DNA from: Chloroflexota bacterium
GTDB lineage: Bacteria; Chloroflexota; Limnocylindria; P2-11E
Direction of reading: 5' to 3'
Assembly: GCA_005889275.1 (NCBI GenBank)
Contig: VBFI01000044.1
Location: 22,509-86,508 of the forward strand
DNA length: 64,000 nt
In this document: positions 1 to 64,000 of the stretch, one piece after another
How positions within the stretch are numbered: position 1 is the stretch's first letter
Layout of the letters: every line of letters starts with the position of its first letter
The notes under the pieces: generated by a model
Database searches by the model: none
Told to the model about the DNA's origin: nothing
What the model saw: the letters and a program-made list of their open reading frames with translations, nothing else
Made by a program: the position numbers and the translations under genes

Positions 1-366
1 CCCGGCCAGACTTCGACCGCGGTCGTCGCGTACTACAACAGCGGGACGCGGGGGTGGCTCGCGGGCACCCTGGGCCAGGTCGCGTACCTCGGCACATGGA
101 ATCCCGAGCCGGGGCAGGACCGGGCGACAGCGCTCGGCGGCGACGGCGGGGGCGGCTCGCCGAACACGGGATGGCCGCGCTACAACCGGGTGGCCGTGCA
201 GCCGGCGGGTTGGGTCGGCCCGAATCAGGTGGCGTGGTTCCAGTTCACCATCGTCGCGCCGTCCGTACCGGGGACCTATCGGCTTTCCATCCGGCCGCTC
301 ATCGAGGGCGCGCAGTGGATGGAGGACTACGGCGTCTTCTGGTTCGTGACCGTCCGCGCGAGCTAG
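1..366 (+). CDS. 3' partial CDS: C-terminal NBR1-like Ig (N_BRCA1_IG-type) domain of a cell-wall-hydrolase-like protein
   Basis: Frame-1 translation from nt 1 (PGQTSTAVVAYYNSGTRGWLAG...GWPRYNRVAVQPAGWVGPNQVAWFQFTIVAP...YRLSIRPLIEGAQWMEDYGVFWFVTVRAS*) is about 60-70% identical to residues 70-200 of the 53485..54786 protein. Stop TAG at 364-366. The 5' end lies outside the window. Confidence 0.6.
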   Translation, partial: PGQTSTAVVAYYNSGTRGWLAGTLGQVAYLGTWNPEPGQDRATALGGDGGGGSPNTGWPRYNRVAVQPAGWVGPNQVAWFQFTIVAPSVPGTYRLSIRPLIEGAQWMEDYGVFWFVTVRAS

Positions 367-1196
367 CTGATCCGGAAGGTCACGGTCCGGACGGAGTTCC
401 CGGCCCGGATCGTGAAGAAGTACGTGTCGGGCGGGAACGATCCAGCCGTCGTGCGCAGGTCGAACGTGACCGTGCCGTTCGATGGCACCTCGCCGGTGAT
501 GTAGCCGACGGTGACCGAACCGCGGGTGTACGACGTCCGATAGGACGCCGCGGCGGGAAGACCAGTGAAGGTCAGATGGAACGTCGTCCCAGCCGGCCCG
601 ACCTGCGGCGACGCGAAGTCAGGAGGAGGCGTCGCCGGGCGCGGCGTCGGCGGCGCCGTCGGCGCCGGCGTGCGCGGGCGGGGCGTGGCGTTGGGTGCGG
701 AGGTGGGGTTCGCGGTTGGATCGGCCGACGCGGCCGCCGACGCGCTCGGCGCCGGATCGCTCGATGCCGCGGGCGTGCCCGTCCCGGAAGGGTCGGCTGG
801 CGGACTCGCTCCCTCGACGGCCGTCGGCGCGGGCGCCAGGAGCTTCGACGACGCGACCGCCGCCCCGCCCAGGACGACGATCAGCACCGCGGCGGAGACC
901 AGAAACGGCAGCGGGCTGCGCCTGGCCGACCCGGTCGGCTTCGCTTTGTTCGCGGCGATCGCCGAATCAGGTACGCGATGCGCGCCGCGCCACTGCGCCG
1001 CGAGCTCGCGGCCCATCGGACCCAGCACGGTCTGGATCCACTCGTTCTCGTCGGTGTCGAGGAACCAGGTCTGGATCGCGTGGATGTCGTTCGGCGGCGG
1101 CGGTGCCTTCGCGGCCGCGCCTTTTTCTTGGATCCACATCTGCTCAACGGGATTCCACGTGAAGACAGGAGTTTCCTGCCGACCCACCTCGGCCAT
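363..1196 (-). CDS. hypothetical single-pass membrane protein: Trp-rich cytoplasmic N-domain, TM helix, Pro/Ala/Thr-rich linker, C-terminal beta-rich domain
   Basis: ATG at 1196..1194 (MAEVGRQETPVFTWNPVEQMWIQEKG...). One hydrophobic segment LPFLVSAAVLIVVLGGAAV. Long P/A/T low-complexity linker. Resembles an anti-sigma-factor-like topology. Convergent with the partial gene at the window start. Confidence 0.4.
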   Translation of the reverse strand: MAEVGRQETPVFTWNPVEQMWIQEKGAAAKAPPPPNDIHAIQTWFLDTDENEWIQTVLGPMGRELAAQWRGAHRVPDSAIAANKAKPTGSARRSPLPFLVSAAVLIVVLGGAAVASSKLLAPAPTAVEGASPPADPSGTGTPAASSDPAPSASAAASADPTANPTSAPNATPRPRTPAPTAPPTPRPATPPPDFASPQVGPAGTTFHLTFTGLPAAASYRTSYTRGSVTVGYITGEVPSNGTVTFDLRTTAGSFPPDTYFFTIRAGNSVRTVTFRIS

Positions 1197-1227
1197 CACG
1201 GTTAGGTTAACGGGCACGCTCGAAAGA

Positions 1228-1785
1228 TTGACCCGTTCGTGGATCGCGGTCGGCACCCAATCGGTGGGTGGGGGTACTAGTACTTTGCTCCTAATTCGGC
1301 GCTTAGCCGTGGAGCGTGAACGCTGGCTGTCCCCGCGCGAATTCGGTGAGCTGTGGGCGCTCTCGCAGCTCTCGCCGGGTATCCATCTCGTAGCCCTCGC
1401 CGGTCTCGTCGGCGATCGCGTCGCCGGGTGGCGCGGCGTCGCGGCGACCGTCGGCGGAATGCTCGTCCCGGCGGCGGCGATCACCGTCGCGGTCACCGTC
1501 GCCTACGGCGCGATCGCCTCGTCGGAGATCGCGCGCGCGGCGCTCTCGGGCGTCGCGCCGACCGCCGCGGGGATGACACTCGCGACCGCCTTGCTCCTCA
1601 TCCGTTCCACGGCGCGTCGCGCGCGGGCGCAGGCCGCACTCGATCTCGCGGTGAGTGCGGCGGCGTTCGCCGCGGGGATCGCGGTGGCGATCCCGACGGT
1701 CGCCGCGATCGCGATTGGCGGCCTCATCGGCGTCGTCGCGCTCGGGCGCGAGCGTCCGACCTCTCGCGAAACACCGGTGGGGTGA
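1228..1785 (+). CDS. chrA: chromate transporter ChrA family, N-terminal-half-type short subunit
   Basis: ...SVGGGTSTLLLIRRLAVERERWLSPREFGELWALSQLSPG... matches the ChrA FGGG...E.V...WL...F.....A.SQ..PGP signature. The start is uncertain: TTG 1228, GTG 1264 and TTG 1285 are all in frame. The stop TGA overlaps the next chrA-half start (GTGA). Confidence 0.6.
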   Translation: MTRSWIAVGTQSVGGGTSTLLLIRRLAVERERWLSPREFGELWALSQLSPGIHLVALAGLVGDRVAGWRGVAATVGGMLVPAAAITVAVTVAYGAIASSEIARAALSGVAPTAAGMTLATALLLIRSTARRARAQAALDLAVSAAAFAAGIAVAIPTVAAIAIGGLIGVVALGRERPTSRETPVG

Positions 1786-2300
1786 TCGTGGATCCGGTCG
1801 GGCTGTTCCTCGTCTTCTTGAAGGCGTCGGCCCTCTCTCTCGGCGGCCTCTCGTCGCTCCCGCTGCTGCGCGCGGATCTCGTGGCGACGCACATCGCGAC
1901 CGACCAGCAGCTGGTGCAGGCGATCGCGATCGGTCGTGTCTCGACCGGACCGAACGGTCTCTACATCGTGAGCCTCGGTTACCTCGTCGGCGGTTTCGCG
2001 GGCGCGGCACTGGCGACGGTCGCCGCCGCGGTCCCGCCGCTCGTCATCATCCCGATCGCGCGGGTGTCGCGGCACCTGTTGCTCACGCCGCCGGTCGCGG
2101 GGCTCGTTCGCGGTGTCGCGCTCGCGACGGCCGGGCTCCTTGCCGCGAGCTCGCTCCAGATCCAGATCGCCGCGGGCGCGACGGCTTGGTGGCAGATCGC
2201 GCTGGCCGCGGCCGCGGTGGTCCTCTCGTACCGCGGGACGATCCATCCAGCGTTCGTCATCGTGGGCGGCGCCGCCGCTGGGATCCTCCTCGGGAGATAG
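1782..2300 (+). CDS. chrA: chromate transporter ChrA family, C-terminal-half-type short subunit
   Basis: MIVDPVGLFLVFLKASALSLGGLSSLPLLRADLVATH...QAIAIGRVSTGPNGLY is a second ChrA repeat with a polytopic hydrophobic profile. The GTG start at 1782 overlaps the upstream stop (GTGA). A split chrA pair is a known arrangement. Confidence 0.7.
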   Translation: MIVDPVGLFLVFLKASALSLGGLSSLPLLRADLVATHIATDQQLVQAIAIGRVSTGPNGLYIVSLGYLVGGFAGAALATVAAAVPPLVIIPIARVSRHLLLTPPVAGLVRGVALATAGLLAASSLQIQIAAGATAWWQIALAAAAVVLSYRGTIHPAFVIVGGAAAGILLGR

Positions 2301-2309
2301 CCGGTCGGA

Positions 2310-3311
2310 CTATTCCTCCGGCGCGATCGCGGCGACGATCGCGAGGTCTTGCGCGCGAACCTTCGCGGGATCGAACTTGCGCAGGTTCGCGGTCATCCTC
2401 GTGAGCAGCTCGGCCATGGTCATCGGGGGTTTCTCGCCCTTTTTCGCGGGGATCCAGCGGACGGGGTTGCACCGAGCGACCACCACCTGGCGAAGGTATG
2501 GGCTCTTCATCCCGCGTTCCTGGAGCGTCTTCACGTGCGCCGCGACGCGATCGTCGATGTCCATGAGCCGCACGGCCCACTGCTCGCGCTGGCGGAGCGC
2601 GGCGGGGAGAGCCGTCTCGAGGAACCGGTCGACGCGGCGGAGCATCGAGTTGTAGGCCGACCCCGCGAAGCGATCGCGCTTCTCGTACGCGCACCCGAGC
2701 GTGAGGAACGCCGGAGATTCGAAGCTCGTCGCGTGCTCCGATTCCTTCGAGCGCGGCTGCTCCTTGGCGAGCGATCGCGCCATGCGGATCACCTCGAGCG
2801 AGCGATCGCGCAGGTTGTGCGCCTTCTCGGTGTTGAGGGCGAGGATGCGGTAGGCAAGCGCCACGTCGTCGGTGAGCAGCGCGGTGATGGCCCGTTGGCC
2901 GAGCTGCTTCGCCGCGGCGATGCGGTGCCGGCCGTTCGGTGACCAGAAGACATCCTTCCCGGGGATGGCGATGACCGGATCGAGGAAGAGGCCCGCGGCG
3001 CCGATCGCTGTCGCGAGGCGGTCCGCGTGGGTCCGCGAGAGATCGCGCTGGAACGGCGTCGCCTCGACGGCGCCGAGCGGCAGCGACGCGAGGATGAGCG
3101 GCGCGCCCGCGTACGGATCGCGATACGCGGCGAGGACCGCCCCGTTCGCCTTCGCGATCTTCGCGCCGAGGTCCCGAACGGCGGGGTCGTCGAGCGTGAG
3201 CGCCGACGCCCCGGCCTCCGGACCCCGCGCCTCGGCCGGCCCGCGCCGGCGCCGCGTGGTCTTCTTCGGAGCGCCCTTCTTCGCGCTTGCCGCGCTCTTG
3301 GCCGGGCTCAT
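2310..3311 (-). CDS. ParB/Srx-fold (ParB-like nuclease domain) protein with a basic N-terminal tail
   Basis: ATG 3311..3309, 333 aa. It starts MSPAKSAASAKKGAPKKTTRRRRG. The motif DPVIAIPGKDVFWSPNGRHRIAAAKQLGQRAITALL matches the ParB-N DGHHR...AA..LG box. The start overlaps the MFS stop (ATGA). The 5' half of the tracked 724-aa ORF is an Arg-rich artefact. Confidence 0.7.
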   Translation of the reverse strand: MSPAKSAASAKKGAPKKTTRRRRGPAEARGPEAGASALTLDDPAVRDLGAKIAKANGAVLAAYRDPYAGAPLILASLPLGAVEATPFQRDLSRTHADRLATAIGAAGLFLDPVIAIPGKDVFWSPNGRHRIAAAKQLGQRAITALLTDDVALAYRILALNTEKAHNLRDRSLEVIRMARSLAKEQPRSKESEHATSFESPAFLTLGCAYEKRDRFAGSAYNSMLRRVDRFLETALPAALRQREQWAVRLMDIDDRVAAHVKTLQERGMKSPYLRQVVVARCNPVRWIPAKKGEKPPMTMAELLTRMTANLRKFDPAKVRAQDLAIVAAIAPEE

Positions 3312-4573
3312 GAATCCCCTCCTGCGTCCGCCGCCTGGGTGATCGCGCGTCGCGGCGCCACGGCGGCGAAGTCTCGCAGACGCCGCCCGCGGGCGGCGAC
3401 GCCCGCGATCACGCCACCGATCACGAGCGCCCCGACGGTCGCCGCTCCCGGTGCGCCGACCAGGGCGGTGGCGACGCCGGTCTCGAGCTGCGAAGCGTTC
3501 GTCAGCCCGCGCGCGACGATGAGGATGAACGACATCACCCGCCCGCGATACGCGTCTTCCGCGGCGAGCTGCGCGATCGCGCTGCGCATGGTCCCCCAGG
3601 TCGCGTCGGCGAAGCCGACGACCGCGAGGATCGCCATCGAGAGCGGGAAGGAGCGCGACCACGCGAAGCCCAGGAGCGCGAGGGCGTAGAGCGCCCCGGA
3701 CCCGAGCATGAACACGCCCTTGCGCCGCACGTCTCCGATGACGACGAGCAGCGCCATGCCCACGATCGCTCCGAACGCGATGCTCGAGAGCAGGAGGCCG
3801 AGGCCTTCGGCGCCCGCGCTCAGCACGTCGCGGGCGAAGATCGTCATGAGCGCCTGGTTGTGCCCGAAGACGGAGAGCGTCGCCTCGATCGCGAGTACCA
3901 GCGGGAGGATCCTGCTCGCCTGAACGTAACGCAGCCCGCCGACGAGCTCGCCGCGGAGCGATCCCCGGGCGCGCGCGGTCAGCGCGGGGACGCGCATCGC
4001 CATGAGTCCACCGATGATCGCGAAGTAGCTCGCGGCGTTCACGAAGAACGGCCACGCGACGCCCGCGCGCGCGATGAGCATTCCGGCGATCGCGGGGCCG
4101 ACGAGGTTCGAGGTCTGGAAGAGCATCGAGTTGAGCGTGATCGCGTTCTGGAGCTGGCCGCGCGGGAGGAGCGTGGGGAAAAGCGACTGCCGCGCGGGAG
4201 CATCGAATGCCGCGATCGTGGCGTTCAGGAAGCTGATGACGTAGATGTGCCAGAACACCACGTGCCCGCTGAGGACGAGCGCACCGAGGACGAGTGACGT
4301 CACGACCGAGGAGCTCTGGGTGATCAGGAGCAAGCGGCGGCGCTCGACCCGGTCGGCCACGGTCCCGCCGAGGAGCGCGAACGCGAAGATCGGTAGCGCC
4401 CGGAAGACGCCGCCGAGACCGAGCAGCAGCGGCGAGTCGGTGAGCTGATAGAGCAGCCAGCTCGTCGCGGTCAGCTCGATCCACGTACCGGACATCGAGA
4501 CGAGCTGCCCCGACCAGTAGAGCGCGTAGTTACGATGAGCGAGCGGTGCCAGCCCTGGCAGGAGGCGCGGCAC
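3308..4573 (-). CDS. MFS transporter (EntS/DHA3-like)
   Basis: 421 aa with about 12 TM helices. It carries the motif FRALPIFAFALLGGTVADRVERRRLL. The GTG start at 4573 overlaps the DUF421 stop (TAGTG). Confidence 0.85.
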   Translation of the reverse strand: MPRLLPGLAPLAHRNYALYWSGQLVSMSGTWIELTATSWLLYQLTDSPLLLGLGGVFRALPIFAFALLGGTVADRVERRRLLLITQSSSVVTSLVLGALVLSGHVVFWHIYVISFLNATIAAFDAPARQSLFPTLLPRGQLQNAITLNSMLFQTSNLVGPAIAGMLIARAGVAWPFFVNAASYFAIIGGLMAMRVPALTARARGSLRGELVGGLRYVQASRILPLVLAIEATLSVFGHNQALMTIFARDVLSAGAEGLGLLLSSIAFGAIVGMALLVVIGDVRRKGVFMLGSGALYALALLGFAWSRSFPLSMAILAVVGFADATWGTMRSAIAQLAAEDAYRGRVMSFILIVARGLTNASQLETGVATALVGAPGAATVGALVIGGVIAGVAARGRRLRDFAAVAPRRAITQAADAGGDS

Positions 4574-5091
4574 TAGGGCCGGTTGCGGAGCTGTCGGATC
4601 CGGCGCTGGGTCCGGATGGACTCGCCGGCTCGCGTCGGGATGATGCTGATCGATCCGTCCCGCTCGAGGATCGCGGCGCGGACGTCCTTGAGATCGTCGA
4701 TGCCGTGCTCGCGGGCGGACATCTCGATGTCCTCGTGCGTCACGTTCTCGCGCTCGAGGTGCTTCTCGATGAACTTACCGTCGTCCACCAGGAGCGTGGG
4801 CTCGCTCGTGAACAGATGCTCGAGGAGCGGCACGCGGTTCGCGACGCGCCCGAACGCGAGGTTCATCGCGACGAGCGTGCAGGCCGCCAGGATGCCACCG
4901 ATCAGCGAGTTGTCGCCGCCGGTCATCGCGTTCTGCACCGCGTTCGAGATGACCAGGATGACGACGAGGTCGACGGCGCTCATCTGCCCGAGCTCGCGCT
5001 TCCCGGCCACCCGGAGGAGCACGAGCACGACGATGTAGACGACCGCGGTGCGCAGGATGATCTCCCACCAGGGCGTCGTGAGGCCGAACAC
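4573..5091 (-). CDS. DUF421 (YetF-like) membrane protein
   Basis: WWEIILRTAVVYIVVLVLLRVAGKRELGQMSAVDLVVILVISNAVQNAM... matches the YetF/DUF421 N-terminus, followed by a soluble C-domain. GTG 5091 lies 4 nt after the RIO gene stop. The upstream part of the tracked ORF is Ser/Arg-rich junk. Confidence 0.7.
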   Translation of the reverse strand: MFGLTTPWWEIILRTAVVYIVVLVLLRVAGKRELGQMSAVDLVVILVISNAVQNAMTGGDNSLIGGILAACTLVAMNLAFGRVANRVPLLEHLFTSEPTLLVDDGKFIEKHLERENVTHEDIEMSAREHGIDDLKDVRAAILERDGSISIIPTRAGESIRTQRRIRQLRNRP

Positions 5092-5095
5092 GGGC

Positions 5096-5848
5096 TCAGG
5101 ATGACAAAAGCTGGCTGGCGAAGCGCGCGGGCGAATCCCCGACCACGGCGAGAGCCGCGCGGACGTCGATCGCGACGCCCATCCGGACGAAATACGAGGC
5201 CGCGCGCTCGACGTCTCGGACGAGCAGCTCTCGCGCCGCGGGATGGGTGACCGCGTCGACCGCCTGCGAGAAATCGATGAGAACGGCCCGCCCGCGCCAC
5301 CAGAGGACGTTGAACGCGGAGAGGTCCCCGTGCACGACGTCGGCCTCCAGCATGCGGCGGATCTCGAGCTGGACCTCGCGCCAGACCAGCCGGGCGGTCT
5401 CTCGGTCGAGATCGATCTCGGTGAGCCGCGGCGCGGCGCGGTCGCCGTCCCCGACGAACGCCATCCGGTATCCGTCGGCGACCTGCTCGACCGGCGGTGG
5501 CACGGTGACGCCGGCCTCGTACAGCCTCGTGAGCGTCGTCCACTCGTGGTCAATCCACCGCGCCTGGATCGCCTGCTGGCCGAAGCGCGTACGGTTCCGG
5601 ATCGCACGCGCCTCGCGCCGGCCTCCTGCGCCCCAGACACCGGCATAGCGATAGTCGTTGCGGAACCCACGGCTCCGCCGCTCCTTGAACCGCTTCTCGG
5701 CGATGAGCGACGTGCGCTCTGGGCCGATCCGCGCGATGAGATGCACCTCGCTTTCCTTGCCGGTCTTGAGCACGCCCATGGGGACGTCGTCGTACGGCGC
5801 TCCCACGAGCCAGTCGCTCGCGAAGAGTGGCGGTCGCGCCTCGGGCAT
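5096..5848 (-). CDS. RIO1-family atypical serine protein kinase
   Basis: Motifs ESEVHLIARIG, VHGDLSAFNVLWWRGRAVLIDFSQAV and RDVERAASYF match RIO1. ATG 5848 has a GGAGG Shine-Dalgarno 5 nt upstream. Confidence 0.8.
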   Translation of the reverse strand: MPEARPPLFASDWLVGAPYDDVPMGVLKTGKESEVHLIARIGPERTSLIAEKRFKERRSRGFRNDYRYAGVWGAGGRREARAIRNRTRFGQQAIQARWIDHEWTTLTRLYEAGVTVPPPVEQVADGYRMAFVGDGDRAAPRLTEIDLDRETARLVWREVQLEIRRMLEADVVHGDLSAFNVLWWRGRAVLIDFSQAVDAVTHPAARELLVRDVERAASYFVRMGVAIDVRAALAVVGDSPARFASQLLSS

Positions 5849-6019
5849 GCGTCCTCCAGGTCGGAGGCGGCCAAGAGCGAGCGGCGCGCGCGGCGCTAGA
5901 AGGTGGGCGGCCTCGGGGTAGGAAGGCCGGCGGCGTCGCGTGCGGTACGTTCGCTCAAATCCGGCCTCCTGTCGTCGATGTCGACCTCGCGGTCGCGCGC
6001 GAAGCGTAGCAGCCGCGGC

Positions 6020-6928
6020 CTAGGGGGTCGAGGTCGGCAGCGGACCGCGCGAAGGGAACGCCGGGACCACGAGCTCCTTCTCGAAGATCTTCGCGCGCGG
6101 CGTATCGCTCAGGAATCTCATGATGCCGGCGCTGATCGCGGCGGCGACGACATCCGCTTTGTCGATCATGAGCGCCCGGTCGTCGTCGTTGGAGAGGTAA
6201 CCCATCTCCAGGATCACCCCGGGGGTGAACGGGGAGACCGCATGCTGAAAGCGGGTCCAGCTGAAAACGTAGTAGCCCCGCATCGCGTTCGAGATGTGCG
6301 TGCCGTCGTAGTCGAGACCCGTCGCCTTCGCGTACGCGGTCTTGACGTCGTTCAGCAGGGCGTCTTCGTAAGGGCCGCGTCGCGCGCTGTGGGCCATCTT
6401 GAAACCGCTGAGCTCACCGACGCCGTCGCTGTCGGCGTGCAGCGCGACGACCGCGTCCGCGAGATACCCCGGCGGAATGGTCGTCGGCAGGATGTCGACG
6501 GCGATGCCGCTCGAGTTCAGCAGCACCGCGACGCGCTGCGCGATGTCGAGGTTCAGGTCGACCTCATTCACCCCCTCCCAGGAGGCGCCCGTCTGCACGA
6601 CGAGCTTGGTGAGCTCCGGGGGAGCCTCGTCGGTCTTCCAGTGACCGACCTGGATCCCGACACGTCGCGGGCCGATCGGAATGTTCTTGGGCAGGGGGAC
6701 GCGAAGCGTGCCGATAGCGCCCGGGCTCGCGCTCGGTCCGGGCGTTTGCAGGATCACGCCGCCGGGTGGAGCCGCGGCCGACCACGGGTCGTCCGGGTCA
6801 CCCGGGTCGGTACCGATCTGCCCGAGGGGCGCGCCCGCTGGGACGAATCCGGGATCGACGGCGGCGGTCACCGCCCGCGTCACGACCGCGCCGCTCACCG
6901 CGGCGTTCGCGACGAGAACGACCGCCAC
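6020..6928 (-). CDS. N-acetylmuramoyl-L-alanine amidase (Amidase_3, CwlD/AmiC-like), secreted
   Basis: GHWKTDEAPPEL...ALHADSDG...SGFKMAHSARRG matches Amidase_3. The GTG at 6928 is the first canonical start, but the in-frame upstream sequence (FLIRLLGGVAALAAVV) looks like the n-region of a signal peptide, so the true start may be non-canonical. Confidence 0.75.
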   Translation of the reverse strand: MAVVLVANAAVSGAVVTRAVTAAVDPGFVPAGAPLGQIGTDPGDPDDPWSAAAPPGGVILQTPGPSASPGAIGTLRVPLPKNIPIGPRRVGIQVGHWKTDEAPPELTKLVVQTGASWEGVNEVDLNLDIAQRVAVLLNSSGIAVDILPTTIPPGYLADAVVALHADSDGVGELSGFKMAHSARRGPYEDALLNDVKTAYAKATGLDYDGTHISNAMRGYYVFSWTRFQHAVSPFTPGVILEMGYLSNDDDRALMIDKADVVAAAISAGIMRFLSDTPRAKIFEKELVVPAFPSRGPLPTSTP

Positions 6929-7087
6929 GACGACCGCGGCAAGCGCCGCGACGCCGCCGAGAAGTCGGATCAGGAAGCCATCCTCACGCTCGCATTCTCG
7001 AACACGCGATCATCTCGAAGAGCACCTGCACGACCCGGTCCCGACGCGATCCGACATCCACGAGACGCAACGGATACCCAGGCTCCA

Positions 7088-8179
7088 ATGAAATGGGTTC
7101 GCCCGGGGCGAAGATCGGCCGTCCGACTTCCATCCGGCCGAACGACCGGCCGTCACTGGCAGACTTCGCCCGTGCGAGATCTCAACGTCCTGACCGACGA
7201 GCCGCTCAACGCGGAGACGAGGCTCGACCGGCAGGACGGCGCCATCACGCCGGCCGGTCGGCATTACGTGCGAACCCATTTCGCGATGCCCGACCCGAGC
7301 GCGGAGCTGGTCATCGAAGGCGATCGCCGGATCACCCTCGCGGCGCGGCAAGTCCGCGCCCTTGGGGGCACGACGCTGGCCGTCACGCTCGAATGCGCGG
7401 GCAACGGCCGGCGTTTCATCGAGCCTGCGACGCCGGGCGAGCAGTGGGGCCTCGGCGCCGTCGGCACGGCCGAATGGACCGGCGCGCCGCTCCGCCTGCT
7501 GCTCGAGCGGGCGGGAGTCGGTCCCGGCGCGAGGGAGGTGCTCTTCCGGGGAGCGGACAGAGGCGTGGTGGCGGACGTCGGCGCGCGTGTCGCCTACGAG
7601 CGGTCGCTTCCGATCGCCGACGCGCGCCGCGAAGACGTGATCGTCGCCTGGGCGATGAACGGCCGTCCGATCCCGCGCGAGCACGGCGGTCCGCTTCGGC
7701 TCGTCGTTCCCGGCTGGTATGGCATGGCGTCGGTGAAGTGGCTCGCCACGATCGCGGTGCTCGATCGATCCTTCGACGGCTTCTATCAGCGTGATCGCTA
7801 CGTCATCGACGGTCGACCGCTCCGCGAGATCGCGCCCCGCGCGGTCATCACCTCCCCCGGCGACGGCGCCCTGCTCTCCGGGTCGATACTCGAGATCAAG
7901 GGGTACGCGTGGTCCGGGGCGGCGCCCGTCGAGCGCGTGACGGTCGGCGTGGGAGCCGATCGAGCCGACGCGGACCTCGGCGAGGCCCCTTCGGCATATG
8001 CCTGGCGTCCCTTCACCAGGAAAGTCGCCCTCGCCTCCGCAGAGCGATTAGACCTGGTGGTGAGCGCGCGGGCGACCGACGCGGCGGGGAACGTTCAGCC
8101 GGAGGTCCCGGTTTGGAACGCGCTCGGCTACGGGAACAACGCGGTCCGGCCCGTGCGGGTCCGCCTCTCCCCGCGTTAA
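7088..8179 (+). CDS. sulfite oxidase-like molybdopterin oxidoreductase (Moco domain plus dimerisation domain, no heme domain)
   Basis: LTDEPLNAETRLDRQDGAITPAGRHYVRTHF...LECAGNGRR...PGWYGMASVKWLATI and a C-terminal Ig-like dimerisation domain. ATG 7088. No signal peptide. Confidence 0.8.
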   Translation: MKWVRPGRRSAVRLPSGRTTGRHWQTSPVRDLNVLTDEPLNAETRLDRQDGAITPAGRHYVRTHFAMPDPSAELVIEGDRRITLAARQVRALGGTTLAVTLECAGNGRRFIEPATPGEQWGLGAVGTAEWTGAPLRLLLERAGVGPGAREVLFRGADRGVVADVGARVAYERSLPIADARREDVIVAWAMNGRPIPREHGGPLRLVVPGWYGMASVKWLATIAVLDRSFDGFYQRDRYVIDGRPLREIAPRAVITSPGDGALLSGSILEIKGYAWSGAAPVERVTVGVGADRADADLGEAPSAYAWRPFTRKVALASAERLDLVVSARATDAAGNVQPEVPVWNALGYGNNAVRPVRVRLSPR

Positions 8180-9225
8180 GCGACTCCCTCGCGATCGGGC
8201 GCAAAGATCTGGCCGACGTCGTCCAGCATCGCTCCGGCGCGGCGGGCGACCTCGGGGAAGAGCGCCTGCGCTCCCACGATGTTCGACTCGGCGCCCGAGT
8301 GCGGGTTCACCACACCGTCGTCGACGCCGTCGGCCACGCGTCCGGCCACGCGGTCGTAGACCGGCTGCCCGGCCGGATTGCGGCCATCGAACCACGCGCG
8401 CGCGTGATCGCGCCATCGGGCGTAGGCCGCCTCGCCCGTGGCGATGTGCAGGCGGTCCATCACGTAGACGGCGGACGCCACGTCGTACGGCAGCACCCTG
8501 CGCTCGGGGAAGGCCTGCTCGATGTCCGGCGTAATCACGCTGCGCGCGCTGCGCCGCGCGATCTCGAGGAGATCCGGACGATCCAGCACGACCGCGGCCT
8601 CCGCGAGGACTCCCTCCTGCACGTGCCCCCAAAGGTGCGGACGCTCCTCATTGGGTGAGTTCAGCAGCACGTCGCCGCGGCGGCACTCGGCGATCTCCTC
8701 GCACCAGCGTTCGAGGGTCTCGCGCAGCACCGGGGTCAGCCCGGCGTGCATGAGGTCCAGCGCCGCGAGGACATGGATCGCGCGGACGTCCGCCGGAGCC
8801 TCGTGCGCCGTCGCCCAGGCGAAGCCACGAGCGAGCGGGACCGCGACCCGATCGTCGCGGAGCGCCAGGTGCGCCTTCGCGAGCGCGCGGACGGCGCGCG
8901 CCTGCCAGAACCCGCCGCCGGGGTAGGAGGTCGGGCCCTCGTCGTTGATCGCGCCATCCCAGTCGTGGAGGAAGTTGTGGAACCGCCCGTCCTCCCGCTG
9001 CATGTAGAGGACGAAGTCGAGAAGTCCGCTCCCCCACGCGCGCAGGCGAGCGTCTCCGGTCTCGTGCGCGAGATCGAGGAACAGGATCACCGCTCGCGAG
9101 GCGTCGTCCACGCAGGCGACACCCTCGAACCCGAGATCCGCCGCGACGAGCGCGCGGTCCTCGCCGTTCGCGTAGACCGAGAGCGCGAGTGCGCGCGGCC
9201 CCACCGCGGGGACCCGGCGCGTCAA
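8176..9225 (-). CDS. (alpha/alpha)6-barrel, AGE/six-hairpin glycosidase-like protein (putative sugar epimerase or hydrolase)
   Basis: 349 aa. The family assignment is tentative (GGGFWQARAVRAL...YVMDRLHIATGE). TTG start 9225, 13 nt after the GH130 stop, so it is last in the GT4-GH130 operon. Confidence 0.4.
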   Translation of the reverse strand: MTRRVPAVGPRALALSVYANGEDRALVAADLGFEGVACVDDASRAVILFLDLAHETGDARLRAWGSGLLDFVLYMQREDGRFHNFLHDWDGAINDEGPTSYPGGGFWQARAVRALAKAHLALRDDRVAVPLARGFAWATAHEAPADVRAIHVLAALDLMHAGLTPVLRETLERWCEEIAECRRGDVLLNSPNEERPHLWGHVQEGVLAEAAVVLDRPDLLEIARRSARSVITPDIEQAFPERRVLPYDVASAVYVMDRLHIATGEAAYARWRDHARAWFDGRNPAGQPVYDRVAGRVADGVDDGVVNPHSGAESNIVGAQALFPEVARRAGAMLDDVGQIFAPDREGVA

Positions 9226-9238
9226 ACGCGCGAGCTGT

Positions 9239-10453
9239 CTAAGGATTGTGCCACTCCTGAAGGCTCGCGAGGATCTCGTTCACCGTGAAGTCCGCGGCCG
9301 CGACGCACGAGTCCGCCGCGCCGTAGTACATGCGGATCCGCTCCTCGTCGAGGTGCACGACGCCGCACGAGAAGACCGTGTCGTTGAAGAGCCCGAGCCG
9401 CTCGTACGCGGTCCCCGGCGCCAGGATCGGCACGGGCGAGCGGGCGAGGACTCTTCGCGGGTCGTCCCCGTCGAGAAGGACCGCGCCCATCGCGTAGCGG
9501 TGGGTCCGGTTGACCCCGTGGTAGAGCTCGAGCCAGCCGTCCTTCGTGCGGAACGGCACCGCGGATGCGCCGGTCCGTAACTCGTCCCAGTGGTTCCAGC
9601 GCGGCAGGCAAACGGTCTCGTGGCCGCCCCACTGGAAGAGATCGTCGGAGAACGCGATCCAGATCCCGAAGATCCGGCTGAACGACTGCGGCATCGGCCG
9701 GGTGAGCGCGACGTACTTCCCCCCGATCCGTTCGGGGAAGATGACCACGTCCTTGTGGTCGGGAAGGAAGATGACGCCGCGCCGCTCGAACGTGCGGAAG
9801 TCCTCGGTGGTCGCGAGACTCGTGGTTATCCCCCACCGGGAGACCGACACGTAGGTGATCTGGAAGACCCCGTTCAGGAAGGTGCATCGCGGGTCCTCCA
9901 CGCCGTACTCCTCGACGTCGACGTTCGGCGCGACGGCGGGAGTCTCGTCCACGGTGAACTTCACGCCGTCGGTGCTCCGCGCGACGCGCAGGTGGCTCAT
10001 CTGCGCGAGGTAGTCGGTGTAGCCCTCGTTGATCACCCCGAGGACGCCCGTCCCGTTGCGGTAGCGGATCGAGCGTGGGTCGCGGAGGTCGAGCCCCGGC
10101 AGATCTTTCGGGATGTAGGCGACGACGACCCGCGGCTTGGTGGCGCTCGTGTCGAGGAAGCACATCCCGATCACGTCGTGCTTCGTGTACCCCGTGGGCA
10201 GCGGCCGCAGGACCGGATGCGGCCCGTCGAGGTCGAGCGTCATCGCGCCAGGTGGCGGATCGATGTCGCTCCGGGGGCGCTCGGCGACGCGGAGAAGGAG
10301 GATCGTCTCGCCGTCGAGCTGCGCGGTGGCCGCGTTGAAGGCCGAGACGACCTCGAGCCCCGGCATCGACGGCTTCACGTCGCGGGCGGTGATGAGCGGA
10401 TTCTGTTCGAGTCGGCGGCCGATTCCCGCCGTGCGATCAATGCGGACGGTCAT
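9239..10453 (-). CDS. glycoside hydrolase family 130 protein (beta-mannoside phosphorylase/hydrolase fold)
   Basis: NPLITARDVKP...VFNAATAQLDGETILLLRVAE...DPRCTF...VIFPERIGGKYVALTRP...YHGVN...YAMGAVLLD...MYYGAAD matches GH130. ATG 10453 overlaps the GT4 stop (ATGA). The 5' part of the tracked 680-aa ORF is junk. Confidence 0.8.
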   Translation of the reverse strand: MTVRIDRTAGIGRRLEQNPLITARDVKPSMPGLEVVSAFNAATAQLDGETILLLRVAERPRSDIDPPPGAMTLDLDGPHPVLRPLPTGYTKHDVIGMCFLDTSATKPRVVVAYIPKDLPGLDLRDPRSIRYRNGTGVLGVINEGYTDYLAQMSHLRVARSTDGVKFTVDETPAVAPNVDVEEYGVEDPRCTFLNGVFQITYVSVSRWGITTSLATTEDFRTFERRGVIFLPDHKDVVIFPERIGGKYVALTRPMPQSFSRIFGIWIAFSDDLFQWGGHETVCLPRWNHWDELRTGASAVPFRTKDGWLELYHGVNRTHRYAMGAVLLDGDDPRRVLARSPVPILAPGTAYERLGLFNDTVFSCGVVHLDEERIRMYYGAADSCVAAADFTVNEILASLQEWHNP

Positions 10454-11658
10454 GCGTGCGCGAGTGGAACCTCGGTGGATTCGGCCTCTTCGGGCTCGAG
10501 CCTGGCGACCTCGGGCACCGCGAGAAGCTCGCGCGTGAGCTCGAGCACGCGGCGTCCGACGTTCGGCCAGGCCATCTCTTTCCCGTACTCGTAGGCCCGG
10601 CTCTCGAGCTCCCGCTTGAACTGCGAATCGTCGAGGATGGCGAGCACGGCGCGCGCGAGACCCACGGGATCGCGCGGCTCGACGAGGAGCCCGCGGCCGT
10701 CGGCGAGCGCTTCCGCCGCGTGGAGGTAGCCGGTCGAGACGATGGCTTTTCCGGCGCCGAGGGCGTACGCGAGGGTGCCGCTGGTGATCTGGTTCAGGTC
10801 GAGATACGGCGTCACGTAGACGTCGGTCGCGAGCAGGTAATCGACGATCTCGCGCTGCGTGAGGTACTGGTTCACGAAACGAACGTGGTCGCGCAGGTTG
10901 AGGCGATCGATCTCGGCGACGAGCTCGTTGCGGTATCGCTCGCCCTCCTTCTTCTGGAGCTCGGGATGGGTCTGCCCGACGATGAGGTACAGCACGTTCG
11001 GATCGCGCGCGACGATGCTCGGCATGGCGTGGATCATGTATTCGAGACCCTTGCGCGGATCGACGAGCCCGAATGTCGAGACGATCGTCCGCTTCTCGAC
11101 GCCGAGCTGCCGCTTGAGCCGATGCCGGCCGTGGGGGACGATCGCCGGCATCCCGTGCGGGATCACGACTGGTGGCCTCTCGATGCCATAGACCTCGCGA
11201 AGGAGGCGCGCGGCCGTCTCGGCCATGACCACGACGACCGTGCTGTGCGCGGCGACCTGACGCATCGTCTCGCGCATCCACGGGTCCGGCCGCGGCAGCA
11301 CCGTGTGGAGGGTCGTCATGACCGGCTTGGAGATCTCTGAGAGGAGCGGAACCGCGTGGTCCTCATAGGTCCCGTCGCGATGGACGCCATAAAGTCCGAA
11401 CTCGTGCTGGACGTTCACCACGTCGGCGGAGGAAGCCTGGATCGCCCGTCCGACCGCTCGGTAACTCGCCAGGTCGCCTTGGCGGATCCGCCACTTCACT
11501 TCGGGCCCGTAGGCGCGGGCGGCGTTGGGCTCGTCGATGGCCGCCTGCACCACGCGGACGTTGGGATCGGCGGCCTTTACGGCCGCGATCAAATCGGCGG
11601 TGAAGGTCGCGATCCCGCAGCGGCGTGGCACTGCGGAGGCGACAAAAGCGATACGCAT
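10450..11658 (-). CDS. GT4-family glycosyltransferase
   Basis: MRIAFVASAVPRRCGIATFTADL...EFGLYG...IVSTFGLVDPRKGLEYMIHAM...GQTHPEL...TPYLDLNQITSGTLAYALGAGKAIVST is a GT-B fold sequence with the EX7E region. ATG at 11658. Confidence 0.8.
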   Translation of the reverse strand: MRIAFVASAVPRRCGIATFTADLIAAVKAADPNVRVVQAAIDEPNAARAYGPEVKWRIRQGDLASYRAVGRAIQASSADVVNVQHEFGLYGVHRDGTYEDHAVPLLSEISKPVMTTLHTVLPRPDPWMRETMRQVAAHSTVVVVMAETAARLLREVYGIERPPVVIPHGMPAIVPHGRHRLKRQLGVEKRTIVSTFGLVDPRKGLEYMIHAMPSIVARDPNVLYLIVGQTHPELQKKEGERYRNELVAEIDRLNLRDHVRFVNQYLTQREIVDYLLATDVYVTPYLDLNQITSGTLAYALGAGKAIVSTGYLHAAEALADGRGLLVEPRDPVGLARAVLAILDDSQFKRELESRAYEYGKEMAWPNVGRRVLELTRELLAVPEVARLEPEEAESTEVPLAHA

Positions 11659-11749
11659 TAGACCATCTTGCTCTGAGAGCGCTTGTTTGGTCGGGCGTGC
11701 GGTACCGGGGAACAGTAACCCGAGCTGGGACGCCACGCTTTCGGCGCAG

Positions 11750-11775
11750 CAGGATGTATGCCCCTAACCATCCTG
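11750..11775 (-). terminator. hairpin (CAGGATG-N12-CATCCTG) at the 3' end of the PDO-rhodanese gene
   Basis: A 7-bp perfect inverted repeat spans the stop codon. No U-tract. Confidence 0.2.
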
Positions 11776-13116
11776 AGCCACCGGTAGGCCCGCGCCACGC
11801 CAGGCAGCGAAGCCGCCACGCAGGTTCGCGACCTCCCGCCCGCTCGCTTCGAGGATGCTCGCGGCGAGGCTCGAACGGACGCCGCCGGCGCAGTAGGTCA
11901 CGATCGGTCGCCCAGGAGCCAGCTCGCTGACGCGGTCGCGCACGAGCTCGTACGGGATGTGGATCGCTCCAGGCGCGTGCCCCGCTCGCCACTCCGATGC
12001 TTCGCGCACGTCGACGAGGAGCGCACCGCCGCTCGCGCGCGCGGCCGCCGTCCGTGGATCGAGCTGCTCGATGCGGAGCGCCACTCCGTCTTCAGGATCG
12101 GGCGAGGCGTAGCCGCGTACATCGTCGTAGCCGATGAGCGCGAGCTGCGCGCGCAGGCGCTCGGCCTGCTCGGCGTCGACGGTGAGGATCACGAGCGGCG
12201 TCGCGAACGCCACGGTCGCGCCAACCCGGACGGCGAACGAGTCGTTGGCCACGACGTTGAGCGCGCCACGCCGGTGCCCGGCGCCGAAGAGATGCGGTGG
12301 CCGTGGATCCACCATCACCGTCCCGGGCTGGCGCGGGTCGGGCAGGAACGGCAGCGACCGGCGATCCGCGAGCCCCGCGCCGCGCGCGTTCATCGCGCGG
12401 ACGTGCGGGTAGTACGCGGGCGCGACCGGCAGCCCCGCGGCGATGGCCGCGCGGAACTCGCGATAGTCGCGCCCCGCAGCGCGGGCGACGTCGTTGTGGC
12501 GGCGCTCGAAGCCGAGCGTCGTCCAGCGTGAGCCCGCGACCTCCGCGGCGCAGGCGCTCCCCCCACCATGCGTCGGGAAGACCGCGACGTAATCGGCGAG
12601 CGGAAGCACCTTGTCGCGGAGCGTGTCGTAGGCCGAGCGGGCGAGCTGATCCTCGAGCTCGGGGCCGAGGAGATCGACGCGCGCGATCTGCCCGACGAGG
12701 AGAGCCCCACCGGAGAAGAGGTACTGGGGATCGTCCGCCCGCCGCCGGTCGGTCACGAGGTAGGCGACGTGCTCCGGCGTGTGCCCCGGCGTCGCCAGGC
12801 ACCGCACCGCGAGCTCGCCAACCACGACGACATCGCCGTCGCCTTGGGCGGCGTGCGGGTACTCCAGAACCGCGGCCGTGCCGGCATGGACGGTGATCGG
12901 CCGAAGCTCGGCGAGCGCCCGTGAGCCGGAGACGTAGTCGTTGTGGACATGCGTCTCGAACGAATCGGTGACGAGGACGCCGAGGCGCGATGCCGCCGCG
13001 AGGTACGCATCGATCTGGCGGTCGGGGTCGACGAGGAAGGCGACCCCGGCGTCCGGATCGGCGACCAGGTAGCTCGCGTGTCCGAGCCCCGCGTCGAAGA
13101 ACTGCTCGATCAGCAA
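11764..13116 (-). CDS. MBL-fold persulfide dioxygenase fused to rhodanese domains (CstB/Blh-like)
   Basis: The N-terminal MBL domain has HVHNDYVSG...TPGHTPEH. The C-terminal rhodanese has catalytic YCAGGVRS. TTG start 13116. Confidence 0.8.
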   Translation of the reverse strand: MLIEQFFDAGLGHASYLVADPDAGVAFLVDPDRQIDAYLAAASRLGVLVTDSFETHVHNDYVSGSRALAELRPITVHAGTAAVLEYPHAAQGDGDVVVVGELAVRCLATPGHTPEHVAYLVTDRRRADDPQYLFSGGALLVGQIARVDLLGPELEDQLARSAYDTLRDKVLPLADYVAVFPTHGGGSACAAEVAGSRWTTLGFERRHNDVARAAGRDYREFRAAIAAGLPVAPAYYPHVRAMNARGAGLADRRSLPFLPDPRQPGTVMVDPRPPHLFGAGHRRGALNVVANDSFAVRVGATVAFATPLVILTVDAEQAERLRAQLALIGYDDVRGYASPDPEDGVALRIEQLDPRTAAARASGGALLVDVREASEWRAGHAPGAIHIPYELVRDRVSELAPGRPIVTYCAGGVRSSLAASILEASGREVANLRGGFAAWRGAGLPVAQDG

Positions 13117-13147
13117 GGCGCGCGCACTCTAGCGCGCACCGGTCGTA

Positions 13148-13321
13148 TCAGCGTCGCGGCTGCTGTCGGACCGCCTTGGCCTCCTGCTCAAGCACCTCTT
13201 CGCCCGGGCCCATGCCGGTCTCGTGGGGATCGAGGACCGTGGGGATGCGTTCCTCGACGCTTTTGCTCTTCGCTTCGGCCTCTTCGGGTGAGTCTTCGGG
13301 GCGCGGCTTCTCTTTGTCCAT
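13148..13321 (-). CDS. small acidic hypothetical protein (57 aa), not in the ORF track
   Basis: ATG 13321, stop 13150..13148. Translation MDKEKPRPEDSPEEAEAKSKSVEERIPTVLDPHETGMGPGEEVLEQEAKAVRQQPRR. GC-rich third positions. No clear Shine-Dalgarno. It lies between the VIT gene and the persulfide dioxygenase gene. Confidence 0.2.
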   Translation of the reverse strand: MDKEKPRPEDSPEEAEAKSKSVEERIPTVLDPHETGMGPGEEVLEQEAKAVRQQPRR

Positions 13322-13349
13322 GTGTCCGGCGTCCGCAAGGGCCGTGCCG

Positions 13350-14123
13350 TTAGCCCGCCCCCGCGGCGAAACCGAGCGCGTGCGGGAGCAGTGTGCCGAA
13401 GATCCAGCCGCCGACCGAGGCCGCCAGTACGAGGCCGACGATCTCGAGACCCGAGACGACGGGGTTCCGGCCGGTGAGCCGTGACTTCGCGAAGCCGAGG
13501 GCGAACATCGAGACGGCCGCGAGGGCGATCGCGACGAAGAGCGCGACGTGAGGCTCGAAGACGAAGAAGGGCGCGAGGGGGATGAGCGACGCGATCGCGA
13601 AGGTCGCCGCGAGAACGAGCGCCCCTTGGAGCGCGCTGTGCCCTTCCTCGACCGTGAGGCCGAGCTCCTTTTCCACCATCGTCTTGAGGAGGACGCCCGG
13701 CGCGCCGGCGAGCTCCGCGGCGACGCGGCGTGCCGCCGGTTCGGAGAGCCCCTCCTGCTCGAGCATGTACGCGACCTCGGCCTCCGACTCGCCTGGCCGC
13801 TCGGCGACCTCCTGTCGCTCCTTGGCGATCTGGGCGAGGAAGATCTCGCGCTGGCTCTTCGAGCTCATGTACTCGCCGGCGGCCATCGAGAGGATCTCGG
13901 CGAGCGCGGCGGCGATGCCGGCGACGAGGACGGCGTAGCGCTGATTCGTCGCGGTCGCGACGGTGATGACCACCACGAGGATGCTCGTCACGCCGTCCTG
14001 CGCCCCGAAGATCGCTTCGCGCACCTCGCTCAGGAGATCGGCCTCGCGTCGCTCCTCGCCGAGATGCGCGGCGAGCCACTCCTTCGTCAGGTAGGGTGGC
14101 GAGTCGGTCGCGGGCGCGGCCAC
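13350..14123 (-). CDS. VIT1/CCC1-family (vacuolar iron transporter-like) membrane protein
   Basis: AIFGAQDGVTSILVVVITVATAT...SMAAGEYMSSKSQRE...LLKTMVEKELGL matches VIT. GTG 14123 lies 1 nt after the rhodanese stop. Confidence 0.75.
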   Translation of the reverse strand: MAAPATDSPPYLTKEWLAAHLGEERREADLLSEVREAIFGAQDGVTSILVVVITVATATNQRYAVLVAGIAAALAEILSMAAGEYMSSKSQREIFLAQIAKERQEVAERPGESEAEVAYMLEQEGLSEPAARRVAAELAGAPGVLLKTMVEKELGLTVEEGHSALQGALVLAATFAIASLIPLAPFFVFEPHVALFVAIALAAVSMFALGFAKSRLTGRNPVVSGLEIVGLVLAASVGGWIFGTLLPHALGFAAGAG

Positions 14124-14124
14124 C

Positions 14125-14442
14125 CTAGATGACGCGGCCCGGACCGCCGGTCTGACCGACCAGCGGAAGGCCCGCGCGGCTCCAGGCGGTGACCCCGCCG
14201 TCCAGGTTCTCGGCCGCGAATCCGGCCGCGCGGAGGCCGCGGGCCGCCCGGTCGCTGCGGCTCCCGCTCCGGCAGACGGCGACCACCGTGCGGTCGCGCG
14301 GGACCTCGCCCATGCGCGCCGCCAGCTCGCCGAGCGGGATGTGCTGGGCGCCGTCGATGTGCCCGGCGTCCCATTCATCTTGCTCGCGGACGTCCAGCAG
14401 ATGCAGCTCGGAATGCCGCTTGCTGACGTCGGTCGGAAGCAT
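14125..14442 (-). CDS. single-domain rhodanese (sulfurtransferase)
   Basis: 105 aa. LLDVREQDEWDAGHIDGAQHIP...AVCRSGSRS has the active-site Cys. ATG 14442. Confidence 0.85.
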   Translation of the reverse strand: MLPTDVSKRHSELHLLDVREQDEWDAGHIDGAQHIPLGELAARMGEVPRDRTVVAVCRSGSRSDRAARGLRAAGFAAENLDGGVTAWSRAGLPLVGQTGGPGRVI

Positions 14443-14458
14443 CCTTCAATTCTGGCGC

Positions 14459-14839
14459 ATGGAGGCGACCGTGGACCCGAAGGCGATGCGCGAACGGCTC
14501 CTGCGGGAGCGTGCCGACCTGGAGGGGACGGTCACCCGGATCCGCGAGCGCCTCGCCGTGCCGCAGCGCGACAGCGGCGGGGACATCGCCCTCGCCGACC
14601 AGCATCCCGCTGACGCGGCGAGCGAGACCGAAGCGCGCGAGCTCGACCTCGCGCGGCTCACCATGTTCGAGGGGAAGATCGAGCTTATCGACGACGCCCT
14701 TGGACGTCTCGACCGCGGCGAGTACGGGCGATGCGTCATCTGCGGTACGGCCATTCCGGACGAGCGCCTCGAGCTCGTACCGGAGACGCCCTACTGCGTC
14801 GAAGACGCGGAGCGAGAACAGCAAAGCTCGACGCGCTAG
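14459..14839 (+). CDS. TraR/DksA-family C4-type zinc-finger protein
   Basis: ...RLDRGEYGRCVICGTAIPDERLELVPETPYCVEDA has the CxxC...CxxC finger and a coiled-coil N-terminus. ATG 14459 (alternative ATG 14489). Confidence 0.7.
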   Translation: MEATVDPKAMRERLLRERADLEGTVTRIRERLAVPQRDSGGDIALADQHPADAASETEARELDLARLTMFEGKIELIDDALGRLDRGEYGRCVICGTAIPDERLELVPETPYCVEDAEREQQSSTR

Positions 14840-14859
14840 GCCGAGGGCACAATGACCGC

Positions 14860-15747
14860 GTGAGGCCTCCGTACCCCGTCGACATCGTGCCGCTCCTGCC
14901 TGACTTTCTCGGGCGACGGCGAGCGAAGCTGACGTTCGCGCTTCGCAGGGCCGAAGAGCTCGGCCTCGACCGGCCGTCGTTCACCTGGGCGATCAACCTT
15001 GGCTACCGCGGCGAACGTGGCGGTGGCCCGGAGCCCGGCGACCTCATGAGCGCGTACGGCACGATCCCCGGGCGTTGGCTGCCGATGGCCGCCGCGGCGC
15101 GGGGCGCCGGCCTGGCCGAGGAGCGCGGCGGGCGCTGGTACCTCACCGGAAAAGGACGCGAGCTCGCGCGCGAGATGCGCGACGCGGCGCGCGCCCATTA
15201 CGCGACGCTTGCGCCGATCCCGAAAGACGAGCTGGCGTTGCTCGCGCGACTCCTCGACCGCGCGTTCGAGTCCGGTGTGAAGGCATCCGAGCCTCGCGAG
15301 CGGATGCACACACCGTTCGCGATCGCGTACCGCGCCGGCGACGACCCACCGGACGGATCGTTCGCCCAGCTCGACGCGGCCATCTACGGGCTGTGGCAGG
15401 TGCGCGACGACTGCCACTTCGCCGCGTGGCGCGCCTCGCGACTGGGCGGACCGGAGCTCGAGGTCCTCACGCGCGTGTGGCGCCGCGAGGCCGAGGACCC
15501 CACGGCGCTCGCCGAGCTTCTGCCGCACCAGCGCGCCGAGGATGTCGACGCATCGCTCGCGCGCCTGCGCGAGCGCGGGCTCATCGCCCCGGGCGTGCTC
15601 CGCGCGACCGACGAGGGCGCGGAAACCCGGCAGCGGATCGAGGACGAGACCGACCGGCTTTTCTTCACCCCGTGGCCCGACGAGGTCGGTGCGAAGGGTG
15701 CCTGGATCGCCGAAAGGCTCGGCGCCGTGAACGCGGCTCTGAGCTAG
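14860..15747 (+). CDS. hypothetical protein (possible winged-helix-like)
   Basis: GTG 14860 lies 20 nt after the DksA-like stop, with GAGGG upstream. 295 aa. No recognised family. The tracked ORF start at 14731 overlaps the DksA gene. Confidence 0.45.
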   Translation: MRPPYPVDIVPLLPDFLGRRRAKLTFALRRAEELGLDRPSFTWAINLGYRGERGGGPEPGDLMSAYGTIPGRWLPMAAAARGAGLAEERGGRWYLTGKGRELAREMRDAARAHYATLAPIPKDELALLARLLDRAFESGVKASEPRERMHTPFAIAYRAGDDPPDGSFAQLDAAIYGLWQVRDDCHFAAWRASRLGGPELEVLTRVWRREAEDPTALAELLPHQRAEDVDASLARLRERGLIAPGVLRATDEGAETRQRIEDETDRLFFTPWPDEVGAKGAWIAERLGAVNAALS

Positions 15748-15812
15748 CTGGGCGGTCGAGCTAGCGGGCCCGTACCAATACTGGCACGTCTTTTGCCACA
15801 ACTTCGTTACAC

Positions 15813-16547
15813 ATGCTTGATCAGGAGGCCGCGCCCAGCACGCGGCCGGTCGCCACGGGTGGCCGGATCCTGGTGGTCGACGACGACCGGGACGTCGCGA
15901 CCCTGGTCGGTACGGTGCTGACCGAGGCCGGTCACGAGGTCCACGCGATCACCGATGCGCGCCAAGCGATGGCCGCGTTCGCCGAGCTGCGCCCCGACCT
16001 CGTCACCCTCGATGTGCTCATGCCGAGCGTCGACGGGATCAGTCTCTGCCTGGAGCTCCGTCGCAATTCGGACGTACCAGTGCTGTTCCTCTCGGCGAAG
16101 GACGACCCGCCCGATCGCGTGGTTGGCCTGCGGATCGGCGCCGACGACTATCTCGGCAAGCCGTTCGACAACGACGAGCTCGCCGCGCGCGTCGAGGCGC
16201 TCCTCCGCCGCGATCGCACGCGCACCGACCACGGCAAGGAGCGGCAGCTCCGCTTCGGCCGATTCATCGTCGACCTCGCGAGCCTGCAGGCGGTGGCCGG
16301 GGACCGGCAGCTTCCCCTCACGCCGACGGAGTTCAAGCTCCTGCGCACGCTCGCGGGCGAGCCCGGCCGCGTGTTCACCCGCGACGATCTTCTCGTCGGC
16401 GTGTGGAGCTACGAGCCGGGGAGCGACACGCGTCTGGTCGACGTCCACGTCGGACGGCTGCGCAAGAAGCTCGAGCAGGCCGAGATCAGCGAGGTGTCGA
16501 TCGAGACGGCGCGCGGTTTCGGCTATCGGCTGATCGCCCGCTCGTAA
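15813..16547 (+). CDS. OmpR-family response regulator (receiver plus winged-helix), orphan
   Basis: ILVVDDDRDV...LDVLMPSVDG...LSAKDD receiver and a C-terminal Trans_reg_C (GFGYRL). No histidine kinase nearby. Confidence 0.9.
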   Translation: MLDQEAAPSTRPVATGGRILVVDDDRDVATLVGTVLTEAGHEVHAITDARQAMAAFAELRPDLVTLDVLMPSVDGISLCLELRRNSDVPVLFLSAKDDPPDRVVGLRIGADDYLGKPFDNDELAARVEALLRRDRTRTDHGKERQLRFGRFIVDLASLQAVAGDRQLPLTPTEFKLLRTLAGEPGRVFTRDDLLVGVWSYEPGSDTRLVDVHVGRLRKKLEQAEISEVSIETARGFGYRLIARS

Positions 16548-17598
16548 CCGCGCGTCGCGCACGAACGGACTCCGCGAGCGACCGCAGCATGACCGCCGTC
16601 GCGTCCCAGCCGATGCACGCGTCGGTGATGCTCTTCCCGTAGACCAGCGGATCGGTATCGGCGTCCTGGCGTCCGTCCTCGATGAAGCTCTCGGCCATCA
16701 CCCCGACGATCCCGCGCTCGCCGCTCGCGATCTGCGCGGCGACCTCACGCGCGACCTGCGCCTGCCTCGTGTGGTCGCGGCCGCTGTTGCCGTGCGAGAG
16801 GTCGATGACGACCCGGGCCGGCAGCTCCGCCGCGCGGAGCGCATCGAGGGCCCCGGCGACGCTCGGCCGATCGTAGTTCGGGCCAGGCGTGCCGCCACGC
16901 AGGACCACGTGCGCGCTCGGATTCCCGCCGGTCTCGACGATCGCGGCGAGGCCCTGCTCGGTCACACCCATGAAGCTGTGCGGCTGTGTCGCCGCGCGGA
17001 CGGCATCGATCGCGACCTGGACGTTCCCGTCGGTGCCGTTCTTGAACCCGACCGGCATCGAAAGGCCTGACGCCAGCTCGCGGTGCACCTGACTCTCCGT
17101 GGTACGCGCGCCGATGGCCGCCCACGCGACGAGGTCGCTCGTGTACTGGGGCGAGATCGGGTCGACGAACTCACACGCCGCGGGGACGCCGATCTCGACG
17201 AGATCGAGCAGCAGCCGCCGCGTCATCCGCAGCCCGTCGTTGATCCGGAAGGTCCCATCGCTGTGGGGATCCGAGACGAGGCCTTTCCATCCGACGCTCG
17301 TGCGTGGCTTCATGAAGTACGCGCGCATCACGATCATGAGATCGTCGCGGAGCTCGTCGCCGATGCCCCGCAGGCGGCGCGCGTAGTCGAGCGCCGCGAC
17401 CGGGTCGTGGATCGAGCACGGCCCGAAGATCGCGATGAGCCGATCGTCGGCATCGTCGAGGATGACGACGACCTCCTCGCGCCATCCCGCGACCGCGCGC
17501 GAGCCGTCCTCGGAGAGCGAGAGCTCCTCGAGGATGATCGCCGGCGGGACGAGCGGGCGGTACCCGGTGACCCGGAGGTCGCGTGTCCTCATCGGCAT
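16486..17598 (-). CDS. aroG: 3-deoxy-7-phosphoheptulonate (DAHP) synthase, class I
   Basis: IFGPCSIHDPVAALDYARRL...KPRTSVGWKGL...FKNGTDGN...GVMAESF matches AroG/F/H. ATG 17598 with GGAAG upstream. Confidence 0.9.
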   Translation of the reverse strand: MPMRTRDLRVTGYRPLVPPAIILEELSLSEDGSRAVAGWREEVVVILDDADDRLIAIFGPCSIHDPVAALDYARRLRGIGDELRDDLMIVMRAYFMKPRTSVGWKGLVSDPHSDGTFRINDGLRMTRRLLLDLVEIGVPAACEFVDPISPQYTSDLVAWAAIGARTTESQVHRELASGLSMPVGFKNGTDGNVQVAIDAVRAATQPHSFMGVTEQGLAAIVETGGNPSAHVVLRGGTPGPNYDRPSVAGALDALRAAELPARVVIDLSHGNSGRDHTRQAQVAREVAAQIASGERGIVGVMAESFIEDGRQDADTDPLVYGKSITDACIGWDATAVMLRSLAESVRARRAVTSGRSADSRNRAPSRSTPR

Positions 17599-17610
17599 AT
17601 TCTTCCTGAC

Positions 17611-18126
17611 GTGCCGCTCTACGGCTACCGCGGGAAAACGCCGAAGGTCGCGGCCGACGCGTTCATCGCTCCAACGGCGGTCCTGATCGGCGACGTGACC
17701 GTCGAGAGCGGCGCCTCCGTCTGGTTCGGCACGGTCCTCCGCGGCGACATGGATCGGATCGTGATCGGCGCGCGCTCCAACGTGCAGGACAACTCGACGA
17801 TCCACACGGACGAGGGCGAGCCCACGCTTGTCGGCCCAGATGTGACGATCGGCCACAACGCCCTCGTGCACTCGAGCGTCATCGCCCGGAACGTGCTCAT
17901 CGGGCAGGCCGCGGTCCTCGTGGGGGGCAACGTCATCGGCGAGGAGACGATCGTCGGCGCGGGCGCGGTGCTCCCCGAGAAGTTCTCGCCCCCCGCGCGA
18001 TCGCTCGTCCTCGGGGTGCCGGCGAAGGTCGTCCGCGAGACGCGGCCGGACGACGCCCGCTGGACCGTGCGAGCCGCGGAGCACTACACCGACCTCGGGC
18101 GCTGGTACCGCGAGAACTTGCGATAG
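17611..18126 (+). CDS. gamma-carbonic anhydrase family (hexapeptide-repeat, PaaY/CaiE/YrdA-like) protein
   Basis: MPLYGYRGKTPKVAADAFIAPTAVLIGDVTVESGASVWFGTVLRGD...TIHTDEG...IGHNALVHS. GTG 17611 lies 12 nt from the divergent aroG start. Confidence 0.85.
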   Translation: MPLYGYRGKTPKVAADAFIAPTAVLIGDVTVESGASVWFGTVLRGDMDRIVIGARSNVQDNSTIHTDEGEPTLVGPDVTIGHNALVHSSVIARNVLIGQAAVLVGGNVIGEETIVGAGAVLPEKFSPPARSLVLGVPAKVVRETRPDDARWTVRAAEHYTDLGRWYRENLR

Positions 18127-18257
18127 CGACCCTCCGGCTCACCGGCCACGACCTTTCGATCGCCGACGTCGTCGCGGTCGCGCGCGAGGACATCGCGGTC
18201 GGTCTCGACCGCGCCGCGGAGCGCTCGGTCCAACAGGCGGCCAAGGTCGTCTCGCAG

Positions 18258-19490
18258 ATGGCCGGCGGGGACGAGCCGGTGTACGGCGTGAACACCGGGT
18301 TCGGCGACCTTTCCACCGTGCGGATCCCGCACGACGAGCTCCGCGCGCTTCAACGCAACCTCGTCCGCAGCCACGCCGTCGGCGTCGGCCCGGGCGACCT
18401 CGCGCCGCTCGCGCACGCCGCGCTCGTGCTTATCGGCGAAGGCGAGACCATCGAGGGGACGAAGCGGCGCGCCGGCGGAGAGGCTCTCCGTGCCGCGGGC
18501 CTCAAGCCCCTCGAGCTCGCGCCGAAGGAGGGTGTGTCGCTCATCAACGGCACGCAGGTGATGACCGCCATCGGGTGCCTGGCGCTCCACGACGCGGAGG
18601 TCCTCGCGACGACGGCCGACGTCGTCGGCGCGATGTCCGCCGAGGCCCTGCGCGGGACCGACCGCGCGTGGGACGAGGAGCTGCACGCGAGCCGGCCGCA
18701 TCCCGGACAGCAGACCGTCGCCGGCAACCTGCGCGCGCTCATGGCCGGCAGCCCGAACGTCGCCTCGCACCGCGTCGGAGACCCGCGCGTCCAGGACCCG
18801 TACTCGGTGCGCTGCATGCCGCAGGTGCATGGCGCGACGCGCGACGCGCTCGGCTACACCCGGCGCGTCCTCGAGGTCGAGATCAACGCGATCACCGACA
18901 ACCCGATCGTGTTCGCGGAAGACCACCGGATCGTGAGCGGCGGCAACTTCCACGGGCAGCCGGTCGCCATCGCCCTCGACCTCGCGACGATCGCCGTGGC
19001 CGAGCTCGCCGACATCAGCGAGGCGCGGATCGATCGCATGACGAACGGCCACACGAGCGGGCTGCCGGCTTTCCTCTCGCCATCGCCGGGCACGAACTCA
19101 GGCTTCATGGTCGCGCAGTACACGGCGGCGGCCCTCGTCACCGAGAACCGGATGCGCTCGTTCCCCGCGTCGGTCGAGTCGCTGCCGACGTCGGCCGGCA
19201 TGGAGGACCATGTGAGCATGGGCGTCCACGCCGCGCACAAGCTCGCCGAGGTCGTCCGCAACACCCGCGACGTGCTCGCGATCGAGGCGCTCTGCGCAAC
19301 GCAGGGCCTCGACCTCCTCGAGACGACGACGGCGCCGGCCGTCGAGGAGGCGCGCCGGGTGGTTCGCGAGCGCTCAGGGCGGCTCGAGGCCGACCGCTCC
19401 CTCGCCGGCGACATCGCGAACATGTCGGACGCGATCGCGCGTGAGGTGTTCATCGCCGCCGTGCGCGTGCGCCTCCCGGAGCTCGCCTGA
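18258..19490 (+). CDS. hutH: histidine/aromatic ammonia-lyase family protein (HutH-like), lacking the MIO-forming Ala-Ser-Gly segment; possibly non-functional
   Basis: Strong HAL homology: YGVNTGFG, LQRNLVRSHA, GDLAPLAHAALVLIGEG, NGTQ, DPYS.RC.PQV, SGGNFHG. However, AVGVGP is joined directly to GDLAPL, so about 47 residues including the ASG triad are missing in frame. Conserved N-terminal homology continues upstream to about 18123 with no ATG/GTG/TTG. Confidence 0.6.
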   Translation: MAGGDEPVYGVNTGFGDLSTVRIPHDELRALQRNLVRSHAVGVGPGDLAPLAHAALVLIGEGETIEGTKRRAGGEALRAAGLKPLELAPKEGVSLINGTQVMTAIGCLALHDAEVLATTADVVGAMSAEALRGTDRAWDEELHASRPHPGQQTVAGNLRALMAGSPNVASHRVGDPRVQDPYSVRCMPQVHGATRDALGYTRRVLEVEINAITDNPIVFAEDHRIVSGGNFHGQPVAIALDLATIAVAELADISEARIDRMTNGHTSGLPAFLSPSPGTNSGFMVAQYTAAALVTENRMRSFPASVESLPTSAGMEDHVSMGVHAAHKLAEVVRNTRDVLAIEALCATQGLDLLETTTAPAVEEARRVVRERSGRLEADRSLAGDIANMSDAIAREVFIAAVRVRLPELA

Positions 19491-19491
19491 G

Positions 19492-19953
19492 GTGAAGCGC
19501 ACGCTCACGGTGAATGGCGCCGGCCGCGAGGTCGATGTCGCGCCGAGCGTCTCGCTTCTCTCGGCGCTACGGGACGACCTGGGCTTGACCGCGACGCGCT
19601 ACGGCTGCGGCCGCGGGCAGTGCGGCGCCTGCTACGTGATCGCCGACGGGCGGGCCGTGGCCTCGTGCCTGCTCACCGTCGACCAGGCGGCGCGGATGGA
19701 GATCACGACCGTGGAGGGCCTGGCGACGGACGGGACGCTCAGCCCGGTGCAGCAGGCGTTCGCCGACCTCGACGCGATGCAGTGCGGGTACTGCACGAGC
19801 GGCATGCTCATCTCCGCGACCGCCCTTCTCGACCGCGACCCGGAGCCCGACGAGGCGGAGGTGCGCGACGCGCTCGCCGGCAATCTGTGCCGCTGCGGCG
19901 TCTACGGCCGTGCGATCCGCGCCGTGCTCACGGCGGCGGAGGCGCTTCGTTGA
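19492..19953 (+). CDS. (2Fe-2S)-binding small subunit of a xanthine-dehydrogenase-family molybdoenzyme
   Basis: CGRGQCGAC...CQCGYCTSGM...CRCGVY motifs. GTG 19492. Confidence 0.85.
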   Translation: MKRTLTVNGAGREVDVAPSVSLLSALRDDLGLTATRYGCGRGQCGACYVIADGRAVASCLLTVDQAARMEITTVEGLATDGTLSPVQQAFADLDAMQCGYCTSGMLISATALLDRDPEPDEAEVRDALAGNLCRCGVYGRAIRAVLTAAEALR

Positions 19954-21941
19954 GCGGCTGGGGCGAGGAGCGCCGCGAGGACCTCGCGCAGCGCATCCGC
20001 GTGGAGCCCGACGGCACGGTCGTCGCCCTCTCCGGCAAGATCGACTTCGGACAGGGGATCCGCACCGCGTTCGCGCAGATCGTGGCCGACGAGATCGACG
20101 TGCCCATCGAGCACGTGCGCGTGGTCCTGGGCGACACCGCCGAGACGCCGTTCGATTTCGGCACGTTCGGCAGTCACTCGGTGGCGCAGGAGGCGCCGCT
20201 GCTGCGGAAGGCGGCGGCGTTCGCGCGGCGTCAGCTCATCGAGCGCGCCGCTCGCAGGCTCGCGCTCGGCGCCGAGCGCCTCGACACGGAAGCCGGCGCG
20301 GTCGTCGGCGGAGGCCGGCGCATCGCCTACGGCGAACTCGTCGACGGCAGGCACCTCGCGGGTCCCATCCCCGACGAGGTCCCGCTCATGCCGCCGGCGC
20401 GCCGCCGCTACAGCGGTCAGCCGATGCCGCGGCTCGAGGCGCGCGACATCGTGACGGGACGAGCGACCTACGTCGCCGACCTCCGTCTCGACGGAATGCT
20501 CCGCGGTGCGATCGCCCGCCCGCCGTCGCGCGGCGCGAAGGTCCGTTCGGTCGACGACGCGAGCGCGCGGAAGCTCCCGGGCGTCGTCGCCGTCGTCCGG
20601 GATGGGGACGTGGTCGGGGTCGTCGCCGAGCGCGACGAGCAAGCGCGCGCGGCGGCCGCGGCCCTCGAGATCGACTGGGAGATCACGCCGCTCGAAGGCC
20701 CGAGCGCCGAGGTGCCGATGCGCCAGGATCCCGGCGTCGACGCGGCGCTCGCGAAGGCCGCGAAGCAGGTTGAGCGAACCTACGTCCTGCCACCGATCGC
20801 GAACGCCCCGATCGGACCGAGCGCGGCCGTCGCCGACGTCCGCGCCGACGGCGCCACGGTGTACGTGGGTACCCATCGCCCGTTCGGGATCCGCGAGCAG
20901 GTCGCGAAGACGATCGGCCTGGAGACCGCGAGCGTACGCGTCGTCCCGCTGATCACGAGCGGCACCTACGGTCGCAACACCCTGGGCGACGCGACGCTCG
21001 AGGCCGCGATCCTCAGCAAGGGAGCGCGGCGCCCGGTCCTCCTGCAGTGGACGCGCGAGGAGGAGTTCGCGTGGTCGCCGTCCCGGCCCGAGGCGGTGCT
21101 CGAGGTGAGCGCGGGACTCGACGACGGCGGTCGCATCCTCGCGTGGCGCTACGAGGAGCACACGAACGTCCACACCGCCGCCGGGCTCGAGCCTCGCGTC
21201 CTCGGCATGACCTCCGGCCGGAACGCGATCCCGCCTTACGCGATCCCGAGCGCGTCCGTCGTGCTGCGCATCGAGCCGACGCGACTGCGCACGGCGAACT
21301 TTCGCTCGCTCGCGGCGTCGGAGAACGTCTTCGCGATCGAATCGTTCATGGACGAGCTCGCGAGCGAGACGAAGCAGGACCCGCTCGCCTTCCGCCTCCG
21401 CCACATCGCCGATCCGCGCCTGCGGCGGGTCGTGGAGCGGGTCGCCGAGCGGAGCGGCTTCGGCGAAGGGCCGGGCGAGCGTCGCGGCCGTGGGATCGCG
21501 TGCACGATCTATCACGACACGTACGTCGCGCAGGTGGCCGAGGTCGAGGTCTCGCCCGCTGGCGCCGTGCGCCTGGTTCGCGTCTGGTGTGTCGTCGATC
21601 CGGGCGAGGTGCTCAACCCCGATGGCGTGCGCAATCAGGTCGAAGGCGGGATCCAGCAGTCGGCGTCGTGGACGCTCCTCGAGGAGCTGCACCACCGTGA
21701 CGGCCGCGTGGTGACCACCGGGTGGGACGCCTACCCGATCGCCACGTTCCGCGATGCGCCGGAGTCGATCGACGTCCTGGTCGAGGGGGACCCCGCTGCG
21801 CCGCCCACCGGCGTCGGCGAGCCCGGCGCGGTGCCGATCGCCGCCGCGATCGCGAACGCGGTCTACGCCGCGTGCGGGGCGCGCGTCCGGGAGCTGCCGA
21901 TCACCCGCGACCGGGTGCGGAAGGCGATCGCCGGCCGCTAA
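19950..21941 (+). CDS. molybdopterin-binding large subunit (aldehyde oxidase/xanthine dehydrogenase family, IorB-like)
   Basis: KIDFGQGIRTAFAQIVADEIDVPIEHVRVVLGDTAETPFD... The TTG start at 19950 overlaps the small-subunit stop (TTGA). No FAD-binding medium subunit nearby. Confidence 0.8.
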   Translation: MSGWGEERREDLAQRIRVEPDGTVVALSGKIDFGQGIRTAFAQIVADEIDVPIEHVRVVLGDTAETPFDFGTFGSHSVAQEAPLLRKAAAFARRQLIERAARRLALGAERLDTEAGAVVGGGRRIAYGELVDGRHLAGPIPDEVPLMPPARRRYSGQPMPRLEARDIVTGRATYVADLRLDGMLRGAIARPPSRGAKVRSVDDASARKLPGVVAVVRDGDVVGVVAERDEQARAAAAALEIDWEITPLEGPSAEVPMRQDPGVDAALAKAAKQVERTYVLPPIANAPIGPSAAVADVRADGATVYVGTHRPFGIREQVAKTIGLETASVRVVPLITSGTYGRNTLGDATLEAAILSKGARRPVLLQWTREEEFAWSPSRPEAVLEVSAGLDDGGRILAWRYEEHTNVHTAAGLEPRVLGMTSGRNAIPPYAIPSASVVLRIEPTRLRTANFRSLAASENVFAIESFMDELASETKQDPLAFRLRHIADPRLRRVVERVAERSGFGEGPGERRGRGIACTIYHDTYVAQVAEVEVSPAGAVRLVRVWCVVDPGEVLNPDGVRNQVEGGIQQSASWTLLEELHHRDGRVVTTGWDAYPIATFRDAPESIDVLVEGDPAAPPTGVGEPGAVPIAAAIANAVYAACGARVRELPITRDRVRKAIAGR

Positions 21942-22801
21942 CGCTCCGGGCGGACGGTCTTCGGAGGCAGCTGCGGCGCGGGCCCGTACGGCACCGGGAT
22001 GAACTCGACTCCCGGACGCCGCTGCGTCGCCTGTGGGAAGAGATCCATGACGTCGTAGATCTCGCGCGGCATGTCCTCGCGCACGTCGATGCCGAGCGTG
22101 CGCAGCTCCTCGACGCCGAGCGCGTAGTCGTGCGTCCACTCGCCCGTCGCGAGCTTCGTCGCGATCCGCTCGGCGTCGGGCTCGCTGTGGTGCTCGAGCA
22201 GGAGCATCTTCACGGTCGCTTTCACCTGGCGGAGCGCCTTCTCGGCGAGGTCGCCGAGGATCAGGGTCTGGTCCTCGCGATTCGGATTTGGCTGCGCGAG
22301 GGCCTTCATGATCGACGCCGCCGAGAACGAAGCCTGCGGCGTGCCGAGCTGCGGATCGACCGGACCGAGGACGGCGTTCGCGTCCATGACGATCTCGTCC
22401 GCGGAGAGGGCGACGAGCGCGCCCCCGGACATCGCGTAGTGAGGCACGAAGACGGTGACCTTGCCCTTGTGCCGTTTCAGCGCGAACGCGATCTGCTCGG
22501 CCGCGAGCACGAGCCCGCCGGGGGTATGCAGAAGGAGATCGATGCCGAGGTCGGGCGGCGTGAGCCGGATCGCGCGCAGGACCTGCTCGGAGTCTTCGAT
22601 GTCGATGTAGCGGGCGATCGGGAAGCCGAGGAAGCTCATCGTCTCCTGTCGATGGATCATCGAGATGAAACGGGTTCCCCGCTTGTGTTCGAGATCGGTG
22701 AACTTGCGGTTGCGGCGCAGCTCGAGCATCTGCTTCTGGTACAGCGGGATGAAGAACTGGCCAAGGATGAAAAGCCAGAAGAGCCAGGAGATGTCGAACA
22801 C
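21938..22801 (-). CDS. serine dehydrogenase proteinase (SDH/ClpP-class, S49-like) family membrane protein
   Basis: FWLFILGQFFIPL...ISMIHRQETMSFLGFPIARYIDIEDSEQVLRAI...HTPGG...MSGGALVA matches Pfam SDH_sah. GTG 22801 with AAGGAG upstream. The rest of the tracked 557-aa ORF is junk. Confidence 0.7.
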   Translation of the reverse strand: MFDISWLFWLFILGQFFIPLYQKQMLELRRNRKFTDLEHKRGTRFISMIHRQETMSFLGFPIARYIDIEDSEQVLRAIRLTPPDLGIDLLLHTPGGLVLAAEQIAFALKRHKGKVTVFVPHYAMSGGALVALSADEIVMDANAVLGPVDPQLGTPQASFSAASIMKALAQPNPNREDQTLILGDLAEKALRQVKATVKMLLLEHHSEPDAERIATKLATGEWTHDYALGVEELRTLGIDVREDMPREIYDVMDLFPQATQRRPGVEFIPVPYGPAPQLPPKTVRPER

Positions 22802-22846
22802 CGCCGTACAGGATGCTCCTTTCGCTGGTCCGTATCGTTCAGGGCG

Positions 22847-23587
22847 GTGGTCGCGCCCCGAGCCGTCATCTTCGATCTCGGCGGGACGCTCGTGCACTGG
22901 TCCGACTGGGACACCGGCGCCGACCAGAAGTGGGCAGCCTCGTACGATCAGCTCGTCACCCAGTTCGCCGACCGCCGCTGGCCGTCGCGCGAGGCGTACG
23001 TCATGGCGATGCGCGAGGCCGAGCGCGAGCACTGGCGTCGCGTCGATACCGAGCACTGGAGCGGCCCGCCGACCGGCCTCGTCCGGGTCGGCTTCGATCG
23101 CCTGGGCGTCCCCGTCAGCGGCGCCGAGCTCCTCGGCGCGATGGACGGCTACGCGAAAGCGATCGCGGGATGGTCGACCGTCGATCCGGACGCGATGCCG
23201 ACGCTCGCGCTCCTGCGCGAGCGCGGCTACCGGCTCGGGCTCCTGTCGAACACGTGGTGGGCGGCCGACTGGCACAACGCGGACCTCGCGACGCATGGGC
23301 TCGCCGGCCTCATCGACGTCATCGTGTACACGTCGGATCTCCCGCATTCGAAGCCGCATCGCAGCGTGTTCCACGAGGTCGCGCAGCGGCTCGACGTCAC
23401 GCCCGAGGAGTGCGTGATGATCGGCGACCGCATGGTCGACGACGTGTCCGGAGCGCTCGCGGTCGGCATGCGCGGCGTCTGGCGCAAGAACGCGTCCGGT
23501 TTCCCGTCGTCGATCGCGGTGCCGACCGCTGAGGTCGAACGTCTCTCGGAGCTGCCCGCGCTTCTGCAGAAGTGGGGAGGGGCGTAG
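22847..23587 (+). CDS. HAD-superfamily hydrolase
   Basis: VIFDLGGTLV (motif I), LLSNT (motif II), GDRMVDDV (motif IV). GTG 22847. Confidence 0.75.
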   Translation: MVAPRAVIFDLGGTLVHWSDWDTGADQKWAASYDQLVTQFADRRWPSREAYVMAMREAEREHWRRVDTEHWSGPPTGLVRVGFDRLGVPVSGAELLGAMDGYAKAIAGWSTVDPDAMPTLALLRERGYRLGLLSNTWWAADWHNADLATHGLAGLIDVIVYTSDLPHSKPHRSVFHEVAQRLDVTPEECVMIGDRMVDDVSGALAVGMRGVWRKNASGFPSSIAVPTAEVERLSELPALLQKWGGA

Positions 23588-24105
23588 TGGACGTGCGCCG
23601 ACGCTGCGCATGGGCTTCGCGAGAGCCGCTTCGCTCGTATCACGATCGCGAGTGGGGAACGCCGCAGCACGCCGATCGACCGCTCTTCGAGTTTCTCGTG
23701 CTCGAGGGCATGCAGGCCGGCCTCTCGTGGGAGACGGTCCTTCGCAAGCGGGCGGCGTTCCGCCGCGCCTTCGCGAGGTTCGCTCCGGCCAAGGTCGCGT
23801 CGTTCGGTTCCCGCGACGTGACCCGCCTCCTGAAGGACACGGGCATCATCCGCAACCGGGCGAAGATCGAGGCCGCCGTCGCCAACGCGAGGGCGTTCCT
23901 CACGGTCCAGAGGGAGTTCGGAACGTTCGACGCCTACGTCTGGCGGTTCACCGACAAGGACAAGCTCTCAAAGGAGCTACGCGCGCGTGGCTTCCGCTTC
24001 GTCGGCCCGACCATCGTCGAATCGTTCATGCAGGCGGTCGGCATCCGCAACGACCACGAGCGCGGCTGCTACCGCTGGTCGGAGCTGCGCGCCCTCGCGC
24101 GGTAG
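23587..24105 (+). CDS. tag: DNA-3-methyladenine glycosylase I
   Basis: RCAWASREPLRSYHDREWGTPQHADRPLFEFLVLEGMQAGLSWETVLRKR matches Tag. GTG 23587 with GGGAGGGG upstream, overlapping the HAD stop. Confidence 0.9.
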   Translation: MDVRRRCAWASREPLRSYHDREWGTPQHADRPLFEFLVLEGMQAGLSWETVLRKRAAFRRAFARFAPAKVASFGSRDVTRLLKDTGIIRNRAKIEAAVANARAFLTVQREFGTFDAYVWRFTDKDKLSKELRARGFRFVGPTIVESFMQAVGIRNDHERGCYRWSELRALAR

Positions 24106-24107
24106 GC

Positions 24108-24147
24108 CGGGGGAGCTGCTGACGCGATCGCCGCGGCGTCAGCCCCC
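24108..24147. terminator. GC-rich hairpin between the convergent tag and hypothetical genes
   Basis: GGGGG-AGCT-GCTGACGC gatcgccgcg GCGTCAGC-CCCC. An 8-bp perfect stem is extended by G/C pairs. No U-tract follows. Confidence 0.3.
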
Positions 24148-24214
24148 GAGAGCGGTGAGTCGGACGATCGGAATCTGGCGACACATCGCCTCCCCGCGCG
24201 CCAGCTGCCGGCGC

Positions 24215-24691
24215 TCACGCCGCCACGGCTTCGGCCGGCCCATCGCGCAGCGGGCGCAGCCCGCGGCAGGAGATTCCGCTCGTCACCATGTGGAACAGCT
24301 CCTCGGCCGCCCAGCCGATGTCGTCGAACAAGATGCCCTCGTAGTGGTGGTCCGCGGCGCCGGGCGGCGTCTCGCAGTGACGGTGCGGCACGTCGTCATG
24401 CCAGTGGTACGCGAAACGACCACTCGGACGCGGCGCAAGGTGCAGGTCGTAGAGGTAGGCGTACCGCTCGGGGTCGGGATCCCACAGGTGCTTCTCGATG
24501 AACACCAGCGTCGCGATCTGCGGCAAACCCCATCCCGGGATGTCGACGCGCACCAAGAGTTTCGTGGTGTCGCCGTTCGGACCGTTGGTCGTGCCGTAGG
24601 AGACCTGGCCGTACCGACCCGTGAATGCCTTCACGATCTCCTCGAGGCGCTGGTGGTATTCCTGGGCCATCAGACGTTGGCCGGATCTCAC
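24215..24691 (-). CDS. hypothetical protein (His-rich HWHDD..HRH motifs)
   Basis: 158 aa with no recognised family. The GTG start overlaps the upstream HTH gene stop (GTGA), so the two form a two-gene cassette. Alternative ATG at 24670. Confidence 0.5.
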   Translation of the reverse strand: MRSGQRLMAQEYHQRLEEIVKAFTGRYGQVSYGTTNGPNGDTTKLLVRVDIPGWGLPQIATLVFIEKHLWDPDPERYAYLYDLHLAPRPSGRFAYHWHDDVPHRHCETPPGAADHHYEGILFDDIGWAAEELFHMVTSGISCRGLRPLRDGPAEAVAA

Positions 24692-24978
24692 CGAGCGACG
24701 ACGGGCCGTCGCTTCCGCCGGTCCTCGTCGATCGCGAGGTCCGAGCCGTCAATCGTGATGCGCCTCGGCTTGGCCGCTTCCGGGTTGAGCCGGCTCACCA
24801 CGGCGGCGAGCGGGATGCGGTAGGTCTTCGGACCGAGCTTCACGGCGTAGAGCTCTTTCCGGTGGATCCAGTCCATCACCGTGGAGGGATCCACCTCGAT
24901 GAGCGTCGCCAGCTCGGTCGGCGTGTAGAACGGCTTTGGCTCGAACCCCAGTACCGCGCCCGCCTCCATATCCGGCAT
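24688..24978 (-). CDS. excisionase/MerR-like helix-turn-helix (HTH_17) DNA-binding protein
   Basis: FYTPTELATLIEVDPSTVMDWIHRKELYAVKLGPKTYRIPLAAV. ATG at 24978 or 24969, with GGAGG adjacent. Confidence 0.65.
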   Translation of the reverse strand: MPDMEAGAVLGFEPKPFYTPTELATLIEVDPSTVMDWIHRKELYAVKLGPKTYRIPLAAVVSRLNPEAAKPRRITIDGSDLAIDEDRRKRRPVVAR

Positions 24979-24990
24979 ATCCTCCAAAAC

Positions 24991-25017
24991 TGTATATGGC
25001 GTATTTGGCGTTGTCAA
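24991..25017 (-). promoter_or_regulatory. sigma-70-like promoter (TTGACA-N15-TATACA) for the HTH/hypothetical cassette
   Basis: On the minus strand: TTGACA acgccaaatacgcca TATACA gtttt GGAGG at ATG. It sits in a locally AT-rich patch at about 24985-25050. Confidence 0.4.
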
Positions 25018-25095
25018 GCCACCGCATCCCAACACTCGATCTGGACCTGCTTCGACGAGCCAAGCCGACCACGGAGCGCGCCTCTGGCAGGTCGG

Positions 25096-26271
25096 CTACC
25101 GCGGCGGTGAGAAGCTGAAGAGCGCTCCCTCGTTGGGATTCTGGTCCTGCGTATAGATCACGTCGTTCGCCTCGTCGTACGCGACCCCATGCGCCCCGAC
25201 CGCGGTCGGGATATTCGTCACGAACGCGATCGGATTGCCCTTGAAGATCGACATGACTCCACCGCGATTGAAGTTCGAGGCGGCGAAGAAGAAGCGGTCG
25301 GCCTTCGCACTGTAGAAGACGCCGTCGCCAGCACCAGTCTGGTCGAACGTCGTCAGGACTTTCCCGCCGGCGAGGTCCCAGGAGACGGCGATTGGCACGG
25401 CTCTCGCGCTGCAGCCGAGAAGCGCCTGATTCGTCGTCGGGTTGATGGCGAGCCCGTTCGGGCTGCACTTCGCGACGACGTCGTACTTCTGGACCATGGT
25501 GTCCTTCGTCGGGTCGAACTTGAACACGGCGTTCTGCACGGAGCTCGTCATGTACATCATGCCGTCGGCTGAGTCGTAGCGCGGCTGCTCGAGGCCCTCG
25601 CCCAGGTTGTCGAACTTCTTGACGATCGCGTTCGTCGACGCGTCGATGACCGTGACGATGCCGTCGTCGCTGTTCGCGATGTAGATCTTCTTGTCCTTCG
25701 AGTCGTAGTCGAGCTCGTCGGCACGCATCTTCCCGCCGGTGCTGACCTTCGCGATCACCGTGTCCGTCGTTGACGACCCCGGCGCGATGTCGATGATGGC
25801 GACGTTGCTGTCGTTCAGCCCCGCGAAGATCTTGTTCACGTTCTTCGCGACGACGACGCCGTTCGGACCGCTGCCCGTCGCGATCGTCTTCACGTACTTC
25901 GCGCAGGAGGTCGCGACGTCGAACACGTCGATCCCGTTGTCGGTGCGGTCCGTCACGTAGAGGCGATGCGCGGCCTGGTCGATCTCCATGATGTCGATCG
26001 AGGCGGTCTTGCCGGCGATCGGCGGGATGGGGATCTTCGCGACCGCGAGGAGCGTCGTGTTCGCGGCGATCGCGGGAAGCAGCGTGGGCGCCGGTGTCCC
26101 CGCGCTCGGCGCGGGCGCGGTCACCGGTCCGAGCGTCGGACACGGCGACGCGGTCGGGGCGGGCGTCGCAGAGGCCGCGACCGGGGTCGCGGTCGGCGTC
26201 GTCGCGGCGGGAGCGTTCGCGGCGCACGATACGATCACGAGCGACGCCGCGAGAAGGCTCACCCCACGCAC
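25096..26271 (-). CDS. YVTN-family beta-propeller repeat lipoprotein
   Basis: Signal with lipobox (LLAASLVIVSC). Repeated YVTDRTDNGIDVFD / IYIANSDDGIVTVID beta-propeller blades. GTG 26271. The overlapping 513-aa ORF is an artefact. Confidence 0.7.
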   Translation of the reverse strand: MRGVSLLAASLVIVSCAANAPAATTPTATPVAASATPAPTASPCPTLGPVTAPAPSAGTPAPTLLPAIAANTTLLAVAKIPIPPIAGKTASIDIMEIDQAAHRLYVTDRTDNGIDVFDVATSCAKYVKTIATGSGPNGVVVAKNVNKIFAGLNDSNVAIIDIAPGSSTTDTVIAKVSTGGKMRADELDYDSKDKKIYIANSDDGIVTVIDASTNAIVKKFDNLGEGLEQPRYDSADGMMYMTSSVQNAVFKFDPTKDTMVQKYDVVAKCSPNGLAINPTTNQALLGCSARAVPIAVSWDLAGGKVLTTFDQTGAGDGVFYSAKADRFFFAASNFNRGGVMSIFKGNPIAFVTNIPTAVGAHGVAYDEANDVIYTQDQNPNEGALFSFSPPR

Positions 26272-26324
26272 GCGCGAGAGTGTGGGGCACGCCAGGCGAG
26301 CGACCGGTTGCAGATTTGCGCGGC

Positions 26325-27995
26325 TCAGCTCCCCCGACGATGGATCACCCGGCCGCCCAGGATCGTCATGTCGACCTCCGTCGAGGCGATGTCTCGGGCG
26401 CCCAGCGGCAGGATGTCGCGCGAGAGGACCACGAGGTCGGCGAGCTTGCCCAGGGCGATGCTTCCCCTTTGGTCCTCCTCGTACGACGCGTACGCCGGAT
26501 TGATCGTGTACGCGGCGATGGCCTCCTCGACCGTGAGCGCCTCTTCGGGATGCCATGCACGCTCGACCGCGAGCGCGATGTTCTGCAGTGGCGCGAGCGG
26601 GGTGGCGCGCTGCTCGTTGAAGCTCCCGGGCCAGTCCGACACCAGGTCGAGCCGCGCGCCGGCGTCGCGGAGCGAGCGCCAGGCGTGCGCGGTCTTCGCG
26701 CGCTCCGGTCCCAGGCGCCGCTCGACCGTCCGCATGTCGTTCACGAGGTGCTGCGGGGTGACGTCGACGATGAGCCCGAGCTTCCCGATGCGCTCGATCT
26801 CGCGAGCGCTCGGGTACCAGGCGTGGATCACGCGGAAGCGGCGGTCACGCGGCGGATTGGCGCGGATCGCGGCCTCGTACCAGTCGAGAAGGAGCCGGTG
26901 CGCCTTGTCGCCGATGGTGTGCACGACCGGATCGAAGCCGGCGGCGTCCGCGCCCGCGATGTCCGCGGCCATCGTCTCCTCGTCGACGAAACGGAAGGTG
27001 AACGAACCGGCGTAGTCGGGCTCATTCGCGTACGGGGCGTCCATGAGGAATCCATCGATGAACGCCTTGAGGCCGCCGAAGCGGATGCGGCCCTCGTCCG
27101 TCCGCGGGCGAACGCCACATGCGAGCACGTCTCGCCACACCGCGAGCGTCAGGAACGCGTAGACACGCATCGTGAGCCGGCCCCGCCGCTGCAGCTCGCG
27201 GAAGAGCGCGAGGTCGGTCGCGCTCCGTTCGACGTCGGTGTGGAACAGGTGCCGTCGCGAAACCTCGTCGAGCCGGGTCACGTCGTGGATCCCGGTGATC
27301 CCCGCGCGGCGCAGCTCCTCGAGCGCCGACTCCGCCCCCGCGACCATGAGCTCGAGATTCGCCGGCGGCATGAGCTCGGCCATCCGCTCCCCCGCACGCC
27401 CGAGGAGGATGCCAGTCGGCATACCGTCGGCATCGCGCCGGATCTCGCCGCCCCGAGGGTCAGGTGCGCGCCGGTCGAGACGGGCGCGGGCGAGCGCGAG
27501 CGAGTTCGCGACGTAGGCGCCGTCGACGCGGCGCAGCAGGATCGGGTGATCGGGGGCCACGGCATCGAGGCGCCGTCGGTCGATCGGCATCGGCGCGGGC
27601 CGTGGCGCCCCTTTCTCGTCGGCGGCCCACGCCGCGGCGGCATCGAGATCGCCGCCCGTGAGCCACAGGCCTTTCGGTACCCGACGCGCCGACGTCGCGA
27701 TCTTCTCGAGCACCGCGTCGGCGTCGCGCTCCTCGTAGAGGCCGACGCGGAAGGTCCAAGCCGCGGCGTTGCCGAAGTGCGTGTGCGCGTCGATGAACCC
27801 GGGAAGCGCCAGGCGGCCGGCCAGCTCGACGACCTCGGTCCGCGGTCCGGCGAGGGGCCGGAGATCCTCGTCGGTACCCACGGCGACGATGCGCTCGCCG
27901 CGGACCGCCACCGCCCGCGCCTCGGGCCGTCGTGGGTCGACGGTCCATACGCGGCCTCCGCGCAGGATGAGGTCGGCCGGTTCGGCCGTGCTCAG
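26325..27995 (-). CDS. amidohydrolase-family (Amidohydro_3, metal-dependent TIM-barrel) hydrolase
   Basis: PGFIDAHTHF, HTIGDKA and C-terminal ALGKLADLVVL motifs. The conserved N-terminus (AEPADLILRGGRVWTVDP) extends upstream of the first GTG (27911). The likely start is CTG 27995, overlapping the upstream stop (CTGA). Confidence 0.75.
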   Translation of the reverse strand: MSTAEPADLILRGGRVWTVDPRRPEARAVAVRGERIVAVGTDEDLRPLAGPRTEVVELAGRLALPGFIDAHTHFGNAAAWTFRVGLYEERDADAVLEKIATSARRVPKGLWLTGGDLDAAAAWAADEKGAPRPAPMPIDRRRLDAVAPDHPILLRRVDGAYVANSLALARARLDRRAPDPRGGEIRRDADGMPTGILLGRAGERMAELMPPANLELMVAGAESALEELRRAGITGIHDVTRLDEVSRRHLFHTDVERSATDLALFRELQRRGRLTMRVYAFLTLAVWRDVLACGVRPRTDEGRIRFGGLKAFIDGFLMDAPYANEPDYAGSFTFRFVDEETMAADIAGADAAGFDPVVHTIGDKAHRLLLDWYEAAIRANPPRDRRFRVIHAWYPSAREIERIGKLGLIVDVTPQHLVNDMRTVERRLGPERAKTAHAWRSLRDAGARLDLVSDWPGSFNEQRATPLAPLQNIALAVERAWHPEEALTVEEAIAAYTINPAYASYEEDQRGSIALGKLADLVVLSRDILPLGARDIASTEVDMTILGGRVIHRRGS

Positions 27996-28222
27996 CCGGC
28001 GCGGCGCCGCGCGTTGCGGCCGGCGCGATAGAGGTTCGCGAGCACGAGCGCCAGCACGAGCGCGAGCAGCACCCAGCCGGCGTTCTCGCTCAGGACGTCG
28101 GTGCCCGAGTGCGCGATGACCCAGGTGAGCGCGAGCGCCAGGATCGCTCCGATCGCGAGCTGCCCGTCGTCGACGAGGAGCCCGTAGGTGTTGTCCCAGA
28201 TCGCGCGGAAGACGCTAGACAT
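27992..28222 (-). CDS. small two-TM membrane protein (76 aa)
   Basis: MSSVFRAIWDNTYGLLVDDGQLAIGAILALALTWVIAH...AGWVLLALVLALVLANLY is low in Arg and hydrophobic. It overlaps the upstream membrane gene by 8 nt. Confidence 0.55.
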   Translation of the reverse strand: MSSVFRAIWDNTYGLLVDDGQLAIGAILALALTWVIAHSGTDVLSENAGWVLLALVLALVLANLYRAGRNARRRAG

Positions 28223-28982
28223 TCCGCGCCTCCACCCGCGCGCCCTGCGGGAGCAGGCCGCCCAGCATGCGGACCGCGATCCAGCTCGCGAGGAGGAACG
28301 ACCCGAGGATCACCGGGATCGAGGCCGCGTCACCGGGCCATGCCGCGCCGACGCCCTCACCGAACCAGAAGATCCCGAAGCTCGAGAGCATCGCGCCGAC
28401 GCCGAACTTCATCCAGTTCTCGGGCACCGCGGTCAGGGGCGCGCGGAGCGCCGAGGCGAGCGCGATGACGATGATCCCCGCGGCGATCGCGCCCAGGATC
28501 GCGGCGTTCATCGCGCCGACGCCTTTCGCGCCGAACGCGATGACGATGAACGCGACCTCGGTCCCTTCGAGGAGGACCGCCTTGTAGGCCACGATCATCC
28601 CGATCCAGTCCCAGCGGTTTCGGCGAAGCCCCTGCGCCCTGAGCTCAGCGACCTCGCGGCGGTAGATCTCCTCCTCGTCGTGGACGGCGACGATCCCGGC
28701 GAAACGGAGGACGGCCTTGCGGAGCCAGCGCAGACCGAAGAGGAGAAGGAGCGTCCCGACGATGCCGAGGAGGAGGTGCTCCGGGACGACCGTGACGAGC
28801 GCCACCCCGAGGGTCGCGACGATGAGCGCGAGCGTGAGCGTGGCGAGCGCGGTGCCGACGAGCGGCGCGCGCCAGCCCCTGGTGATGCCCACCGCGAGCA
28901 CGATCGTCGTCGCCTCGACGAACTCGACCGCGCTCGCCAGGAACGACGGGGTCGCGGCGATCGCGACCGTCGCAAGGTCCAT
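28215..28982 (-). CDS. polytopic membrane protein with an internal two-fold repeat (possible cation transporter)
   Basis: 255 aa and about 7 TM segments. Two repeat units begin AVEFVEATTIVLAVG and LLEGTEVAFIVIAFG. ATG 28982 lies immediately after the SBP stop (TAGATG). Confidence 0.6.
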   Translation of the reverse strand: MDLATVAIAATPSFLASAVEFVEATTIVLAVGITRGWRAPLVGTALATLTLALIVATLGVALVTVVPEHLLLGIVGTLLLLFGLRWLRKAVLRFAGIVAVHDEEEIYRREVAELRAQGLRRNRWDWIGMIVAYKAVLLEGTEVAFIVIAFGAKGVGAMNAAILGAIAAGIIVIALASALRAPLTAVPENWMKFGVGAMLSSFGIFWFGEGVGAAWPGDAASIPVILGSFLLASWIAVRMLGGLLPQGARVEARNV

Positions 28983-30623
28983 CTAACCCTCCACCCAGGC
29001 GTCGTTCATGGCCGTGCCGGTGAGACCGTCCGGTCCGGGTTTGAAGTCGTGCACCTTCGTCGCCATCGCTTCGACGCGGACTTGGCTCATGACCCCGACG
29101 AACGGCAGGATCTCCATGACCCGCTTCTGCGCATCGACGTACGTTTGCTTGCGCTCCGGCGTGTTCAGATCCTGTCCCTGTCCCTTTACGAGGAGCGCAT
29201 CGAGCTGCGGGTCGTTCGTGTTCGAGAAGTTGCTGCCCGAGACACGGTTCGCCGAGTGATAGCAGACCCGCAGGACGCCGTCCGGGTCGATGCTCGTCGA
29301 CGACGTCGCCGCCATGTTGTGCTTGTACGCGCGGACGTAGTCGAGATACGGGCCGCGCTCCATCACCTGGACCTTGAGATCGATCCCGACGTCGCGAAGC
29401 TGCGACTGCATCGCCTGTGCGATCTCGGTCCAGGGGCTGCGGAAGGTCGCGAGCGCGATCTCGAGATTCTGGCCGTTCTTCTGCCGGATCGGACCCGAGC
29501 CCTGCTTCCATCCGGCGTCGTCGAGGAGTTTCTTCGCCTTCGCCGGGTCGAACGTGAAGGTCTTCTCGATCGTGTCGTCGCGCGCCCAGACGCCTTCCGA
29601 GAGCGGACCGACCGACACGTGGTGGACGCCGAAGAAGATCTTTTCGACGATCGACTTCCGGTCGACGGCCCAGTTCGCCGCCTCGCGGACCGCGTGGTCG
29701 TCGGTCGGCGCCCGCGCGACGTTCATGCTGAACCCGAGCGTGTGGCTCGCGCGCGGCGACATCACGAACCGGAAGCGCTTGTCGTCCTTGAGCCGCGCGT
29801 AGTCCGCCTCGGGGATCTCGTCGATGAAGAGGTTCTCGCCGCTCTCGAGCGTCGCGACGCGCGTGGAGGGCTCGGTGATCGCGCGGAACTTCAGCTGGTC
29901 GAGGTACGGCGCGGCGCGGTTCTTGAAGAGCTCGTTCCCCCAGTTGTAGTCGGGGTAGGCCTTCAGCGTGACGACGCCGTCCGGCGACCTGCCCGCGAAC
30001 ATGAACGGGCCCGAGCCCACCGGCTCCGTCGCGACGTCGCCGGGCTTGAGCGTCGCGAGGTACTTCGGCGAGAGGACGCCGAAGAAGTACCGCCAGATCT
30101 GGAGCATGAACGCGGCATAGGGCTGCTTGAAGCTGAAGACGACCGTCTTGTCATCCGGTGTGGTGATCTTGTCGATCGGGCCGACCAGCGAAACGACGGC
30201 GCCCGCCTTCGTCTTCGGATCGAGGATCCGTTCGAACGAGCCTTTGACGGCCGCCGAGGTGAGCGCGCTGCCGTCGTGGAATTTCACCCCGTCTCGGAGC
30301 GTGAAGGTGAACGTCTTCGACGAGTCGGTGATCGTCCACTTCGCGGCAAGCGCCGGGTAGAACTTCTGGTCGCTGTCCATGGTGATGAGCGTGTCGAGGA
30401 TGTTCTGGGCGATCTCGCCGGCCGCGGCGCCGGTCGTGAGCGCGGGATCGATCACGTCGATCTTGTCCCACTGCCCCCAGGTGACCGTCCCGCCCTTCGT
30501 CGGCTTCAGCGACGCCGATGCGGTCGGCGCGGTGGCCGCCGGTGCGCACGCGAAGATCGCGACACTCGCCGCCGCAAGGGCCGAGCGCCGCAGGAACTCG
30601 CGACGGTACATCTGCTCGTTCAT
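28983..30623 (-). CDS. ABC-type substrate-binding protein, family 5 (DppA/OppA-like), Tat signal
   Basis: MNEQMYRREFLRRSALAAASVAIFA is a twin-arginine signal, followed by an SBP_bac_5 fold. ATG 30623 overlaps the aminotransferase stop (ATGA). GGGGGAG Shine-Dalgarno upstream. Confidence 0.85.
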   Translation of the reverse strand: MNEQMYRREFLRRSALAAASVAIFACAPAATAPTASASLKPTKGGTVTWGQWDKIDVIDPALTTGAAAGEIAQNILDTLITMDSDQKFYPALAAKWTITDSSKTFTFTLRDGVKFHDGSALTSAAVKGSFERILDPKTKAGAVVSLVGPIDKITTPDDKTVVFSFKQPYAAFMLQIWRYFFGVLSPKYLATLKPGDVATEPVGSGPFMFAGRSPDGVVTLKAYPDYNWGNELFKNRAAPYLDQLKFRAITEPSTRVATLESGENLFIDEIPEADYARLKDDKRFRFVMSPRASHTLGFSMNVARAPTDDHAVREAANWAVDRKSIVEKIFFGVHHVSVGPLSEGVWARDDTIEKTFTFDPAKAKKLLDDAGWKQGSGPIRQKNGQNLEIALATFRSPWTEIAQAMQSQLRDVGIDLKVQVMERGPYLDYVRAYKHNMAATSSTSIDPDGVLRVCYHSANRVSGSNFSNTNDPQLDALLVKGQGQDLNTPERKQTYVDAQKRVMEILPFVGVMSQVRVEAMATKVHDFKPGPDGLTGTAMNDAWVEG

Positions 30624-31981
30624 CGTGAGGCTCCCCCACCCGTGGTCGTGATCGCGAGCGACGCGTCGAGGATGTCCAGCCCTTCGTCGAGCTGCGCGTC
30701 CGAGATCGTGAGCGGCACGAGCGTGCGGATGACGTTCGAGTAGAGGCCTGCGCGCAGCAGGATCAGCCCGCGCTCGCAGGCCGTACGGATGGTCGCGTCT
30801 ACGGTTGCCGGGTCGGGCTTCTTCGTGGTGCGGTCGCGGACGAGCTCGATCGCGCGCATCGCGCCGAGCCCGCGGACGTCGCCGATCACCTCGTGCCGCG
30901 TCGCCATCTCGGCGAAGCGCTCGCCGATGACGCCGCCGATCCGCGACGCCCGCTCCAGCAGCCCGTCGCGCTCGATGATCTCGATCGTCTTGATCGCCGC
31001 GGCGCAGGCCACCGGGTGCCCGCCGAACGTGCTGCCGAGCGATCCGGGGCCGAGCGCGTCGAAGAGCTCGGCGCGGCCGGTGACCGCCCCGATGGGGAAA
31101 CCCGCGCCGAGCGACTTCGAGGTGATGAGAAGGTCGGGCGTCACGCCCGAGTGCTCGATCGCGAACATCTTGCCCGTGCGCCCCATGCCGGTCTGGATCT
31201 CGTCGGCGATGAAGAGGATGCCGTGGCGGCGGCAGATGGCCGCGATCCGCTTCAGGAATCGCGCCGGCGGGACGACGAACCCTCCCTCGCCCTGGACCGG
31301 CTCGACGATCACGGCGGCGACGTGCTCGGGCGCGAGGTTCGTCTCGAGGACCTGCTCGAACAGGCGCACGTGGAGCTCGCCGAGCTCATCGTCGCCGACC
31401 TCGGCGATCGGCCGGTAGGGATACGGGTAGGGCACGTGCGCGACGTTCGGGGTCGTGGAGCGCATGAACGCCATCCGCGAGCTCTTCGTCTTGCCGGTCG
31501 CGGTCATCGCCGTGTACGTGCGTCCGTGGAAGCTGTTCTGGAAGGCGATGACCCACTCGCGGCCGGTCGCGACGCGGGCGATCTTGATCGCGTTCTCGAC
31601 CGCTTCGGCGCCACTGTTCGCGAAGACGCTCTTCGTCGCGACCGCGGTGCCCCCGCTCTTCGGGTAGATCCGGTCGAGCTCCTGCGCGAGCCGCACGTAC
31701 GGCTCGTAGGTCACGACCTGCGCCGACACGTGCGCGTATCGCTCGAGCTGCTCGCGCACCGCTCCGATGACCTCGGGATGCTGATGCCCGAGGTTCAGCG
31801 CGCCGATGCCCGCGACGAAGTCGAGATAGCGGCGGCCCTCCGGGTCGAACAGCTCGGCGCCGGACGCCCTGGCCACGACGACCGGGGTCCCGACGTGCAG
31901 CCCCTTCGGGACGAATCGCTCCCGCAGCTCCCGGACCTCCGCCGTGCCGGATCCACTCCGAGTTTCGATGAGCGTGCTCAC
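30620..31981 (-). CDS. gabT: class-III PLP aminotransferase (4-aminobutyrate/omega-aminotransferase-like)
   Basis: FDPEGRRYLDF...NSGAEAVENAIKIAR...EPVQGEGGF...DEIQTGMGRTGKMFA...TSKSLGAGFP matches GabT. GTG 31981 overlaps the RpiR stop (GTGA). Confidence 0.85.
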   Translation of the reverse strand: MSTLIETRSGSGTAEVRELRERFVPKGLHVGTPVVVARASGAELFDPEGRRYLDFVAGIGALNLGHQHPEVIGAVREQLERYAHVSAQVVTYEPYVRLAQELDRIYPKSGGTAVATKSVFANSGAEAVENAIKIARVATGREWVIAFQNSFHGRTYTAMTATGKTKSSRMAFMRSTTPNVAHVPYPYPYRPIAEVGDDELGELHVRLFEQVLETNLAPEHVAAVIVEPVQGEGGFVVPPARFLKRIAAICRRHGILFIADEIQTGMGRTGKMFAIEHSGVTPDLLITSKSLGAGFPIGAVTGRAELFDALGPGSLGSTFGGHPVACAAAIKTIEIIERDGLLERASRIGGVIGERFAEMATRHEVIGDVRGLGAMRAIELVRDRTTKKPDPATVDATIRTACERGLILLRAGLYSNVIRTLVPLTISDAQLDEGLDILDASLAITTTGGGASR

Positions 31982-32901
31982 GCCACTTCCCCTTTCGTCC
32001 GCTCGTCGATCCGAGCGCGCAATTCCTGAAGCTCCTCGGCGGCGGCCAGCGCGCCGGCGCGATCGCGACGGGCCAGCCCGAAGAGAAGCGCGTCCAGGAC
32101 GACGACCGTGATCGCCGACAGATGGAACATGCCGCCCCCCGCCCGGCGCGCCGAGAGCGCCACCGTGAACTGGCCCGCGAGCGCGAGACCGAGCGTGTCG
32201 GTGATGAGGAGCGAAGGAAGCGCGAGCTCCCGGGCACGCTCCAGCGTGAGCTCCGCCTCGGGGCTCGAGCGGTCGTAGGCCAGGACGACGACGACGTCGC
32301 CGCGGCGCATGTCGATGAGCACGTCCGCGAGCGCCTGGCCGCGCGCACCGACGGAGAGCGCCGAGCGCCGCATGCGCCGGAGCCGGGCCGCGAAGTATTC
32401 GGCGAGCGGCGCGTTCGGGCCGAGTCCCTGCACGACGACTCGCTGCGCGCCGGCCATGAGCTCGAGCGCTCGCGCGAAATCGGTCGCCCGGAGGGTCTCG
32501 CGCGCGTCATGGAGCAGCTGCAGCTCGGTGGCGAGGACGTGCTCCAGCACCGCGGCTGGATCATCGCCCAGGTCCTCAAGGCTGCGGCCCAGGCGGAGCG
32601 TCGGCGTGGCCCGGGTGCGCAGCGCCTCACGCAGCTCGGCCTTGAGCGCGGGCAGTCCGGTGTAGCCGAGCGACTGCGCCGCGCGGATGACCGTCGCATC
32701 GCTCATGTCCAGCCGCGCGGCGATCTCGACCGCCGAGAGGAACATGACCTCCTCGCGATGCTGCGCGAAGAAGGTGGCGACGCGATCCTCGGCCGGACTG
32801 AGGCTCGCGCGCGCCGCGGCGATCCGCTCCTCGAGCGATGGCTCGGCGACCTCCGCCCGGCGGGCATGCCCGTGGCCCTGCGCGGCCTCAGTAGCGTTCA
32901 C
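31978..32901 (-). CDS. RpiR/MurR-family transcriptional regulator (HTH_6 plus SIS domain)
   Basis: LSPAEDRVATFFAQH...VEIAARLDMSDATVIRAAQSLGYTG is the HTH. The SIS region is QRVVVQGLGPNAPLAEYFAARL. GTG 32901. The upstream part of the tracked 702-aa ORF is junk. Confidence 0.75.
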   Translation of the reverse strand: MNATEAAQGHGHARRAEVAEPSLEERIAAARASLSPAEDRVATFFAQHREEVMFLSAVEIAARLDMSDATVIRAAQSLGYTGLPALKAELREALRTRATPTLRLGRSLEDLGDDPAAVLEHVLATELQLLHDARETLRATDFARALELMAGAQRVVVQGLGPNAPLAEYFAARLRRMRRSALSVGARGQALADVLIDMRRGDVVVVLAYDRSSPEAELTLERARELALPSLLITDTLGLALAGQFTVALSARRAGGGMFHLSAITVVVLDALLFGLARRDRAGALAAAEELQELRARIDERTKGEVA

Positions 32902-32964
32902 TTCAGCACCGAGTGCAGACTGTAGTGTATGCTGCGAGACGATTTCAACTGGGGCGGTGAGGCG

Positions 32965-34119
32965 ATGGCAGCAGCGGAGCTCACCACGATCGAGATCAGC
33001 GGCTCGCGCGGTGAGCTGGGTCGGCAGCATGGCGAGGCCGCCCGGAGCCAGATCGGCGAGTCGATCGGCTACTACCGCGAGTCGTTCAAACGCATCACCG
33101 GCCTGGAATGGGCCGAGATCCGCCGGAACGCCCCGCGCTGGGTGCAGCCCATCGACGCGTACCTGCCGGGGATCACCGACGAGATCCGCGGTATCGCCGA
33201 AGGCGCGGGCGTCGACTTCGCCGAGATCCTCGCGCTCAACGCGCGCGGCGAGCTGTCGACGCACAACCCCTTCGCCGAAGCGGCCGAGGAGGGCTGCTCC
33301 TCGTACGCGATCTTGCCCGAGGCCTCCGGCGACGGACACGTGTACTGCGGCCAGAACTGGGACTGGCGCTGCGAGACCTTCGGGACGGTGATCCTCCTGC
33401 GCATCGTTCAGCCGGGCCGGCCGACCATCATCATGCAGACAGAAGCCGGTCAGGTCGGGCGTCACGGCGCGAACTCGGCGGGCATCGCGCTCAACGCGAA
33501 CGGCCTCGGTGCCCGCTGGGGCAAGGGCATCGGCGTTCCCCAGCCGATCATCCGCCGCAGGATCCTGGAGGCGCCGGAGATGCAGACCGCGCTCCGCGCC
33601 GTCTTCGACTCCCGCCAGTCGCTCTCCACGAACCTCCTGGTGACCCACCGCGACGGCTTCGCCATCGATCTCGAGACGACGCCTGACCGCCATGGCTGGA
33701 TGTACCCGACGGCCGGCCTCCTCGTGCATACCAATCACTTCATCGCGTTCGTGCCCGAGCAGATCGCGGCGACCTATCGGCCCTTCTCGGTGAATTCGCT
33801 CTGGCGCCTTCCCCGGCTCACCGAGGGGCTGCGCGCGGCGAAGAGGCCCGGCGACAGCGCGGAGGTCCGTGGCGCGATCGGGGCCGCCCTCCGCGATCAC
33901 TTCGGCTATCCGAACTCGGTCTGCAAGCACGGCGACGAGGCATCTCAGGGGACGGACCTCAATCAGACGATCGCCTCGAGCATCGTCGATCTCACGACCG
34001 GCGAGTATTGGCTGGCGGCGGGGAATCCGTGCGAGGGCGAATATCGGAAGCTGCCCTGGAACATCTACGACGAAGCGGGAGCGCATCCGCGACAGGTGGC
34101 CACTGCCGGTCGGGCGTGA
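32965..34119 (+). CDS. peptidase C45 / acyl-CoA:6-aminopenicillanic-acid acyltransferase-family Ntn-hydrolase
   Basis: The autoproteolytic Gly-Cys site is EEGCSSYAIL...CGQNWDW. ATG 32965 with GGTGAGG Shine-Dalgarno. Divergent from the RpiR gene. Confidence 0.7.
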   Translation: MAAAELTTIEISGSRGELGRQHGEAARSQIGESIGYYRESFKRITGLEWAEIRRNAPRWVQPIDAYLPGITDEIRGIAEGAGVDFAEILALNARGELSTHNPFAEAAEEGCSSYAILPEASGDGHVYCGQNWDWRCETFGTVILLRIVQPGRPTIIMQTEAGQVGRHGANSAGIALNANGLGARWGKGIGVPQPIIRRRILEAPEMQTALRAVFDSRQSLSTNLLVTHRDGFAIDLETTPDRHGWMYPTAGLLVHTNHFIAFVPEQIAATYRPFSVNSLWRLPRLTEGLRAAKRPGDSAEVRGAIGAALRDHFGYPNSVCKHGDEASQGTDLNQTIASSIVDLTTGEYWLAAGNPCEGEYRKLPWNIYDEAGAHPRQVATAGRA

Positions 34120-35072
34120 TGCGCGAAGCGACGCTCCGCGTCTACTCGGGACGCAACCGTCCGGACCTGACGCCCATATACCGGCTTTTCGAGCGCCTCA
34201 CGGACACGAGGGTCGAGGTGGAGATGATCTACCACCTCGACGTCGAGCGACGACTCGCCGAGGAGCGCCACGATCCGATCGCGGACGTGCTCGTCACGAA
34301 CAGCCAGGTCGCGGTCGAGGCGGTCCGCGGATCGGGACTCTTCGAGCCGTACGCGCCGGAGGTCGCGCGCGGGTTCGACGAATGGCTCCGCGCGCCCGAC
34401 CACTCATGGCTCTCGTTCGCGGCGTGGCCGCGGACCGCGATGATCAATCGCCGCCTTCTTCCCGACCCCGCGAGCTGGCCACGGACGCTCGAGGAGCTCG
34501 CGGCCGAGCGCTTTCGCGGGAAGATCTCGATGGCAACGACGAACGAGGAGACGACGGTCTCGCAGTGGAGCGCGATCCGCGCCGCCAGAGGCGACGACTT
34601 CGCCTGGCACCTTCTGGACCGGCTCCGCGCGAACGGCCTCCGCACCTACGGATCGAACAAGGCGACGCGGGAAGCGCTCGTGCGCGAGGGAAACGCGATC
34701 GCCCTCGTGAACTCGTCGAACTACCACGTGTTCCTAATGGAGGGGAACCCCGTCGGCGAGGCCTGGCTCGATCAGGAGCCCGGAGGGCTCGGAACGCACG
34801 TCGAGGCGCACGTGGTCGCCGTGGTGAAGGGCGCCCGTCACGTTGAGGCCGCGCGGTCCTTCGTCGATTTCCTGCTCTCGGCCGATACGCAGACCCTCCT
34901 CGCGCGGATGTTCGGCGAGACGCCGGTGAACCCCGCGGCGATCACCGGATCGGTCCGGCCGCTCGCGCAGATCAGACGCACCGCGGTCGCCCTCGCGAAG
35001 ATCACTGAGCTCCGGGACAGCACGCGCGCGCAGCTGGCCAAGCGGGGCTTCGCCCCACCGGCCGGCGACTAG
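34119..35072 (+). CDS. SBP-fold protein (Fe3+/thiamine-type periplasmic-binding-protein family) without a signal peptide
   Basis: MREATLRVYSGRNRPDLTPIYRLFERLT...VLVTNSQVAVEAV is an SBP_bac_1/8-like fold. No N-terminal hydrophobic signal is present. ATG 34119 overlaps the C45 stop. Confidence 0.65.
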   Translation: MREATLRVYSGRNRPDLTPIYRLFERLTDTRVEVEMIYHLDVERRLAEERHDPIADVLVTNSQVAVEAVRGSGLFEPYAPEVARGFDEWLRAPDHSWLSFAAWPRTAMINRRLLPDPASWPRTLEELAAERFRGKISMATTNEETTVSQWSAIRAARGDDFAWHLLDRLRANGLRTYGSNKATREALVREGNAIALVNSSNYHVFLMEGNPVGEAWLDQEPGGLGTHVEAHVVAVVKGARHVEAARSFVDFLLSADTQTLLARMFGETPVNPAAITGSVRPLAQIRRTAVALAKITELRDSTRAQLAKRGFAPPAGD

Positions 35073-35080
35073 GACGGACC

Positions 35081-36343
35081 GTGCTCGACTGGCTCAGCGT
35101 CGACGGCAAGAAGCTTCTCGCGACGCGGGTCCTGCGGACATTCGCGTACGGCTACCTCGCGGTGGTCCTCGGTCTCTTCCTCGACAAGCTCGGGATGTCC
35201 CCGATCGAGATCGGCCTCGTCTTCACCGCGGCTATCGCCGGCTCTGCGGTGATGACGGTCTTCTGGTCGCTCATCGCCGACCGTTACGGACGGCGGCGCA
35301 CCGTCGCGACCATGGCGGTGCTCATGGCGATCGGCGGTCTCATCTTCGCGGGGACGAGCAGCTTCTGGCTCCTCCTCGTCGGCGCGTTCACCGGGACGAT
35401 CAGCGCGACGAGCTCCGAGGTCGGCGTGTTCCAGACCGTCGAGCAGGCCGTGCTCCCGCAGACCGCGCCGAACGAGCGCCGCACCTGGCTCTTCTCGATC
35501 TACAACATGGCGGCGAACTTCGCGGGCGCGTTCGGCTCGCTCGCGGCGGCCTCGGTCGGATTCTTCGCGGCCCACGGTCTCGCGGGCGCCGATGCGTATC
35601 GCCCGCTTTTCGTCTTGTACGCGCTCATCGGCCTCGCCAACCTCGCGATCTTCCTTACGCTTTCGGACCGGGTCGAGCTCGCGCACGTCGAGGGGCAGCG
35701 CCGCTTCCTCGGTGTCCACCGCTCCGCCGGGACCGTCGCGAAGCTCTCGGCGCTCTTCGGGCTCGACGCGTTCGCCGGTGGCTTCGTCGTCCAGTCGGTC
35801 GTCGCGTACTGGTTCTACCTGCGCTGGGGACTCGATCCCGCGGCGCTCGCCGGGATCTTCTTCTGGGTCGGGATCCTGTCGGGGTTGTCGCTCCTCGCCG
35901 CGGGCTGGCTCGCCGAGCGCATCGGTCTCCTCAACACGATGGTGTTCACCCACCTCCCGTCGCAGTTCGCACTCCTGCTCATCCCTCTCGCGCCGACGGC
36001 GGGGCTCGCGGTGGCGCTCTACCTGGCGCGCATGAGCGTCTCTCAGATGGACGTGCCGACCCGGCAGTCCTACACGATGGCGGTGGTCGACCCCGACGAG
36101 CGCACCGCCACCGCGGGCATCACGAACGTTGCCCGGACGAGCGCCACCGCGATCGCGCCGACGTTCGCGGGCATGGCCTTCAGCGCGGCGGCCCTCGGTC
36201 TTCCGTTCTTCATCTCGGCTGCGCTCAAGATCGTGTACGACGTCGCCATCTACGCGACCTTCCGGAACGTGCATCCTCCCGAGGAGCGTGCCCGCCGCGA
36301 ATCGCGGCAGGTCCCGCCGACGCCGGAGACGACCGCGACGTGA
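35081..36343 (+). CDS. MFS transporter
   Basis: 420 aa, 12 TM helices, with IADRYGRRRTV between TM2 and TM3. GTG 35081 with AGGA upstream. Confidence 0.85.
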   Translation: MLDWLSVDGKKLLATRVLRTFAYGYLAVVLGLFLDKLGMSPIEIGLVFTAAIAGSAVMTVFWSLIADRYGRRRTVATMAVLMAIGGLIFAGTSSFWLLLVGAFTGTISATSSEVGVFQTVEQAVLPQTAPNERRTWLFSIYNMAANFAGAFGSLAAASVGFFAAHGLAGADAYRPLFVLYALIGLANLAIFLTLSDRVELAHVEGQRRFLGVHRSAGTVAKLSALFGLDAFAGGFVVQSVVAYWFYLRWGLDPAALAGIFFWVGILSGLSLLAAGWLAERIGLLNTMVFTHLPSQFALLLIPLAPTAGLAVALYLARMSVSQMDVPTRQSYTMAVVDPDERTATAGITNVARTSATAIAPTFAGMAFSAAALGLPFFISAALKIVYDVAIYATFRNVHPPEERARRESRQVPPTPETTAT

Positions 36344-36384
36344 GCGCGCCAGCGGGTAGGCTCTAGCCCGCCGAGAGGGGAAGC

Positions 36385-37329
36385 GTGGCCAGGTACGTCG
36401 CGCAAAGGCTCGCCGAGGCGGTCCCGGTCCTGCTGCTCGCGTCCGTCCTCGTCTTCTCGATCCTGCATCTGGTTCCCGGCGATCCGATCGACGCCATGAT
36501 CGGCGCCGCATCGTTCGGCGTGGGCGATCGGACCGCCCAGGAGCAGCTCGTCGCGCAGCTCCGCGAGCAGCTCGGCCTGAACGATCCGCTGCCGCTTCAG
36601 TACCTGCGCTGGCTGTGGAACGCGACGCATCTCGACCTCGGCGAGTCGTTCATCCGCCACCAGCCGGTGATGAAGCTCATCGGCGACCGGCTCCCGAGCA
36701 CGGTCGAGCTGGCGGGCGCGGCCCTCGTGCTGTCGGTGAGTCTCGGCGTCGTGCTCGGCCTCCTCGCCGCGGTGAAGCGCAACTCGCCGATCGATCGCCT
36801 GGTCATGCTCTTCTCGCTCGGCGGCGTCTCGATCCCGAGCTTCTTCTTCGCGATCCTGTTGATCCTGCTGTTCTCGGTCACGCTCGGCCTCGTTCCCGCG
36901 ACCGGCTCGGGCAGCCTCGACCGGCTCATCCTTCCGGCCCTCGTCCTCGGCTACGAGGGCACGGGCCTCATCGCGCGGCTCACGCGCGCGTCGCTCCTCG
37001 ACGTGCTCGGGCGCGAGTACGTGCGGACGGCGCACGCGAAGGGGCTCGCGCCGCGCAGCGTGCTTCTCGGTCACGCGATGCGCAACGCGCTCATCCCAGT
37101 GGTGACGATCGTCGGTCTCCAGCTCGGCCGCCTCCTCGCCGGCAGCGTGATCGTCGAGACGATCTTCGCGCGGCAGGGGATCGGGCAGCTCGCGATCGAC
37201 TCGATCATCGCGAAGGACTACCCGGTGGTACAGGGCGTGATCCTGCTCACCGCGACGACCTACGTGATCGCCAATCTTCTCGTCGACGTGTCGTATGGCT
37301 TCATCAACCCCAGGATCCGCGCCGCCTAG
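36385..37329 (+). CDS. dppB: ABC transporter permease (DppB/OppB-like)
   Basis: MARYVAQRLAEAVPVLLLASVLVFSILHLVPGDPIDAM...EYVRTAHAKGL...AMRNALIPVVT. GTG 36385 with GAGAGGGGA upstream. Confidence 0.85.
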   Translation: MARYVAQRLAEAVPVLLLASVLVFSILHLVPGDPIDAMIGAASFGVGDRTAQEQLVAQLREQLGLNDPLPLQYLRWLWNATHLDLGESFIRHQPVMKLIGDRLPSTVELAGAALVLSVSLGVVLGLLAAVKRNSPIDRLVMLFSLGGVSIPSFFFAILLILLFSVTLGLVPATGSGSLDRLILPALVLGYEGTGLIARLTRASLLDVLGREYVRTAHAKGLAPRSVLLGHAMRNALIPVVTIVGLQLGRLLAGSVIVETIFARQGIGQLAIDSIIAKDYPVVQGVILLTATTYVIANLLVDVSYGFINPRIRAA

Positions 37330-37346
37330 CGTCGGCCGTCCTGCCC

Positions 37347-38093
37347 GTGGCCATCGCCATCGACCCGTTCAAGCAGAGCCTCAAGGATTCGCTGCTCGCG
37401 CCCGGCACGCAGGGTCATCCGCTCGGCACGGACCAGTTCGGCCGCGACGTCTTGCTCCGGCTCATCGACGGCGGGCGCGCGTCGCTCTCGATCGGCTTCG
37501 CCGCCGTCGCGATCGCGATGGTGTCGGGAGGCCTCGTGGGGCTCGTCGCCGGGATGCGCGGCGGCTGGGTCGATCGGGCACTCATGCGGCTGGTCGACGT
37601 GGAGCTCGCGTTCCCCGGGATCCTCCTCGCGCTCATCATCGTGACCATCCTCGGCCCCGGCCTCGAGAAGGTCGCGATCGCCGTCGGGGTCGGCGGCATG
37701 CCGCGGTTCGCGCGCATCGTCCGCGGCTCGGTCCTCTCGACAAAGCACGAGCTGTTCATCGAGGCGGCGCGGAGCGTCGGGGCGAGCGAGCGGCGTGTCG
37801 CGTTTGCGCACGTCATGCCGCAGGTGCTCGGGCCGGTCATCACCATCGCGACGTTCGGACTCGCCACGGCGATCTTCTCGATCGCGGCGCTGTCGTTCCT
37901 CGGGCTGGGCGCGCAGCCCCCCGCCGCGGAGTGGGGCCTCATGCTGTCCGACGCGCGCCGCTACCTGCGGATCGCGTGGTGGCTCGCCGTGTTCCCTGGG
38001 ATCACCGTCACCTCGGTCGTGCTCGCCGCGAATCTCCTCGGCGACGCGGTACGCGACGCGCTGGATCCCCGTCTCTTCAGCAAGGCGGACTGA
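37347..38093 (+). CDS. dppC: ABC transporter permease (DppC/OppC-like), N-terminally truncated (TM1 absent)
   Basis: ...IAIDPFKQSLKDSLLAPGTQGHPLGTDQFGRDVL...EAARSVGASE. The first in-frame start after the dppB stop is GTG 37347. The upstream frame has no TM1. No ATPase genes follow. Confidence 0.6.
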   Translation: MAIAIDPFKQSLKDSLLAPGTQGHPLGTDQFGRDVLLRLIDGGRASLSIGFAAVAIAMVSGGLVGLVAGMRGGWVDRALMRLVDVELAFPGILLALIIVTILGPGLEKVAIAVGVGGMPRFARIVRGSVLSTKHELFIEAARSVGASERRVAFAHVMPQVLGPVITIATFGLATAIFSIAALSFLGLGAQPPAAEWGLMLSDARRYLRIAWWLAVFPGITVTSVVLAANLLGDAVRDALDPRLFSKAD

Positions 38094-38129
38094 GCTCCGC
38101 ACGGTCAGCGGAGCGCCGTCGGCTTTCGG

Positions 38130-38384
38130 CTACCGTCCGAGCGCGCGGCGGGCGGCCTGGGCCGAGCTCATGCGTTTGCTCTTACCCGGCGCGAGGGCCA
38201 CTCGGCGATGAACGTTGGACACCGCGTCACGCGGCAGATCGTGAATGAACGCGGCGGTGTTGTCCTTGAACAGCGGGATCTCGGGGACACGCTCCCAGCG
38301 CATGACCGCCGCGGCGAGATCCTTGGCCAGCGCCTTTCGGTTCTTGAACGTTCCTTCGGTGGCGTACACGTCGATCATCGGCAT
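38130..38384 (-). CDS. tautomerase-family protein (4-oxalocrotonate tautomerase-like, Pro1)
   Basis: MPMIDVYATEGTFKNRKALAKDLAAAVMRWERVPE. ATG 38384 makes Pro the catalytic residue 2. AGGAG lies 6 nt upstream. The tracked start at 38420 is too far upstream. Confidence 0.65.
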   Translation of the reverse strand: MPMIDVYATEGTFKNRKALAKDLAAAVMRWERVPEIPLFKDNTAAFIHDLPRDAVSNVHRRVALAPGKSKRMSSAQAARRALGR

Positions 38385-38404
38385 CGGCTGTCTCCTGGGT
38401 GGAA

Positions 38405-38457
38405 ATATGACGACCGTCATATCGTCGGCCGCACCTTAGCCTATGTCGATCGTCATA
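38405..38457. promoter_or_regulatory. two palindromic operator-like sites between the divergent tautomerase and TetR genes
   Basis: ATATGACG-ac-CGTCATAT (38405-38422; perfect 8-bp arms) and TATGtCGATCGtCATA (38442-38457). Both share a TATGACG/CGTCATA half-site. Confidence 0.5.
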
Positions 38458-38475
38458 GTCAAGGGGGTGCGCCGG

Positions 38476-39054
38476 ATGGGCAAGGAGAGCCGGGCCAGCA
38501 TGGTGCGGAGCGCCGCGTCGCTGATCCGTACCCGCGGCGTGAGCGCGACGTCGTTCTCGGACGTGCTGGCGGACAGTGGAGCGCCGCGCGGATCGATCTA
38601 CCACCACTTTCCGGATGGAAAGGCGCAGCTCGCCGCGGACGCGATCCGCTGGACGTCGGACCGGGTGCTCGCACACCAACGCGAGTGCCCCGCGACCACG
38701 GCGGCAGGGGTGCTGAACTGCTTCATCGACATGTGGCGGCAGGTCGTGGTGTCCTCGCGCGGCACCGCCGGATGCGTCGTGGCGGGCGTCGCGATCGACA
38801 CGGTCGCCGGCGACAAGGCCTTGATCGACGTCGTCCGCGCGACGTTCCGGTCCTGGGTCGACTTGCTGGCCAAGCAGCTCGCGGCCGTCGGTGTCCCACG
38901 TGAGCGAGCACGGGCCATCGCGGTCGCGACGGTGGCCGGCATGGAGGGCGCGCTCATCCTGTGCCGCGCCGAAGGTCGGAGCCGGCCGCTCGAAACCGTG
39001 GCTGCCGAGCTCATGCGTTTGCTCCCGCCCGACGCGAGGGCCACTCGGCGATGA
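38476..39054 (+). CDS. TetR/AcrR-family transcriptional regulator
   Basis: [44 protein letters not shown] is the TetR_N HTH. ATG 38476 with AAGGGGG upstream. The tracked start at 38443 overlaps the operator. Confidence 0.8.
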
Positions 39055-39233
39055 TCTCCGCGCTCGTCGGACCCGCGCTCCCCGATGGTCGCACGGCTCG
39101 GGGCGAGGGCGAGCCACGCGCGCGACGATCGACGGCGCGCGAATGGGCCTCCTGGATCCACGGGGCCGAGTTCGTCGGTGCAGACGTTCCTCGACCGGCA
39201 CGACCTCGGCGGGCCGGGTGGACAATCCCCCTC

Positions 39234-40883
39234 GTGAGCATCGCGACCCGCGTCGTCCGCGCCCCGCGAGGGGCGGCGCTGGAGTGCCGGGCCTGGCCGC
39301 AGGAGGCCGCGTTCCGCATGATCCAGAACAATCTCGACCCCGAGGTCGCCGAGAAACCGGATGAGCTCATCGTCTACGGCGGCACCGGGCGCGCGGCGCG
39401 CTCGTGGCAGGCGTTCGACCGGATCCTCGAGACGCTCCGGCGCCTGCGGAACGACGAGACGCTGCTCGTCCAGTCGGGAAAGCCCGTCGGCGTCTTCCGC
39501 ACGCACGAGTGGGCGCCGCGCGTGCTCATCGCGAACGCCCTCATCGTCCCGCGATGGGCGACATGGGACGAGTTCCGCCGTCTCGAGGACGCCGGTCTGA
39601 CGATGTACGGGCAGATGACCGCGGGGTCGTGGATCTACATCGGCACGCAAGGGATCCTCCAGGGCACCTACGAGACTTTCGCGGCGATCGCGCGGCGCCA
39701 TTTCGCGGGGACGCTCGCCGGCAAGCTCGCGCTCACGGCGGGACTCGGCGGGATGGGCGGCGCGCAGCCGATGGCGATCACCATGAACGAGGGCACCGCG
39801 CTCGTCGTCGAGGTCGATCCGCTGCGCGCGCGGCGCCGGCTCGCGCAGGGGTTCCTGGACGAGATCGTGACCTCGCTCGACGACGCGCTCGAACGTGCGG
39901 AGCGGTATCGGACCGAACGGCGAGCGCGTTCGGTCGGCCTCGTGGCGAACGCCGCGGACGTCCTTCCCGAGATCGTTCGCCGAGGCACGCGCATCGACGT
40001 GGTGACCGATCAGACGAGCGCGCACGATCCCCTCGACGGCTACGTCCCCGCGGGCGTCGCCGATCCCGCCGCGCTGCGCGAGCGCGACCCGGAAGAGTAC
40101 GTGCGACGCTCCCGTGCCTCGATCGCGCGTCACTGCGAGGCGATCGTCGCGCTCGCGCGCCGCGGTGCGGTCGCGGTCGATTACGGGAACAACCTCCGCG
40201 GTGAGGCGAAGGAGGCCGGTTTCGCCGACGCGTTCAGCTATCCCGGCTTCGTGCCCGAGTACATCCGGCCGCTCTTCGCCGAAGGCCGCGGGCCGTTCCG
40301 CTGGGTCGCGCTCTCCGGTGACCCCGAGGACATCCGCCGCACCGACCGGCTCGTGCTCGAGCTCTTTCCCGAAGACTTGACCCTGTCCCGGTGGATCCGC
40401 CTCGCCGGCGAGCGGGTCCCGTTTCAGGGACTCCCCGCGCGGGTCTGCTGGCTCGGATACGGCGAGCGCGCCGAGTTCGGCGAGCGGATCGACGAGCTCG
40501 TCGCGAGCGGCGAGCTCACGGCCCCGATCGTCATCGGACGCGACCATCTCGACTCCGGGTCGGTCGCGTCGCCATTCCGTGAGACCGAGAACATGCGCGA
40601 CGGGAGCGACGCGATCGCCGACTGGCCGATCCTGAACGCGCTCGTGAACACGGCGGCGGGCGCGACGTGGGTGTCGGTCCATCACGGCGGCGGCGTCGGG
40701 ATCGGCAACTCGATCCACGCGGGTATGGTCGCGGTCGCCGACGGCACGCCGCTCGGACGCGAAAAGCTCCGGCGCGTGCTCACGACCGATCCGGGCACCG
40801 GAGTCATGCGGCACGCCGACGCGGGGTATCCGGACGCGATCGACTTCGCGCGGAAGAACGGGATCGACCTGCCCAGCACCTAG
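39234..40883 (+). CDS. hutU: urocanate hydratase
   Basis: [32 protein letters not shown]...[12 protein letters not shown]...[17 protein letters not shown]...GNNLR...[12 protein letters not shown]...VMRHADAGY is near-complete HutU homology. GTG 39234, 549 aa. Confidence 0.9.
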
Positions 40884-40893
40884 GATTCGCGCG

Positions 40894-41976
40894 GTGTCCG
40901 CGCTCCGCGGCGTGCTCGCTCCCTACGCACTCACGCGCATCCTCACGGCGGTCGTCGCACTCGCGGCCGCGGCGCTCTTCCCCTCCCCGACGATCTGTCC
41001 CGACGTATGTCATCCGTCGACCAACCCTCTGCTCGACGTCGCGACGCGCTGGGACTCGGGCGCGTATCTGGCCCTCGCGCGCGATGGCTACTCGGCGGCG
41101 GTACCCGCGAACAACGCGTACTTCCCGCTCTTTCCGTTCCTCATGCGCGCGCTCGGCGCACCATTCGGGGGGAGCGACGACGCGTACCTCGCCGCGGCGG
41201 TCGTCGTGTCGAACGTCGCGCTGCTCGTCGCGGTCGCTTACCTCTTCGCGCTCGTGGCTCTCGACCGTGAGGGCGCGACGGGCTCGCGCGCGGTGCTCTA
41301 CCTGCTCGTGTTCCCGACGAGCGTCTTCCTCGCCGTCGTGTACCCCGAGTCGCTCTTCCTCGCGCTCGCCGTCGGGTCCGTGTATCACGCCCGGCGCGGC
41401 GACTGGCTCCTCGCTGGCGCGCTCGGCGGGCTCGCCGCGCTGACGCGGCCGTTCGTCGGCGCGGCCCTCTGCCTTCCGATCGCCATCGAAGCGCTCCGCC
41501 AATCGCACGTGCGCGCGGGCCTCGCCTCGGCGGCGGTCGCGCCGGCCGCGCTCGTCGCGTGGCTTCTCGCGCTCTGGCGCATCACCGGCGACCCGAGGGC
41601 GGTGCTCACCGCGGAGGAGAGCTGGGGCGTCCGGCCGGCGTTCCCGACCCAGGCGTTCGCGGACCTCTTCGACCCGCGCGTCTACGGGTTCCCGTTCCTC
41701 GTGCTGTTCTCGACGATCTTCGTCGCCGTGCTCGTCGCCCTTTCGTGGCGGACCCTTCGGCCCAGCCTCGCCGCGTACGGCACGATCGTCTTCCTCGTCT
41801 CGGTCTCTACCGGATCGCTCACGTCGGCGCCGCGCTACTACCTCACCGTCTTTCCCGCGTTTATGGTCCTCGCCATCGTCGCCCAGGGCTGGGTCGGCCG
41901 GGCCTACGTCGCGGTCGGCGCCGCGGTGGGCGTGATCCTCACGGCGATGTTCGCGCTGTGGTACTGGGTCGCCTGA
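40894..41976 (+). CDS. polytopic membrane mannosyltransferase-like protein (PIG-V/GT76-like)
   Basis: 360 aa and about 9 TM helices. WDSGAYLALARDGY...NAYFPLFPFLMRAL. GTG 40894. Confidence 0.55.
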   Translation: MSALRGVLAPYALTRILTAVVALAAAALFPSPTICPDVCHPSTNPLLDVATRWDSGAYLALARDGYSAAVPANNAYFPLFPFLMRALGAPFGGSDDAYLAAAVVVSNVALLVAVAYLFALVALDREGATGSRAVLYLLVFPTSVFLAVVYPESLFLALAVGSVYHARRGDWLLAGALGGLAALTRPFVGAALCLPIAIEALRQSHVRAGLASAAVAPAALVAWLLALWRITGDPRAVLTAEESWGVRPAFPTQAFADLFDPRVYGFPFLVLFSTIFVAVLVALSWRTLRPSLAAYGTIVFLVSVSTGSLTSAPRYYLTVFPAFMVLAIVAQGWVGRAYVAVGAAVGVILTAMFALWYWVA

Positions 41977-43084
41977 TCTCTGGCCGAGACCGGCGCGGCA
42001 GCGTCGCGACGGCGATGACGCAGACGAGCACGACACCGAGGAAGTGCATGAGGATGGGCACGAGGGTGCCGACCTGCTGCGGCTCCATGAGGACCCACGC
42101 GACCACGATGCCCACGACGACGAGCGCACGCTCGCGGGGTGGTCGCGACCCGGCGCGACGCAGGGTGTCCGCCGCGAGCGGGAGCGACAGGATGAGGAAG
42201 GTCGTCCAGAAGTACCCGAACGGCGCCAGGTACCCGGCCGTCGCGAGCGTGAGGCCGTGCCAGGTGTCCTCGTGCGCCGGATCGCGCCGCGCGGCAACGC
42301 CCGAAAAGATCGCGACGAGGATCGCCGCGATCGCCAGGCCGATCGGGAAGGCTTCCGACCAGAAGATCGCGGCGAGCTCCGGCGGTCCCGGTCGGGCGAT
42401 GTGCGCGTAGACCCAGTCCTGTTCGAGGAGCCGGGGCGCGAAGCGGACGTACTCGGCGGTACGGTCGGGGAGCGCGAGCGCGCTCAGCGCGAGCGTGACC
42501 ATTCCGATCGCGGCGCCGGCGGCGACCGGCCGCCACCGGCCCGAAGCGATATAGAAGAGGAGCAGCGTCAAGGGCAGGAACTTGAGCCCGACCGCTGCCG
42601 CGAGCAGAAGGCCGGCGACGAACGCGCGCTCGCGGAAACGCCACGCGGCGAGCGCGAGCCCGAGCGAGATGAGGTTCACGTTCCCGAGAGTCACCTCGAG
42701 GACGAGCCCGAGGAAGAAGACGTAGCCGGCGGCTGCCCACGGGCGCCATGACCACTTAAGCGGGCGGATGAGCGCGACGCCGACGGCGACCGCGAACACG
42801 ACCTGGATCGCCGTCCAGATCCAGAGCGCGACCTCGAAAGGCATGAGCGCGAACGGGACGAAGAGAAGCGCGACCGCGGGGAGGTAGCGGTACTCGTCGG
42901 GGAGGCCGAGGATCGTCTCCGGTCCCGGATAGAGGGGGGCGCCGGAAAGGATGTGCCGTCCGGCGAGCCAGTACGCGCGGAAGTCGTACCCCGCGGGCAG
43001 CGCGGTCGCGACGAGCAGCGCGGCGAGGAGCGCGAGGACCGCGACGACGACGCCGGCGGCCCAGAGCAGCCGCGGCACGGTCAC
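41939..43084 (-). CDS. GT87/DUF2029-family polyprenol-phosphate-mannose-dependent glycosyltransferase
   Basis: LPAGYDFRAYWLAGRHILSGAPLY matches the DUF2029 motif, followed by a polytopic membrane region. GTG 43084 overlaps the CDGSH stop (GTGA). The tracked 517-aa ORF extension is junk. Confidence 0.65.
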   Translation of the reverse strand: MTVPRLLWAAGVVVAVLALLAALLVATALPAGYDFRAYWLAGRHILSGAPLYPGPETILGLPDEYRYLPAVALLFVPFALMPFEVALWIWTAIQVVFAVAVGVALIRPLKWSWRPWAAAGYVFFLGLVLEVTLGNVNLISLGLALAAWRFRERAFVAGLLLAAAVGLKFLPLTLLLFYIASGRWRPVAAGAAIGMVTLALSALALPDRTAEYVRFAPRLLEQDWVYAHIARPGPPELAAIFWSEAFPIGLAIAAILVAIFSGVAARRDPAHEDTWHGLTLATAGYLAPFGYFWTTFLILSLPLAADTLRRAGSRPPRERALVVVGIVVAWVLMEPQQVGTLVPILMHFLGVVLVCVIAVATLPRRSRPEIRRPSTTARTSP

Positions 43085-43284
43085 CGCTCGGTCGGTTCTG
43101 GCTCGAAGGACGGGCGCGAGACGAAGTCGACACGGCGGTGCGTCTCGTCGCAGTACGGCTTCTTTGCCGAGTGTCCGCAGCGGCAGAGCTTCACCGTGTG
43201 CCCCTCCGCGACGCGGTGCTCGCGCCCGTCCGCGTCGAGGATGGTGATCGGCCCGGTCACGATGTACGGGCCGTTCGCCTCCAT
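43081..43284 (-). CDS. CDGSH iron-sulfur domain protein
   Basis: MEANGPYIVTGPITILDADGREHRVAEGHTVKLCRCGHSAKKPYCDETH has the C-x-C-x2-S-x5-P-x-C-D-x2-H signature. Confidence 0.8.
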   Translation of the reverse strand: MEANGPYIVTGPITILDADGREHRVAEGHTVKLCRCGHSAKKPYCDETHRRVDFVSRPSFEPEPTER

Positions 43285-43304
43285 CCGGATGGTCGGCCCG
43301 CCGG

Positions 43305-43814
43305 TCACGCGTTCTCGCCGTGGTAGCGGCCGCGGTATCCCTCGGCCGTCGCGGCCGAGAGCCTGAAGAACACGATCTGCGCGACGCGCGCGCCGCGCTG
43401 CAGACGGTAGCCGCGCGAGTTGAGCACCGAGAGCAGGCCCTCGCCACGGCCGGAGTAGCCCGCGTCCCAGACCGCGCTGTGGATCGAGACACCCGAACGC
43501 AGCAGGCTCGAGCGTGGCCGCGAGAGGGCCATGAGGTCGACGGGCAGGTTCACCTTCTCGCGGTAGGTGATCACGTACGCCCCGCGATGGAGGTCCCACC
43601 ATCCGTCCTTGTCCGCCTGCACCTCCTCGCGGGCCGCGGGTTCGCGCACGGCGTCGGCCGCGCCGAGCAGGCCGGGCGAGGTGAGCCGCTGGACGCGCTC
43701 CACGCGGAGGTCCACTCCGTTCGGCTGAAGCTGGAGCGCGAGGTCCACATCCTCGATCAGCGGAGGCGTCGCCGCGAGGGCGGCGCGAAGCTCTTCGCGA
43801 GAGAGGACGCTCAT
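43305..43814 (-). CDS. dcd: dCTP deaminase/dUTPase-superfamily protein
   Basis: SRPRSSLLRSGVSIHSAVWDAGYSGRGEGLL matches the Dcd family. Confidence 0.7.
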   Translation of the reverse strand: MSVLSREELRAALAATPPLIEDVDLALQLQPNGVDLRVERVQRLTSPGLLGAADAVREPAAREEVQADKDGWWDLHRGAYVITYREKVNLPVDLMALSRPRSSLLRSGVSIHSAVWDAGYSGRGEGLLSVLNSRGYRLQRGARVAQIVFFRLSAATAEGYRGRYHGENA

Positions 43815-43853
43815 CCGAGCGCGATGCTAGGGCGCGGATGACAGAATCGCGCG

Positions 43854-44333
43854 ATGCCGCCGAACGCGCCGAAGACCGTCGCGGCTTCGAAGACCGTGAT
43901 GTCGAGGACGATGCTGCCCTCGGACGCGAACCCCTACGGCAACGTCCACGGCGGCGAGGTCATGAAGCTCATCGACGCCGTCGCCGGAGCGGCGGCCACG
44001 CGACACGCCCGCGCCCGCGTGGTGACGGCACGGATCGACGAGCTGTCTTTCCTTGCGCCCGTCTACGTCGGACACCTCGTCACCGCGAAGGCGTCGGTGA
44101 ACCACGTCGGGCGGACGAGCATGGAGGTCGGGGTCCGGGTCGAGGCGGAGGACATGCTCACGGGCGAAACGGCGCACGTCGCATCCGCGTACCTGGTCTT
44201 CGTCGCCACCGACGAGCATGGGCGACCGATCCCCCTCCCTCCGGTGACCGCCGAAACGGACGAGGAGCGCCGCCGCATGGCCGCGGCCGAAACCCGGCGC
44301 TCGCTCCGGCTCCACCGCCCGCGGACACCGTAG
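43854..44333 (+). CDS. hotdog-fold acyl-CoA thioesterase (YciA-like)
   Basis: MLPSDANPYGNVHGGEVMKLIDAVAGAAATRHA...ELSFLAPVYVGHLV. Confidence 0.8.
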   Translation: MPPNAPKTVAASKTVMSRTMLPSDANPYGNVHGGEVMKLIDAVAGAAATRHARARVVTARIDELSFLAPVYVGHLVTAKASVNHVGRTSMEVGVRVEAEDMLTGETAHVASAYLVFVATDEHGRPIPLPPVTAETDEERRRMAAAETRRSLRLHRPRTP

Positions 44334-44370
44334 GCGACGTAAACTCCGCCCGTTCCGCGGGAGGTGTGAG

Positions 44371-45381
44371 ATGAGAAACGCCGCACGGATCGTCGCCTCG
44401 TTCGTCGCCGTCGTGCTCGTGGCTGTCGCCTGCAACGCGCCGCGCGCAGGCTCGCCAGCGGCGACCGCGCAAGCGAGTGGCACGCCGAACTTCACGGGGA
44501 AAACGCTCAACATCGTCACCGGGGGCACCGGTGCGGTGTACATCGTGTACGGCGCGGGACTCGCCGAGCTCCTGAACAAGAAGCTCGGGACCGCCGCGAG
44601 CGCCCAATCGACGACCGCCTCCGTCGACAACATGAAGCTCATCCGGGACGGCAAAGCCGACGTCGCGTTCACCCTCGCGGACACCGCCTACGACGCGGTG
44701 AACGGCACCGGCTCGTTCGTGGCGCCCGAGAAGAAGGCCGACGCGAAAGTGCTGGCGGTCCTCTACTCGAACCTCACGCATCTCGTGGTGAAGGACGGCG
44801 GCGGAATCAACACCGTCACCGACCTCAAGAGCAAGCGCGTTTCGATGGGCTCGGCCGGCAGCGGCACCGAGGTCATCGCGAACCGGACGCTCGAGGCTTA
44901 CGGCATGGACCCGGCGAAAGACATCGCGCGCGAGCGTCTTGGCGCCCAGGATTCCGCGAACGCGCTCCGCGACGGGAAGATCGACGCCTTCTTCTTCTCC
45001 GGAGGTCTCCCGGTGCCCGCGGTCCTCGATCTCGCGACCGGCACGAAGATCAAGATGCTCGACCTCAGCGACAGCATCTCGAAGATGGCCACGAAGTACG
45101 GGAACTTCTACTTCCCGATCAAGATCCCGAAGACGACATACAACACGGCGTCCGACGTGACCGTGTCCGGCGTCGCGAACCTCCTCGTCGTCCCCTCCAA
45201 CTTCGATCCGGCCCTCGCGCAGGCCATCCTCGCGACGATGTTCGACAACAAGGCGGACCTCGTGAAGGTGCATGTCGCCGCGAACGACCTCACTCTCGAG
45301 ACCGCGACCGTCGGTTCGCCCATCGACTTCCACCAGGGAGCGATCGACTATTACAAGTCGAAGAACGCTTGGAAAAAGTAG
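44371..45381 (+). CDS. TAXI-family TRAP transporter solute-binding lipoprotein
   Basis: Lipobox LVAVAC. LNIVTGGTGAVYIVYGAGLAELLN...DVAFTLADTAYDA...VSMGSAGSGTEV matches Imp/TAXI. GGGAGG Shine-Dalgarno upstream. Confidence 0.85.
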   Translation: MRNAARIVASFVAVVLVAVACNAPRAGSPAATAQASGTPNFTGKTLNIVTGGTGAVYIVYGAGLAELLNKKLGTAASAQSTTASVDNMKLIRDGKADVAFTLADTAYDAVNGTGSFVAPEKKADAKVLAVLYSNLTHLVVKDGGGINTVTDLKSKRVSMGSAGSGTEVIANRTLEAYGMDPAKDIARERLGAQDSANALRDGKIDAFFFSGGLPVPAVLDLATGTKIKMLDLSDSISKMATKYGNFYFPIKIPKTTYNTASDVTVSGVANLLVVPSNFDPALAQAILATMFDNKADLVKVHVAANDLTLETATVGSPIDFHQGAIDYYKSKNAWKK

Positions 45382-45868
45382 GAGGGACGCCCTTGTCGCG
45401 CTCGTCGCGGGACTCCTGACGGCGACGGGTGCGGCGCTCGCCGTCCCTGTCCCGGTCCTCAGCATCAGCGACGGCGCGGCTGAATACGTCGCGCCCCTCG
45501 AGCCCGGCGAGCCGCTCCTGTACTCATATCGCCAGTCGATCTACCAGGTGACCGTGTACGAGGACCTCGCGCGCGTCGGCGACGGCATCGGCATCGAGCG
45601 GGCGCGCTCGAGCGATATCCGTTCGATCGAGTACTTCGGCTGGCGGGGCGAGCCCGTCCGCCAGGCGGACGGCCTGTGGGCGGAAAACGCGCCCGCGAGC
45701 GTGGCCGTCGATCCCGAGCTCGTGATCCGTATCACGCCCGCCGGCGAGCAGCGCCTCGCCACCGCGCGCTGGGACCTCGTGCTGAAGCCGCGTTTCGGTG
45801 AGACCGTGGTCCACGTTCGCGCCCAGGACCGCCCGTGGCTCCTCGCGGTCCTCGAGGGCAGGCGATGA
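45272..45868 (+). CDS. DUF1850 membrane protein (TAXI-TRAP accessory)
   Basis: RRDALVALVAGLLTATGAALAVPVPVLSISDGAAEYVAPLEPGEPLLYSYRQSIYQV matches DUF1850. Listed from the tracked ATG 45272, which overlaps the SBP gene by about 110 nt. The conserved part begins at about 45380 without a canonical start. The stop overlaps the permease start (ATGA). Confidence 0.55.
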   Translation: MSPRTTSLSRPRPSVRPSTSTRERSTITSRRTLGKSRRDALVALVAGLLTATGAALAVPVPVLSISDGAAEYVAPLEPGEPLLYSYRQSIYQVTVYEDLARVGDGIGIERARSSDIRSIEYFGWRGEPVRQADGLWAENAPASVAVDPELVIRITPAGEQRLATARWDLVLKPRFGETVVHVRAQDRPWLLAVLEGRR

Positions 45869-47895
45869 GCGGGCCCGAGATCATCGCGCGGCCCGACCTC
45901 GACGCGGTCCTCGCCGAAGACAAGACCAAGGAGCTCATCGAGGAGTTCGAGGCCGAGGCGAAGACCCGGACGTTCACCGGGGCCTGGGACGCGTTCGTCA
46001 CGTCTCTCGCGGTCGGGACGACGCTCTTCGCGCTCTATTTCGCGGCAGCGGGGGCCGAGATCCCCTTCGTCGGCATCCAGCTCGTCCCGTCGTTCGTCCT
46101 CTTCGGGCAGACGATCACGACGCCGCAGATCTACGTGATGATCTTCCTCAGCGCGATCCTGGTGCTCACGTTCCTGCTGTACCCGATGCACCCGCGATTC
46201 ATCAAGCGGGTGAACGTCGTCGACCTCGCGCTCGTCGTGGCCTCGATCGCGATCACCGCCTACGTCTTCCTCAACTTCGAGTCGGTCATCTACCGGGTGA
46301 ACAGCCCGAACGAGTGGGACTTCACCTTCGGGGTCATCGCCATCCTTACGGTGCTCGAGGCGGGGCGGCGGACGATCGGCTGGCACCTCCCCGCGATCGG
46401 CATCGCGGCCATCGCGTACGCGTACTTCGCCGACTTCATGCCCGGGCCGTTCCGGGGCCCGCCGAAGAACCTCGACGACATCGTCTCGAACCAGTACCTC
46501 GGGCTCGACGGGATGCTCGGGACGCCGCTGCAGGTCGCGGCGACCTTCATCATCCTGTTCACGATCTACGGCGCGATCCTCGATTACACCGGCGCCGGAA
46601 AGTTCTACGTCGACCTCGCGTTCGCGCTGACCGGCCGCCGCCCGACCGGCGCCGCGCGGACGGTGACGGTCGCTTCCTTCCTCCTCGGCACGGTCTCGGG
46701 TTCGGGCGTCGCGACGACCGTCACGCTCGGGTCGATCACGTACCCGATGCTGAAGAAGGCCGGGCACGATCGCGAGTCGAGCGGGGCGATCCTCTCGGCC
46801 GGCGGCATCGGCGCGGTGATCTCGCCGCCGGTGCTCGGTCCGGCGGCGTTCCTCATGGCCGGCATCCTCGGGATCAGCTACCTGCAGGTCGTGATCATGG
46901 CGATGATGCCGACGATCCTCTACTACCTCGGCATCCTCCTCACGATCGAGGTCGACGCGCGCCGCCTTGGCGCGCGGGAGATCGCCCTCGACGCGCCTGG
47001 CTTCTGGTGGCTTACGAAGCGTTACTGGTACCAGTACACGTCGCTCTTCGCGATCATCGTCTTCCTCGTCGCCGGGTTCTCGACGATCACGGCCGTCTTC
47101 TGGTCGATCGTGGTCGCGATCCTCGTGTCGTACATCCGGCGCGAGACCTCGCTGGGGCCGCGCAAGCTCGTGAACGCGCTCGCCGCGGGGACGAAGCAGG
47201 TGCTGCCGGTCGGCGCGACGACCGCGGTGGCGGGCATCGCGGTCGGCATCCTCCTCCAGACTGGGCTCGGGCTGAAGATCTCGAGCCTCATCCTGGCACT
47301 CGGTTTCGGCAACCTCATCGCGACGCTCGTCGTCTCGGGGATCGTGCTCTGGGTACTCGGCCTGTCACTCCCGATTACCGCGACGTATCTCGTCGCGGTC
47401 CCCACGGTCGTGCCCGCGCTCGCGACCCTCGGCGTTCCGCTGCCGGCCGCGCACATGTTCGTCTTCTATTACGCCGTGCTCTCGGAGGTCTCGCCGCCGG
47501 TCGCGCTCTCGCCGTTCGCCGCCGCCGCGATCACCGGCGGGAATCCGTACAAGACCATGATGCTCACGTGGAAGTACGCGCTTCCGTGCTTCCTCGTCCC
47601 GTTCATGTTCACGCAGCCTGAGGGACTCGCGATCCTGTGGACCGGAGTGAGCATCCCCGAGGCCGCGCTCGCGTCCGTCTCGGCGGCCGTCGGGATCATC
47701 GCGCTCGTCGCGGGCGTCGGCGGCTATCTGCTTCGGCCGACCAATCTCGTGGAGCGCATTTTTCTCGTCGTCGGCGGCGTGCTGCTCGTCGCGCCGGGGC
47801 TCGTCGCGGATGTCACCGGGCTCTCGCTCTTTGGACTCGCGGCGGCGTCGCAGCTCGTGCGACGCGCCCGCGCGACGGCGGTGTCCGCGGCCTGA
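45865..47895 (+). CDS. TRAP transporter fused DctQ/DctM-type permease (TAXI system)
   Basis: 676 aa and more than 18 TM helices. ATG 45865 with GAGGG upstream. Confidence 0.85.
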   Translation: MSGPEIIARPDLDAVLAEDKTKELIEEFEAEAKTRTFTGAWDAFVTSLAVGTTLFALYFAAAGAEIPFVGIQLVPSFVLFGQTITTPQIYVMIFLSAILVLTFLLYPMHPRFIKRVNVVDLALVVASIAITAYVFLNFESVIYRVNSPNEWDFTFGVIAILTVLEAGRRTIGWHLPAIGIAAIAYAYFADFMPGPFRGPPKNLDDIVSNQYLGLDGMLGTPLQVAATFIILFTIYGAILDYTGAGKFYVDLAFALTGRRPTGAARTVTVASFLLGTVSGSGVATTVTLGSITYPMLKKAGHDRESSGAILSAGGIGAVISPPVLGPAAFLMAGILGISYLQVVIMAMMPTILYYLGILLTIEVDARRLGAREIALDAPGFWWLTKRYWYQYTSLFAIIVFLVAGFSTITAVFWSIVVAILVSYIRRETSLGPRKLVNALAAGTKQVLPVGATTAVAGIAVGILLQTGLGLKISSLILALGFGNLIATLVVSGIVLWVLGLSLPITATYLVAVPTVVPALATLGVPLPAAHMFVFYYAVLSEVSPPVALSPFAAAAITGGNPYKTMMLTWKYALPCFLVPFMFTQPEGLAILWTGVSIPEAALASVSAAVGIIALVAGVGGYLLRPTNLVERIFLVVGGVLLVAPGLVADVTGLSLFGLAAASQLVRRARATAVSAA

Positions 47896-47898
47896 CGC

Positions 47899-47915
47899 GA
47901 AGGTACCGAACCTTC
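47899..47915 (+). terminator. short hairpin GAAGGT-accga-ACCTTC immediately after the TRAP permease stop
   Basis: A 6-bp stem 4 nt downstream of TGA 47893-47895. No U-tract. Confidence 0.2.
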
Positions 47916-48106
47916 CGGACCGAGCACGAAATCTGCACTGCTCGAGCGAAGTGGATCAGCCTGCTCGTCGGGAAGCGAGCGACCGCGTGCGCGAGAGCGT
48001 CCTCGACGCGCTTCGCCGGGTCGGCCCGCCGGATACGGGATCCGAGCAGCCGCCGCGCGCGCCACGCGGCGCCGCCGAAGAGAGCACCCCGAGCACGTAG
48101 TCTCCG

Positions 48107-48610
48107 ATGGCCCGCGTCGGCTCACGCCGGCCGCCTGAAGATGGCGATGCGGAGGCTGAGCCCCTCTCCCAGAGCGTCACTCATGTGATCGAAGAGGCGC
48201 GGATGCTCATCCCCGGCGTGACGGCGTTCCTCGGCTTTCAGACCATCGCGGTGTTCAACCAGGGATTCTTGCGGCTCGCTCACAACGAGCAGGTGGCTCA
48301 TCTCGTCGCGATGTTCCTGACGCTCGCCTCACTGGTGCTGTTGCTCACACCGGCGGCCTATCACCGGCAGATGGAGTCGGGTTGGGCGTCCGAAGGGTTC
48401 GTCACGCTCTCGTCGCGTCTCATCACCGCCGCGACGCCGGCATTCGCGCTCGGGATCACGATCGACTTCTATCTCTTGGTGCGCATGGTCACCGAGAATC
48501 CCTACGTCGCGGCCGCCGTCGCGCTGATCACGCTCGCGATGACCGCCTTCCTCTGGTACGGCATCGCGCGGATCAAGCCGCTCGCGAAGCTTCTTCGGCG
48601 GCCCGGCTAG
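48107..48610 (+). CDS. hypothetical membrane protein (DUF6328-like)
   Basis: EEARMLIPGVTAFLGFQTIAVFNQ followed by 3-4 TM helices. ATG 48107. Confidence 0.5.
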   Translation: MARVGSRRPPEDGDAEAEPLSQSVTHVIEEARMLIPGVTAFLGFQTIAVFNQGFLRLAHNEQVAHLVAMFLTLASLVLLLTPAAYHRQMESGWASEGFVTLSSRLITAATPAFALGITIDFYLLVRMVTENPYVAAAVALITLAMTAFLWYGIARIKPLAKLLRRPG

Positions 48611-48626
48611 CGTCGACCGAGCGGGC

Positions 48627-48800
48627 TCAGCTGCGCTTGCGGGACCCCTTCGTCTCGCCCTTCTTGCGACGGGTCTTGTTCGTGGTCGCGGCCGCGATCC
48701 GCGCCGCCACCTTCGGCGAACGGCCTCGCGCGCTCTCGCTTCTCTTGATGTGCTCGTACTGGCGCTTACGCTTCGCGCTCTTCACGCCTCTTGGGGGCAT
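48627..48800 (-). CDS. small highly basic protein (57 aa)
   Basis: ATG 48800 preceded by GGAGGTG and a 5-nt spacer. Translation MPPRGVKSAKRKRQYEHIKRSESARGRSPKVAARIAAATTNKTRRKKGETKGSRKRS. Confidence 0.55.
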   Translation of the reverse strand: MPPRGVKSAKRKRQYEHIKRSESARGRSPKVAARIAAATTNKTRRKKGETKGSRKRS

Positions 48801-48890
48801 CGGGTCACCTCCGGTATCTCTTCGGTCGAATACCGGCAAAATCCGGACCACCTCGCGCCCGGACGCGAGTCCGGTGGCTACGCTCGCCTC

Positions 48891-50123
48891 GTGCGAACGG
48901 CGTGGCTGATCCTTGTGCTCGCGGTCGCGGCCTGCGCGGCCCCGGCCACCCAGGTCGCGACGGCGTCACCGACCGCATTTCCGTCCGACCTCGGGGCCAC
49001 CGCCTCCCCGAGCTCCTCGCCCACACCCGAGCCGTCGGCCAGCGCGACTCCGCCCGCGCGCACGATCGATGTTGTCGACGGCATCGAGTTCGCGATGATC
49101 ACCGGCCCCGCGGATCTGCGGCTCGAGACGGCGATCAGTCGAGCTGATGAGGCGGTGATCGCGAGCTCGGTGGCCGCCGACGTCGAGGCGGTGCAGCGGG
49201 ACTTCGCCCGTTCCTTCACCGCCCGTCCCCTCGTGTACGTGTTCGCGACGAGCGAGGGGTACGCGAGAGGCCTCGCGCGCGTCTTCGGCTACTCGACGGC
49301 CACGGCCGCCTTCGTCGCCGACAACTCGGTGTCCTTCTTCGAGCCATCGCTTCTCGCGATAGCGGTGAACTGGCAGGCGATCGGCGATCGGCGTCCGGTC
49401 GCGGCGATCCGCCACGAGCTCACCCACCGGCTGACTCTCGACGCGTGCGCGCCGCGCTGCGATCTCGTCCCCGCGTGGTTCAACGAGGGCGAGGCCCGCC
49501 TCGCCGAAGCGCTCGTCCCGGGAAGCGACTGGCGCATGGTCCGCGTGCGCTACGAGGCGGCCTCGATGGCGGCGACGAACACGCTCATTCCGCTGAACAC
49601 GCTCGTGTCGCAGCTCACGTGGAACTCGCTGACCGACTGGGCGGGCTACTACAAATATCAGGAGGCGGCGCGCGCGACGGAGCTCCTGCGCGAGGACGTC
49701 GGGGGCGATGCGCCGATCGCGCGTATCTACGAGCGAATCCGCCGCGGCGAGAACCTCGCCCAGGCGTACGCCGCGCTCGCGGGGCGCCCGTTCGACGAGT
49801 TCGTGGCCGGCCTCGGAGAGCGGATGCGCGCCGCCGTGCCACCGGCGCCGGGCATGATCACCCTGCCGCTCGCACCGGAAGGGTCCGGGTCGAGCTATCT
49901 CCTGTACGGGTTCGCGCCGACGACGACGGTCACGCTCACGATCAGCGGACCACGTGGCTCCGAAACCTCGCCGGTGACGATCTCCCCGTTCGGCGCGGTC
50001 TTCGATGGCCTTCCGGCCACGCGATCACCGGGCGGCTACACGCTCTCGATCCAGCATCCGGGTGGCGTGATCACCGCGAAGGTGCGCAAAGCGGGTCGCG
50101 GGGCTCCCGGCGACACGCGGTAG
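48891..50123 (+). CDS. secreted HExxH zinc-metalloprotease-like lipoprotein
   Basis: GTG 48891 gives MRTAWLILVLAVAAC (lipobox). IRHELTHRL is an HExxH motif and NEGEARLAE supplies a downstream Glu. A beta-sandwich C-domain follows. The tracked start at 48750 overlaps the opposite-strand small gene. Confidence 0.55.
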   Translation: MRTAWLILVLAVAACAAPATQVATASPTAFPSDLGATASPSSSPTPEPSASATPPARTIDVVDGIEFAMITGPADLRLETAISRADEAVIASSVAADVEAVQRDFARSFTARPLVYVFATSEGYARGLARVFGYSTATAAFVADNSVSFFEPSLLAIAVNWQAIGDRRPVAAIRHELTHRLTLDACAPRCDLVPAWFNEGEARLAEALVPGSDWRMVRVRYEAASMAATNTLIPLNTLVSQLTWNSLTDWAGYYKYQEAARATELLREDVGGDAPIARIYERIRRGENLAQAYAALAGRPFDEFVAGLGERMRAAVPPAPGMITLPLAPEGSGSSYLLYGFAPTTTVTLTISGPRGSETSPVTISPFGAVFDGLPATRSPGGYTLSIQHPGGVITAKVRKAGRGAPGDTR

Positions 50124-50125
50124 GC

Positions 50126-50323
50126 CTACATGCGCGGCTTGGCGGATTCTCCGGTCGCGAGCCACCGTTCGACTTTGGGGATGTAGCGCTTTGGATCACG
50201 TGCGAACGTCCCGAGACATCCGGCGCCGCAGAATGCGTACTCGCGCTCTGGCCGCTCGAGGGTGAGGCCCTTTTCGCGCTGCTCGGCGACGTCCACGATC
50301 ATGTCGCAGACCGGGTCGAGCAT
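50126..50323 (-). CDS. YHS-domain protein
   Basis: MLDPVCDMIVDVAEQREKGLTLERPEREYAFCGAGCLGTFARDPKRY matches DPVCGM...C..C (YHS). An alternative upstream GTG is also in frame. Confidence 0.6.
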   Translation of the reverse strand: MLDPVCDMIVDVAEQREKGLTLERPEREYAFCGAGCLGTFARDPKRYIPKVERWLATGESAKPRM

Positions 50324-50379
50324 CTTTCCATGAGTGTTCACTCCCCAAGCGTAGACGTCCCCCGACCGGGGTAGCCAAA

Positions 50380-50691
50380 ATGACCCACCCTCGTACGGGG
50401 TTCCCGCGAGCCCGCTGCCGGCGCAGAGTGCGCGACGTGGAGCAGGTGGCTGGCGGGCCATGGGACCGAGCAGGCGTCGACCGCGAGACCTGGTACGCGG
50501 CGCGGCTGATGGCTGCCGCGATCCGGGAGACCGTCCGGCTCGCCCTCAAGCCCACCGAGCGCGACGAAGCGTTGCCTGCTGACCACGAACGCCTTGGTGA
50601 GTACGCCGACGGCCTCGTCATGGCCGTAGAAGATGGCGACCCCGAGACCGTGGCGATGCTCGTGCGTCGCGCCAAGGGGTCGGTGAGCTAG
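50380..50691 (+). CDS. hypothetical small protein
   Basis: The Arg-poor C-terminal 70 aa (AARLMAAAIRETVRLALKPTERDEALPADHERLGEYADGLVMAVEDGDPETVAMLVRRAKGSVS) look like real protein. The start is uncertain. Confidence 0.25.
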   Translation: MTHPRTGFPRARCRRRVRDVEQVAGGPWDRAGVDRETWYAARLMAAAIRETVRLALKPTERDEALPADHERLGEYADGLVMAVEDGDPETVAMLVRRAKGSVS

Positions 50692-52025
50692 GGGCCCCCG
50701 CGTCCGCGGTACGGGTTCGTACCGCGTGTCGTGCTCTGAGCCTGCGTCCGCGTCACCGTGAAGCCGTTCCCATCGCTCGAGAGGCTCGAAGGCTGCGCAA
50801 GCACCTCGCCCCGGCCATTGATCATGGACACCGGCTTCGCCCCGAGCTGCGCGAGGTTCATCGTCTTGCCGTCGCGGACCGCGCTCGCCTTCGAGACCGC
50901 CAGGGTCCCGAAATTGTCGAGCGGCACGATCCCGCGACCCGCGCTCGGCGCCTCCTGTACCCACTCGGCCGAGGAGAGCGACGACGCGTACTGCACGGTC
51001 TGGTCGTAGGTCTCGCCGGTCGTGTTGTTCTTCAGCGCGATCGCCCAGTCGTTGCCCGATTTCGCGGTGATCGAGACGGTGACCGAGTCACCGGCGCTTA
51101 CCGACAACGCGACCGTGCGCGACGTCTGCGGGAGCATTTCGATCCAGGCCTCGTAACGCACGCCGCCATTCGTGGTGACCGTCGCCTGCGTGCCGGCCTG
51201 GATGAGGTCGCGGCTGCTCACCCCGCCGATGCCGACCCAGGTCGCGTCCGCGCCCGCCGACGCAGATGAGACTTGCGGGACGGTCCAGGTGCCGGTGACC
51301 GACGTGAACGTGCCCCCCGACGCCGCGTACCCCGACCAGTTGCTCGAGCTGCTCGACGAGGACGCCGGATTGCCGGGGACGACGCCGGGCGTGCCGGTCC
51401 CGGTCGACGGGCTGATGGTCTGCGCGTCCGGCTGCACGTCGCTCTGGATCTTCCAGATCCCGTTCTGCTGTACCAGCGTGTAGTTGTTCCGGTCGGTCCG
51501 CTCGTCGACCGATCCGTCGTCGTAGGTCGAGCGCCAGGTCTCGAAGGTCGTCGCCTGTGCGGTGGCGCCGCTTACGGTCACGGCACCGAAGTCGAGCTTG
51601 GTCAGCTCTATCGCGGTGACGCCGCTGGTCGCGAGATCGCTGTCGATCTGCAAGAGCTCCTGGTAGTACGAATCGGTCGCGGTCGCCCGCATGAGGGAGA
51701 CGTCGTGCTGGGCGAACGCCTTCGCCTGCGCGTCGTTGGCCTGCTGGATGACGTCCTTGACCGCGGCGACCGCCGCCGGGTCGTTCGCGCTCGCGCTGGA
51801 CGCCACGCCGCTCGGGGCTCGAGCCACCGCGTCGCGCACACCCGAAACGACGCTCGGGAGCTGGAGCCGGCCGGTGAACGTCGCGAGAAGGAAGGCGATG
51901 AGCCCGACGCTCAGGAGCCGCCAGACGTTCACCCCGGAGGCCGGTTGCTTCGGGGGCGGTGGCGGCGCGACCGGGGCGGTCGGAACGGTCGACTCGTTCG
52001 TCGCGTTTCCTTCGAGCATGTCCAT
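50688..52025 (-). CDS. membrane-anchored peptidase G1 (eqolisin/scytalidoglutamic peptidase) family protein with an NTF2-like middle domain
   Basis: The C-terminal 200 aa align to scytalidopepsin B: SNWSGYA, TWVGIGG, LIQAGT (catalytic Gln), YEAWIEMLP (catalytic Glu), GDSVTVSITA. There is an N-terminal TM helix. ATG at about 52025. Confidence 0.7.
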   Translation of the reverse strand: MDMLEGNATNESTVPTAPVAPPPPPKQPASGVNVWRLLSVGLIAFLLATFTGRLQLPSVVSGVRDAVARAPSGVASSASANDPAAVAAVKDVIQQANDAQAKAFAQHDVSLMRATATDSYYQELLQIDSDLATSGVTAIELTKLDFGAVTVSGATAQATTFETWRSTYDDGSVDERTDRNNYTLVQQNGIWKIQSDVQPDAQTISPSTGTGTPGVVPGNPASSSSSSSNWSGYAASGGTFTSVTGTWTVPQVSSASAGADATWVGIGGVSSRDLIQAGTQATVTTNGGVRYEAWIEMLPQTSRTVALSVSAGDSVTVSITAKSGNDWAIALKNNTTGETYDQTVQYASSLSSAEWVQEAPSAGRGIVPLDNFGTLAVSKASAVRDGKTMNLAQLGAKPVSMINGRGEVLAQPSSLSSDGNGFTVTRTQAQSTTRGTNPYRGRGGP

Positions 52026-52040
52026 AGCCTGCGGCCTAGC

Positions 52041-52128
52041 GGTCAACGCACGATGAAAGCCACCTATGCCGAAGGTAAGAAAACGGCTCATTCGACCGAA
52101 CGGCTACCGGTCAACGGTACGAAAAAGA
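52041..52128. repeat. imperfect about 20-nt direct repeat (CGGTCAACGcacGAtgAAAG / CGGTCAACGgtaCGAaaAAAG) in an AT-richer intergenic region
   Basis: The copies are at 52041-52060 and 52109-52128, between the G1 peptidase start and the phosphoesterase stop. Confidence 0.4.
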
Positions 52129-52150
52129 GGGTGTTCTGGCGGGTCGGTGG

Positions 52151-53077
52151 CTAGGGGGCTTGCGGGGCTAGCAATTCGGTGAGCGACCGCGCCGTCGTGG
52201 CCGCGCCGAGCCGCGGGATGTGGAAAAGATCCTCGATCGTCGCGAGGAGGGAATAGTGGTCGTAGGCCACCTCACTCTGGCGTGGCGTCAGCCCGGGGGC
52301 GGCGGCGATGAGCGGCACGACGTTCGGCCCGCCGCCGCTGCCCTCGTCCCAGACCACGAACAGAACGCTACCCGCGCGCCACCCCGGCGAGGCGACGATC
52401 CGGCCGACCATCCCATCGAGCCATGGACCCGCGACCGAGAGCGCGCAGTCGTGCCCGTCATGGCAGAGATCAGGTGTGATCCAGACGAAGCTCGGCGTGG
52501 TGCCGGCGAGATCGCTCTCGAGGGCATCGAGCGCAACGACGTTCTCTGGACAGCCGCCGCCGTAGTACGCGAACGGGTTGTGCTTGACGGCGTAGGGATA
52601 CGGGCTCCGGAGGCAACCCGCTTGCGTCATACCTTCCATGTACGCGCGCCAGGTCACGCCCGCCGCGGTCAGCTGCGCGCCGAGGCCACCGGCCGGGAGG
52701 ACGTGGTAGGCGTCGTCGGTGATGCCCCAGGTGCTTCCGGACGTGAGCGCGAGATAGTTCGGCAGGCTCGGACTCGCGACCGCGTGGTAGTTCGTCGCGA
52801 GGGCGGCCGTTGCCGTGAGCGCCTTGATCGAGGGGGCCGTGAGCGCACGCGCGAGGGACGAGTTCTCCATGACGATGACGAACACGTGCGCCGCCTGCGA
52901 CGTGGTCGGTGGCACGAGCTTGACCGGGGTTTGGTCCGGCGTCGCGCTCGGCGTTTGCGCCGGCGCCGCGTTCGGCGTGCTCGAAGCGCCCCCGCTCGGG
53001 GTTGGCGATGACGCGACCGGCGCTCCGCACCCCAGGAGCAGGAGCGCGACGATCGTGATGAGCCCAATGCGCGGCAT
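52151..53077 (-). CDS. phosphoesterase-family (AcpA/phospholipase C-like, PF04185) lipoprotein
   Basis: Lipobox LLLLGC. VFVIVMENSSLARAL...ASPSLPNYLAL...DLCHDGHD matches the Phosphoesterase family. Confidence 0.7.
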   Translation of the reverse strand: MPRIGLITIVALLLLGCGAPVASSPTPSGGASSTPNAAPAQTPSATPDQTPVKLVPPTTSQAAHVFVIVMENSSLARALTAPSIKALTATAALATNYHAVASPSLPNYLALTSGSTWGITDDAYHVLPAGGLGAQLTAAGVTWRAYMEGMTQAGCLRSPYPYAVKHNPFAYYGGGCPENVVALDALESDLAGTTPSFVWITPDLCHDGHDCALSVAGPWLDGMVGRIVASPGWRAGSVLFVVWDEGSGGGPNVVPLIAAAPGLTPRQSEVAYDHYSLLATIEDLFHIPRLGAATTARSLTELLAPQAP

Positions 53078-53112
53078 GGAAACATTCTGACGCCGGCCAC
53101 TAGCATCAGCTC

Positions 53113-53448
53113 ATGGCGGACGGACTCGATGCCGCGCGATCGTTCGTGAAGGCCGTGCAAGACAAGGACGCGGACGCGGCGGCACAACTCTGCGCGGACG
53201 ACGTCGAGATCGTTCTCCCCTTCGCCGGCGGACCCTTCCACGGACGCGACGGTGTCCGGCAGATGGTCCGCATGGCCCCCGCCGAGCTTGTGCAGAGCCT
53301 CCGTAACGAGGACGCGAAGGGGGACGAAGTGCGCATCACCACGCTCACCCGCGCGCCCGGGATCTTCGCCAACTACACGACCTGGGTCTTCCAGATGACC
53401 GGCGACCGGGTGAAGCGACTCACGTTCGAGCTGCGCGCCGCGAATTAG
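53113..53448 (+). CDS. SnoaL/NTF2-like domain protein
   Basis: 111 aa. ARSFVKAVQDKDADAAAQLCADDVEIVLPFAG...VRITTLTRAPGIFANYTTWVFQM. Confidence 0.65.
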   Translation: MADGLDAARSFVKAVQDKDADAAAQLCADDVEIVLPFAGGPFHGRDGVRQMVRMAPAELVQSLRNEDAKGDEVRITTLTRAPGIFANYTTWVFQMTGDRVKRLTFELRAAN

Positions 53449-53484
53449 GCTGCCGCCCACCACGCGTAGCCAACACGAGTCGCG

Positions 53485-54786
53485 CTAGGGCTTGGTGAGA
53501 ACGATCGCGTTGGGGAGCAGCCGGCCCGGGCCGACCTTGTAGGAGCCACCGATCCACATCGCCGCGGTGCCGCCGCCGTCCAGGTTGAGCCCGTCACGGG
53601 CGCCCAGCGCCTGCATCACGTAGGCGAGATCGGTCACGTTCGCGTTCGTCGCGATCACGAGGTACACGTAGGTGCCGTCGACCCCGATCGCGCCCTTGGT
53701 CCCCTTTGCGAGCTGCGACGCCGATTGCTCCGCCTCCGAGCTGATCACCGCGCCGTTCTGCAGCAGGAGCGGGTAGTTCGTGATCGCCGCGGTCACGGGC
53801 GTCTGCTGCTGGAAGTAGACGAAGCTGCGGCGATAGACCGACGTCGTGGTCCCGTTGAACGCGAGCAGGCCGTTCTGCCCGTTGAGCGCGTTGTAGTTGA
53901 GCCATCGTCGCAGCGTGCTGTTGTAAACCGCGTAGTCGTACGAGTTGACCTTTCCGGCGCAGGCCGCGTAGTCCGGCGGACAGAGATACGTCCCGTTCAT
54001 GCCGGCGTACGCGTTGGTCTCCGCCGCGTACTGAGCGAGCGGCTTCGCGGGGCAGTTGTTCAGACATTCTGTCGTGTTCGCGGTGAGCGTCTTCACCGTC
54101 ACGTCGGCGAGGCGCTCTTTCACGAGATGGACGCCGAAGGTGCCGCGCGCGGTGGCGACGTTCTGAAAGCCGTACCCGGTGCCGAGCACGGGCGGCGCGG
54201 GTGGTGAGGGCGGCGTTCCGTCAGCGTTGAGCACGGTGACGAGCCAGAAGACGCCGAAGTCTTCGAGCCAGGTGGCGCCTTCGACGAGCGGACGCAGGTA
54301 GAGCCGGTACGAGCCGGCCTGCACGGGCGCCTGGATCGTGAACTGGAACCACGCGACCTGGCTCGGCCCGACATAGGGCGCGGGCTGGATCGCGATCCGG
54401 TTGTAGCGAGGCCATCCTGTCGCCGGCGATCCGTTCGTGCCGTCACCGCCGAGCGGAGTGACCTGATCCTGCCCCGGCTCGGGACCCCACGTCCCGAGGT
54501 AGGCGACCTCGCCCATCCGTCCATTCACCCAGCCCCGCGAACCGGAGTTGTAGTAGGCGACGGTGGCGGTGGATCGCTCTCCGGGACAGAGCGTCGGATA
54601 GCCGCTCTGTCCGTACCACTGCGCGTGAAAGCCGGGCACGCCCGCGGCCAGGCCGGCCGGAGGCGGAATGCCGGGTCCGACACTCGAGGTGCATGTGGCC
54701 GTCGCCGGTGCCGCCTGGGCCGCCGGCGTCGGGCCGACGACGAGCCAGCTGGCGACGAGCAGCGCGGACGCGGCGCGCGCGATCAT
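53485..54786 (-). CDS. secreted NBR1-like Ig domain plus phosphodiester glycosidase (NAGPA, PF09992) domain protein
   Basis: Signal peptide, then an NBR1-like domain (ATVAYYNSGSRGW...GWPRYNRIAIQ...VAWFQFTIQAP...YRLYLRPLVEGATWLEDFGVFW), then a C-terminal ...AIGVDGTYVYLVIATNAN...LNLDGGGTAAMW domain. ATG at about 54786 with GGAGGAG upstream. Confidence 0.7.
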   Translation of the reverse strand: MIARAASALLVASWLVVGPTPAAQAAPATATCTSSVGPGIPPPAGLAAGVPGFHAQWYGQSGYPTLCPGERSTATVAYYNSGSRGWVNGRMGEVAYLGTWGPEPGQDQVTPLGGDGTNGSPATGWPRYNRIAIQPAPYVGPSQVAWFQFTIQAPVQAGSYRLYLRPLVEGATWLEDFGVFWLVTVLNADGTPPSPPAPPVLGTGYGFQNVATARGTFGVHLVKERLADVTVKTLTANTTECLNNCPAKPLAQYAAETNAYAGMNGTYLCPPDYAACAGKVNSYDYAVYNSTLRRWLNYNALNGQNGLLAFNGTTTSVYRRSFVYFQQQTPVTAAITNYPLLLQNGAVISSEAEQSASQLAKGTKGAIGVDGTYVYLVIATNANVTDLAYVMQALGARDGLNLDGGGTAAMWIGGSYKVGPGRLLPNAIVLTKP

Positions 54787-54928
54787 CCGAACACCCACTC
54801 TCCTCCGCTAACGAGGCCGCCCCGGGACCAATACGCGCGGACGGTCGGCGGTGGCCGCGTCCTTCATTTGGAGGACATCACGACGGCAATTTGATACCGA
54901 TGCGCGTCGCTAAGATGACGAGGACCTC

Positions 54929-55438
54929 GTGGACGTTTACGACGCGGCTCGCACGCTCCTCGCGGTTCGCCGCTACAAGGCGAAGCGGATCCCGAAAGAT
55001 CTCGTGCGAAAGGTCGTGGAAGCTGGTCGGCTGACCGCGAGCTCGGTCAACCTCCAGCCGTGGCACTTCATCGTCGTCGAGGACGCGGAGATGCTGCGCA
55101 AGCTCGGGGCGGCCTCGCGGACCGGCCCGTACATCGCGAGTGCTCCCCTGGCGATCGCGGTCGCCGTCGAGAAGGCGAGCGAGTACGCGGTCTCCGACGC
55201 GAGCCGGGCGATCCAGTCGATGTTGCTCGTCGCCTGGTCTGCCGGCGTCGGCTCGAACTGGGTCGGCTTCACAAAGATGACGAAGGTCGCCGAGCTCCTT
55301 GGCGTTCCCCGCGAGCTCGACGTCCTCGCCGTTCTGTCGTTCGGCTACCCCGAGGCGAAGCTCGGTCGTGGAAAGAAGAAGCGAAAGCCGCTCGGCGAGG
55401 TCGCGCATCGCGAGCGGTTCGGCCAGCCGTTCACGTGA
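54929..55438 (+). CDS. nitroreductase-family protein
   Basis: RRYKAKRIPKDLVRKVVEAGRLTASSVNLQPWHFIVVEDAEM...LLVAWSAGVGSNWVG. GTG 54929 with GAGGAC upstream. Confidence 0.8.
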   Translation: MDVYDAARTLLAVRRYKAKRIPKDLVRKVVEAGRLTASSVNLQPWHFIVVEDAEMLRKLGAASRTGPYIASAPLAIAVAVEKASEYAVSDASRAIQSMLLVAWSAGVGSNWVGFTKMTKVAELLGVPRELDVLAVLSFGYPEAKLGRGKKKRKPLGEVAHRERFGQPFT

Positions 55439-56064
55439 CCCTCTCCTACAACCAGGTCGCGGCGCGCGGCCTTGAACGCATCGCGGCGCTCTCGGATGGT
55501 GTGTTCGCCATCGCGATGACGCTCATCGTCTTCGAGATCCGCGTCCCCGATCCGGGCGTCGTCCGCACCGAGCAGGACCTCTGGGCCGCGATGGTCGCGC
55601 TCGGTCCGCGTCTCATCACGTACCTGCTCAGCTTCCTCACGCTCGGGATCTTCTGGACCGGACAGCAGACGCAGTCCCATTATTTCGCCCGGTCGGATCG
55701 TCATCTCGCGTGGCTGCAGCTCGCCTTCCTCGCCGCCGTCGCGCTTATGCCGTTCACGACCTCGCTGCTTGCGGAGTTCATCACCCTCCGCCCCGCGCTC
55801 ATCGCGTACTGGGCGAACATCTTGTTGCTCGGCGTCCTCATCTACGCGTCGTGGCGGTACGCACGGCATGCCGGGCTCGTCAAGCCGGACGCTCCCGTGG
55901 GTCTGTCCGCCGCGATCACGCGCCGCGTCGTCGTCGCGCAGGCGCTCTACGGGCTTGGCGCGGCGATCGGGCTCATCAGCCCGGCGTGGGGGATCGCGTT
56001 CATCGTGATCGTTCAGCTCAACTTCGCGATCGCCCCGCGCATAGGGATTCTCGCGCGGTTCTAG
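55435..56064 (+). CDS. TMEM175/DUF1211-family membrane protein (putative K+ channel)
   Basis: RIAALSDGVFAIAMTLIVFE is the RxxxFSDGV motif. Six TM helices, 209 aa. GTG 55435 overlaps the nitroreductase stop (GTGA). Confidence 0.75.
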   Translation: MTLSYNQVAARGLERIAALSDGVFAIAMTLIVFEIRVPDPGVVRTEQDLWAAMVALGPRLITYLLSFLTLGIFWTGQQTQSHYFARSDRHLAWLQLAFLAAVALMPFTTSLLAEFITLRPALIAYWANILLLGVLIYASWRYARHAGLVKPDAPVGLSAAITRRVVVAQALYGLGAAIGLISPAWGIAFIVIVQLNFAIAPRIGILARF

Positions 56065-56882
56065 CGAGTCGCCTCGGGCGCGCCGATCTCGAAGGAGCGT
56101 TTCGAAAGACCCCACTCGTATCCGTCGATCACCGAGCGGGCCTCGTACGGACGATCGATGACCGCGCCGAGCGAAACGAAGAGCGGGACGAAGTGGTCGG
56201 TGGTCGGATGCGCGATGCGCGCGGCCGGCGCCTTGTGCTCGAAATCGACCAGCGCGTCGATCTCGCGTTCGCCGACGCTCTCGTTCGCCCATGCATCGAA
56301 CTCGGCCGACCAGGCAGGCGGCGGCTGCTCGCCCACCCCGAAACGTGCGAGCCGCAGGTTGTGCGTCATGAAGCCACTGCCGATGATGAGCACGCCCTCT
56401 TGACGAAGCGGCGCGAGTCGACGGCCGACCTCGAGGAGCGCGACCGGGTCGAGGCTCGGCATCGAGATCTGGAGCACCGGTACGTCAGCGTTCGGGTACA
56501 TCTCGACAAGGGGCACGTACGCACCGTGATCGAGACCGCGCTCCGGCTGCTCGCGGACAGGGATCGCCCCGCCGGAGAGGAGCTCGCGGACACGGGCGGC
56601 GAGCGCTGGCGCGCCCGGCGCCGGGTAACGCACGCGGTAGTAGCGCTCGGGAAACCCGTAGAAGTCGTAGACGAGCGCGACCGGCTTCGTGGCACCGATC
56701 GTCAGGGGAGCGGATTCCCAGTGGGCCGACACGATGAGGATGGCCTTCGGCCGAGGCAGGTCCCGGCCCCACGCGGCCAGCTGCTTCGGCCAGGTCGGGT
56801 GGTCGGCGAGCGGAGGCGCGCCGTGGCTGAGGTAGAGGACGGGCATCACCGGGGCGGTCGGGAACGACTGGTCCGTGGACAT
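56061..56882 (-). CDS. ygiD: class III extradiol ring-cleavage dioxygenase (LigB/YgiD, 4,5-DOPA dioxygenase-like)
   Basis: MPVLYLSHGAP...ILIVSAHWES...YDFYGFP...LDHGAYVPL...IIGSGFMTHNL matches YgiD. ATG 56882. The upstream 150 aa of the tracked ORF are junk. Confidence 0.8.
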   Translation of the reverse strand: MSTDQSFPTAPVMPVLYLSHGAPPLADHPTWPKQLAAWGRDLPRPKAILIVSAHWESAPLTIGATKPVALVYDFYGFPERYYRVRYPAPGAPALAARVRELLSGGAIPVREQPERGLDHGAYVPLVEMYPNADVPVLQISMPSLDPVALLEVGRRLAPLRQEGVLIIGSGFMTHNLRLARFGVGEQPPPAWSAEFDAWANESVGEREIDALVDFEHKAPAARIAHPTTDHFVPLFVSLGAVIDRPYEARSVIDGYEWGLSKRSFEIGAPEATR

Positions 56883-56890
56883 CGGGTTCC

Positions 56891-58021
56891 CTACTCCAAC
56901 GCCCCTTTCCGCCCGCTCATTCCTTTGCGCACAGTGACCTTCGCGTACAGACCCATGTCGTCCATCCAGGCCCCGCCGTCGACGACACCACGGAGCGGCA
57001 GGACGTACGTGCCGGGCAGCTCGCTCTTCACCGCGAAGGTAAAGGTCGCGGTGGCGCCCGGCGGGACGATCTCCTCGGTCTGAACCGCGGGCCGGTCCGG
57101 GGTGGGCCAGCCGTCCGCCAGGAACGCGAGGTCCGCGCTGTTGTCGCGGACGCCGAGGCGCGCCTCCTGGTCGGTTCCCTTGCGCCACGCGGTCCCGCCG
57201 GTGTTCCGCAGCTCGATCGAGATGGAGGCGCTCTCGTTCTCCGCGACGCTCGGGAACGCCGACTCCGAGACGAAGCTCGCGTGCACGGTCGCGGCGGTCG
57301 GCGGGGCGCAGAGGCTTGTGAGGTACATGAAGTGCGGCCAATCCCAGGTCGGCCCGGGGTCACTGTGGTTGCTCCCGGGGACCTCGTTGTGTCCGACGAC
57401 GTGCGTGCGGTCGAGGGGAACGCCCTGCCGGGCGGAGATCGCGCAGGCGAGCGCGGCCGCCGCGTAGTACTGCTCGGCGGTGAAGAACGGATTGGTGATG
57501 TGATCGAGCTCGAGCTCGATCCCGATCGAGCGCTGGTTGAACCAGTAATTGCCGGCGTGCCAGGCCGTGTCGGCCTCCCCGACGACCTGGCCGATGTGGC
57601 CGTCGCCTCGGACGACGTAGTGCGCGCTGACGTTCGAGGCCGGGATGCTGAAGGCCTTCAGGGTGCGCGCGTAGCTGATGTCGGTGTAATGGAGGACGAT
57701 CCAGTTGACGGCCGCGCCACCGCGACCCTCGTCGTAGTTCGTCCGGGTCGGCAGCCACTCAGGCTGCGCGACGTATGGAAAGCGGGTCGCGATGAGCAAG
57801 CGCGGCGGTGGCGCGGCGCGTGGAGTCGGCTGCGGCGCGGGAGCGTCCGCGAGCGACGCGGGCGCCAGTTCGTCACGCTGCGGCACGACGGAGACGCGAG
57901 CGACGCACGACGACGTCACGAAGAGACCCGCCAAGAGCAAGATGAGAAGACGCCCCCGCACCACTTCGCGGAACGCGAGCGGCCATGAGACGTTGCGTCT
58001 GCTCGCTCGCACTGGGACCAT
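56891..58021 (-). CDS. N-acetylmuramoyl-L-alanine amidase (Amidase_2/PGRP) with C-terminal NBR1-like Ig domain, lipoprotein-like signal
   Basis: NWIVLHYTD...SAHYVV...HAGNYWFNQRSIGIELE...VVGHNEV...SDPGPTWDW, then SISIELRNTGGTAWRKG...GATATFTFAVKSELPGTYVLPLRGVVDGGAWMDDMGLYAKVTV. Confidence 0.8.
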   Translation of the reverse strand: MVPVRASRRNVSWPLAFREVVRGRLLILLLAGLFVTSSCVARVSVVPQRDELAPASLADAPAPQPTPRAAPPPRLLIATRFPYVAQPEWLPTRTNYDEGRGGAAVNWIVLHYTDISYARTLKAFSIPASNVSAHYVVRGDGHIGQVVGEADTAWHAGNYWFNQRSIGIELELDHITNPFFTAEQYYAAAALACAISARQGVPLDRTHVVGHNEVPGSNHSDPGPTWDWPHFMYLTSLCAPPTAATVHASFVSESAFPSVAENESASISIELRNTGGTAWRKGTDQEARLGVRDNSADLAFLADGWPTPDRPAVQTEEIVPPGATATFTFAVKSELPGTYVLPLRGVVDGGAWMDDMGLYAKVTVRKGMSGRKGALE

Positions 58022-58063
58022 CCCGACCGAAGGTCATGTTGCCTGTGTAACGGCCGATCGAGG

Positions 58064-58510
58064 CTACGTCCGCCCGCTCTGACTCCCGCGATGGTGCGGG
58101 CCCGGACCGAGGCCGAGCGCACCGTGCGTCACTCCGATGCAGCGTCGCGAGATCACCGTCAGGCCGGCCTCGGTGGCGACACGGATCGCTTCATCGGTCT
58201 CGGTCCCCGGCTGAAACCAGAGGATCCGAGCGCCGGCGGCGATGGCCTCCCTCGCCACCGCCAGAGCTTCGCCCGGAGGGCGGAAGACGTCGACGATGTC
58301 GATCGGAACGTCGATGTCCGCGAGGGACGACCGCACCGGCTCGCCAAAGAGCTCGCCGCCCTTCGGGCTCACCGGGATCACCCGGTAGCCCTGCGACCGC
58401 AGGTACGCGGGGATCGCGTGCGCGGCGCGGTCCTCCTTGGCCGATGCCCCGACGACCGCGATCGTCTTCGCCTCGTGATAGATCCGCCGGACGTCTTCGA
58501 GCGACATCAT
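58064..58510 (-). CDS. CoA-binding-domain protein (YccU/YneT-like)
   Basis: IYHEAKTIAVVGASAKEDRAAHAIPAYLRSQGYRVIPVSP matches the CoA_binding_2 Rossmann motif. Confidence 0.75.
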   Translation of the reverse strand: MMSLEDVRRIYHEAKTIAVVGASAKEDRAAHAIPAYLRSQGYRVIPVSPKGGELFGEPVRSSLADIDVPIDIVDVFRPPGEALAVAREAIAAGARILWFQPGTETDEAIRVATEAGLTVISRRCIGVTHGALGLGPGPHHRGSQSGRT

Positions 58511-58554
58511 CGTGTCCCAAACAACGCCAGGCGCTCGCCGATTCCGCGATCCGG

Positions 58555-59433
58555 TCAAGCCGCTCGGCGAAGCCGCGGGTCCAGCTCATCGCGCAGGCCG
58601 TCGCCAAGCACGTTGAACGAGCCGACGGCGAACAGGATCGCGAGGCCCGGGAAGAGCGAGAGCCAGGGCTGGGTGCTGATGAAGTTCCGGCCCTCGCTGA
58701 TCATGACGCCCCACTCGGGTGTCGGCGGCTGCGCCCCGAACCCGATGAAGCTGAGCCCTGCCGCGGCGATGATCGCCGCGCCCATGTCGAAGCTCGCCTG
58801 GATGAGGAGTGGCGCGACGGCATTCGGAAGCAGGTGGCGCGCCAGGATCCTCACCGGATGGACCCCGATGGCCCGCGCGGCCTCGACGAACTCGCGCCGG
58901 CGGAGCGAGAGGATCTGGCCGCGCGCGAGGCGCGCGTAGACCGCCCAGGTGACCGCGGCGATCGCGATGATCGCGTTCGTCAGGCTGGGGCCGAGCGCGC
59001 CGGCGATGGCCATCGCGAGGATGAGCGGTGGAAACGCGAGGAAGACCTCGGTGAGCCGCATGAGCGACTCGTCGACGAGACCGGCCACGTAGCCGGCGAC
59101 GAGCCCGATGCAGGTGCCGAAGATGCCGGCCGACGCGACGACGACCACCCCGATGAAGAGCGAGATGCGCGCCCCGTACAGCAGTCGGCTCGCGATGTCC
59201 CGCCCGAGCTGGTCCGTGCCCAACACGTGGGCCGGCGACGGCGGCTCGAGCCGCGACGCGAGCGCCTGTGTGAGAGGGTCATACGGTGCGAGGAGCGGAG
59301 CGAAAACGGCGCAGAAGGCGAACCCGGCGATGAGCCCGATTGCGAGGACGTTGAGCGGGTTGCGGAGGATCGACGACCGCGCGCCCATGCGCGAGCCGCG
59401 GAGTCGGGTCGATGCCACGAGCGCCTCAGCCAT
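58555..59433 (-). CDS. dppC: ABC transporter permease (DppC/OppC-like)
   Basis: TM1 is present (LNVLAIGLIAGFAFCAVFAPLLAPYDPL). HVLGTDQLGRDIASRLLYGARISL...EAARAIGVHPVR. Start at ATG 59433 or the tracked 59472. Confidence 0.8.
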   Translation of the reverse strand: MAEALVASTRLRGSRMGARSSILRNPLNVLAIGLIAGFAFCAVFAPLLAPYDPLTQALASRLEPPSPAHVLGTDQLGRDIASRLLYGARISLFIGVVVVASAGIFGTCIGLVAGYVAGLVDESLMRLTEVFLAFPPLILAMAIAGALGPSLTNAIIAIAAVTWAVYARLARGQILSLRRREFVEAARAIGVHPVRILARHLLPNAVAPLLIQASFDMGAAIIAAAGLSFIGFGAQPPTPEWGVMISEGRNFISTQPWLSLFPGLAILFAVGSFNVLGDGLRDELDPRLRRAA

Positions 59434-60296
59434 GCTGGATCCGCGGGTCGAGCCAGTAATAGGCGATGTCAACCGCGAGGTTCGCGACGGGATAGACGAT
59501 CGCCGCGAGCAAGGTCACCCCGAGCACTGCGGGGAAGTCGAGGCTCACCGCGGAGGCGGTCGCGTAACGCCCGAGGCCCGGCCAGCTGAAGATCGTTTCG
59601 GTGAGCACCGCGCCTGAGAGCAGGCTGCCGAACGTCAGCCCGATGATCGTCACCGTCGGAATGAGCGCGTTCCGCAGTCCATGGCGAAAGATGACGAGTC
59701 GCTCGGCGAGCCCCTTGGCCCGAGCGGTCCGCATGTAGTCCTGCGAGAGGACCGGTGCGTGTTGGCGGCGGCGGGACGAACGTGTCGAGGCGGCCGCCGC
59801 CGGGGAACCATCCGAGCTGGTAGTAGAAGAGGCCGATCACGATCAGCCCAAGCCAGAAAACCGGTAACGAGCCGCCTGCGAGCGAGAGCAGGCGCACGAC
59901 GTAGTCCGGGACCCGGCCGCGCGAGACCGCGGACCACACGCCGGCGGGGACCCCGAGGACGATCGAGATGAGCAGCGCCGCGAACGAGAGCTCGAGCGTC
60001 GCCGGGAACGAGTCCGCGAGGTCGTCCGCGACCGAGCGTCGCGTGCGGATGCTCTTCCCGAGATCGCCGTGGAGGATGCCGGTCGCGTAGATGAGGTACT
60101 GCTCGGGCAGCGGTCGGTCGAGGTGATACTCGGTGCGGAACTGCGCGATCTGCGCATCGGTCGCGTGATCGCCGAGCGCCGCGGCCACCGGATCGGCGGG
60201 TATGACGTGCGAGATCGCGAACGTGATGACCGAAACTCCGATCATCACGGCCGCGATCCCGACGACACGTTTGAGTAGAAAGCCGAGAAACCGCAT
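59426..60296 (-). pseudogene. dppB: dppB/oppB-like ABC permease gene disrupted by an internal deletion and frameshift
   Basis: The N-terminal 175 aa are in one frame (MRFLGFLLKRVVG...LGWFPGGGRLDTF) and then become junk. The C-terminal 100 aa are in another frame (LSQDYMRTARAKGL...LRNALIPTVT...YYWLDPRIQHG, tracked ORF 59426..59734). Only about 15 residues separate GWFP from QDY, against about 50 in intact DppB. Confidence 0.6.
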
Positions 60297-60311
60297 GGCG
60301 CCGCCTAGCGC

Positions 60312-61925
60312 CTATTTGCTTATCGCTGCGAAATCCGTCCAGTCCATCGGGCTCCACGCGAACCCCTTCACGTTGGACCGCAGACCGAAGGGTTCGGTCG
60401 GCTGGTACAGCACGGCGTAGGGCCCGTTGTGGAGCACGTAATCGGTGATGTCCTTGTACGCCGCGGAGCGCTTTGCCGTGTCGGTGATGAGAGCGGCGTC
60501 ACGGCCTTTGGCCGCGATGGTCTTGTCGTCCCAACCGTTCCGGAAAGCGATCGACTTCGCGGCGTAGTCGGTGAACGGACCGACGTTCGCGTCGGGGTCC
60601 GGGAAGTCCGGCCCCCACAGGATCATGACGAGCTGCCCCTTCTGCGCGCGGTACGTACCGAGCAGTTCGGCCTGCGTCGTCTGCTTGATGTTCACGGTCA
60701 CGCCGATGTTCTTCCAGTCCGATTGCAGCTTCGCCGCGAGGTCCGCCCAGGCGACGCCGCCTGGCGCCGGCCCCGTCGGCACGAGAAGCTCGAGCGTGAC
60801 GGCGGTCTGTCCGGCCTGCTGCAGGAGCGACTTGGCCTTGTTCACGTCGGCCTGGAATGGCGTCGACTCGTTGTAGCCCGCCAGACCCGCCGGCACGATG
60901 TCCTGCACCTTCTTCGCGCCGCCCTTGAACAGATCTTTCACGATGCCGTCGTAGTCGATCGCGGTGCGGAGTGCCTCGCGCACATTGACGTTGTCGAGCG
61001 GCTTCACGGTCACGTTCATGCCGACGTAGACGAGCTGCAGGCTGTTCCCGGTGGTGGTCACGACGCCCGGCTTGCCCTGGAGCGCCGCGATCTGCTGCGC
61101 GCCGAGGTTCCGGGCGATGTCGGCGTCGCCCTTCTCCAGCGCGAACTGCTGGTTCGTCGATTCGGGCACGTGCTTCACCAGCACGCCGCCGAGCGCCGGC
61201 TTTGGACTGCCGCCGTACTGCGGGTTGGCCTTCAGCTGGACCTCAGAGTTCTTCGTCCAATGATCGATCACGAACGCGCCGCTTCCCGACGAGTGGTCGA
61301 GGAGGTACCCGGAGCCCGAGTCGCCGCCGGTCTCCCGGGCCTTCACGTCCTTGGAGTCGACGACGCTTCCGATGGTGAAGGTCAGGACCGCGAGGAAGCC
61401 CTGCGGACTCGCGGTCTTCGGCAAGCTGATCACGACGGTCGACGGATCGGTCGCCTTGATGCTCGAGTCCTTGAGCTGAGCGATGTCCGTGAACAGGAAC
61501 GCCGGCGACTTGTTGAGCTTGAGCACGCGCTGGAACGAGTACACGACGTCGTCGGCGGTTATCGCGTTGCCGCTCGCGAATTTCGCGCCCGAGCGCAGCT
61601 TGAACGTGACGTCCCACTGAGAGCCCGAATCCTTGATGTCCCAGCTCTGAGCGAGGGCGGGCTTGATGGTCGAGAGGTCGGCCCCTTCGAACTTCACCAA
61701 CGTCTCGTAGGCGTTGTGGGCGAGCAGCACGCCGGTGAACTCGTAGGCGACCGCCGGGTCGAATGAGATCAAGTCGCTCGTGTCGGCGTACCAGACCAGC
61801 GTGCTCGCGGCACCGCCGGCAGATGGCGACGGTTGAGTCGAGGCCCCGGGAGCGGCGGCTGGAGTACACGCGGCGGCGATCAGCAGCGCGATGAAGAGCA
61901 GGACCGAAGTGCGACCGAATGACAT
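60312..61925 (-). CDS. ABC-type substrate-binding lipoprotein, family 5 (DppA/OppA-like)
   Basis: Lipobox LLIAAACTP and an SBP_bac_5 fold. GGGGAGGGA Shine-Dalgarno 7 nt upstream of ATG 61925. Confidence 0.85.
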   Translation of the reverse strand: MSFGRTSVLLFIALLIAAACTPAAAPGASTQPSPSAGGAASTLVWYADTSDLISFDPAVAYEFTGVLLAHNAYETLVKFEGADLSTIKPALAQSWDIKDSGSQWDVTFKLRSGAKFASGNAITADDVVYSFQRVLKLNKSPAFLFTDIAQLKDSSIKATDPSTVVISLPKTASPQGFLAVLTFTIGSVVDSKDVKARETGGDSGSGYLLDHSSGSGAFVIDHWTKNSEVQLKANPQYGGSPKPALGGVLVKHVPESTNQQFALEKGDADIARNLGAQQIAALQGKPGVVTTTGNSLQLVYVGMNVTVKPLDNVNVREALRTAIDYDGIVKDLFKGGAKKVQDIVPAGLAGYNESTPFQADVNKAKSLLQQAGQTAVTLELLVPTGPAPGGVAWADLAAKLQSDWKNIGVTVNIKQTTQAELLGTYRAQKGQLVMILWGPDFPDPDANVGPFTDYAAKSIAFRNGWDDKTIAAKGRDAALITDTAKRSAAYKDITDYVLHNGPYAVLYQPTEPFGLRSNVKGFAWSPMDWTDFAAISK

Positions 61926-62000
61926 TGGAACGTCCCTCCCCTGTCGGCGCTCGTTCGGGACGAGCCTACACCGGCCGGGCGGGTAGCCCGGGCACCCTTT

Positions 62001-63080
62001 TCACGACCCGGAGGCGAAGACGAGGCCATCCTCGTGCGAGATCGCCAGTCGCCGCTCCTGGCCGTCGAGATAGCGCAAGGTGGCGAGGAGCGCAAGCTCG
62101 ACGAACACGTCGAGCGTGGCGACGAAACCCGACTCGAGGAACGAGAAGGGCTGAACGAGAAGGAGATCGACGAGGATCGCGAGCTCGAAGAGACGGTAGG
62201 CGCGGGAACGTGACCGCCGCAGCGCGACAAGACCTGCCACGACCATCCCGCCCGCAACCACGCCGGCGAGCACCTGGATCAGCGACGGCACCGTGCTCCC
62301 GGCGGTCGTCTCGTCGAATGCCGCTCGCGCCTCCGCGTTCCCGATGAGCACCCCCACGACGAGCGCGAGGCCGGCGACGACGGTGAGGACGAAGCCGAGC
62401 CCATCGAGGATGAAGATCGCGGCGATGAGGCGCCCGAACCACCGACTCCCGGCGATCGCGGCGTATCGCCGGCTCGCCGCAAGCGAGAGTCTGCGAGCTC
62501 CCGAGGGCGCGCCGGTTGACGGAGCGGCTTCGGCGAACCGCGTACGCAGGGCGGCGACCATCGGCTCGGTCTGGTCCGCGCGGCGAAGGAGCTCCACGGC
62601 GCGGACGCGATCCGACTCGCCAAGCCTGCCGAGCACGAGCCTCTGGGAAAGCTCGATCGCGTTGACCAGGTTCTCCTCTGGCGAGAGCGCGCGGAACGTC
62701 CGCACCTGCCGCACCGTGAGGAAAAGCAGGACGAAGGTGACGTACACGAGCGCGGCCGTGGGCTTGAAGAAGTAGTCGTTGTCCGACGTCACGAACTTGC
62801 CCAGCTCGTCGATGAAGGCGCCGAAGCCCGCCCCTCCGACGAGCGCTGCGACAAGGCGAGTGGTCGAGGAGAGAAAGAGAAGGAGCAGGACGATCGCGAC
62901 CAGCATCCCGAGTCCGCCCCAGAGCACGTGCGCCACGTGGAGGCCGTTTCCACCCAGCTTCGGATAGCCGGTCGCCTCGAGATAGATGCGGATGAGGAGC
63001 ACGGCTGAGATCGCGGCGACGAGAAAGGCGTCCACGAGCTCGGCGTCCGCCGAGCGCAGGGGACCGCGGATGCTCCTCAC
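62001..63080 (-). CDS. hypothetical polytopic membrane protein
   Basis: GTG 63080 with GGAG 5 nt upstream. About 8 hydrophobic helices. No recognised family. The overlapping 382-aa ORF is Arg-rich junk. Confidence 0.5.
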   Translation of the reverse strand: MRSIRGPLRSADAELVDAFLVAAISAVLLIRIYLEATGYPKLGGNGLHVAHVLWGGLGMLVAIVLLLLFLSSTTRLVAALVGGAGFGAFIDELGKFVTSDNDYFFKPTAALVYVTFVLLFLTVRQVRTFRALSPEENLVNAIELSQRLVLGRLGESDRVRAVELLRRADQTEPMVAALRTRFAEAAPSTGAPSGARRLSLAASRRYAAIAGSRWFGRLIAAIFILDGLGFVLTVVAGLALVVGVLIGNAEARAAFDETTAGSTVPSLIQVLAGVVAGGMVVAGLVALRRSRSRAYRLFELAILVDLLLVQPFSFLESGFVATLDVFVELALLATLRYLDGQERRLAISHEDGLVFASGS

Positions 63081-63384
63081 GTCGCTCCAGTCTCGTGCCT
63101 CGCGTACCCGCCACGCCAAGCGACGGAGGACCGAGCAGGGAGACGGCCTAAAGGCTGTCCAGCAGGGCGTCGCCGGGCCCGGCCGACCGGACGAGACCGT
63201 TGAGCGGTTCGCGTACACTGAATGCGACACATCCGGGTTCGAGGAGCGTCATGGCCTGGGAGCCGCGAGTGCTCTCGGGCCTTTTTCTTCATTTCGCCGC
63301 GGGAGGAACCGATCAGGACTCTCATCACATCTGGGTTCACGACGAGCGCCGGCAGGTGCCGTACCGGCTGCAGGGCGGTGTGTC

Positions 63385-63624
63385 ATGCCGCGTAAGAAGC
63401 GAACTGGCTTCGGCGACGTGAGCATCGAGCGGGAGAGGTTCGACCGCGGCGAAGCCCGCTGCCCGAGCTGCAAACGGCCCATCGGACCGGCCGACCAGCC
63501 GGCCTTCGTGCACGGCCTGGGGAGCGGCGAGTCGCGCCTCGCGACGATGCGCTGCGGCAGGTGCCAGGCGATGCTCACCGTCCACTTCGAGGAGCCCCGG
63601 CGAGCCGAACCCTCGAACCCTTAG
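63385..63624 (+). CDS. small zinc-ribbon protein (CxxC...CxxC)
   Basis: MPRKKRTGFGDVSIERERFDRGEARCPSCKRP...MRCGRCQAMLTVHF. ATG 63385 with AGGGCGG upstream. Confidence 0.45.
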   Translation: MPRKKRTGFGDVSIERERFDRGEARCPSCKRPIGPADQPAFVHGLGSGESRLATMRCGRCQAMLTVHFEEPRRAEPSNP

Positions 63625-63992
63625 CGGGCGGCTTCCTCCAGCTGCGGATGTTCGCCCGGCGCGAGGCGCAGGGGACGCGTTTCGGGCGGGCGGATCGGCT
63701 GGAGGTGGATCGCGCGAGCGCGATCGAAGCTCGCGATCCAGTTCCACAGCACGCGCCCCGGGAACATGAGCGCGTCGATGAGCCGTTGTAAAACGATCTC
63801 GAGCGCGTCCGCGACGCGGGCGAGCAGACGGATGGCGTAGACCACGGTCTCCGCGAGAAGCCAGCCTGCCGCCCAGAGCGCCAGGCCGACGAATCCCCCG
63901 ACGAACACGACGCCGACGGCGAGCACGCTCAGCACGAAATACGCGCACGCGGCGGCCGCGACGCACGCGATCACCACGACGAGTCCGATCAC
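63621..63992 (-). CDS. hypothetical membrane protein (may continue beyond the window end)
   Basis: Hydrophobic N-terminal 55 aa (MIGLVVVIACVAAAACAYFVLSVLAVGVVFVGGFVGLALWAAGWLL). The GTG at 63992 lies 8 nt from the window edge, and the frame is open upstream. Confidence 0.35.
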   Translation of the reverse strand: MIGLVVVIACVAAAACAYFVLSVLAVGVVFVGGFVGLALWAAGWLLAETVVYAIRLLARVADALEIVLQRLIDALMFPGRVLWNWIASFDRARAIHLQPIRPPETRPLRLAPGEHPQLEEAAR

Positions 63993-64000
63993 CCCGAGCA

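Follow-up and report, generated by a model that had tools for sequence, protein, structure and literature searches.

RIO kinases of the RioB type have been described as the member of the RIO family "usually found in bacteria", with a cellular role not yet assigned (PMC5815136), and NCBIfam holds a model for bacterial RIO1-like kinases (NF041645). Bacterial RIO kinases are thus not new in the locus analysed here, and the premise of the earlier note on this DNA, that a bacterial copy is itself unusual, is a weak one. Likewise established is the class of orphan ParB-fold proteins, whose extra domains are lineage-specific and whose NTP preference varies (Kaljevic et al., PNAS 2025, PMC12704722). 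Proteins of the YetF family (DUF421) are reported to alter inner-membrane properties in Bacillus spores (PMC10126465, PMC12548441). Members of these three families, together with an MFS exporter, are encoded by four adjacent genes in the 64,000-nucleotide stretch of Chloroflexota DNA that we analysed (the window). We agree with the earlier note that this combination belongs to no described system, and none of the four proteins gave a match in PADLOC-DB v2 at E <= 0.1.

The four genes, their junctions and the leader

The four co-oriented genes, their three junctions and their assignment to RIO, DUF421, MFS and ParB-like families are exactly as had been read from the letters alone. The first product is a RIO-type atypical kinase/ATPase of the RioB-like kind (5096..5848, minus strand; 250 aa), which matches Pfam RIO1 (PF01163) with 110.4 bits against a cutoff of 22 (E = 1.1e-31) and Rio1 in the PDB with E = 3.5e-17; the archaeal Rio1 structures 1ZP9 and 4OTP are counted among its closest known counterparts. 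The conserved catalytic residues that the earlier note had required of a true kinase-like gene are present: the P-loop (T29-GKESE), K52, the catalytic loop (H173-GDLSAFN180) and the metal-binding motif (I191-DFSQ195) align to Rio1 of A. fulgidus and human, the signature is invariant across seven orthologues, and it corresponds to the P-loop TGKESE, ATP-binding Lys, HGDLSxxN loop and IDxSQ metal-binding Asp of RioB and the bacterial RIO1-like kinases. Even though the PA4780-family model NF041645 is its best NCBIfam match, the score of 138.8 bits misses the equivalog cutoff of 350 by a wide margin, so that the protein belongs to a separate bacterial RIO subfamily.

The second gene (4573..5091, minus strand; 172 aa, GTG start) encodes a YetF-family membrane protein, with 56.6 bits against a gathering score of 23.6 for the YetF C-terminal domain (PF04239), 22.8 bits, just under the cutoff of 26.5, for the N-terminal TM domain YetF_N (PF20730), and E = 1.7e-4 for the YetF crystal structure 3C6F; its homologues measure 168-172 aa. 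To our knowledge, the YetF family has been studied in Bacillus spores only. The product of the third gene (3308..4573, minus strand; 421 aa, GTG start) is an EntS/DHA3-like exporter of the MFS_3 family, matching PF05977 over residues 7-399 with 159.4 bits against a cutoff of 27 (E = 1.5e-46) and MFS_1 with E = 2.7e-21, while its matches to TIGR00900 and the EntS models remain below their equivalog cutoffs. Both proteins thus resemble known YetF/DUF421 and EntS-type MFS_3 proteins above the Pfam thresholds. The last gene (2310..3311, minus strand) encodes an orphan ParB/Srx (ParB-CTPase-fold) protein of 333 aa, here called ParBl. A 724-aa open reading frame at 2310..4484 was discarded as a high-GC artefact; ParBl in fact begins with the ATG of position 3311, behind an AGGAGG Shine-Dalgarno sequence, and the homologues have 332-340 aa.

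Upstream, a gene for an N-acetylmuramoyl-L-alanine amidase (Amidase_3; 6020..6928, minus strand; PF01520, 53.8 bits) lies 171 nt from RIO and is syntenic in two sister clades of Candidatus Limnocylindria, A and B, the window belonging to clade B. The downstream boundary is a convergent chromate-transporter gene (1353..2300, plus strand; PF02417, 73.8 bits), whose end lies 9 nt from the ParBl stop. The start listed for this open reading frame is over-extended, and the chromate-transporter/ParBl gene pair recurs in one other locus (L090).

RIO and DUF421 are separated by a 4-nt gap (TGA-GCCC-GTG), DUF421 and MFS overlap by 1 nt (TAGTG, with the MFS GTG on the DUF421 stop), and MFS and ParBl overlap by 4 nt (ATGA). 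Among related loci, the first gap measures 4 nt in 86 of 88, the second spacing ranges from -1 to 7 nt, and the third is -4 nt in 40 of 54; given this stability over 54-88 loci, the tight spacing is not due to chance. Strong Shine-Dalgarno sequences precede RIO (GGAGG) and ParBl, and none is obvious for DUF421 and MFS, which are therefore probably translated by ribosomes that terminate and reinitiate at the 4-nt gap and at TAGTG. A scan of the cluster for sigma-70-like promoters and minus-strand terminators found none inside it, which in this phylum is weak evidence, and a single promoter within the 171 bp that precede RIO would drive a polycistronic mRNA. By their sequence, then, the four genes form a predicted lineage-specific operon with operon-like, translationally coupled junctions, and they are likely to be co-expressed. 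GC3 is alike and very high (0.88-0.96) in all five genes and thus gives no sign of recent import; a recent horizontal insertion of DUF421-MFS in particular is unsupported, since GC and GC3 of the pair are indistinguishable from those of the neighbours. No integrase, tRNA or repeat signature was found at the locus, and no Rfam family reached its gathering score anywhere in the window.

The region upstream of RIO contains a leader (5896..5969, minus strand) that is kept at the nucleotide level in clades A and B, where it occurs in 58 of 59 distinct RIO-upstream sequences, and that is missing where RIO is missing. It comprises an SD-like GGAGGCCGG at 5969-5961 and a TTG/ATG-initiated small open reading frame (5958-5896; 12-21 codons) that begins MSERTARDAAGL, and an internal CCGGCCTTCC (5930-5921) can pair with the SD-like stretch by complementarity. 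The data establish no structured RNA and no translated peptide: the minimum free energy of the hairpin is no better than that of shuffled sequence (z = -0.06), the alifold stem is invariant and displays no covariation, and the reading frame has no third-codon-position bias.

The orphan ParB-fold protein

ParBl is a widespread, uncharacterised orphan family and the most interesting part of the locus. At least 599 species-level genomes carry it as a conserved, single-copy gene of the chromosome, and they represent many phyla, among them Chloroflexota, Gammaproteobacteria, Myxococcota, Planctomycetota, Verrucomicrobiota and Acidobacteriota; the family comprises about 1,050 clusters at 50% identity, keeps 53-60% identity across phyla and is covered by no Pfam model. 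The lysine-rich N-terminal tail noticed earlier is real: residues 1 to about 35 are disordered (pLDDT < 55) and basic, with five Lys and four Arg in the first 24, and most relatives, though not every one, share this basic tail, which is rich in K, R, S and T. The protein possesses the ParB N-terminal (ParB/Srx) fold (about residues 43-160), with PFQR as box I, NGRHR as box II and LNTEK as box III, followed by a helical C-terminal domain (about 167-329) that has no match among solved structures.

The box that had been called intact and DGHHR-like, NGRHRIAAAKQLG, is equally real and aligns with ParB box II (GERRxRA) when the family profile is compared with H. pylori ParB (E = 4e-10). Boxes I and III resemble those of ParB, and box II is of the sulfiredoxin/SerK kind; it reads NGRHRIA in the window and NGxHR in the family consensus, with a variable residue (x) at the Glu position. 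The NTP-pocket residues of ParB are kept (Q/R of box I, G..R of box II and N of box III). However, different from the canonical ParB, Noc and KorB clamps, box II lacks the catalytic Glu and the first Arg of GERRxR, and a G-x-H-R box of the Srx/SerK type implies a protein without the catalytic Glu of CTP-hydrolysing ParBs. Furthermore, the C-terminal 170 aa, a helical domain, gave no convincing match to the canonical HTH and dimerisation domains, the window protein falls short of the Pfam threshold for ParB_N, and no Pfam-annotated ParBl neighbourhood contains a ParA/CbiA-family gene. A canonical chromosome-partition ParB, the name that JGI gives to some homologues, was rejected on these grounds (box II, ParA, ParB_N).

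Models of SerK and SbnI are matched by 8 and 5 of 20 family members, with best E-values of 3.9e-11 and 3.4e-8, respectively. This similarity covers only the ParB-fold core of about 100 aa and scores 20.6 against a family cutoff of 380, so orthology to SerK or SbnI was rejected. The position of the catalytic base of SerK, Glu30, falls on Q88/R89 of PFQR in pairwise HMMER alignments, which are not structural. Among the orphans of the ParB-CTPase-fold survey (PMC12704722), which include SerK, SbnI, sulfiredoxin, PadC and DndB, ParBl is an orthologue of none, since its profile scores stay far under their family cutoffs and the alignment is limited to the core fold; different from many of them, it is not tied to mobile elements.

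Conservation of the gene neighbourhood

All four genes stand in this order in the window, in a further 12 loci of clade B and in each of the 44 metagenome loci of sufficient length, and the layout is restricted to this one clade of Candidatus Limnocylindria, which are soil Chloroflexota. In the seven loci of clade A, RIO is directly beside ParBl, 5-43 nt upstream and with neither DUF421 nor MFS, whereas in clade B the two genes bracket the operon. Two loci (L008 and L093) contain DUF421-MFS-ParBl without RIO, the amidase and DUF421 of L093, on an 888-kb contig, being separated by just 73 nt; in a third (L013), ABC-transporter genes occupy the place where RIO would stand, and ParBl is kept. In the ParBl tree these three RIO-less loci, which represent two lineages (L008/L093 and L013), nest inside RIO-containing clades. 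DUF421 and MFS always travel together, and their pairing was seen, within the loci examined, in this clade only.

RIO, DUF421 and MFS are all missing beside ParBl in a further seven loci of Limnocylindria and in 47 of other phyla whose sequence extends 4 kb or more upstream. These neighbourhoods correspond to flanks of 6-8 kb, and RIO may be located elsewhere in genomes where it is not adjacent; the RIO-centred metagenome scan, at 65% identity or more, reached clade B only, so its view of RIO contexts is that of this clade. All-versus-all clustering of the open reading frames within 5 kb of ParBl disclosed no conserved neighbour, the largest real clusters comprising at most 16 of the 87 loci once clusters 1-4, high-GC shadow frames overlapping ParBl, had been set aside.

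Thus the co-conservation expected by the earlier note fails outside one clade. Even within it, the flanking genes (GT, GH130, a hypothetical gene, Mo-oxidoreductases and the amidase) are equally syntenic, so that the conservation of the four genes does not exceed the background, and the co-occurrence beyond background synteny, in distant genomes, that defines a conserved multi-gene module was not found. Of the proposal that tight coupling implies co-translation and joint function, the coupled junctions stand and the joint system does not, its partners being lost and its layout clade-restricted. The adjacency of RIO and ParBl nevertheless persists through substantial divergence, at identities as low as 58% for RIO and 76% for ParBl, with gaps of at most 43 nt in both arrangements, which makes a regulatory connection of the two proteins possible. 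The extreme stability of the four-gene spacing, seen in 44 of 44 loci, likewise speaks against a purely separate action of the products.

Origin and possible roles of the cluster

We consider it probable that the leader, RIO, YetF/DUF421, MFS_3 and ParBl form a chromosomal operon restricted to this Limnocylindria lineage, whose products most likely act separately. A layout present in one clade only looks more like a local ordering of genes than like a new system of several parts; the reading as a new joint system finds no support, and an obligatory four-part machine is not likely. The comparison of loci and the ParBl tree show that the genes were assembled stepwise inside a syntenic block: RIO came to adjoin ParBl in the ancestor of the two sister clades, DUF421-MFS behaves as one insertion/deletion unit between them, and RIO with its leader disappeared later at least twice, with ParBl retained. 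RIO is predicted to be an atypical kinase/ATPase, YetF and MFS a membrane/export pair, and ParBl a stand-alone NTP-binding protein, probably nucleic-acid-associated.

It is possible to hypothesize, even though we hold it unlikely, that RIO and ParBl are a clade-specific signalling pair in which the kinase phosphorylates or gates ParBl, for instance at its Ser/Thr-rich basic tail, and so controls a nucleic-acid- or NTP-dependent activity, with DUF421-MFS as a passenger insertion. The immediate vicinity or bracketing of the two genes, the invariant catalytic residues of RIO and the K-, R-, S- and T-rich tail are consistent with such a pair. However, RIO was lost at least twice where ParBl was kept, the tail and the whole ParBl family are unchanged in genomes without an adjacent RIO, and the adjacency arose once only, in a generally syntenic block. 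An extended form, with leader, RIO and ParBl (and YetF-MFS in clade B) as a Limnocylindria-specific signalling module in which a kinase/ATPase of the RioB type governs a new, NTP-dependent kind of ParB-fold protein that binds the nucleoid or nucleic acid, is decidedly improbable; if true, it would provide the first function for both the bacterial RIO kinases and a widespread orphan ParB family. Slightly better placed than this extended form, and still quite unlikely, is an envelope or membrane-stress operon, possibly including the amidase, where amidase, YetF-like protein and MFS share a physiology and RIO and ParBl are co-regulated. The constant position of Amidase_3 immediately upstream in clades A and B, the inner-membrane effects reported for YetF proteins in spores (above) and the inseparability of DUF421 and MFS speak for it; against it, 171 nt with a conserved leader part the amidase from RIO, clade A is wholly devoid of DUF421 and MFS, and the functional evidence on YetF comes from sporulating bacteria.

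The production and export of a small molecule or peptide, with ParBl as a SerK/SbnI-like kinase, or the leader frame as a precursor modified by RIO, and MFS_3 as exporter, would agree with the SerK and SbnI matches, the G-x-H-R box shared with both and with Srx, the EntS-like transporter and the conserved small frame before RIO. We regard it as very improbable, given that the match is confined to the core and far under its cutoff, that Q88/R89 occupy the Glu30 position, that biosynthetic genes are lacking nearby and ParBl stands alone in most genomes, that the small frame is conserved as nucleotides and not in a codon-like manner, and that clade A has no exporter. The least probable reading, to which we give hardly any credence, is the defence option of the earlier note, namely an anti-phage or mobile-element module using a ParB-like nuclease/NTPase. 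ParB-fold domains are known in DndB, GmrSD and other defence proteins, but PADLOC, blank for the four window proteins, returned for 20 family members only weak ParB-domain cross-matches (PD-Lambda-5_A, DndB and GmrSD_N) in a few distant relatives, and a defence system was rejected; stable chromosomal synteny, native codon usage, the lack of mobile-element signatures and the high conservation of ParBl, different from fast-evolving defence genes, also argue against it.

With the separate action of the products as the preferred reading, the locus, an ordinary lineage-specific operon, has little weight as a new multi-component system, the gene combination being local to one uncultured soil lineage, and its by-products are of some value: a large orphan ParB-CTPase-fold family and leads on bacterial RIO. 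For the function of RioB, the conserved leader and the recurrent neighbour are two testable leads. Moreover, its hybrid ParB/Srx boxes, unmatched C-terminal domain and absence of a conserved neighbour make ParBl a clean candidate for the question of NTP specificity raised by the orphan survey (PMC12704722).

Gene layout and the RIO kinase

The region 2310-5848 of the window holds four genes, all on the minus strand and in the same orientation. In operon order, they encode a RIO kinase (5848..5096, 250 aa; Pfam RIO1 E = 1.1e-31, 110 bits against a cutoff of 22), a DUF421/YetF protein with a GTG start (5091..4573; PF04239, 56.6 bits; PDB YetF 3C6F, E = 1.7e-4), an MFS_3/EntS-like transporter also starting with GTG (4573..3308; PF05977, E = 1.5e-46), and a ParB-like protein, here called ParBl (3311..2310, 333 aa). 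Upstream, an Amidase_3 gene (6928..6020) lies on the same strand as the operon, at 171 nt from RIO, and on the downstream side the end of a convergent chromate-transporter gene is 9 nt from the ParBl stop. We confirmed that the junctions reported in an earlier note, which in gene order are TGA-GCCC-GTG, TAGTG, and ATGA, are all exact. Strong Shine-Dalgarno sequences precede RIO (GGAGG) and ParBl (AGGAGG), and inspection of the DUF421 and MFS starts revealed no obvious one, which is consistent with translational coupling. The GC content is about 70%, with a GC3 of 0.88 to 0.96 in all five genes, and the names of homologues identify the host as a member of Candidatus Limnocylindria (Chloroflexota). 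With native codon usage, a stable chromosomal context, and no Rfam family, the region shows no sign of a mobile element.

A spurious 724-aa ORF occupies 2310-4484 on the minus strand, since the ParBl frame meets no stop codon over the 1,173 nt 5' of the true ATG, across the whole MFS gene; it is a high-GC artefact able to mislead an ORF-based reading, and both strands carry many further long shadow ORFs.

In the RIO kinase, the P-loop TGKESE, Lys52, the catalytic loop HGDLSAFN, and the metal-binding IDFSQ line up with their counterparts in archaeal and human Rio1 (E = 3.5e-17). The catalytic motifs are unchanged across seven orthologues sharing 59 to 73% identity, and thus the enzyme is probably active. 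Among NCBIfam models, the top score belongs to the bacterial "PA4780 family RIO1-like protein kinase" (138.8 bits, with an equivalog cutoff of 350), ahead of haloarchaeal Rio1 at 97 bits. RioB is described as the RIO member typical of bacteria (PMC5815136); a bacterial RIO, which had been regarded as unusual, is therefore not so in itself.

ParBl as an orphan ParB-fold protein

ParBl alone matched no Pfam family, even at E = 10, and gave a weak match to SerK (NCBIfam E = 2e-4; PDB E = 0.04). Its family is nonetheless large, with 7,998 close matches in a 90%-clustered database, mostly from Limnocylindria and often automatically named "ParB family," and 1,054 representatives in a 50%-clustered library (E <= 1e-3). 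Members occur in at least 599 species-level genomes, with identity still at 53 to 60%, and their hosts include Chloroflexota, Gammaproteobacteria (many Steroidobacteraceae), Myxococcota, Planctomycetota, Verrucomicrobiota, Acidobacteriota, and Eisenbacteria, among others.

In an alignment of 20 members (28 to 55% identity to the query), the invariant residues fall in three motifs, PTPFQRDLS..H, LDP...W.PNG.HR, and LALNTEKAHNL. The profile of this alignment matched Helicobacter pylori ParB (4UMK) with E = 4.4e-10, pairing PFQ-R with PYQPR (box I), G-n-H-R with G-E-R-R (box II), and L-N-t-E-K with E-N-I-Q-R (box III). Furthermore, Pfam ParB_N was matched by half of the 20 members and DUF6551, GmrSD_N, or DndB by a few, while the NCBIfam models recovered were Noc (11 members), SerK (8), parB_part (8), and SbnI (5). 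Thus, ParBl consists of a ParB-CTPase-fold domain flanked by a disordered basic tail and by a helical domain without a match. It follows ParB in boxes I and III, but, different from canonical ParB, box II lacks the catalytic Glu and the first Arg and resembles instead the G-x-H-R of Srx, SerK, SbnI, and DndB.

According to a 2025 fold survey, orphan ParB-fold proteins that carry additional, lineage-specific domains are common and bind CTP, ATP, or GTP, with a specificity that is not readable from sequence (PMC12704722). We infer that ParBl binds an NTP and probably associates with nucleic acid.

Distribution and history of the gene arrangement

Neighbourhoods were gathered around ParBl (87 loci), RIO, and DUF421 and scored by tblastn with the window proteins. 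In clade B, to which the window belongs, all four genes keep this layout in the window itself, in 12 more loci, and in each of the 44 metagenome loci that extend far enough downstream, with identity down to 65% for RIO and about 78% for ParBl. The RIO-DUF421 gap is 4 nt in 86 of 88 loci, the DUF421-MFS spacing ranges from -1 to 7 nt, and the MFS-ParBl spacing is -4 nt in 40 of 54 loci. In the sister clade A (7 loci), the order is Amidase-RIO-ParBl, with a RIO-ParBl gap of 5 to 43 nt and neither DUF421 nor MFS. Elsewhere in Limnocylindria (7 loci with at least 4 kb upstream), neither RIO nor DUF421 was found, and the sole MFS matches are 29 to 31% identical and on the opposite strand; in other phyla (47 loci, again with at least 4 kb upstream), RIO, DUF421, and MFS are all absent near ParBl. 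All-versus-all clustering of the neighbouring ORFs retrieved no real neighbour common to more than 16 of the 87 loci.

The stability of the four-gene layout is not above background synteny, because the surrounding genes (glycosyltransferase, GH130, a hypothetical gene, two Mo-oxidoreductases, and the amidase) are equally syntenic throughout clades A and B. Joint function, which the earlier note had read from the tight coupling, does not find support in this distribution, as co-conservation fails beyond one clade.

The hypothetical gene (8176-9225, minus strand), between the GH130 and Mo-oxidoreductase genes, encodes a conserved 349-aa protein with no Pfam match and keeps its syntenic position at every clade A and B locus. 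LigD fragments (LigD_N, LigD_Prim-Pol, and DNA ligase) recur 3 to 8 kb from ParBl in several Limnocylindria contigs of both arrangements (L001:11703-13266, L003:11419-12081, and L002:16008-17002) and are probably background synteny. A few kb beyond the downstream end of the operon, related contigs carry a tandem pair of Frankia_peptide (PF14407) genes (L006:13714-15226 and L007:11630-13142), which adjoin a Peptidase_M50/cNMP-binding gene and could represent a RiPP-like locus.

RIO has been lost in both clades. Two clade B loci, L008 and L093 (the latter on an 888-kb contig), read Amidase-DUF421-MFS-ParBl, and a 73-nt amidase-DUF421 remnant (L008:6074-6146 and L093:5928-6000) stands where RIO and its leader are expected, indicating a clean deletion. 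In clade A, three ABC-transporter genes (a solute-binding protein and two permeases) take the place of RIO at L013:4367-7910. The ParBl tree implies that RIO and ParBl came to lie side by side once, that the DUF421-MFS pair was inserted or deleted once, and that RIO was lost independently at least twice with ParBl kept.

As the best explanation, we consider it likely that this is a real lineage-specific operon, probably polycistronic, which arose as genes were juxtaposed within a chromosomal block of conserved synteny, and whose products most likely act independently. These products are a RioB-type (bacterial-class) kinase/ATPase, a YetF-like membrane protein and an MFS_3 exporter whose genes behave as a two-gene indel unit, and ParBl as a stand-alone orphan ParB-fold protein with putative NTP binding. 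The comparisons show the identities of the genes, the junctions and how well these are conserved, the confinement of the layout to one clade, and the independent RIO losses; a single transcript, translational coupling, and functional independence are what we infer for the whole. A regulatory pair acting from RIO to ParBl, the two genes being adjacent in clade A, is unlikely, and ParBl persists where RIO is gone. An envelope-stress operon including the amidase, which precedes RIO and also belongs to the generally syntenic flank, seems rather improbable. A module for producing and exporting a metabolite or peptide could accommodate the MFS_3 exporter, which clade A loci lack, and appears very unlikely; a defence module, one of the roles entertained earlier, is scarcely credible, and PADLOC returned no match for the four window proteins. 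The operon proposed in the earlier note stands, and the new system does not, the four-gene layout being confined to one clade.

A conserved leader upstream of RIO

The amidase-RIO spacer contains a conserved element (5969-5896, minus strand), with other copies at L002:5322-5405, L088:6864-6950, and L001:7044-7120. Of 59 distinct sequences upstream of RIO in clades A and B, 58 contain the element, and it is deleted along with RIO in L008 and L093. An SD-like GGAGGCCGG lies a few bases 5' of an ATG (TTG in the window), which opens an sORF of 12 to 21 codons (MSERTARDAAGL... / MSVRIARDAAGLHIAGAPGTL) with the predicted peptide pattern MS[E/V]R[T/I]ARDAAGL.... The sORF is conserved at the nucleotide level (per-position entropies of 0.22, 0.30, and 0.31). 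No covariation was detected in the leader stem, whose folding energy does not improve on that of shuffled sequence (z = -0.06). Within the sORF, CCGGCCTCC is the exact reverse complement of the SD-like sequence. The element may encode a leader peptide, form a hairpin that sequesters the SD, or serve as a DNA operator.

Follow-up and report, generated by a model that had tools for sequence, protein, structure and literature searches.

A Histidine Ammonia-Lyase Gene Without Its MIO-Bearing Segment in a Soil Limnocylindria Assembly: Recent Knockout Allele or Local Assembly Error

The hutH Locus and Its Neighborhood

The window, meaning the whole 64-kb stretch of DNA analyzed here, belongs to an assembly of a soil Candidatus Limnocylindria bacterium (Chloroflexota) and carries a histidine ammonia-lyase gene between a hexapeptide-repeat gene and two genes of a molybdopterin oxidoreductase. 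The features are listed below.

17611–18126 (+): gamma-carbonic-anhydrase-like hexapeptide-repeat gene, 171 aa (Pfam Hexapep; NCBIfam gamma-CA-like match below cutoff); conserved neighborhood
18123–19490 (+): hutH, 455 codons from ATA to TGA
18123–18126 (+): ATAG, with ATA as putative initiation codon overlapping the upstream stop TAG (18124–18126); -4 overlap, geometry like ATGA
18126–18257 (+): HAL codons 2–45, 5' of the first canonical start; conserved as protein and aligning to the HAL N-terminus in PDB structures
18258–18260 (+): first in-frame ATG (Met46); no earlier in-frame ATG, GTG, or TTG
18372–18392 (+): left copy of an imperfect 21-nt direct repeat, CACGCCGTCGGCGTCGGCCCG, coding for HAVGVGP
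18391–18394 (+): deletion junction, CCG/GGC at 18392/18393; codons 91–144 absent; 3-nt CGG microhomology
19492–19953 (+): [2Fe-2S] small subunit of a molybdopterin oxidoreductase (Pfam Fer2/Fer2_2); conserved neighbor with a GTG start 1 nt past the hutH stop
19950–21941 (+): molybdopterin-binding large subunit with IorB-like domain order (Pfam MoCoBD_1/2, Ald_Xan_dh_C; NCBIfam partial matches)
39234–40883 (+): hutU, urocanate hydratase, intact

The ORF at 18123–19490 encodes a histidine ammonia-lyase (HAL; HutH, EC 4.3.1.3), and its translation (IATLRLTGHDL...RSHAVGVGPGDLAPLAHAAL...PELA, then stop) is, with the ATA codon taken as Met, identical to the product deposited as GenBank TMF27467.1 and to P0121. 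Homology to HutH is full-length, with a Pfam PF00221 match at E 3e-157 and scores above cutoff for both TIGR01225 hutH (549.4 bits; cutoff 539.15) and NF006871 (563.4; cutoff 524). The PF00221 and TIGR01225 matches each break into two parts, with profile positions ~90–142 left out, and in the alignment to Pseudomonas putida HAL (PDB 1GKM; E 2.5e-99) the chain jumps from residue ~90 to ~143. Outside this gap every catalytic and substrate-binding residue is present: P. putida Y53, H83, N195, Y280, R283, F329, and E414 are all conserved in the 1GKM and family alignments, and the motifs YGVNTGFG, SHA, NGTQ, QDPYSVRC, GGNFHG, and EDHVS are kept, which bears out the first-pass annotation of this DNA in its statement that the remaining HAL motifs are retained. 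Synteny is that of the orthologs, with the HAL gene placed between the hexapeptide gene and Fer2/MoCoBD, and no second HAL copy lies within the window.

The hutU product scores 911.8 bits against TIGR01228 over positions 2–544 of 545, with three complete Pfam urocanase domains. Domain scans of ~50 window ORFs yielded neither HutI nor arginase-type HutG nor FGase; an Amidohydro_3 protein at 26328–27911, considered as a HutI candidate, reached 53.7 bits against TIGR01224 (cutoff 298) and was rejected. The earlier statements that hutU is intact and that hutI and hutG are absent from the window hold. The hut pathway had also been called fragmented, which is right as to its scattered layout and wrong as a sign of decay, since the two related lineages read (L082 and L083) share that layout, with hutH and hutU unlinked or loosely linked and hutI/hutG not nearby.

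The Missing Segment and Its Junction

Relative to near-identical conspecific contigs, the window gene lacks exactly 162 nt, that is, 54 codons in frame. An in-frame gap removing the MIO segment, with HAVGVGP fused directly to GDLAPL, had been recognized before, at an estimated size (~47 residues, 141 nt) that proves somewhat too low. The residues lost are A91–S144, numbered from the ATA codon and corresponding to about P. putida 90–143; they include Ala143 and Ser144 of the Ala-Ser-Gly (ASG) triad, of which Gly145 is kept. The predicted junction-spanning peptide is SHAVGVGPGDLAPLAHAALVLIGEGETIEGTK. In comparison with HutH as represented by P. putida HAL (PDB 1B8F/1GKM), the window protein thus differs in lacking these 54 residues, with the MIO Ala-Ser and two helices, and its gene differs in beginning at ATA rather than ATG or GTG; the conspecific alleles of the same gene are complete HALs.

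The breakpoint is ambiguous within the 3-nt CGG microhomology. In intact alleles, the left repeat copy has a counterpart exactly 162 nt downstream, CACGGCAGCGTCGGCGCGTCG, which codes for HGSVGAS and is identical at 13 of 21 positions, an in-register identity that ranks in the top 0.4–1% of all position pairs in the gene. The longest exact repeat between the gap flanks is 8 nt. Loss of the DNA from one exact 8-nt repeat GCGTCGGC to the other would give HAVGVGASGD with the ASG triad retained, which is not what is observed, and the CGG microhomology within the imperfect repeat is therefore preferred. Most likely, the segment would have been lost by replication slippage or by microhomology-mediated deletion between the HAVGVGP- and HGSVGAS-coding repeats.

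Comparison with Conspecific Contigs and Homologs

All 12 conspecific metagenome contigs aligned, independent of one another (97.6–99.7% nucleotide identity), have the segment intact, as does a further contig compared pairwise (L001); the window alone, 1 of 14 conspecific contigs, bears the deletion. The 162-nt loss is the sole indel common to all twelve comparisons, whose alignments (8.2–29.3 kb) each cover part of the window, and within the ~21 kb compared the window has no other private indel. The window hutH is ~99% identical to intact conspecific alleles and differs privately by four substitutions, all synonymous, with no private amino-acid change, a pattern to be expected if the lesion is very young, if it is an artefact, or if the deleted protein has stayed under constraint. 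The other conspecific contigs have private indels of their own, 11–155 nt in length, some of which split genes.

The same gap is absent from the 270 best homologs (best 120 plus best 150). Two apparent sharers were set aside: P0273, in which query residue 84 aligns with protein residue 85, is a fragment that lacks the N-terminus but keeps GASGD intact, and the internal gap of P0249 is another one, after the MIO position. A search of genome contigs with the protein, used for the start-codon comparison, gave mostly distant HALs among the matches listed, the best at 66% identity. The junction, written as a fully degenerate codon pattern, had 0 matches in JGI metagenome contigs, and the exact 410-aa and 455-aa products had no record in the assembly collection, the 455-aa form occurring only as NCBI TMF27467.1; the allele is thus without independent confirmation.

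Judged from these alignments, the deletion is shown to be private, the gene orthologous, and the event recent. The first-pass annotation had offered a choice between a decaying pseudogene and a catalytically repurposed HAL-like paralogue. Twelve intact conspecific contigs and four synonymous private changes, at ~99% identity, show the gene to be no pseudogene in long-standing decay and no paralogue put to a new use, and orthologous synteny, the intact L001, and the lack of any gap sharer among the 270 homologs, where a conserved functional subfamily had been thought conceivable, count further against the latter. The ASG-containing segment that a corrected assembly was expected to restore is effectively supplied by the independent same-species assemblies. 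The window hutH does not represent a novel enzyme type; it is either a knockout allele of recent origin or a product of local misassembly. We consider it reasonably probable that it is the ordinary orthologous hutH of soil Candidatus Limnocylindria, from which 162 bp were lost in frame very recently and in this assembly only.

The main competitor, possible though distinctly less probable, is that the real gene is intact and that the gap arose through metagenome assembly, scaffold error-correction, or consensus in a sample of mixed Limnocylindria strains or species. Its confinement to one conspecific contig and the absence of the junction from the JGI contigs agree with such an origin, as do the lack of private amino-acid changes, exactly as predicted, the automated scaffold error correction run on bins in the probable source study, and the private indels of the other contigs, which suggest background noise from assembly or indels among strains. 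In addition, L089, a contig of a sister MAG apparently from the same accession series, is a chimera of 73%- and 99%-identity parts, and its lineage switch lies inside the conserved HGSVGASGDLAPLAH-coding stretch, the MIO-motif-coding right edge of the gap, which marks the locus as an assembly-graph or recombination trouble spot. However, the exact microhomology of 3 nt and the longest exact repeat of 8 nt are far under any assembler k-mer, so junction k-mers should exist in the reads; contig building at k of at least 30 holds if the source is, as it appears to be, the Diamond et al. 2019 data set. The site is also free of Ns, as is the entire window, the loss has no companion among window-private indels, and the in-register imperfect repeat suits genuine slippage. 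We infer that the cells themselves carry the lesion and that its effect is loss of function. A recombination breakpoint at the junction was considered separately from the identity of L087, 99.7% upstream versus 98.5% downstream, and was discarded because mismatches rise from ~16.5 kb in the per-500-nt profile.

Predicted Consequences for the Protein

The excised part comprises helices 94–109 and 117–128, strand 136–139, the MIO loop, and the end of a strand, and the N-terminal HAL domain fold is incomplete in the AF2 model. AlphaFold assigns the deleted protein pLDDT values of 30–67 over residues 1–140 and a pTM of 0.73, versus 83–97 over most of this region and a pTM of 0.90 for an intact control at the same alignment depth, values that express model confidence rather than a measurement of stability. 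By Foldseek, the deleted-protein model superimposes on HAL 1b8f with a TM score of 0.75 and an rmsd of 6.7 Å.

Work by Schwede et al. in 1999 and Langer et al. in 1994 is said to have established that MIO is needed for amino-group elimination, and the group formed from Ala-Ser-Gly is described as essential for that step (10.1101/2025.08.13.670108). With the Ala-Ser of the triad missing, the MIO electrophile cannot form, and the loss of the MIO-forming residues has probably abolished ammonia-lyase activity; the additional loss of core helices and a strand would leave a product that is dead as an ammonia-lyase and probably misfolded. Measured against the functional orthologs in the twelve aligned conspecific contigs and L001, the lesion is a disabling one of the kind that defines a pseudogene, and a product without the Ala-Ser, two core helices, and one strand would make the gene a null allele or nascent pseudogene.

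It is very improbable, in our estimation, that the shortened protein is real, folded, and selected for an MIO-independent role, whether the elimination of trimethylamine from hercynine or ergothioneine in the manner of ergothionase or the non-catalytic binding of histidine or urocanate. MIO-less family members active on betaines do exist (10.1101/2025.08.13.670108; 6s7j), and the window protein keeps all the other substrate-binding and catalytic residues and a score above the hutH equivalog cutoff, with its deletion in frame and its gene's private substitutions synonymous. The MIO-independent trimethylammonia-lyases (ergothionase, PDB 6S7J; histidine betaine TMA-lyase, Swoo_3913) share with it the aromatic amino acid lyase fold, the lack of an Ala-Ser-Gly triad, and the histidine-type binding residues. 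However, those enzymes substitute the triad only, retain the structural segment of ~54 residues (e.g., GSVGYL... in P0201, P0223, P0244, and P0262), and form conserved families with dedicated gene contexts, whereas the window protein shows a one-off loss of the whole segment and its sequence matches true HAL (E 2.5e-99) far more closely than ergothionase (6s7j; E 1e-50); it is not a protein of the ergothionase type. None of the 270 homologs is without the segment, the allele is confined to one assembly while other members of the species are intact, and model confidence is lost across the whole N-terminal domain. Were a functional variant nonetheless at hand, the HAL fold would tolerate removal of its entire MIO-bearing helical hairpin.

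Under the preferred reading of a private deletion in an ordinary hutH, at most one soil Limnocylindria strain has lost histidine deamination with urocanase kept, which carries little biological weight. The consequence for annotation is more general: the deleted protein clears the equivalog threshold for hutH and bears the name "histidine ammonia-lyase" in its deposited record, and a cofactor-less protein above cutoff means that score-based annotation and MAG metabolic reconstruction count the enzyme as functional.

The Translation Start and the Upstream Overlap

The 45 codons before the ATG at 18258 hold no canonical start, and the ATA at 18123–18125 overlaps the upstream TAG, as had been observed earlier. 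The ATAG tetranucleotide of the window recurs in 13 conspecific contigs and also in L082, L083, L084, L100, L101, and L102, so that it is conserved across seven species-level lineages, which have intact enzymes apart from the window allele. The dN/dS of codons 2–45 is 0.11–0.14 against L083 and L084, equal to the rest of the gene, and 0.53 against L082, where counts are small; by two of the three comparisons these codons are under purifying selection. The NCBI annotations P0121 and P0008 begin at the ATA codon as Met, and the N-terminal peptide predicted from this start is (M)ATLRLTGHDLSIADVVAVAR. Prodigal-type callers start the gene of the conspecific contigs at Met46, giving 464-aa products, and the same protein is annotated at 464, 486, 491, 494, 516, and 530 aa. 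Callers restricted to ATG/GTG/TTG mis-start the hutH of this clade. A GTG at codon -7 was rejected as the true start: L082, L083, L100, and L101 have it, but the window species (at 18102), L084, and L102 have CTG there, depending on which synonymous codon the overlapping gene upstream uses for an Arg, so it is not a conserved start.

Translation of hutH in this clade apparently starts as a rule at a non-canonical codon, for which the ATA in ATAG is the best candidate. ATA is normally a very weak initiator. The hexapeptide gene and hutH are probably translationally coupled, and initiation at ATA would probably proceed through termination-reinitiation coupled to the upstream stop, as is described for -4 nt start/stop overlaps of the ATGA/GTGA type (PMC10666635). 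The sister lineage L089 has such a GTGA, whereas in the window the tetranucleotide is ATAG, with TAG as the stop and a near-cognate ATA as the overlapping codon.

These observations bear on the idea of an old pseudogene in a degrading hut pathway, in which the start codon and the MIO segment have been lost and the pathway is being dismantled. The lack of a canonical start 5' of Met46, the missing MIO segment, and a window without hutI and hutG can each be read in this way. We nevertheless find such a history hardly credible: the gene is ~99% identical to intact alleles with four private changes, all synonymous, ATA/ATAG is common to seven lineages with intact enzymes, codons 2–45 are constrained in two of three comparisons, hutU is intact, and relatives have the same dispersed layout. 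The unusual start, which had been taken as a sign of decay, therefore does not serve as one, and this long-conserved near-cognate start in a -4 overlap is a more interesting lead than the deletion. Among other Chloroflexota hutH genes there are hints of ACG and CTG starts.

Identity of the Gene and Its Missing Segment

The forward-strand frame that runs from 18123 to a TGA at 19488-19490 encodes an aromatic amino acid lyase family protein (Pfam PF00221, E 3e-157). Its closest solved structures are histidine ammonia-lyases (HAL; P. putida 1gkm at E 2.5e-99), and its closest proteins all belong to Candidatus Limnocylindria or Chloroflexota soil MAGs. It is an ordinary orthologous hutH gene in which 162 bp are missing in frame, through either a recent deletion private to this assembly or a local error of assembly; a new type of enzyme and an old pseudogene are both rejected. 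Whether the lesion is real or an artefact, the gap does not characterize the gene family.

Alignment to both PDB and Pfam falls into two parts, in which the query matches the chain to residue ~90 of each and resumes at chain residue ~143. The window translation reads ...RSHAVGVGPGDLAPLAH..., where the MIO-forming Ala-Ser-Gly triad lacks its Ala and Ser and nothing remains between these and the SHAxGxG motif; the other catalytic residues are all present. The first-pass annotation was therefore correct in describing a hutH-like gene that lacks the MIO segment and retains the remaining HAL motifs.

The public MAG that contains the window annotates the gene as an ordinary HAL. The deposited product, TMF27467.1 ("MAG: histidine ammonia-lyase [Chloroflexi bacterium]", 455 aa, from an 89,775-bp contig), is the window frame from 18123, deletion included, with ATA read as Met. 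Automated annotation gives the HAL name because the cofactor-less protein (18126-19487) still exceeds the curated TIGR01225 hutH equivalog cutoff, although narrowly (549.4 bits against 539.15).

Comparison with Conspecific Contigs

Thirteen distinct metagenome contigs of the same species, from different samples (L001, L085=L095, L086, L087=L091, L088, L090, L092-L094 and L096-L099), are 97.6-99.7% identical to the window in nucleotides over up to 21 kb, and the segment is intact in every one. The intact allele reads ...CAC GCC GTC GGC GTC GGC CCG / GCG CTC GCG GAG ... GTC GGC GCG TCG / GGC GAC CTC..., while in the window CCG is fused straight to GGC. Exactly 162 nt are gone, equal to 54 codons (A91-S144, numbered from the ATA); an in-frame gap had been recognized earlier, but its size had been put too low, at about 47 residues (141 nt). 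Two intact 464-aa products (P0001 and P0123) match the window protein exactly except for the missing segment. The same loss is the sole indel common to the comparisons with all 12 aligned contigs, each covering part of 8.2-29.3 kb, and it recurs in the pairwise comparison with L001.

The junction carries a 3-nt CGG microhomology. The 21 nt located 5' of each breakpoint, which encode HAVGVGP and HGSVGAS, are identical in register at 13 of 21 positions, a value that places them in the top 0.4-1% when every position pair in the gene is compared. Slipped-strand deletion across this imperfect direct repeat would be a plausible origin, and we lean towards a real lesion. That the gap is a local assembly artefact is rather unlikely but deserves weight: the deletion allele is known from a single contig, and the bins of the probable source study, the Angelo grassland study (PMC6784897), underwent automated scaffold correction. 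That study is suggested as the source by the accession series together with sample names of the form CRIT18-1_SAMN0890... on the conspecific contigs. Against an artefact, the exact microhomology is just 3 nt and the longest exact repeat 8 nt, far shorter than the k-mers an assembler uses (30 or more in the probable pipeline), the window is free of Ns and has no further private indel relative to the twelve conspecific contigs, and the flanking repeat structure itself suggests a mutational mechanism. On the side of an artefact stands a sister-lineage contig from another MAG with an adjacent protein-accession series (L089; VBGS01000181.1, GCA_005889445.1), whose identity to the window changes from 73% upstream to 98.8% downstream. 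The switch, at nt 2762-2912, lies within the conserved HGSVGASGDLAPLAH-coding stretch that forms the right edge of the gap. The contig arose either as an assembly chimera between species or by recombination, so the hutH locus is one that recombines or confounds assembly graphs. The protein encoded on L089, TME26174.1, was deposited as an ordinary HAL of 509 aa.

Other conspecific contigs have private indels of 11-155 nt, at window positions 14657 and 20400 (L094), 16688 (L088), 24958 (L090) and 24997 (L096). L094 lacks 38 nt and 28 nt, the latter loss splitting the MoCoBD gene. Private indels of this class are common, forming background noise in the population or in its assemblies. Beyond codon 269 of HAL, L086 (Ga0209155_1010332) departs fully from all other contigs, and its frame closes with a stop at codon 291; this is a contig-end chimera or a rearrangement.

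Structural Consequence

AlphaFold2 models were built from a 41-sequence alignment, with the intact clade member P0008 as a control at equal alignment depth. The deleted protein reached a mean pLDDT of 71 and a pTM of 0.73, with residues 1-140 at pLDDT 30-67 and a C-terminal helical core above 90, whereas the control reached 85 and 0.90, with 83-97 over most of the N-terminal domain. The control models the residues corresponding to the deletion with confidence throughout, as a strand end, two helices (94-109 and 117-128), a strand (136-139) and the MIO loop. Superposition of the deleted model on HAL structures gave a TM of 0.75 and an rmsd of 6.7 A. These models are consistent with a disrupted N-terminal domain but are not proof of misfolding. 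Since elimination of the amino group needs MIO (10.1101/2025.08.13.670108), ammonia-lyase activity should be lost irrespective of folding.

Age of the Lesion and Search for a Subfamily

Two interpretations had been offered previously, a decaying pseudogene and a catalytically repurposed paralogue. The first is contradicted by the private substitutions of the window lineage within hutH, which number only four (codons 187, 191, 207 and 468) and are all synonymous. Besides the deletion, there is no private amino-acid change relative to the conspecific alleles, which excludes a long-decaying pseudogene. A deletion of very recent date, an artefact and continued constraint would each fit this pattern.

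The second interpretation was not borne out by either homologue search. Among the best 120 cluster representatives of a 5.8-billion-protein search, none bears the gap, and all have the triad and normal spacing; one of these (P0027) has a variant flanking motif yet retains GASGD. In an exhaustive HMMER search, the alignments of essentially all the best 150 representatives split in two, offset by the same ~54 residues, and matches that seemed to share the gap were N-terminal fragments or had unrelated gaps. Several distant members lack ASG (GSVGYL..., GSLGYL...), as in ergothionase-type enzymes, yet retain the structural segment. The junction peptide, searched for in JGI metagenome contigs as a degenerate DNA pattern, gave no match.

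The hut Neighbourhood

The window and its relatives share a common gene order: response regulator, DAHP synthase (reverse strand), hexapeptide protein, HAL, Fer2, MoCoBD, SDH-type protease (reverse strand), HAD hydrolase and adenine glycosylase, followed further along by OFeT and urocanase. Two regions vary among lineages.

Variable regions near hutH (window coordinates)
19492-21941: Fer2 and MoCoBD (IorAB-like) oxidoreductase genes directly 3' of hutH
28983-39054: transport/metabolism block between OFeT_1 and hutU (SBP_bac_5, class-III aminotransferase, AAT-family acyltransferase, SBP, MFS transporter, ABC permease, TetR)

The hutU gene is complete and, as reported earlier, lies 20 kb from hutH. 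This distance is 3-6 kb in two related species-level lineages (L083 and L082) and is larger in the window species because transporter, aminotransferase and TetR genes intervene; the block is missing in L082. A scan of ~50 window ORFs found neither HutI nor HutG/FGase domains, in agreement with the reported absence of hutI and hutG, and the ±10 kb around hutH in L082 and L083 yielded none either. The dispersed layout of the pathway noted before thus holds, but not as a peculiarity of the window, as L082 and L083 have the same layout. The Fer2 and MoCoBD pair is complete in the window species, absent in L083 (11485-11492) and seemingly fragmentary in L082 (11548-13993), with just a 147-aa MoCoBD_2 call.

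The Start Codon

The frame reading bears out the earlier description of the 5' end. The first in-frame ATG, GTG or TTG is at 18258 (Met46), 45 conserved N-terminal codons precede it, and no such codon occurs upstream of Met46 in the hutH frame of the window species. At 18123-18125 an ATA shares two bases with the TAG stop (18124-18126) of the upstream gamma-CA-like hexapeptide gene, at the point where hutH begins with ATG or GTG in sister lineages. This ATAG arrangement occurs in all 14 sequences of the species, the window plus its 13 conspecific contigs, and in six further species-level lineages with intact enzymes, whose proteins are 74-77% identical to the window HAL.

ATAG at the hutH start site in the further lineages
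L082: ~10022
L083: ~9956
L084: ~948
L100, L101 and L102: present

In two cases (P0121, the window product, and P0008), the NCBI annotation reads the ATA as Met. For codons 2-45, dN/dS is 0.11-0.14 against L083 and L084, like the remainder of the gene, and 0.53 against L082, where counts are small; the low values suggest that the N-terminus is translated. Ribosomes would then initiate at the ATA, probably in coupling with termination on the hexapeptide gene. In its geometry the junction matches the -4 overlap common in termination-reinitiation (PMC10666635), except that here the stop is TAG and the overlapping codon the near-cognate ATA. The conservation of this sequence suggests that a near-cognate start has been in use for a long time, possibly by termination-reinitiation. 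Because the arrangement is clade-wide, the missing canonical start is uninformative on decay of the window copy; the conserved ATA/ATAG start is the sole mildly unusual feature and belongs to the clade, not to the deletion.

A GTG seven codons upstream was rejected as the start: it depends on the overlapping upstream gene having CGG as an Arg codon, and the window species, L084 and L102 have CTG at -7 instead. In sister lineages the same junction reads GTGA (L089) or TGAcgGTG (L002).

Other Chloroflexota hutH homologues (49-51% identity) likewise have no canonical start ahead of the conserved N-terminus; in L045 and L023, no ATG, GTG or TTG occurs anywhere from the upstream in-frame stop to the N-terminus. 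L045 (~810-900) has a perfect SD, GAAAGGAG, with an ACG 7 nt later, and the same ACG occurs in L014 (~1690) and L020 (~9980). In L023 (9938-10001), GAGGAGG is followed by a CTG 6 nt later.

Follow-up and report, generated by a model that had tools for sequence, protein, structure and literature searches.

[quoted passage not shown] Truncated MerR-like helix-turn-helix (HTH) proteins are an established class of antitoxins, which are partnered with PIN toxins and carry an extra short N-terminal segment proposed to touch the toxin (Makarova, Wolf and Koonin 2009, PMC2701414). In a second system, TumE-TumA, the TumE protein (DUF6516) has been described as two helices packing on a seven-stranded antiparallel sheet with no match in PDB. 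It is usually encoded downstream of a DNA-binding partner in a bicistronic arrangement, and experiments have shown that it is toxic, is neutralised by its partner and inhibits translation (Durairaj et al. 2023, PMC10584680).

Here, we have analyzed a two-gene cassette in a 64-kb stretch of Chloroflexota DNA (hereafter the window), which consists of an HTH gene followed by a gene for a 158-aa protein, X158 (Table 1). The cassette resembles the PIN-MerR(truncated) TA systems in several respects: its HTH protein is also small and truncated MerR/excisionase-like, lacks the dimerisation helix and occupies the antitoxin position, both are two-gene mobile modules, and in both the HTH protein has an additional short segment proposed to touch the toxin. 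However, this putative toxin-binding segment is C-terminal in the cassette protein and N-terminal in the family described previously (PMC2701414), and X158 has neither a PIN domain nor any other known toxin fold. On the basis of the results below, the cassette may be an autoregulated, horizontally mobile type II TA-like operon with a new effector family, a reading whose chances of being right or wrong appear to us about even.

Table 1. Features of the HTH-X158 cassette in the window (positions counted from the first letter of the stretch)
Feature	Position	Strand	Basis or remark
X158 gene, 158 aa	24215-24691	-	ORF call; rare unnamed family; proposed effector (toxin)
HTH_17/excisionase-type ("truncated MerR-like") gene, 96 aa, pI 9.1	24688-24978	-	proposed antitoxin and autorepressor
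GTGA start/stop overlap (HTH stop with X158 start)	24688-24691	-	read from sequence
-35 hexamer TTGACA	25012-25017	-	promoter scan and pattern count
-10 hexamer TACAGT, 17-nt spacer	24989-24994	-	promoter scan
Tandem 9-nt direct repeat GCCAAATAC / GCCATATAC in promoter spacer	24992-25009	-	family D1, 89% identity; candidate operator element
Imperfect inverted repeat ATACGCCA-N10-TGGAGGAT bracketing the -10	24979-25004	-	repeat search and locus comparison; putative operator

The gene structure proposed in the earlier note, an HTH_17 gene overlapping the next gene at GTGA, was borne out on the minus strand. The mechanical ORF of the HTH gene covers 24688-25035 (minus strand) and reaches a GTG at 25035; since this codon lies upstream of the promoter, the start should be either the ATG at 24978 (MPDMEAG..., 96 aa) or the ATG at 24969. 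HTH homologues of 89-99 aa begin at the position aligned with the start in the window. X158 starts with GTG, and this start is real, because homologues share the N-terminus MRxGxRL and G4 does not vary within the close clade. The same 4-nt overlap was found in loci L001, L003 and L049, and the two-gene layout is repeated in every related locus. Thus, the cassette has the layout typical of type II TA systems, that is, small, co-oriented and adjacent genes with an overlap and a single upstream promoter. No terminator could be identified by a terminator scan at 24100-24220, and the intergenic hairpin in that interval was no more stable than shuffled sequences (z 0.70). In addition, no Rfam family reached its gathering threshold in the cassette region or elsewhere in the 64 kb.

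Further comparison of related loci revealed that the pairing is a property of the whole family. In the close clade, an HTH gene was immediately upstream of the X gene (the X158 homologue) in 14 of the 14 loci first fetched, which include copies of the same context and represent seven independent contexts including this window. Both proteins of these loci were about 55-65% identical to the window copies, indicating a similar rate of divergence. In eight further contexts, whose X members are only 23-35% identical, a gene of 97-131 aa lies directly upstream with a gap or overlap of 0-3 nt; six of these distant partners were aligned with the window HTH protein. They share with it the core E+KPFY..(S/T)..(S/T)(V/L)LD.IH...L(Y/F)A..LGP+.(Y/F)RIP, and they also end in a PRR(I/V)xxD motif within a charged tail, as does the window protein (PRR[IV]xxD). 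Overall, a homologous HTH gene is located directly upstream of the X gene in 14 of 14 independent contexts.

The HTH protein itself matched HTH_17 (33 bits against a cut-off of 27, E 7.5e-8), TIGR01764 ('excise', excisionase family DNA-binding protein; 33.1 bits against 28.8) and PHROG 66 ('excisionase and transcriptional regulator'). The closest solved sequence was BldC (6ama, E 1.3e-3, and 6amk), with which and with lambda Xis it shares the HTH_17/TIGR01764 fold; on the other hand, its score for the BldC subfamily model NF033787 (16.5 bits) was below the cut-off of 77. It should be noted that a relative encoded on a Sulfobacillus plasmid adjoins an IS110 transposase, which is uninformative.

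Such matches raise the question of whether the cassette is what remains of an integrative element or prophage, in which an excisionase (recombination directionality factor) is followed by an adjacent cargo gene. An excisionase-type winged-helix domain is indeed present, and in locus L021 a tyrosine integrase is located about 1 kb upstream. However, this was the only one of the 14 contexts with an integrase, and the window copy also lacks a nearby integrase: as had been noticed from the sequence, neither an integrase nor a transposase could be identified within about 8 kb on either side of the cassette, and no tRNA gene was found across the 64 kb. Moreover, BldC and Xis lack an overlapping obligate partner gene, whereas the HTH gene of the cassette is strictly coupled to X158 throughout the family with a start/stop overlap, which is not a trait of excisionases. 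Finally, no relatives of X158 were present in 50,697 phage records, IMG/VR, BFVD structures or the plasmid collection. We therefore consider an excisionase remnant very improbable, and the phage-derived alternative offered in the earlier note is not supported by the same searches.

We then examined the DNA upstream of the HTH gene. The combination of -35 and -10 hexamers in Table 1 scored 10 of 12 in the promoter scan, and the pattern TTGACA-N17-TANNNT had a single occurrence in the 64 kb and none in 100 shuffled sequences; the cassette promoter thus exceeds chance expectation and is unique in the window. The TTGACA recognized previously is retained, but the -10 proposed with it, TATACA at 24991-24996 with a spacer of 15 nt, is better replaced by TACAGT with a 17-nt spacer. 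Similarly, the GGAGG said to follow closely is present (24981-24985), but it lies only 2 nt before the first ATG and belongs to the right arm of the inverted repeat, an element that related loci have kept. The transcript leader would therefore be very short. The proposed AT-rich patch is also real as a dip in GC content, but it is modest (0.61-0.62 compared with 0.70 for the window) and not specific to the promoter, because it continues across the beta-propeller gene upstream and ends only near 26000.

Six close-clade loci, with proteins that share only about 60% identity, have in common a conserved promoter and repeat segment of about 60 nt; the promoter and putative operator therefore travel with the genes. 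TTGAC is retained at the aligned position in related loci (TTGGAC in L011). Both kinds of repeat, direct and inverted, lie across the -35/-10 region and recur in the close-clade loci. The inverted repeat is perfect in L003 (ATCCGCCA-N10-TGGCGGAT), matches at seven of eight positions in L001 and at six of eight in the window (arm matches were tallied by hand from the locus sequences), and may serve as an operator. Promoters of the distant clade have repeats of their own; in L018, for example, TTGGTTGGT...ACCAACTAA surrounds the -10. BldC- and Xis-type proteins occupy direct repeats in a head-to-tail manner, and the tandem 9-mers in the promoter spacer fit this binding mode; they are thus a candidate head-to-tail site for an excisionase/BldC-type HTH protein such as that of the cassette.

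The genes flanking the cassette differ widely among loci. They include PBP1a and an MFS transporter gene, EamA and a CN hydrolase, a glycosyltransferase cluster, LexA and ImuB, leu/ilv genes, and CopCD, cytochrome c and PmbA (in L003 the cassette comes after copCD and cytochrome c genes), whereas in this window the neighbors are Tag and a beta-propeller protein. L015 (4243-10462) and L049 (212-5709) share orthologues of an Amidase_2/CARDB gene (62% identity over 888 aa) and a Kelch gene (46%). In L015, these two genes overlap by 4 nt, whereas in L049 an HTH-X cassette is located between them. The cassette of L015 is a different one (30% identical) and is found a few kb from this gene pair, next to ParE and an AAA_14/DUF4143 ATPase. 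This insertion polymorphism provides the clearest evidence for mobility of the cassette. Thus, the patchy and mobile distribution in variable contexts that characterizes type II TA systems could be observed here. For the window copy, 16 metagenome contigs encode homologues of the beta-propeller protein with 57-75% identity, none of them (0 of 16) with an adjacent cassette or Tag; because none of these loci shares the neighborhood of the window, they do not offer a clean empty site.

Other TA or mobile genes were close by in 5 of the 14 independent contexts. AbiEii is directly downstream of the X gene in L012, Phd/YefM is upstream of the cassette in L013, ParE adjoins it in L015, MazE/PIN and FitA/PIN are near it in L017, and an integrase, CopG, PIN, and NA37 with RelA_SpoT are near it in L021, beside rpsL-rpsG-fusA. 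Such co-location in 5 of 14 contexts is only suggestive, as its weight depends on the background density of TA genes in these genomes. No other TA or mobile genes were present near the window cassette.

Several of these loci have features of their own. In L012 (1864-3251), the AbiEii nucleotidyltransferase toxin gene (Pfam E 6.7e-18) starts 96 nt past the X158 homologue, a space too small for a separate AbiEi antitoxin gene. In L021 (2614-8638), the order within the island is tyrosine integrase, CopG antitoxin, HTH and X genes, an 83-aa gene, PIN, NA37 and a RelA_SpoT-domain protein, the last two of which may form a toxSAS-like module. In L017 (4632-7660) and L050 (1613-4670), the cassette lies within a glycosyltransferase cluster and the end of the X gene runs 4 nt into a 738-aa GT4 gene. 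This overlap suggests read-through co-transcription of the cassette with cargo genes, and the X gene in these two loci may accordingly not stand alone.

The surroundings of the window cassette consist of genes for DAHP synthase, an aromatic amino acid lyase, a molybdoenzyme, an SDH-type protease, a HAD hydrolase, Tag glycosylase, the YncE-like beta-propeller protein, an amidohydrolase, an iron permease, a solute-binding protein and an aminotransferase. The GC dip at 24800-26000 (0.61-0.64) spans the cassette promoter and most of the gene for the YncE-like beta-propeller lipoprotein (25096-26556), which may also be a relatively recent acquisition. The lowest GC within 20-30 kb (0.60) was found at 22550-22850, in the divergent region that separates the gene for the SDH-type serine protease (minus strand) from that for the HAD hydrolase (plus strand), and this interval is probably a shared divergent promoter region. 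In addition, a 773-aa ORF at 19620-21941 (plus strand) has an unusual molybdopterin-enzyme domain order (partial MoCoBD_2, Ald_Xan_dh_C, MoCoBD_1) and is overlapped by a 745-aa ORF on the opposite strand; a gene fusion, a tandem arrangement or an artefact of ORF calling could explain this.

To characterize the second protein, we searched for relatives of X158 in sequence and profile collections. In agreement with its description as a His-rich protein of no recognizable family, X158 contains 10 His among its 158 residues (family median, 5.8% His) and did not match any family of Pfam, NCBIfam, PADLOC or PHROGs. When 5.8 billion proteins were searched with a word index, 24 relatives were obtained, all metagenomic and none with a Pfam domain covering X158. 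An exhaustive profile search found 65 clusters among 1.84 billion cluster representatives (all from metagenomes or MAGs, with organism names, where given, of Candidatus Limnocylindria or Chloroflexi), and a second profile search gave 92. Only four loci could be confirmed among 185,579 species-representative genomes, with records named as Candidatus Limnocylindria, Limnocylindrales or Chloroflexi, and the sole named NCBI member is from Limnocylindria. The family is thus very rare and patchy. Pfam searches with 34 diverse members of the family gave scattered single weak matches and nothing more, and a PDB sequence search with the X158 profile gave no lasting match. One PDB match obtained with a shallow profile, a "pH gated chloride channel" (E 0.012), was gone with a deeper profile and was treated as a chance match for that reason. 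No homology to known toxins could be detected by family, PDB-sequence or profile searches, and X158 does not fall within a recognized toxin superfamily.

These results bear on the general nature of the pair. Its family-wide association, differing flanks, insertion into a gene pair and rarity support the view that it is a regulator/effector module and not a set of housekeeping genes. Neither a housekeeping homologue of the 158-aa protein nor universal synteny of the pair, the two observations named in the earlier note as speaking against such a module, could be found, and the TA-like half of its reading is supported by the comparison of loci.

Conservation was computed over 116 sequences, down to 21-35% identity to X158. 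Y79, H96 and C142 were invariant, and P52, E66, W74, R92, A94, H98, H103, H105, C106, H116 and L145 were conserved in at least 90% of the sequences. The AF2 model of X158 improved from pLDDT 71 with 22 sequences to pLDDT 89.4 (pTM 0.85) with 116 sequences. It is an alpha+beta fold of two helices (residues 9-23 and 125-138) and a seven-stranded antiparallel sheet (strands 28-36, 42-51, 60-71, 73-85, 91-98, 101-107 and 116-118), for which no structural neighbors could be identified in PDB or among the viral structures of BFVD. Judging from the strand register of the model, H96 and H98 (beta5) and H103 and H105 (beta6) should lie on one face of the sheet together with E66 (beta3).

The description of this fold is close to that of TumE, and we considered whether X158 is a very divergent member of the TumE-TumA superfamily, that is, a remote DUF6516 homologue that inhibits translation. 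When compared by description, the two share their secondary-structure content and the absence of PDB neighbors (no TumE structure is available in PDB either). X158 is also bicistronic with a DNA-binding partner, and TumE is usually downstream of its own (PMC10584680). With alignments read by eye, both families have a conserved patch containing HxH on a late beta-strand; after it come an aromatic strand and a C-terminal helix, in which an acidic residue precedes Phe. TumE sequences for comparison were DUF6516 genes from plasmids and a protein collection.

However, no sequence or profile similarity could be found. PF20126 (TumE, DUF6516), which gave 61 bits with a synthetic TumE-like control sequence, matched none of 34 X158-family members at E <= 1 (and X158 has no NCBIfam match, as mentioned above); hhalign of the 116-sequence X158 profile with two TumE alignments gave probabilities of only 0.16% and 0.07%; and hmmsearch --max reached at most 7 bits in either direction. 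Furthermore, X158 is about 60 residues longer than the TumE proteins sampled (roughly 95 aa), its conserved Cys residues are missing from the TumE alignment, and TumE is abundant (at least 7,999 clusters matched) and occurs on many proteobacterial plasmids, whereas the X158 family comprises 65 clusters, without a single plasmid member. Common descent with TumE thus seems improbable. As X158 fits the description and homology is not demonstrable, TumE may best be regarded as its closest functional analogue but not as its family. With regard to TumE itself, the toxin gene was upstream of a winged-HTH/'transcriptional regulator' partner in 6 of 8 plasmid loci sampled (L024-L031), overlapping it in five and lying 2 nt away in L027. 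This order in proteobacterial plasmid loci is the opposite of the predominant one in the published study (PMC10584680).

Another possible explanation is that the pair is a mobile regulatory switch without toxicity, in which X158 is a metal- or redox-sensing co-repressor or anti-repressor partner of the HTH repressor. The near-invariant H96, H98, H103, H105, C106, H116 and C142 resemble a ligand or metal site, and with five His and two Cys conserved, a metal or redox sensor could fit equally as well as an enzyme. The pI of X158 is mildly acidic (5.9; family median, 6.2) and that of the HTH partners is basic (9.1-10.6), which is the reverse of the classical TA pattern and unusual for a toxin that targets RNA or the ribosome, and which would suit a protein-protein regulatory complex. 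The position of the L003 cassette after copCD and cytochrome c genes and the similarity of the HTH protein to BldC, a developmental regulator, point in the same direction. On the other hand, copper genes adjoin the cassette in that one context only, and the variation of contexts among loci leaves no consistent neighboring target genes. Apart from its own promoter, no DNA travels with the pair, and a sensor acting on itself alone has no evident output. In addition, such rare and movable behavior is more typical of selfish or defence modules. On this evidence, a sensor function appears to us rather unlikely.

For the TA-like interpretation, the following mechanism could be considered. The strong sigma-70-type promoter would give rise to a bicistronic mRNA with a very short leader, and the GTGA overlap implies that translation of X158 would be coupled to that of the HTH gene. 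The HTH protein may bind the repeats over the -35/-10 region and repress its own operon, and its charged tail with the PRR[IV]xxD motif may bind and neutralise X158. Most plausibly, H96/H98, H103/H105 and E66 of X158, together with C106, H116 and C142, would form a metal centre or hydrolytic site, harmful unless it is neutralised. More tentatively, X158 may be the founder of a new superfamily of toxins or effectors, characterized by an alpha+beta fold that has no match and by a metal centre of His and Cys residues, forming with the HTH protein an undescribed type II TA (or defence) family that moves as a promoter-plus-two-gene unit and whose few named members are all from uncultured soil Chloroflexota (Candidatus Limnocylindria); we regard the chance that this wider proposal is correct as somewhat below even.

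Considering the compact size of the cassette (about 0.8 kb with promoter and operator), it is directly testable by synthesis, and the conserved His/Cys/Glu set of X158 provides ready targets for mutation. The significance is moderate, as many candidate two-gene modules exist and current understanding is not overturned. If X158 is not toxic, the pair would be a mobile and self-regulated sensor module, which is less expected. If X158 is toxic, it would represent a new type II TA effector family, possibly metal-dependent and therefore unusual among TA toxins, in a major uncultured soil lineage with hardly studied mobile-element biology.
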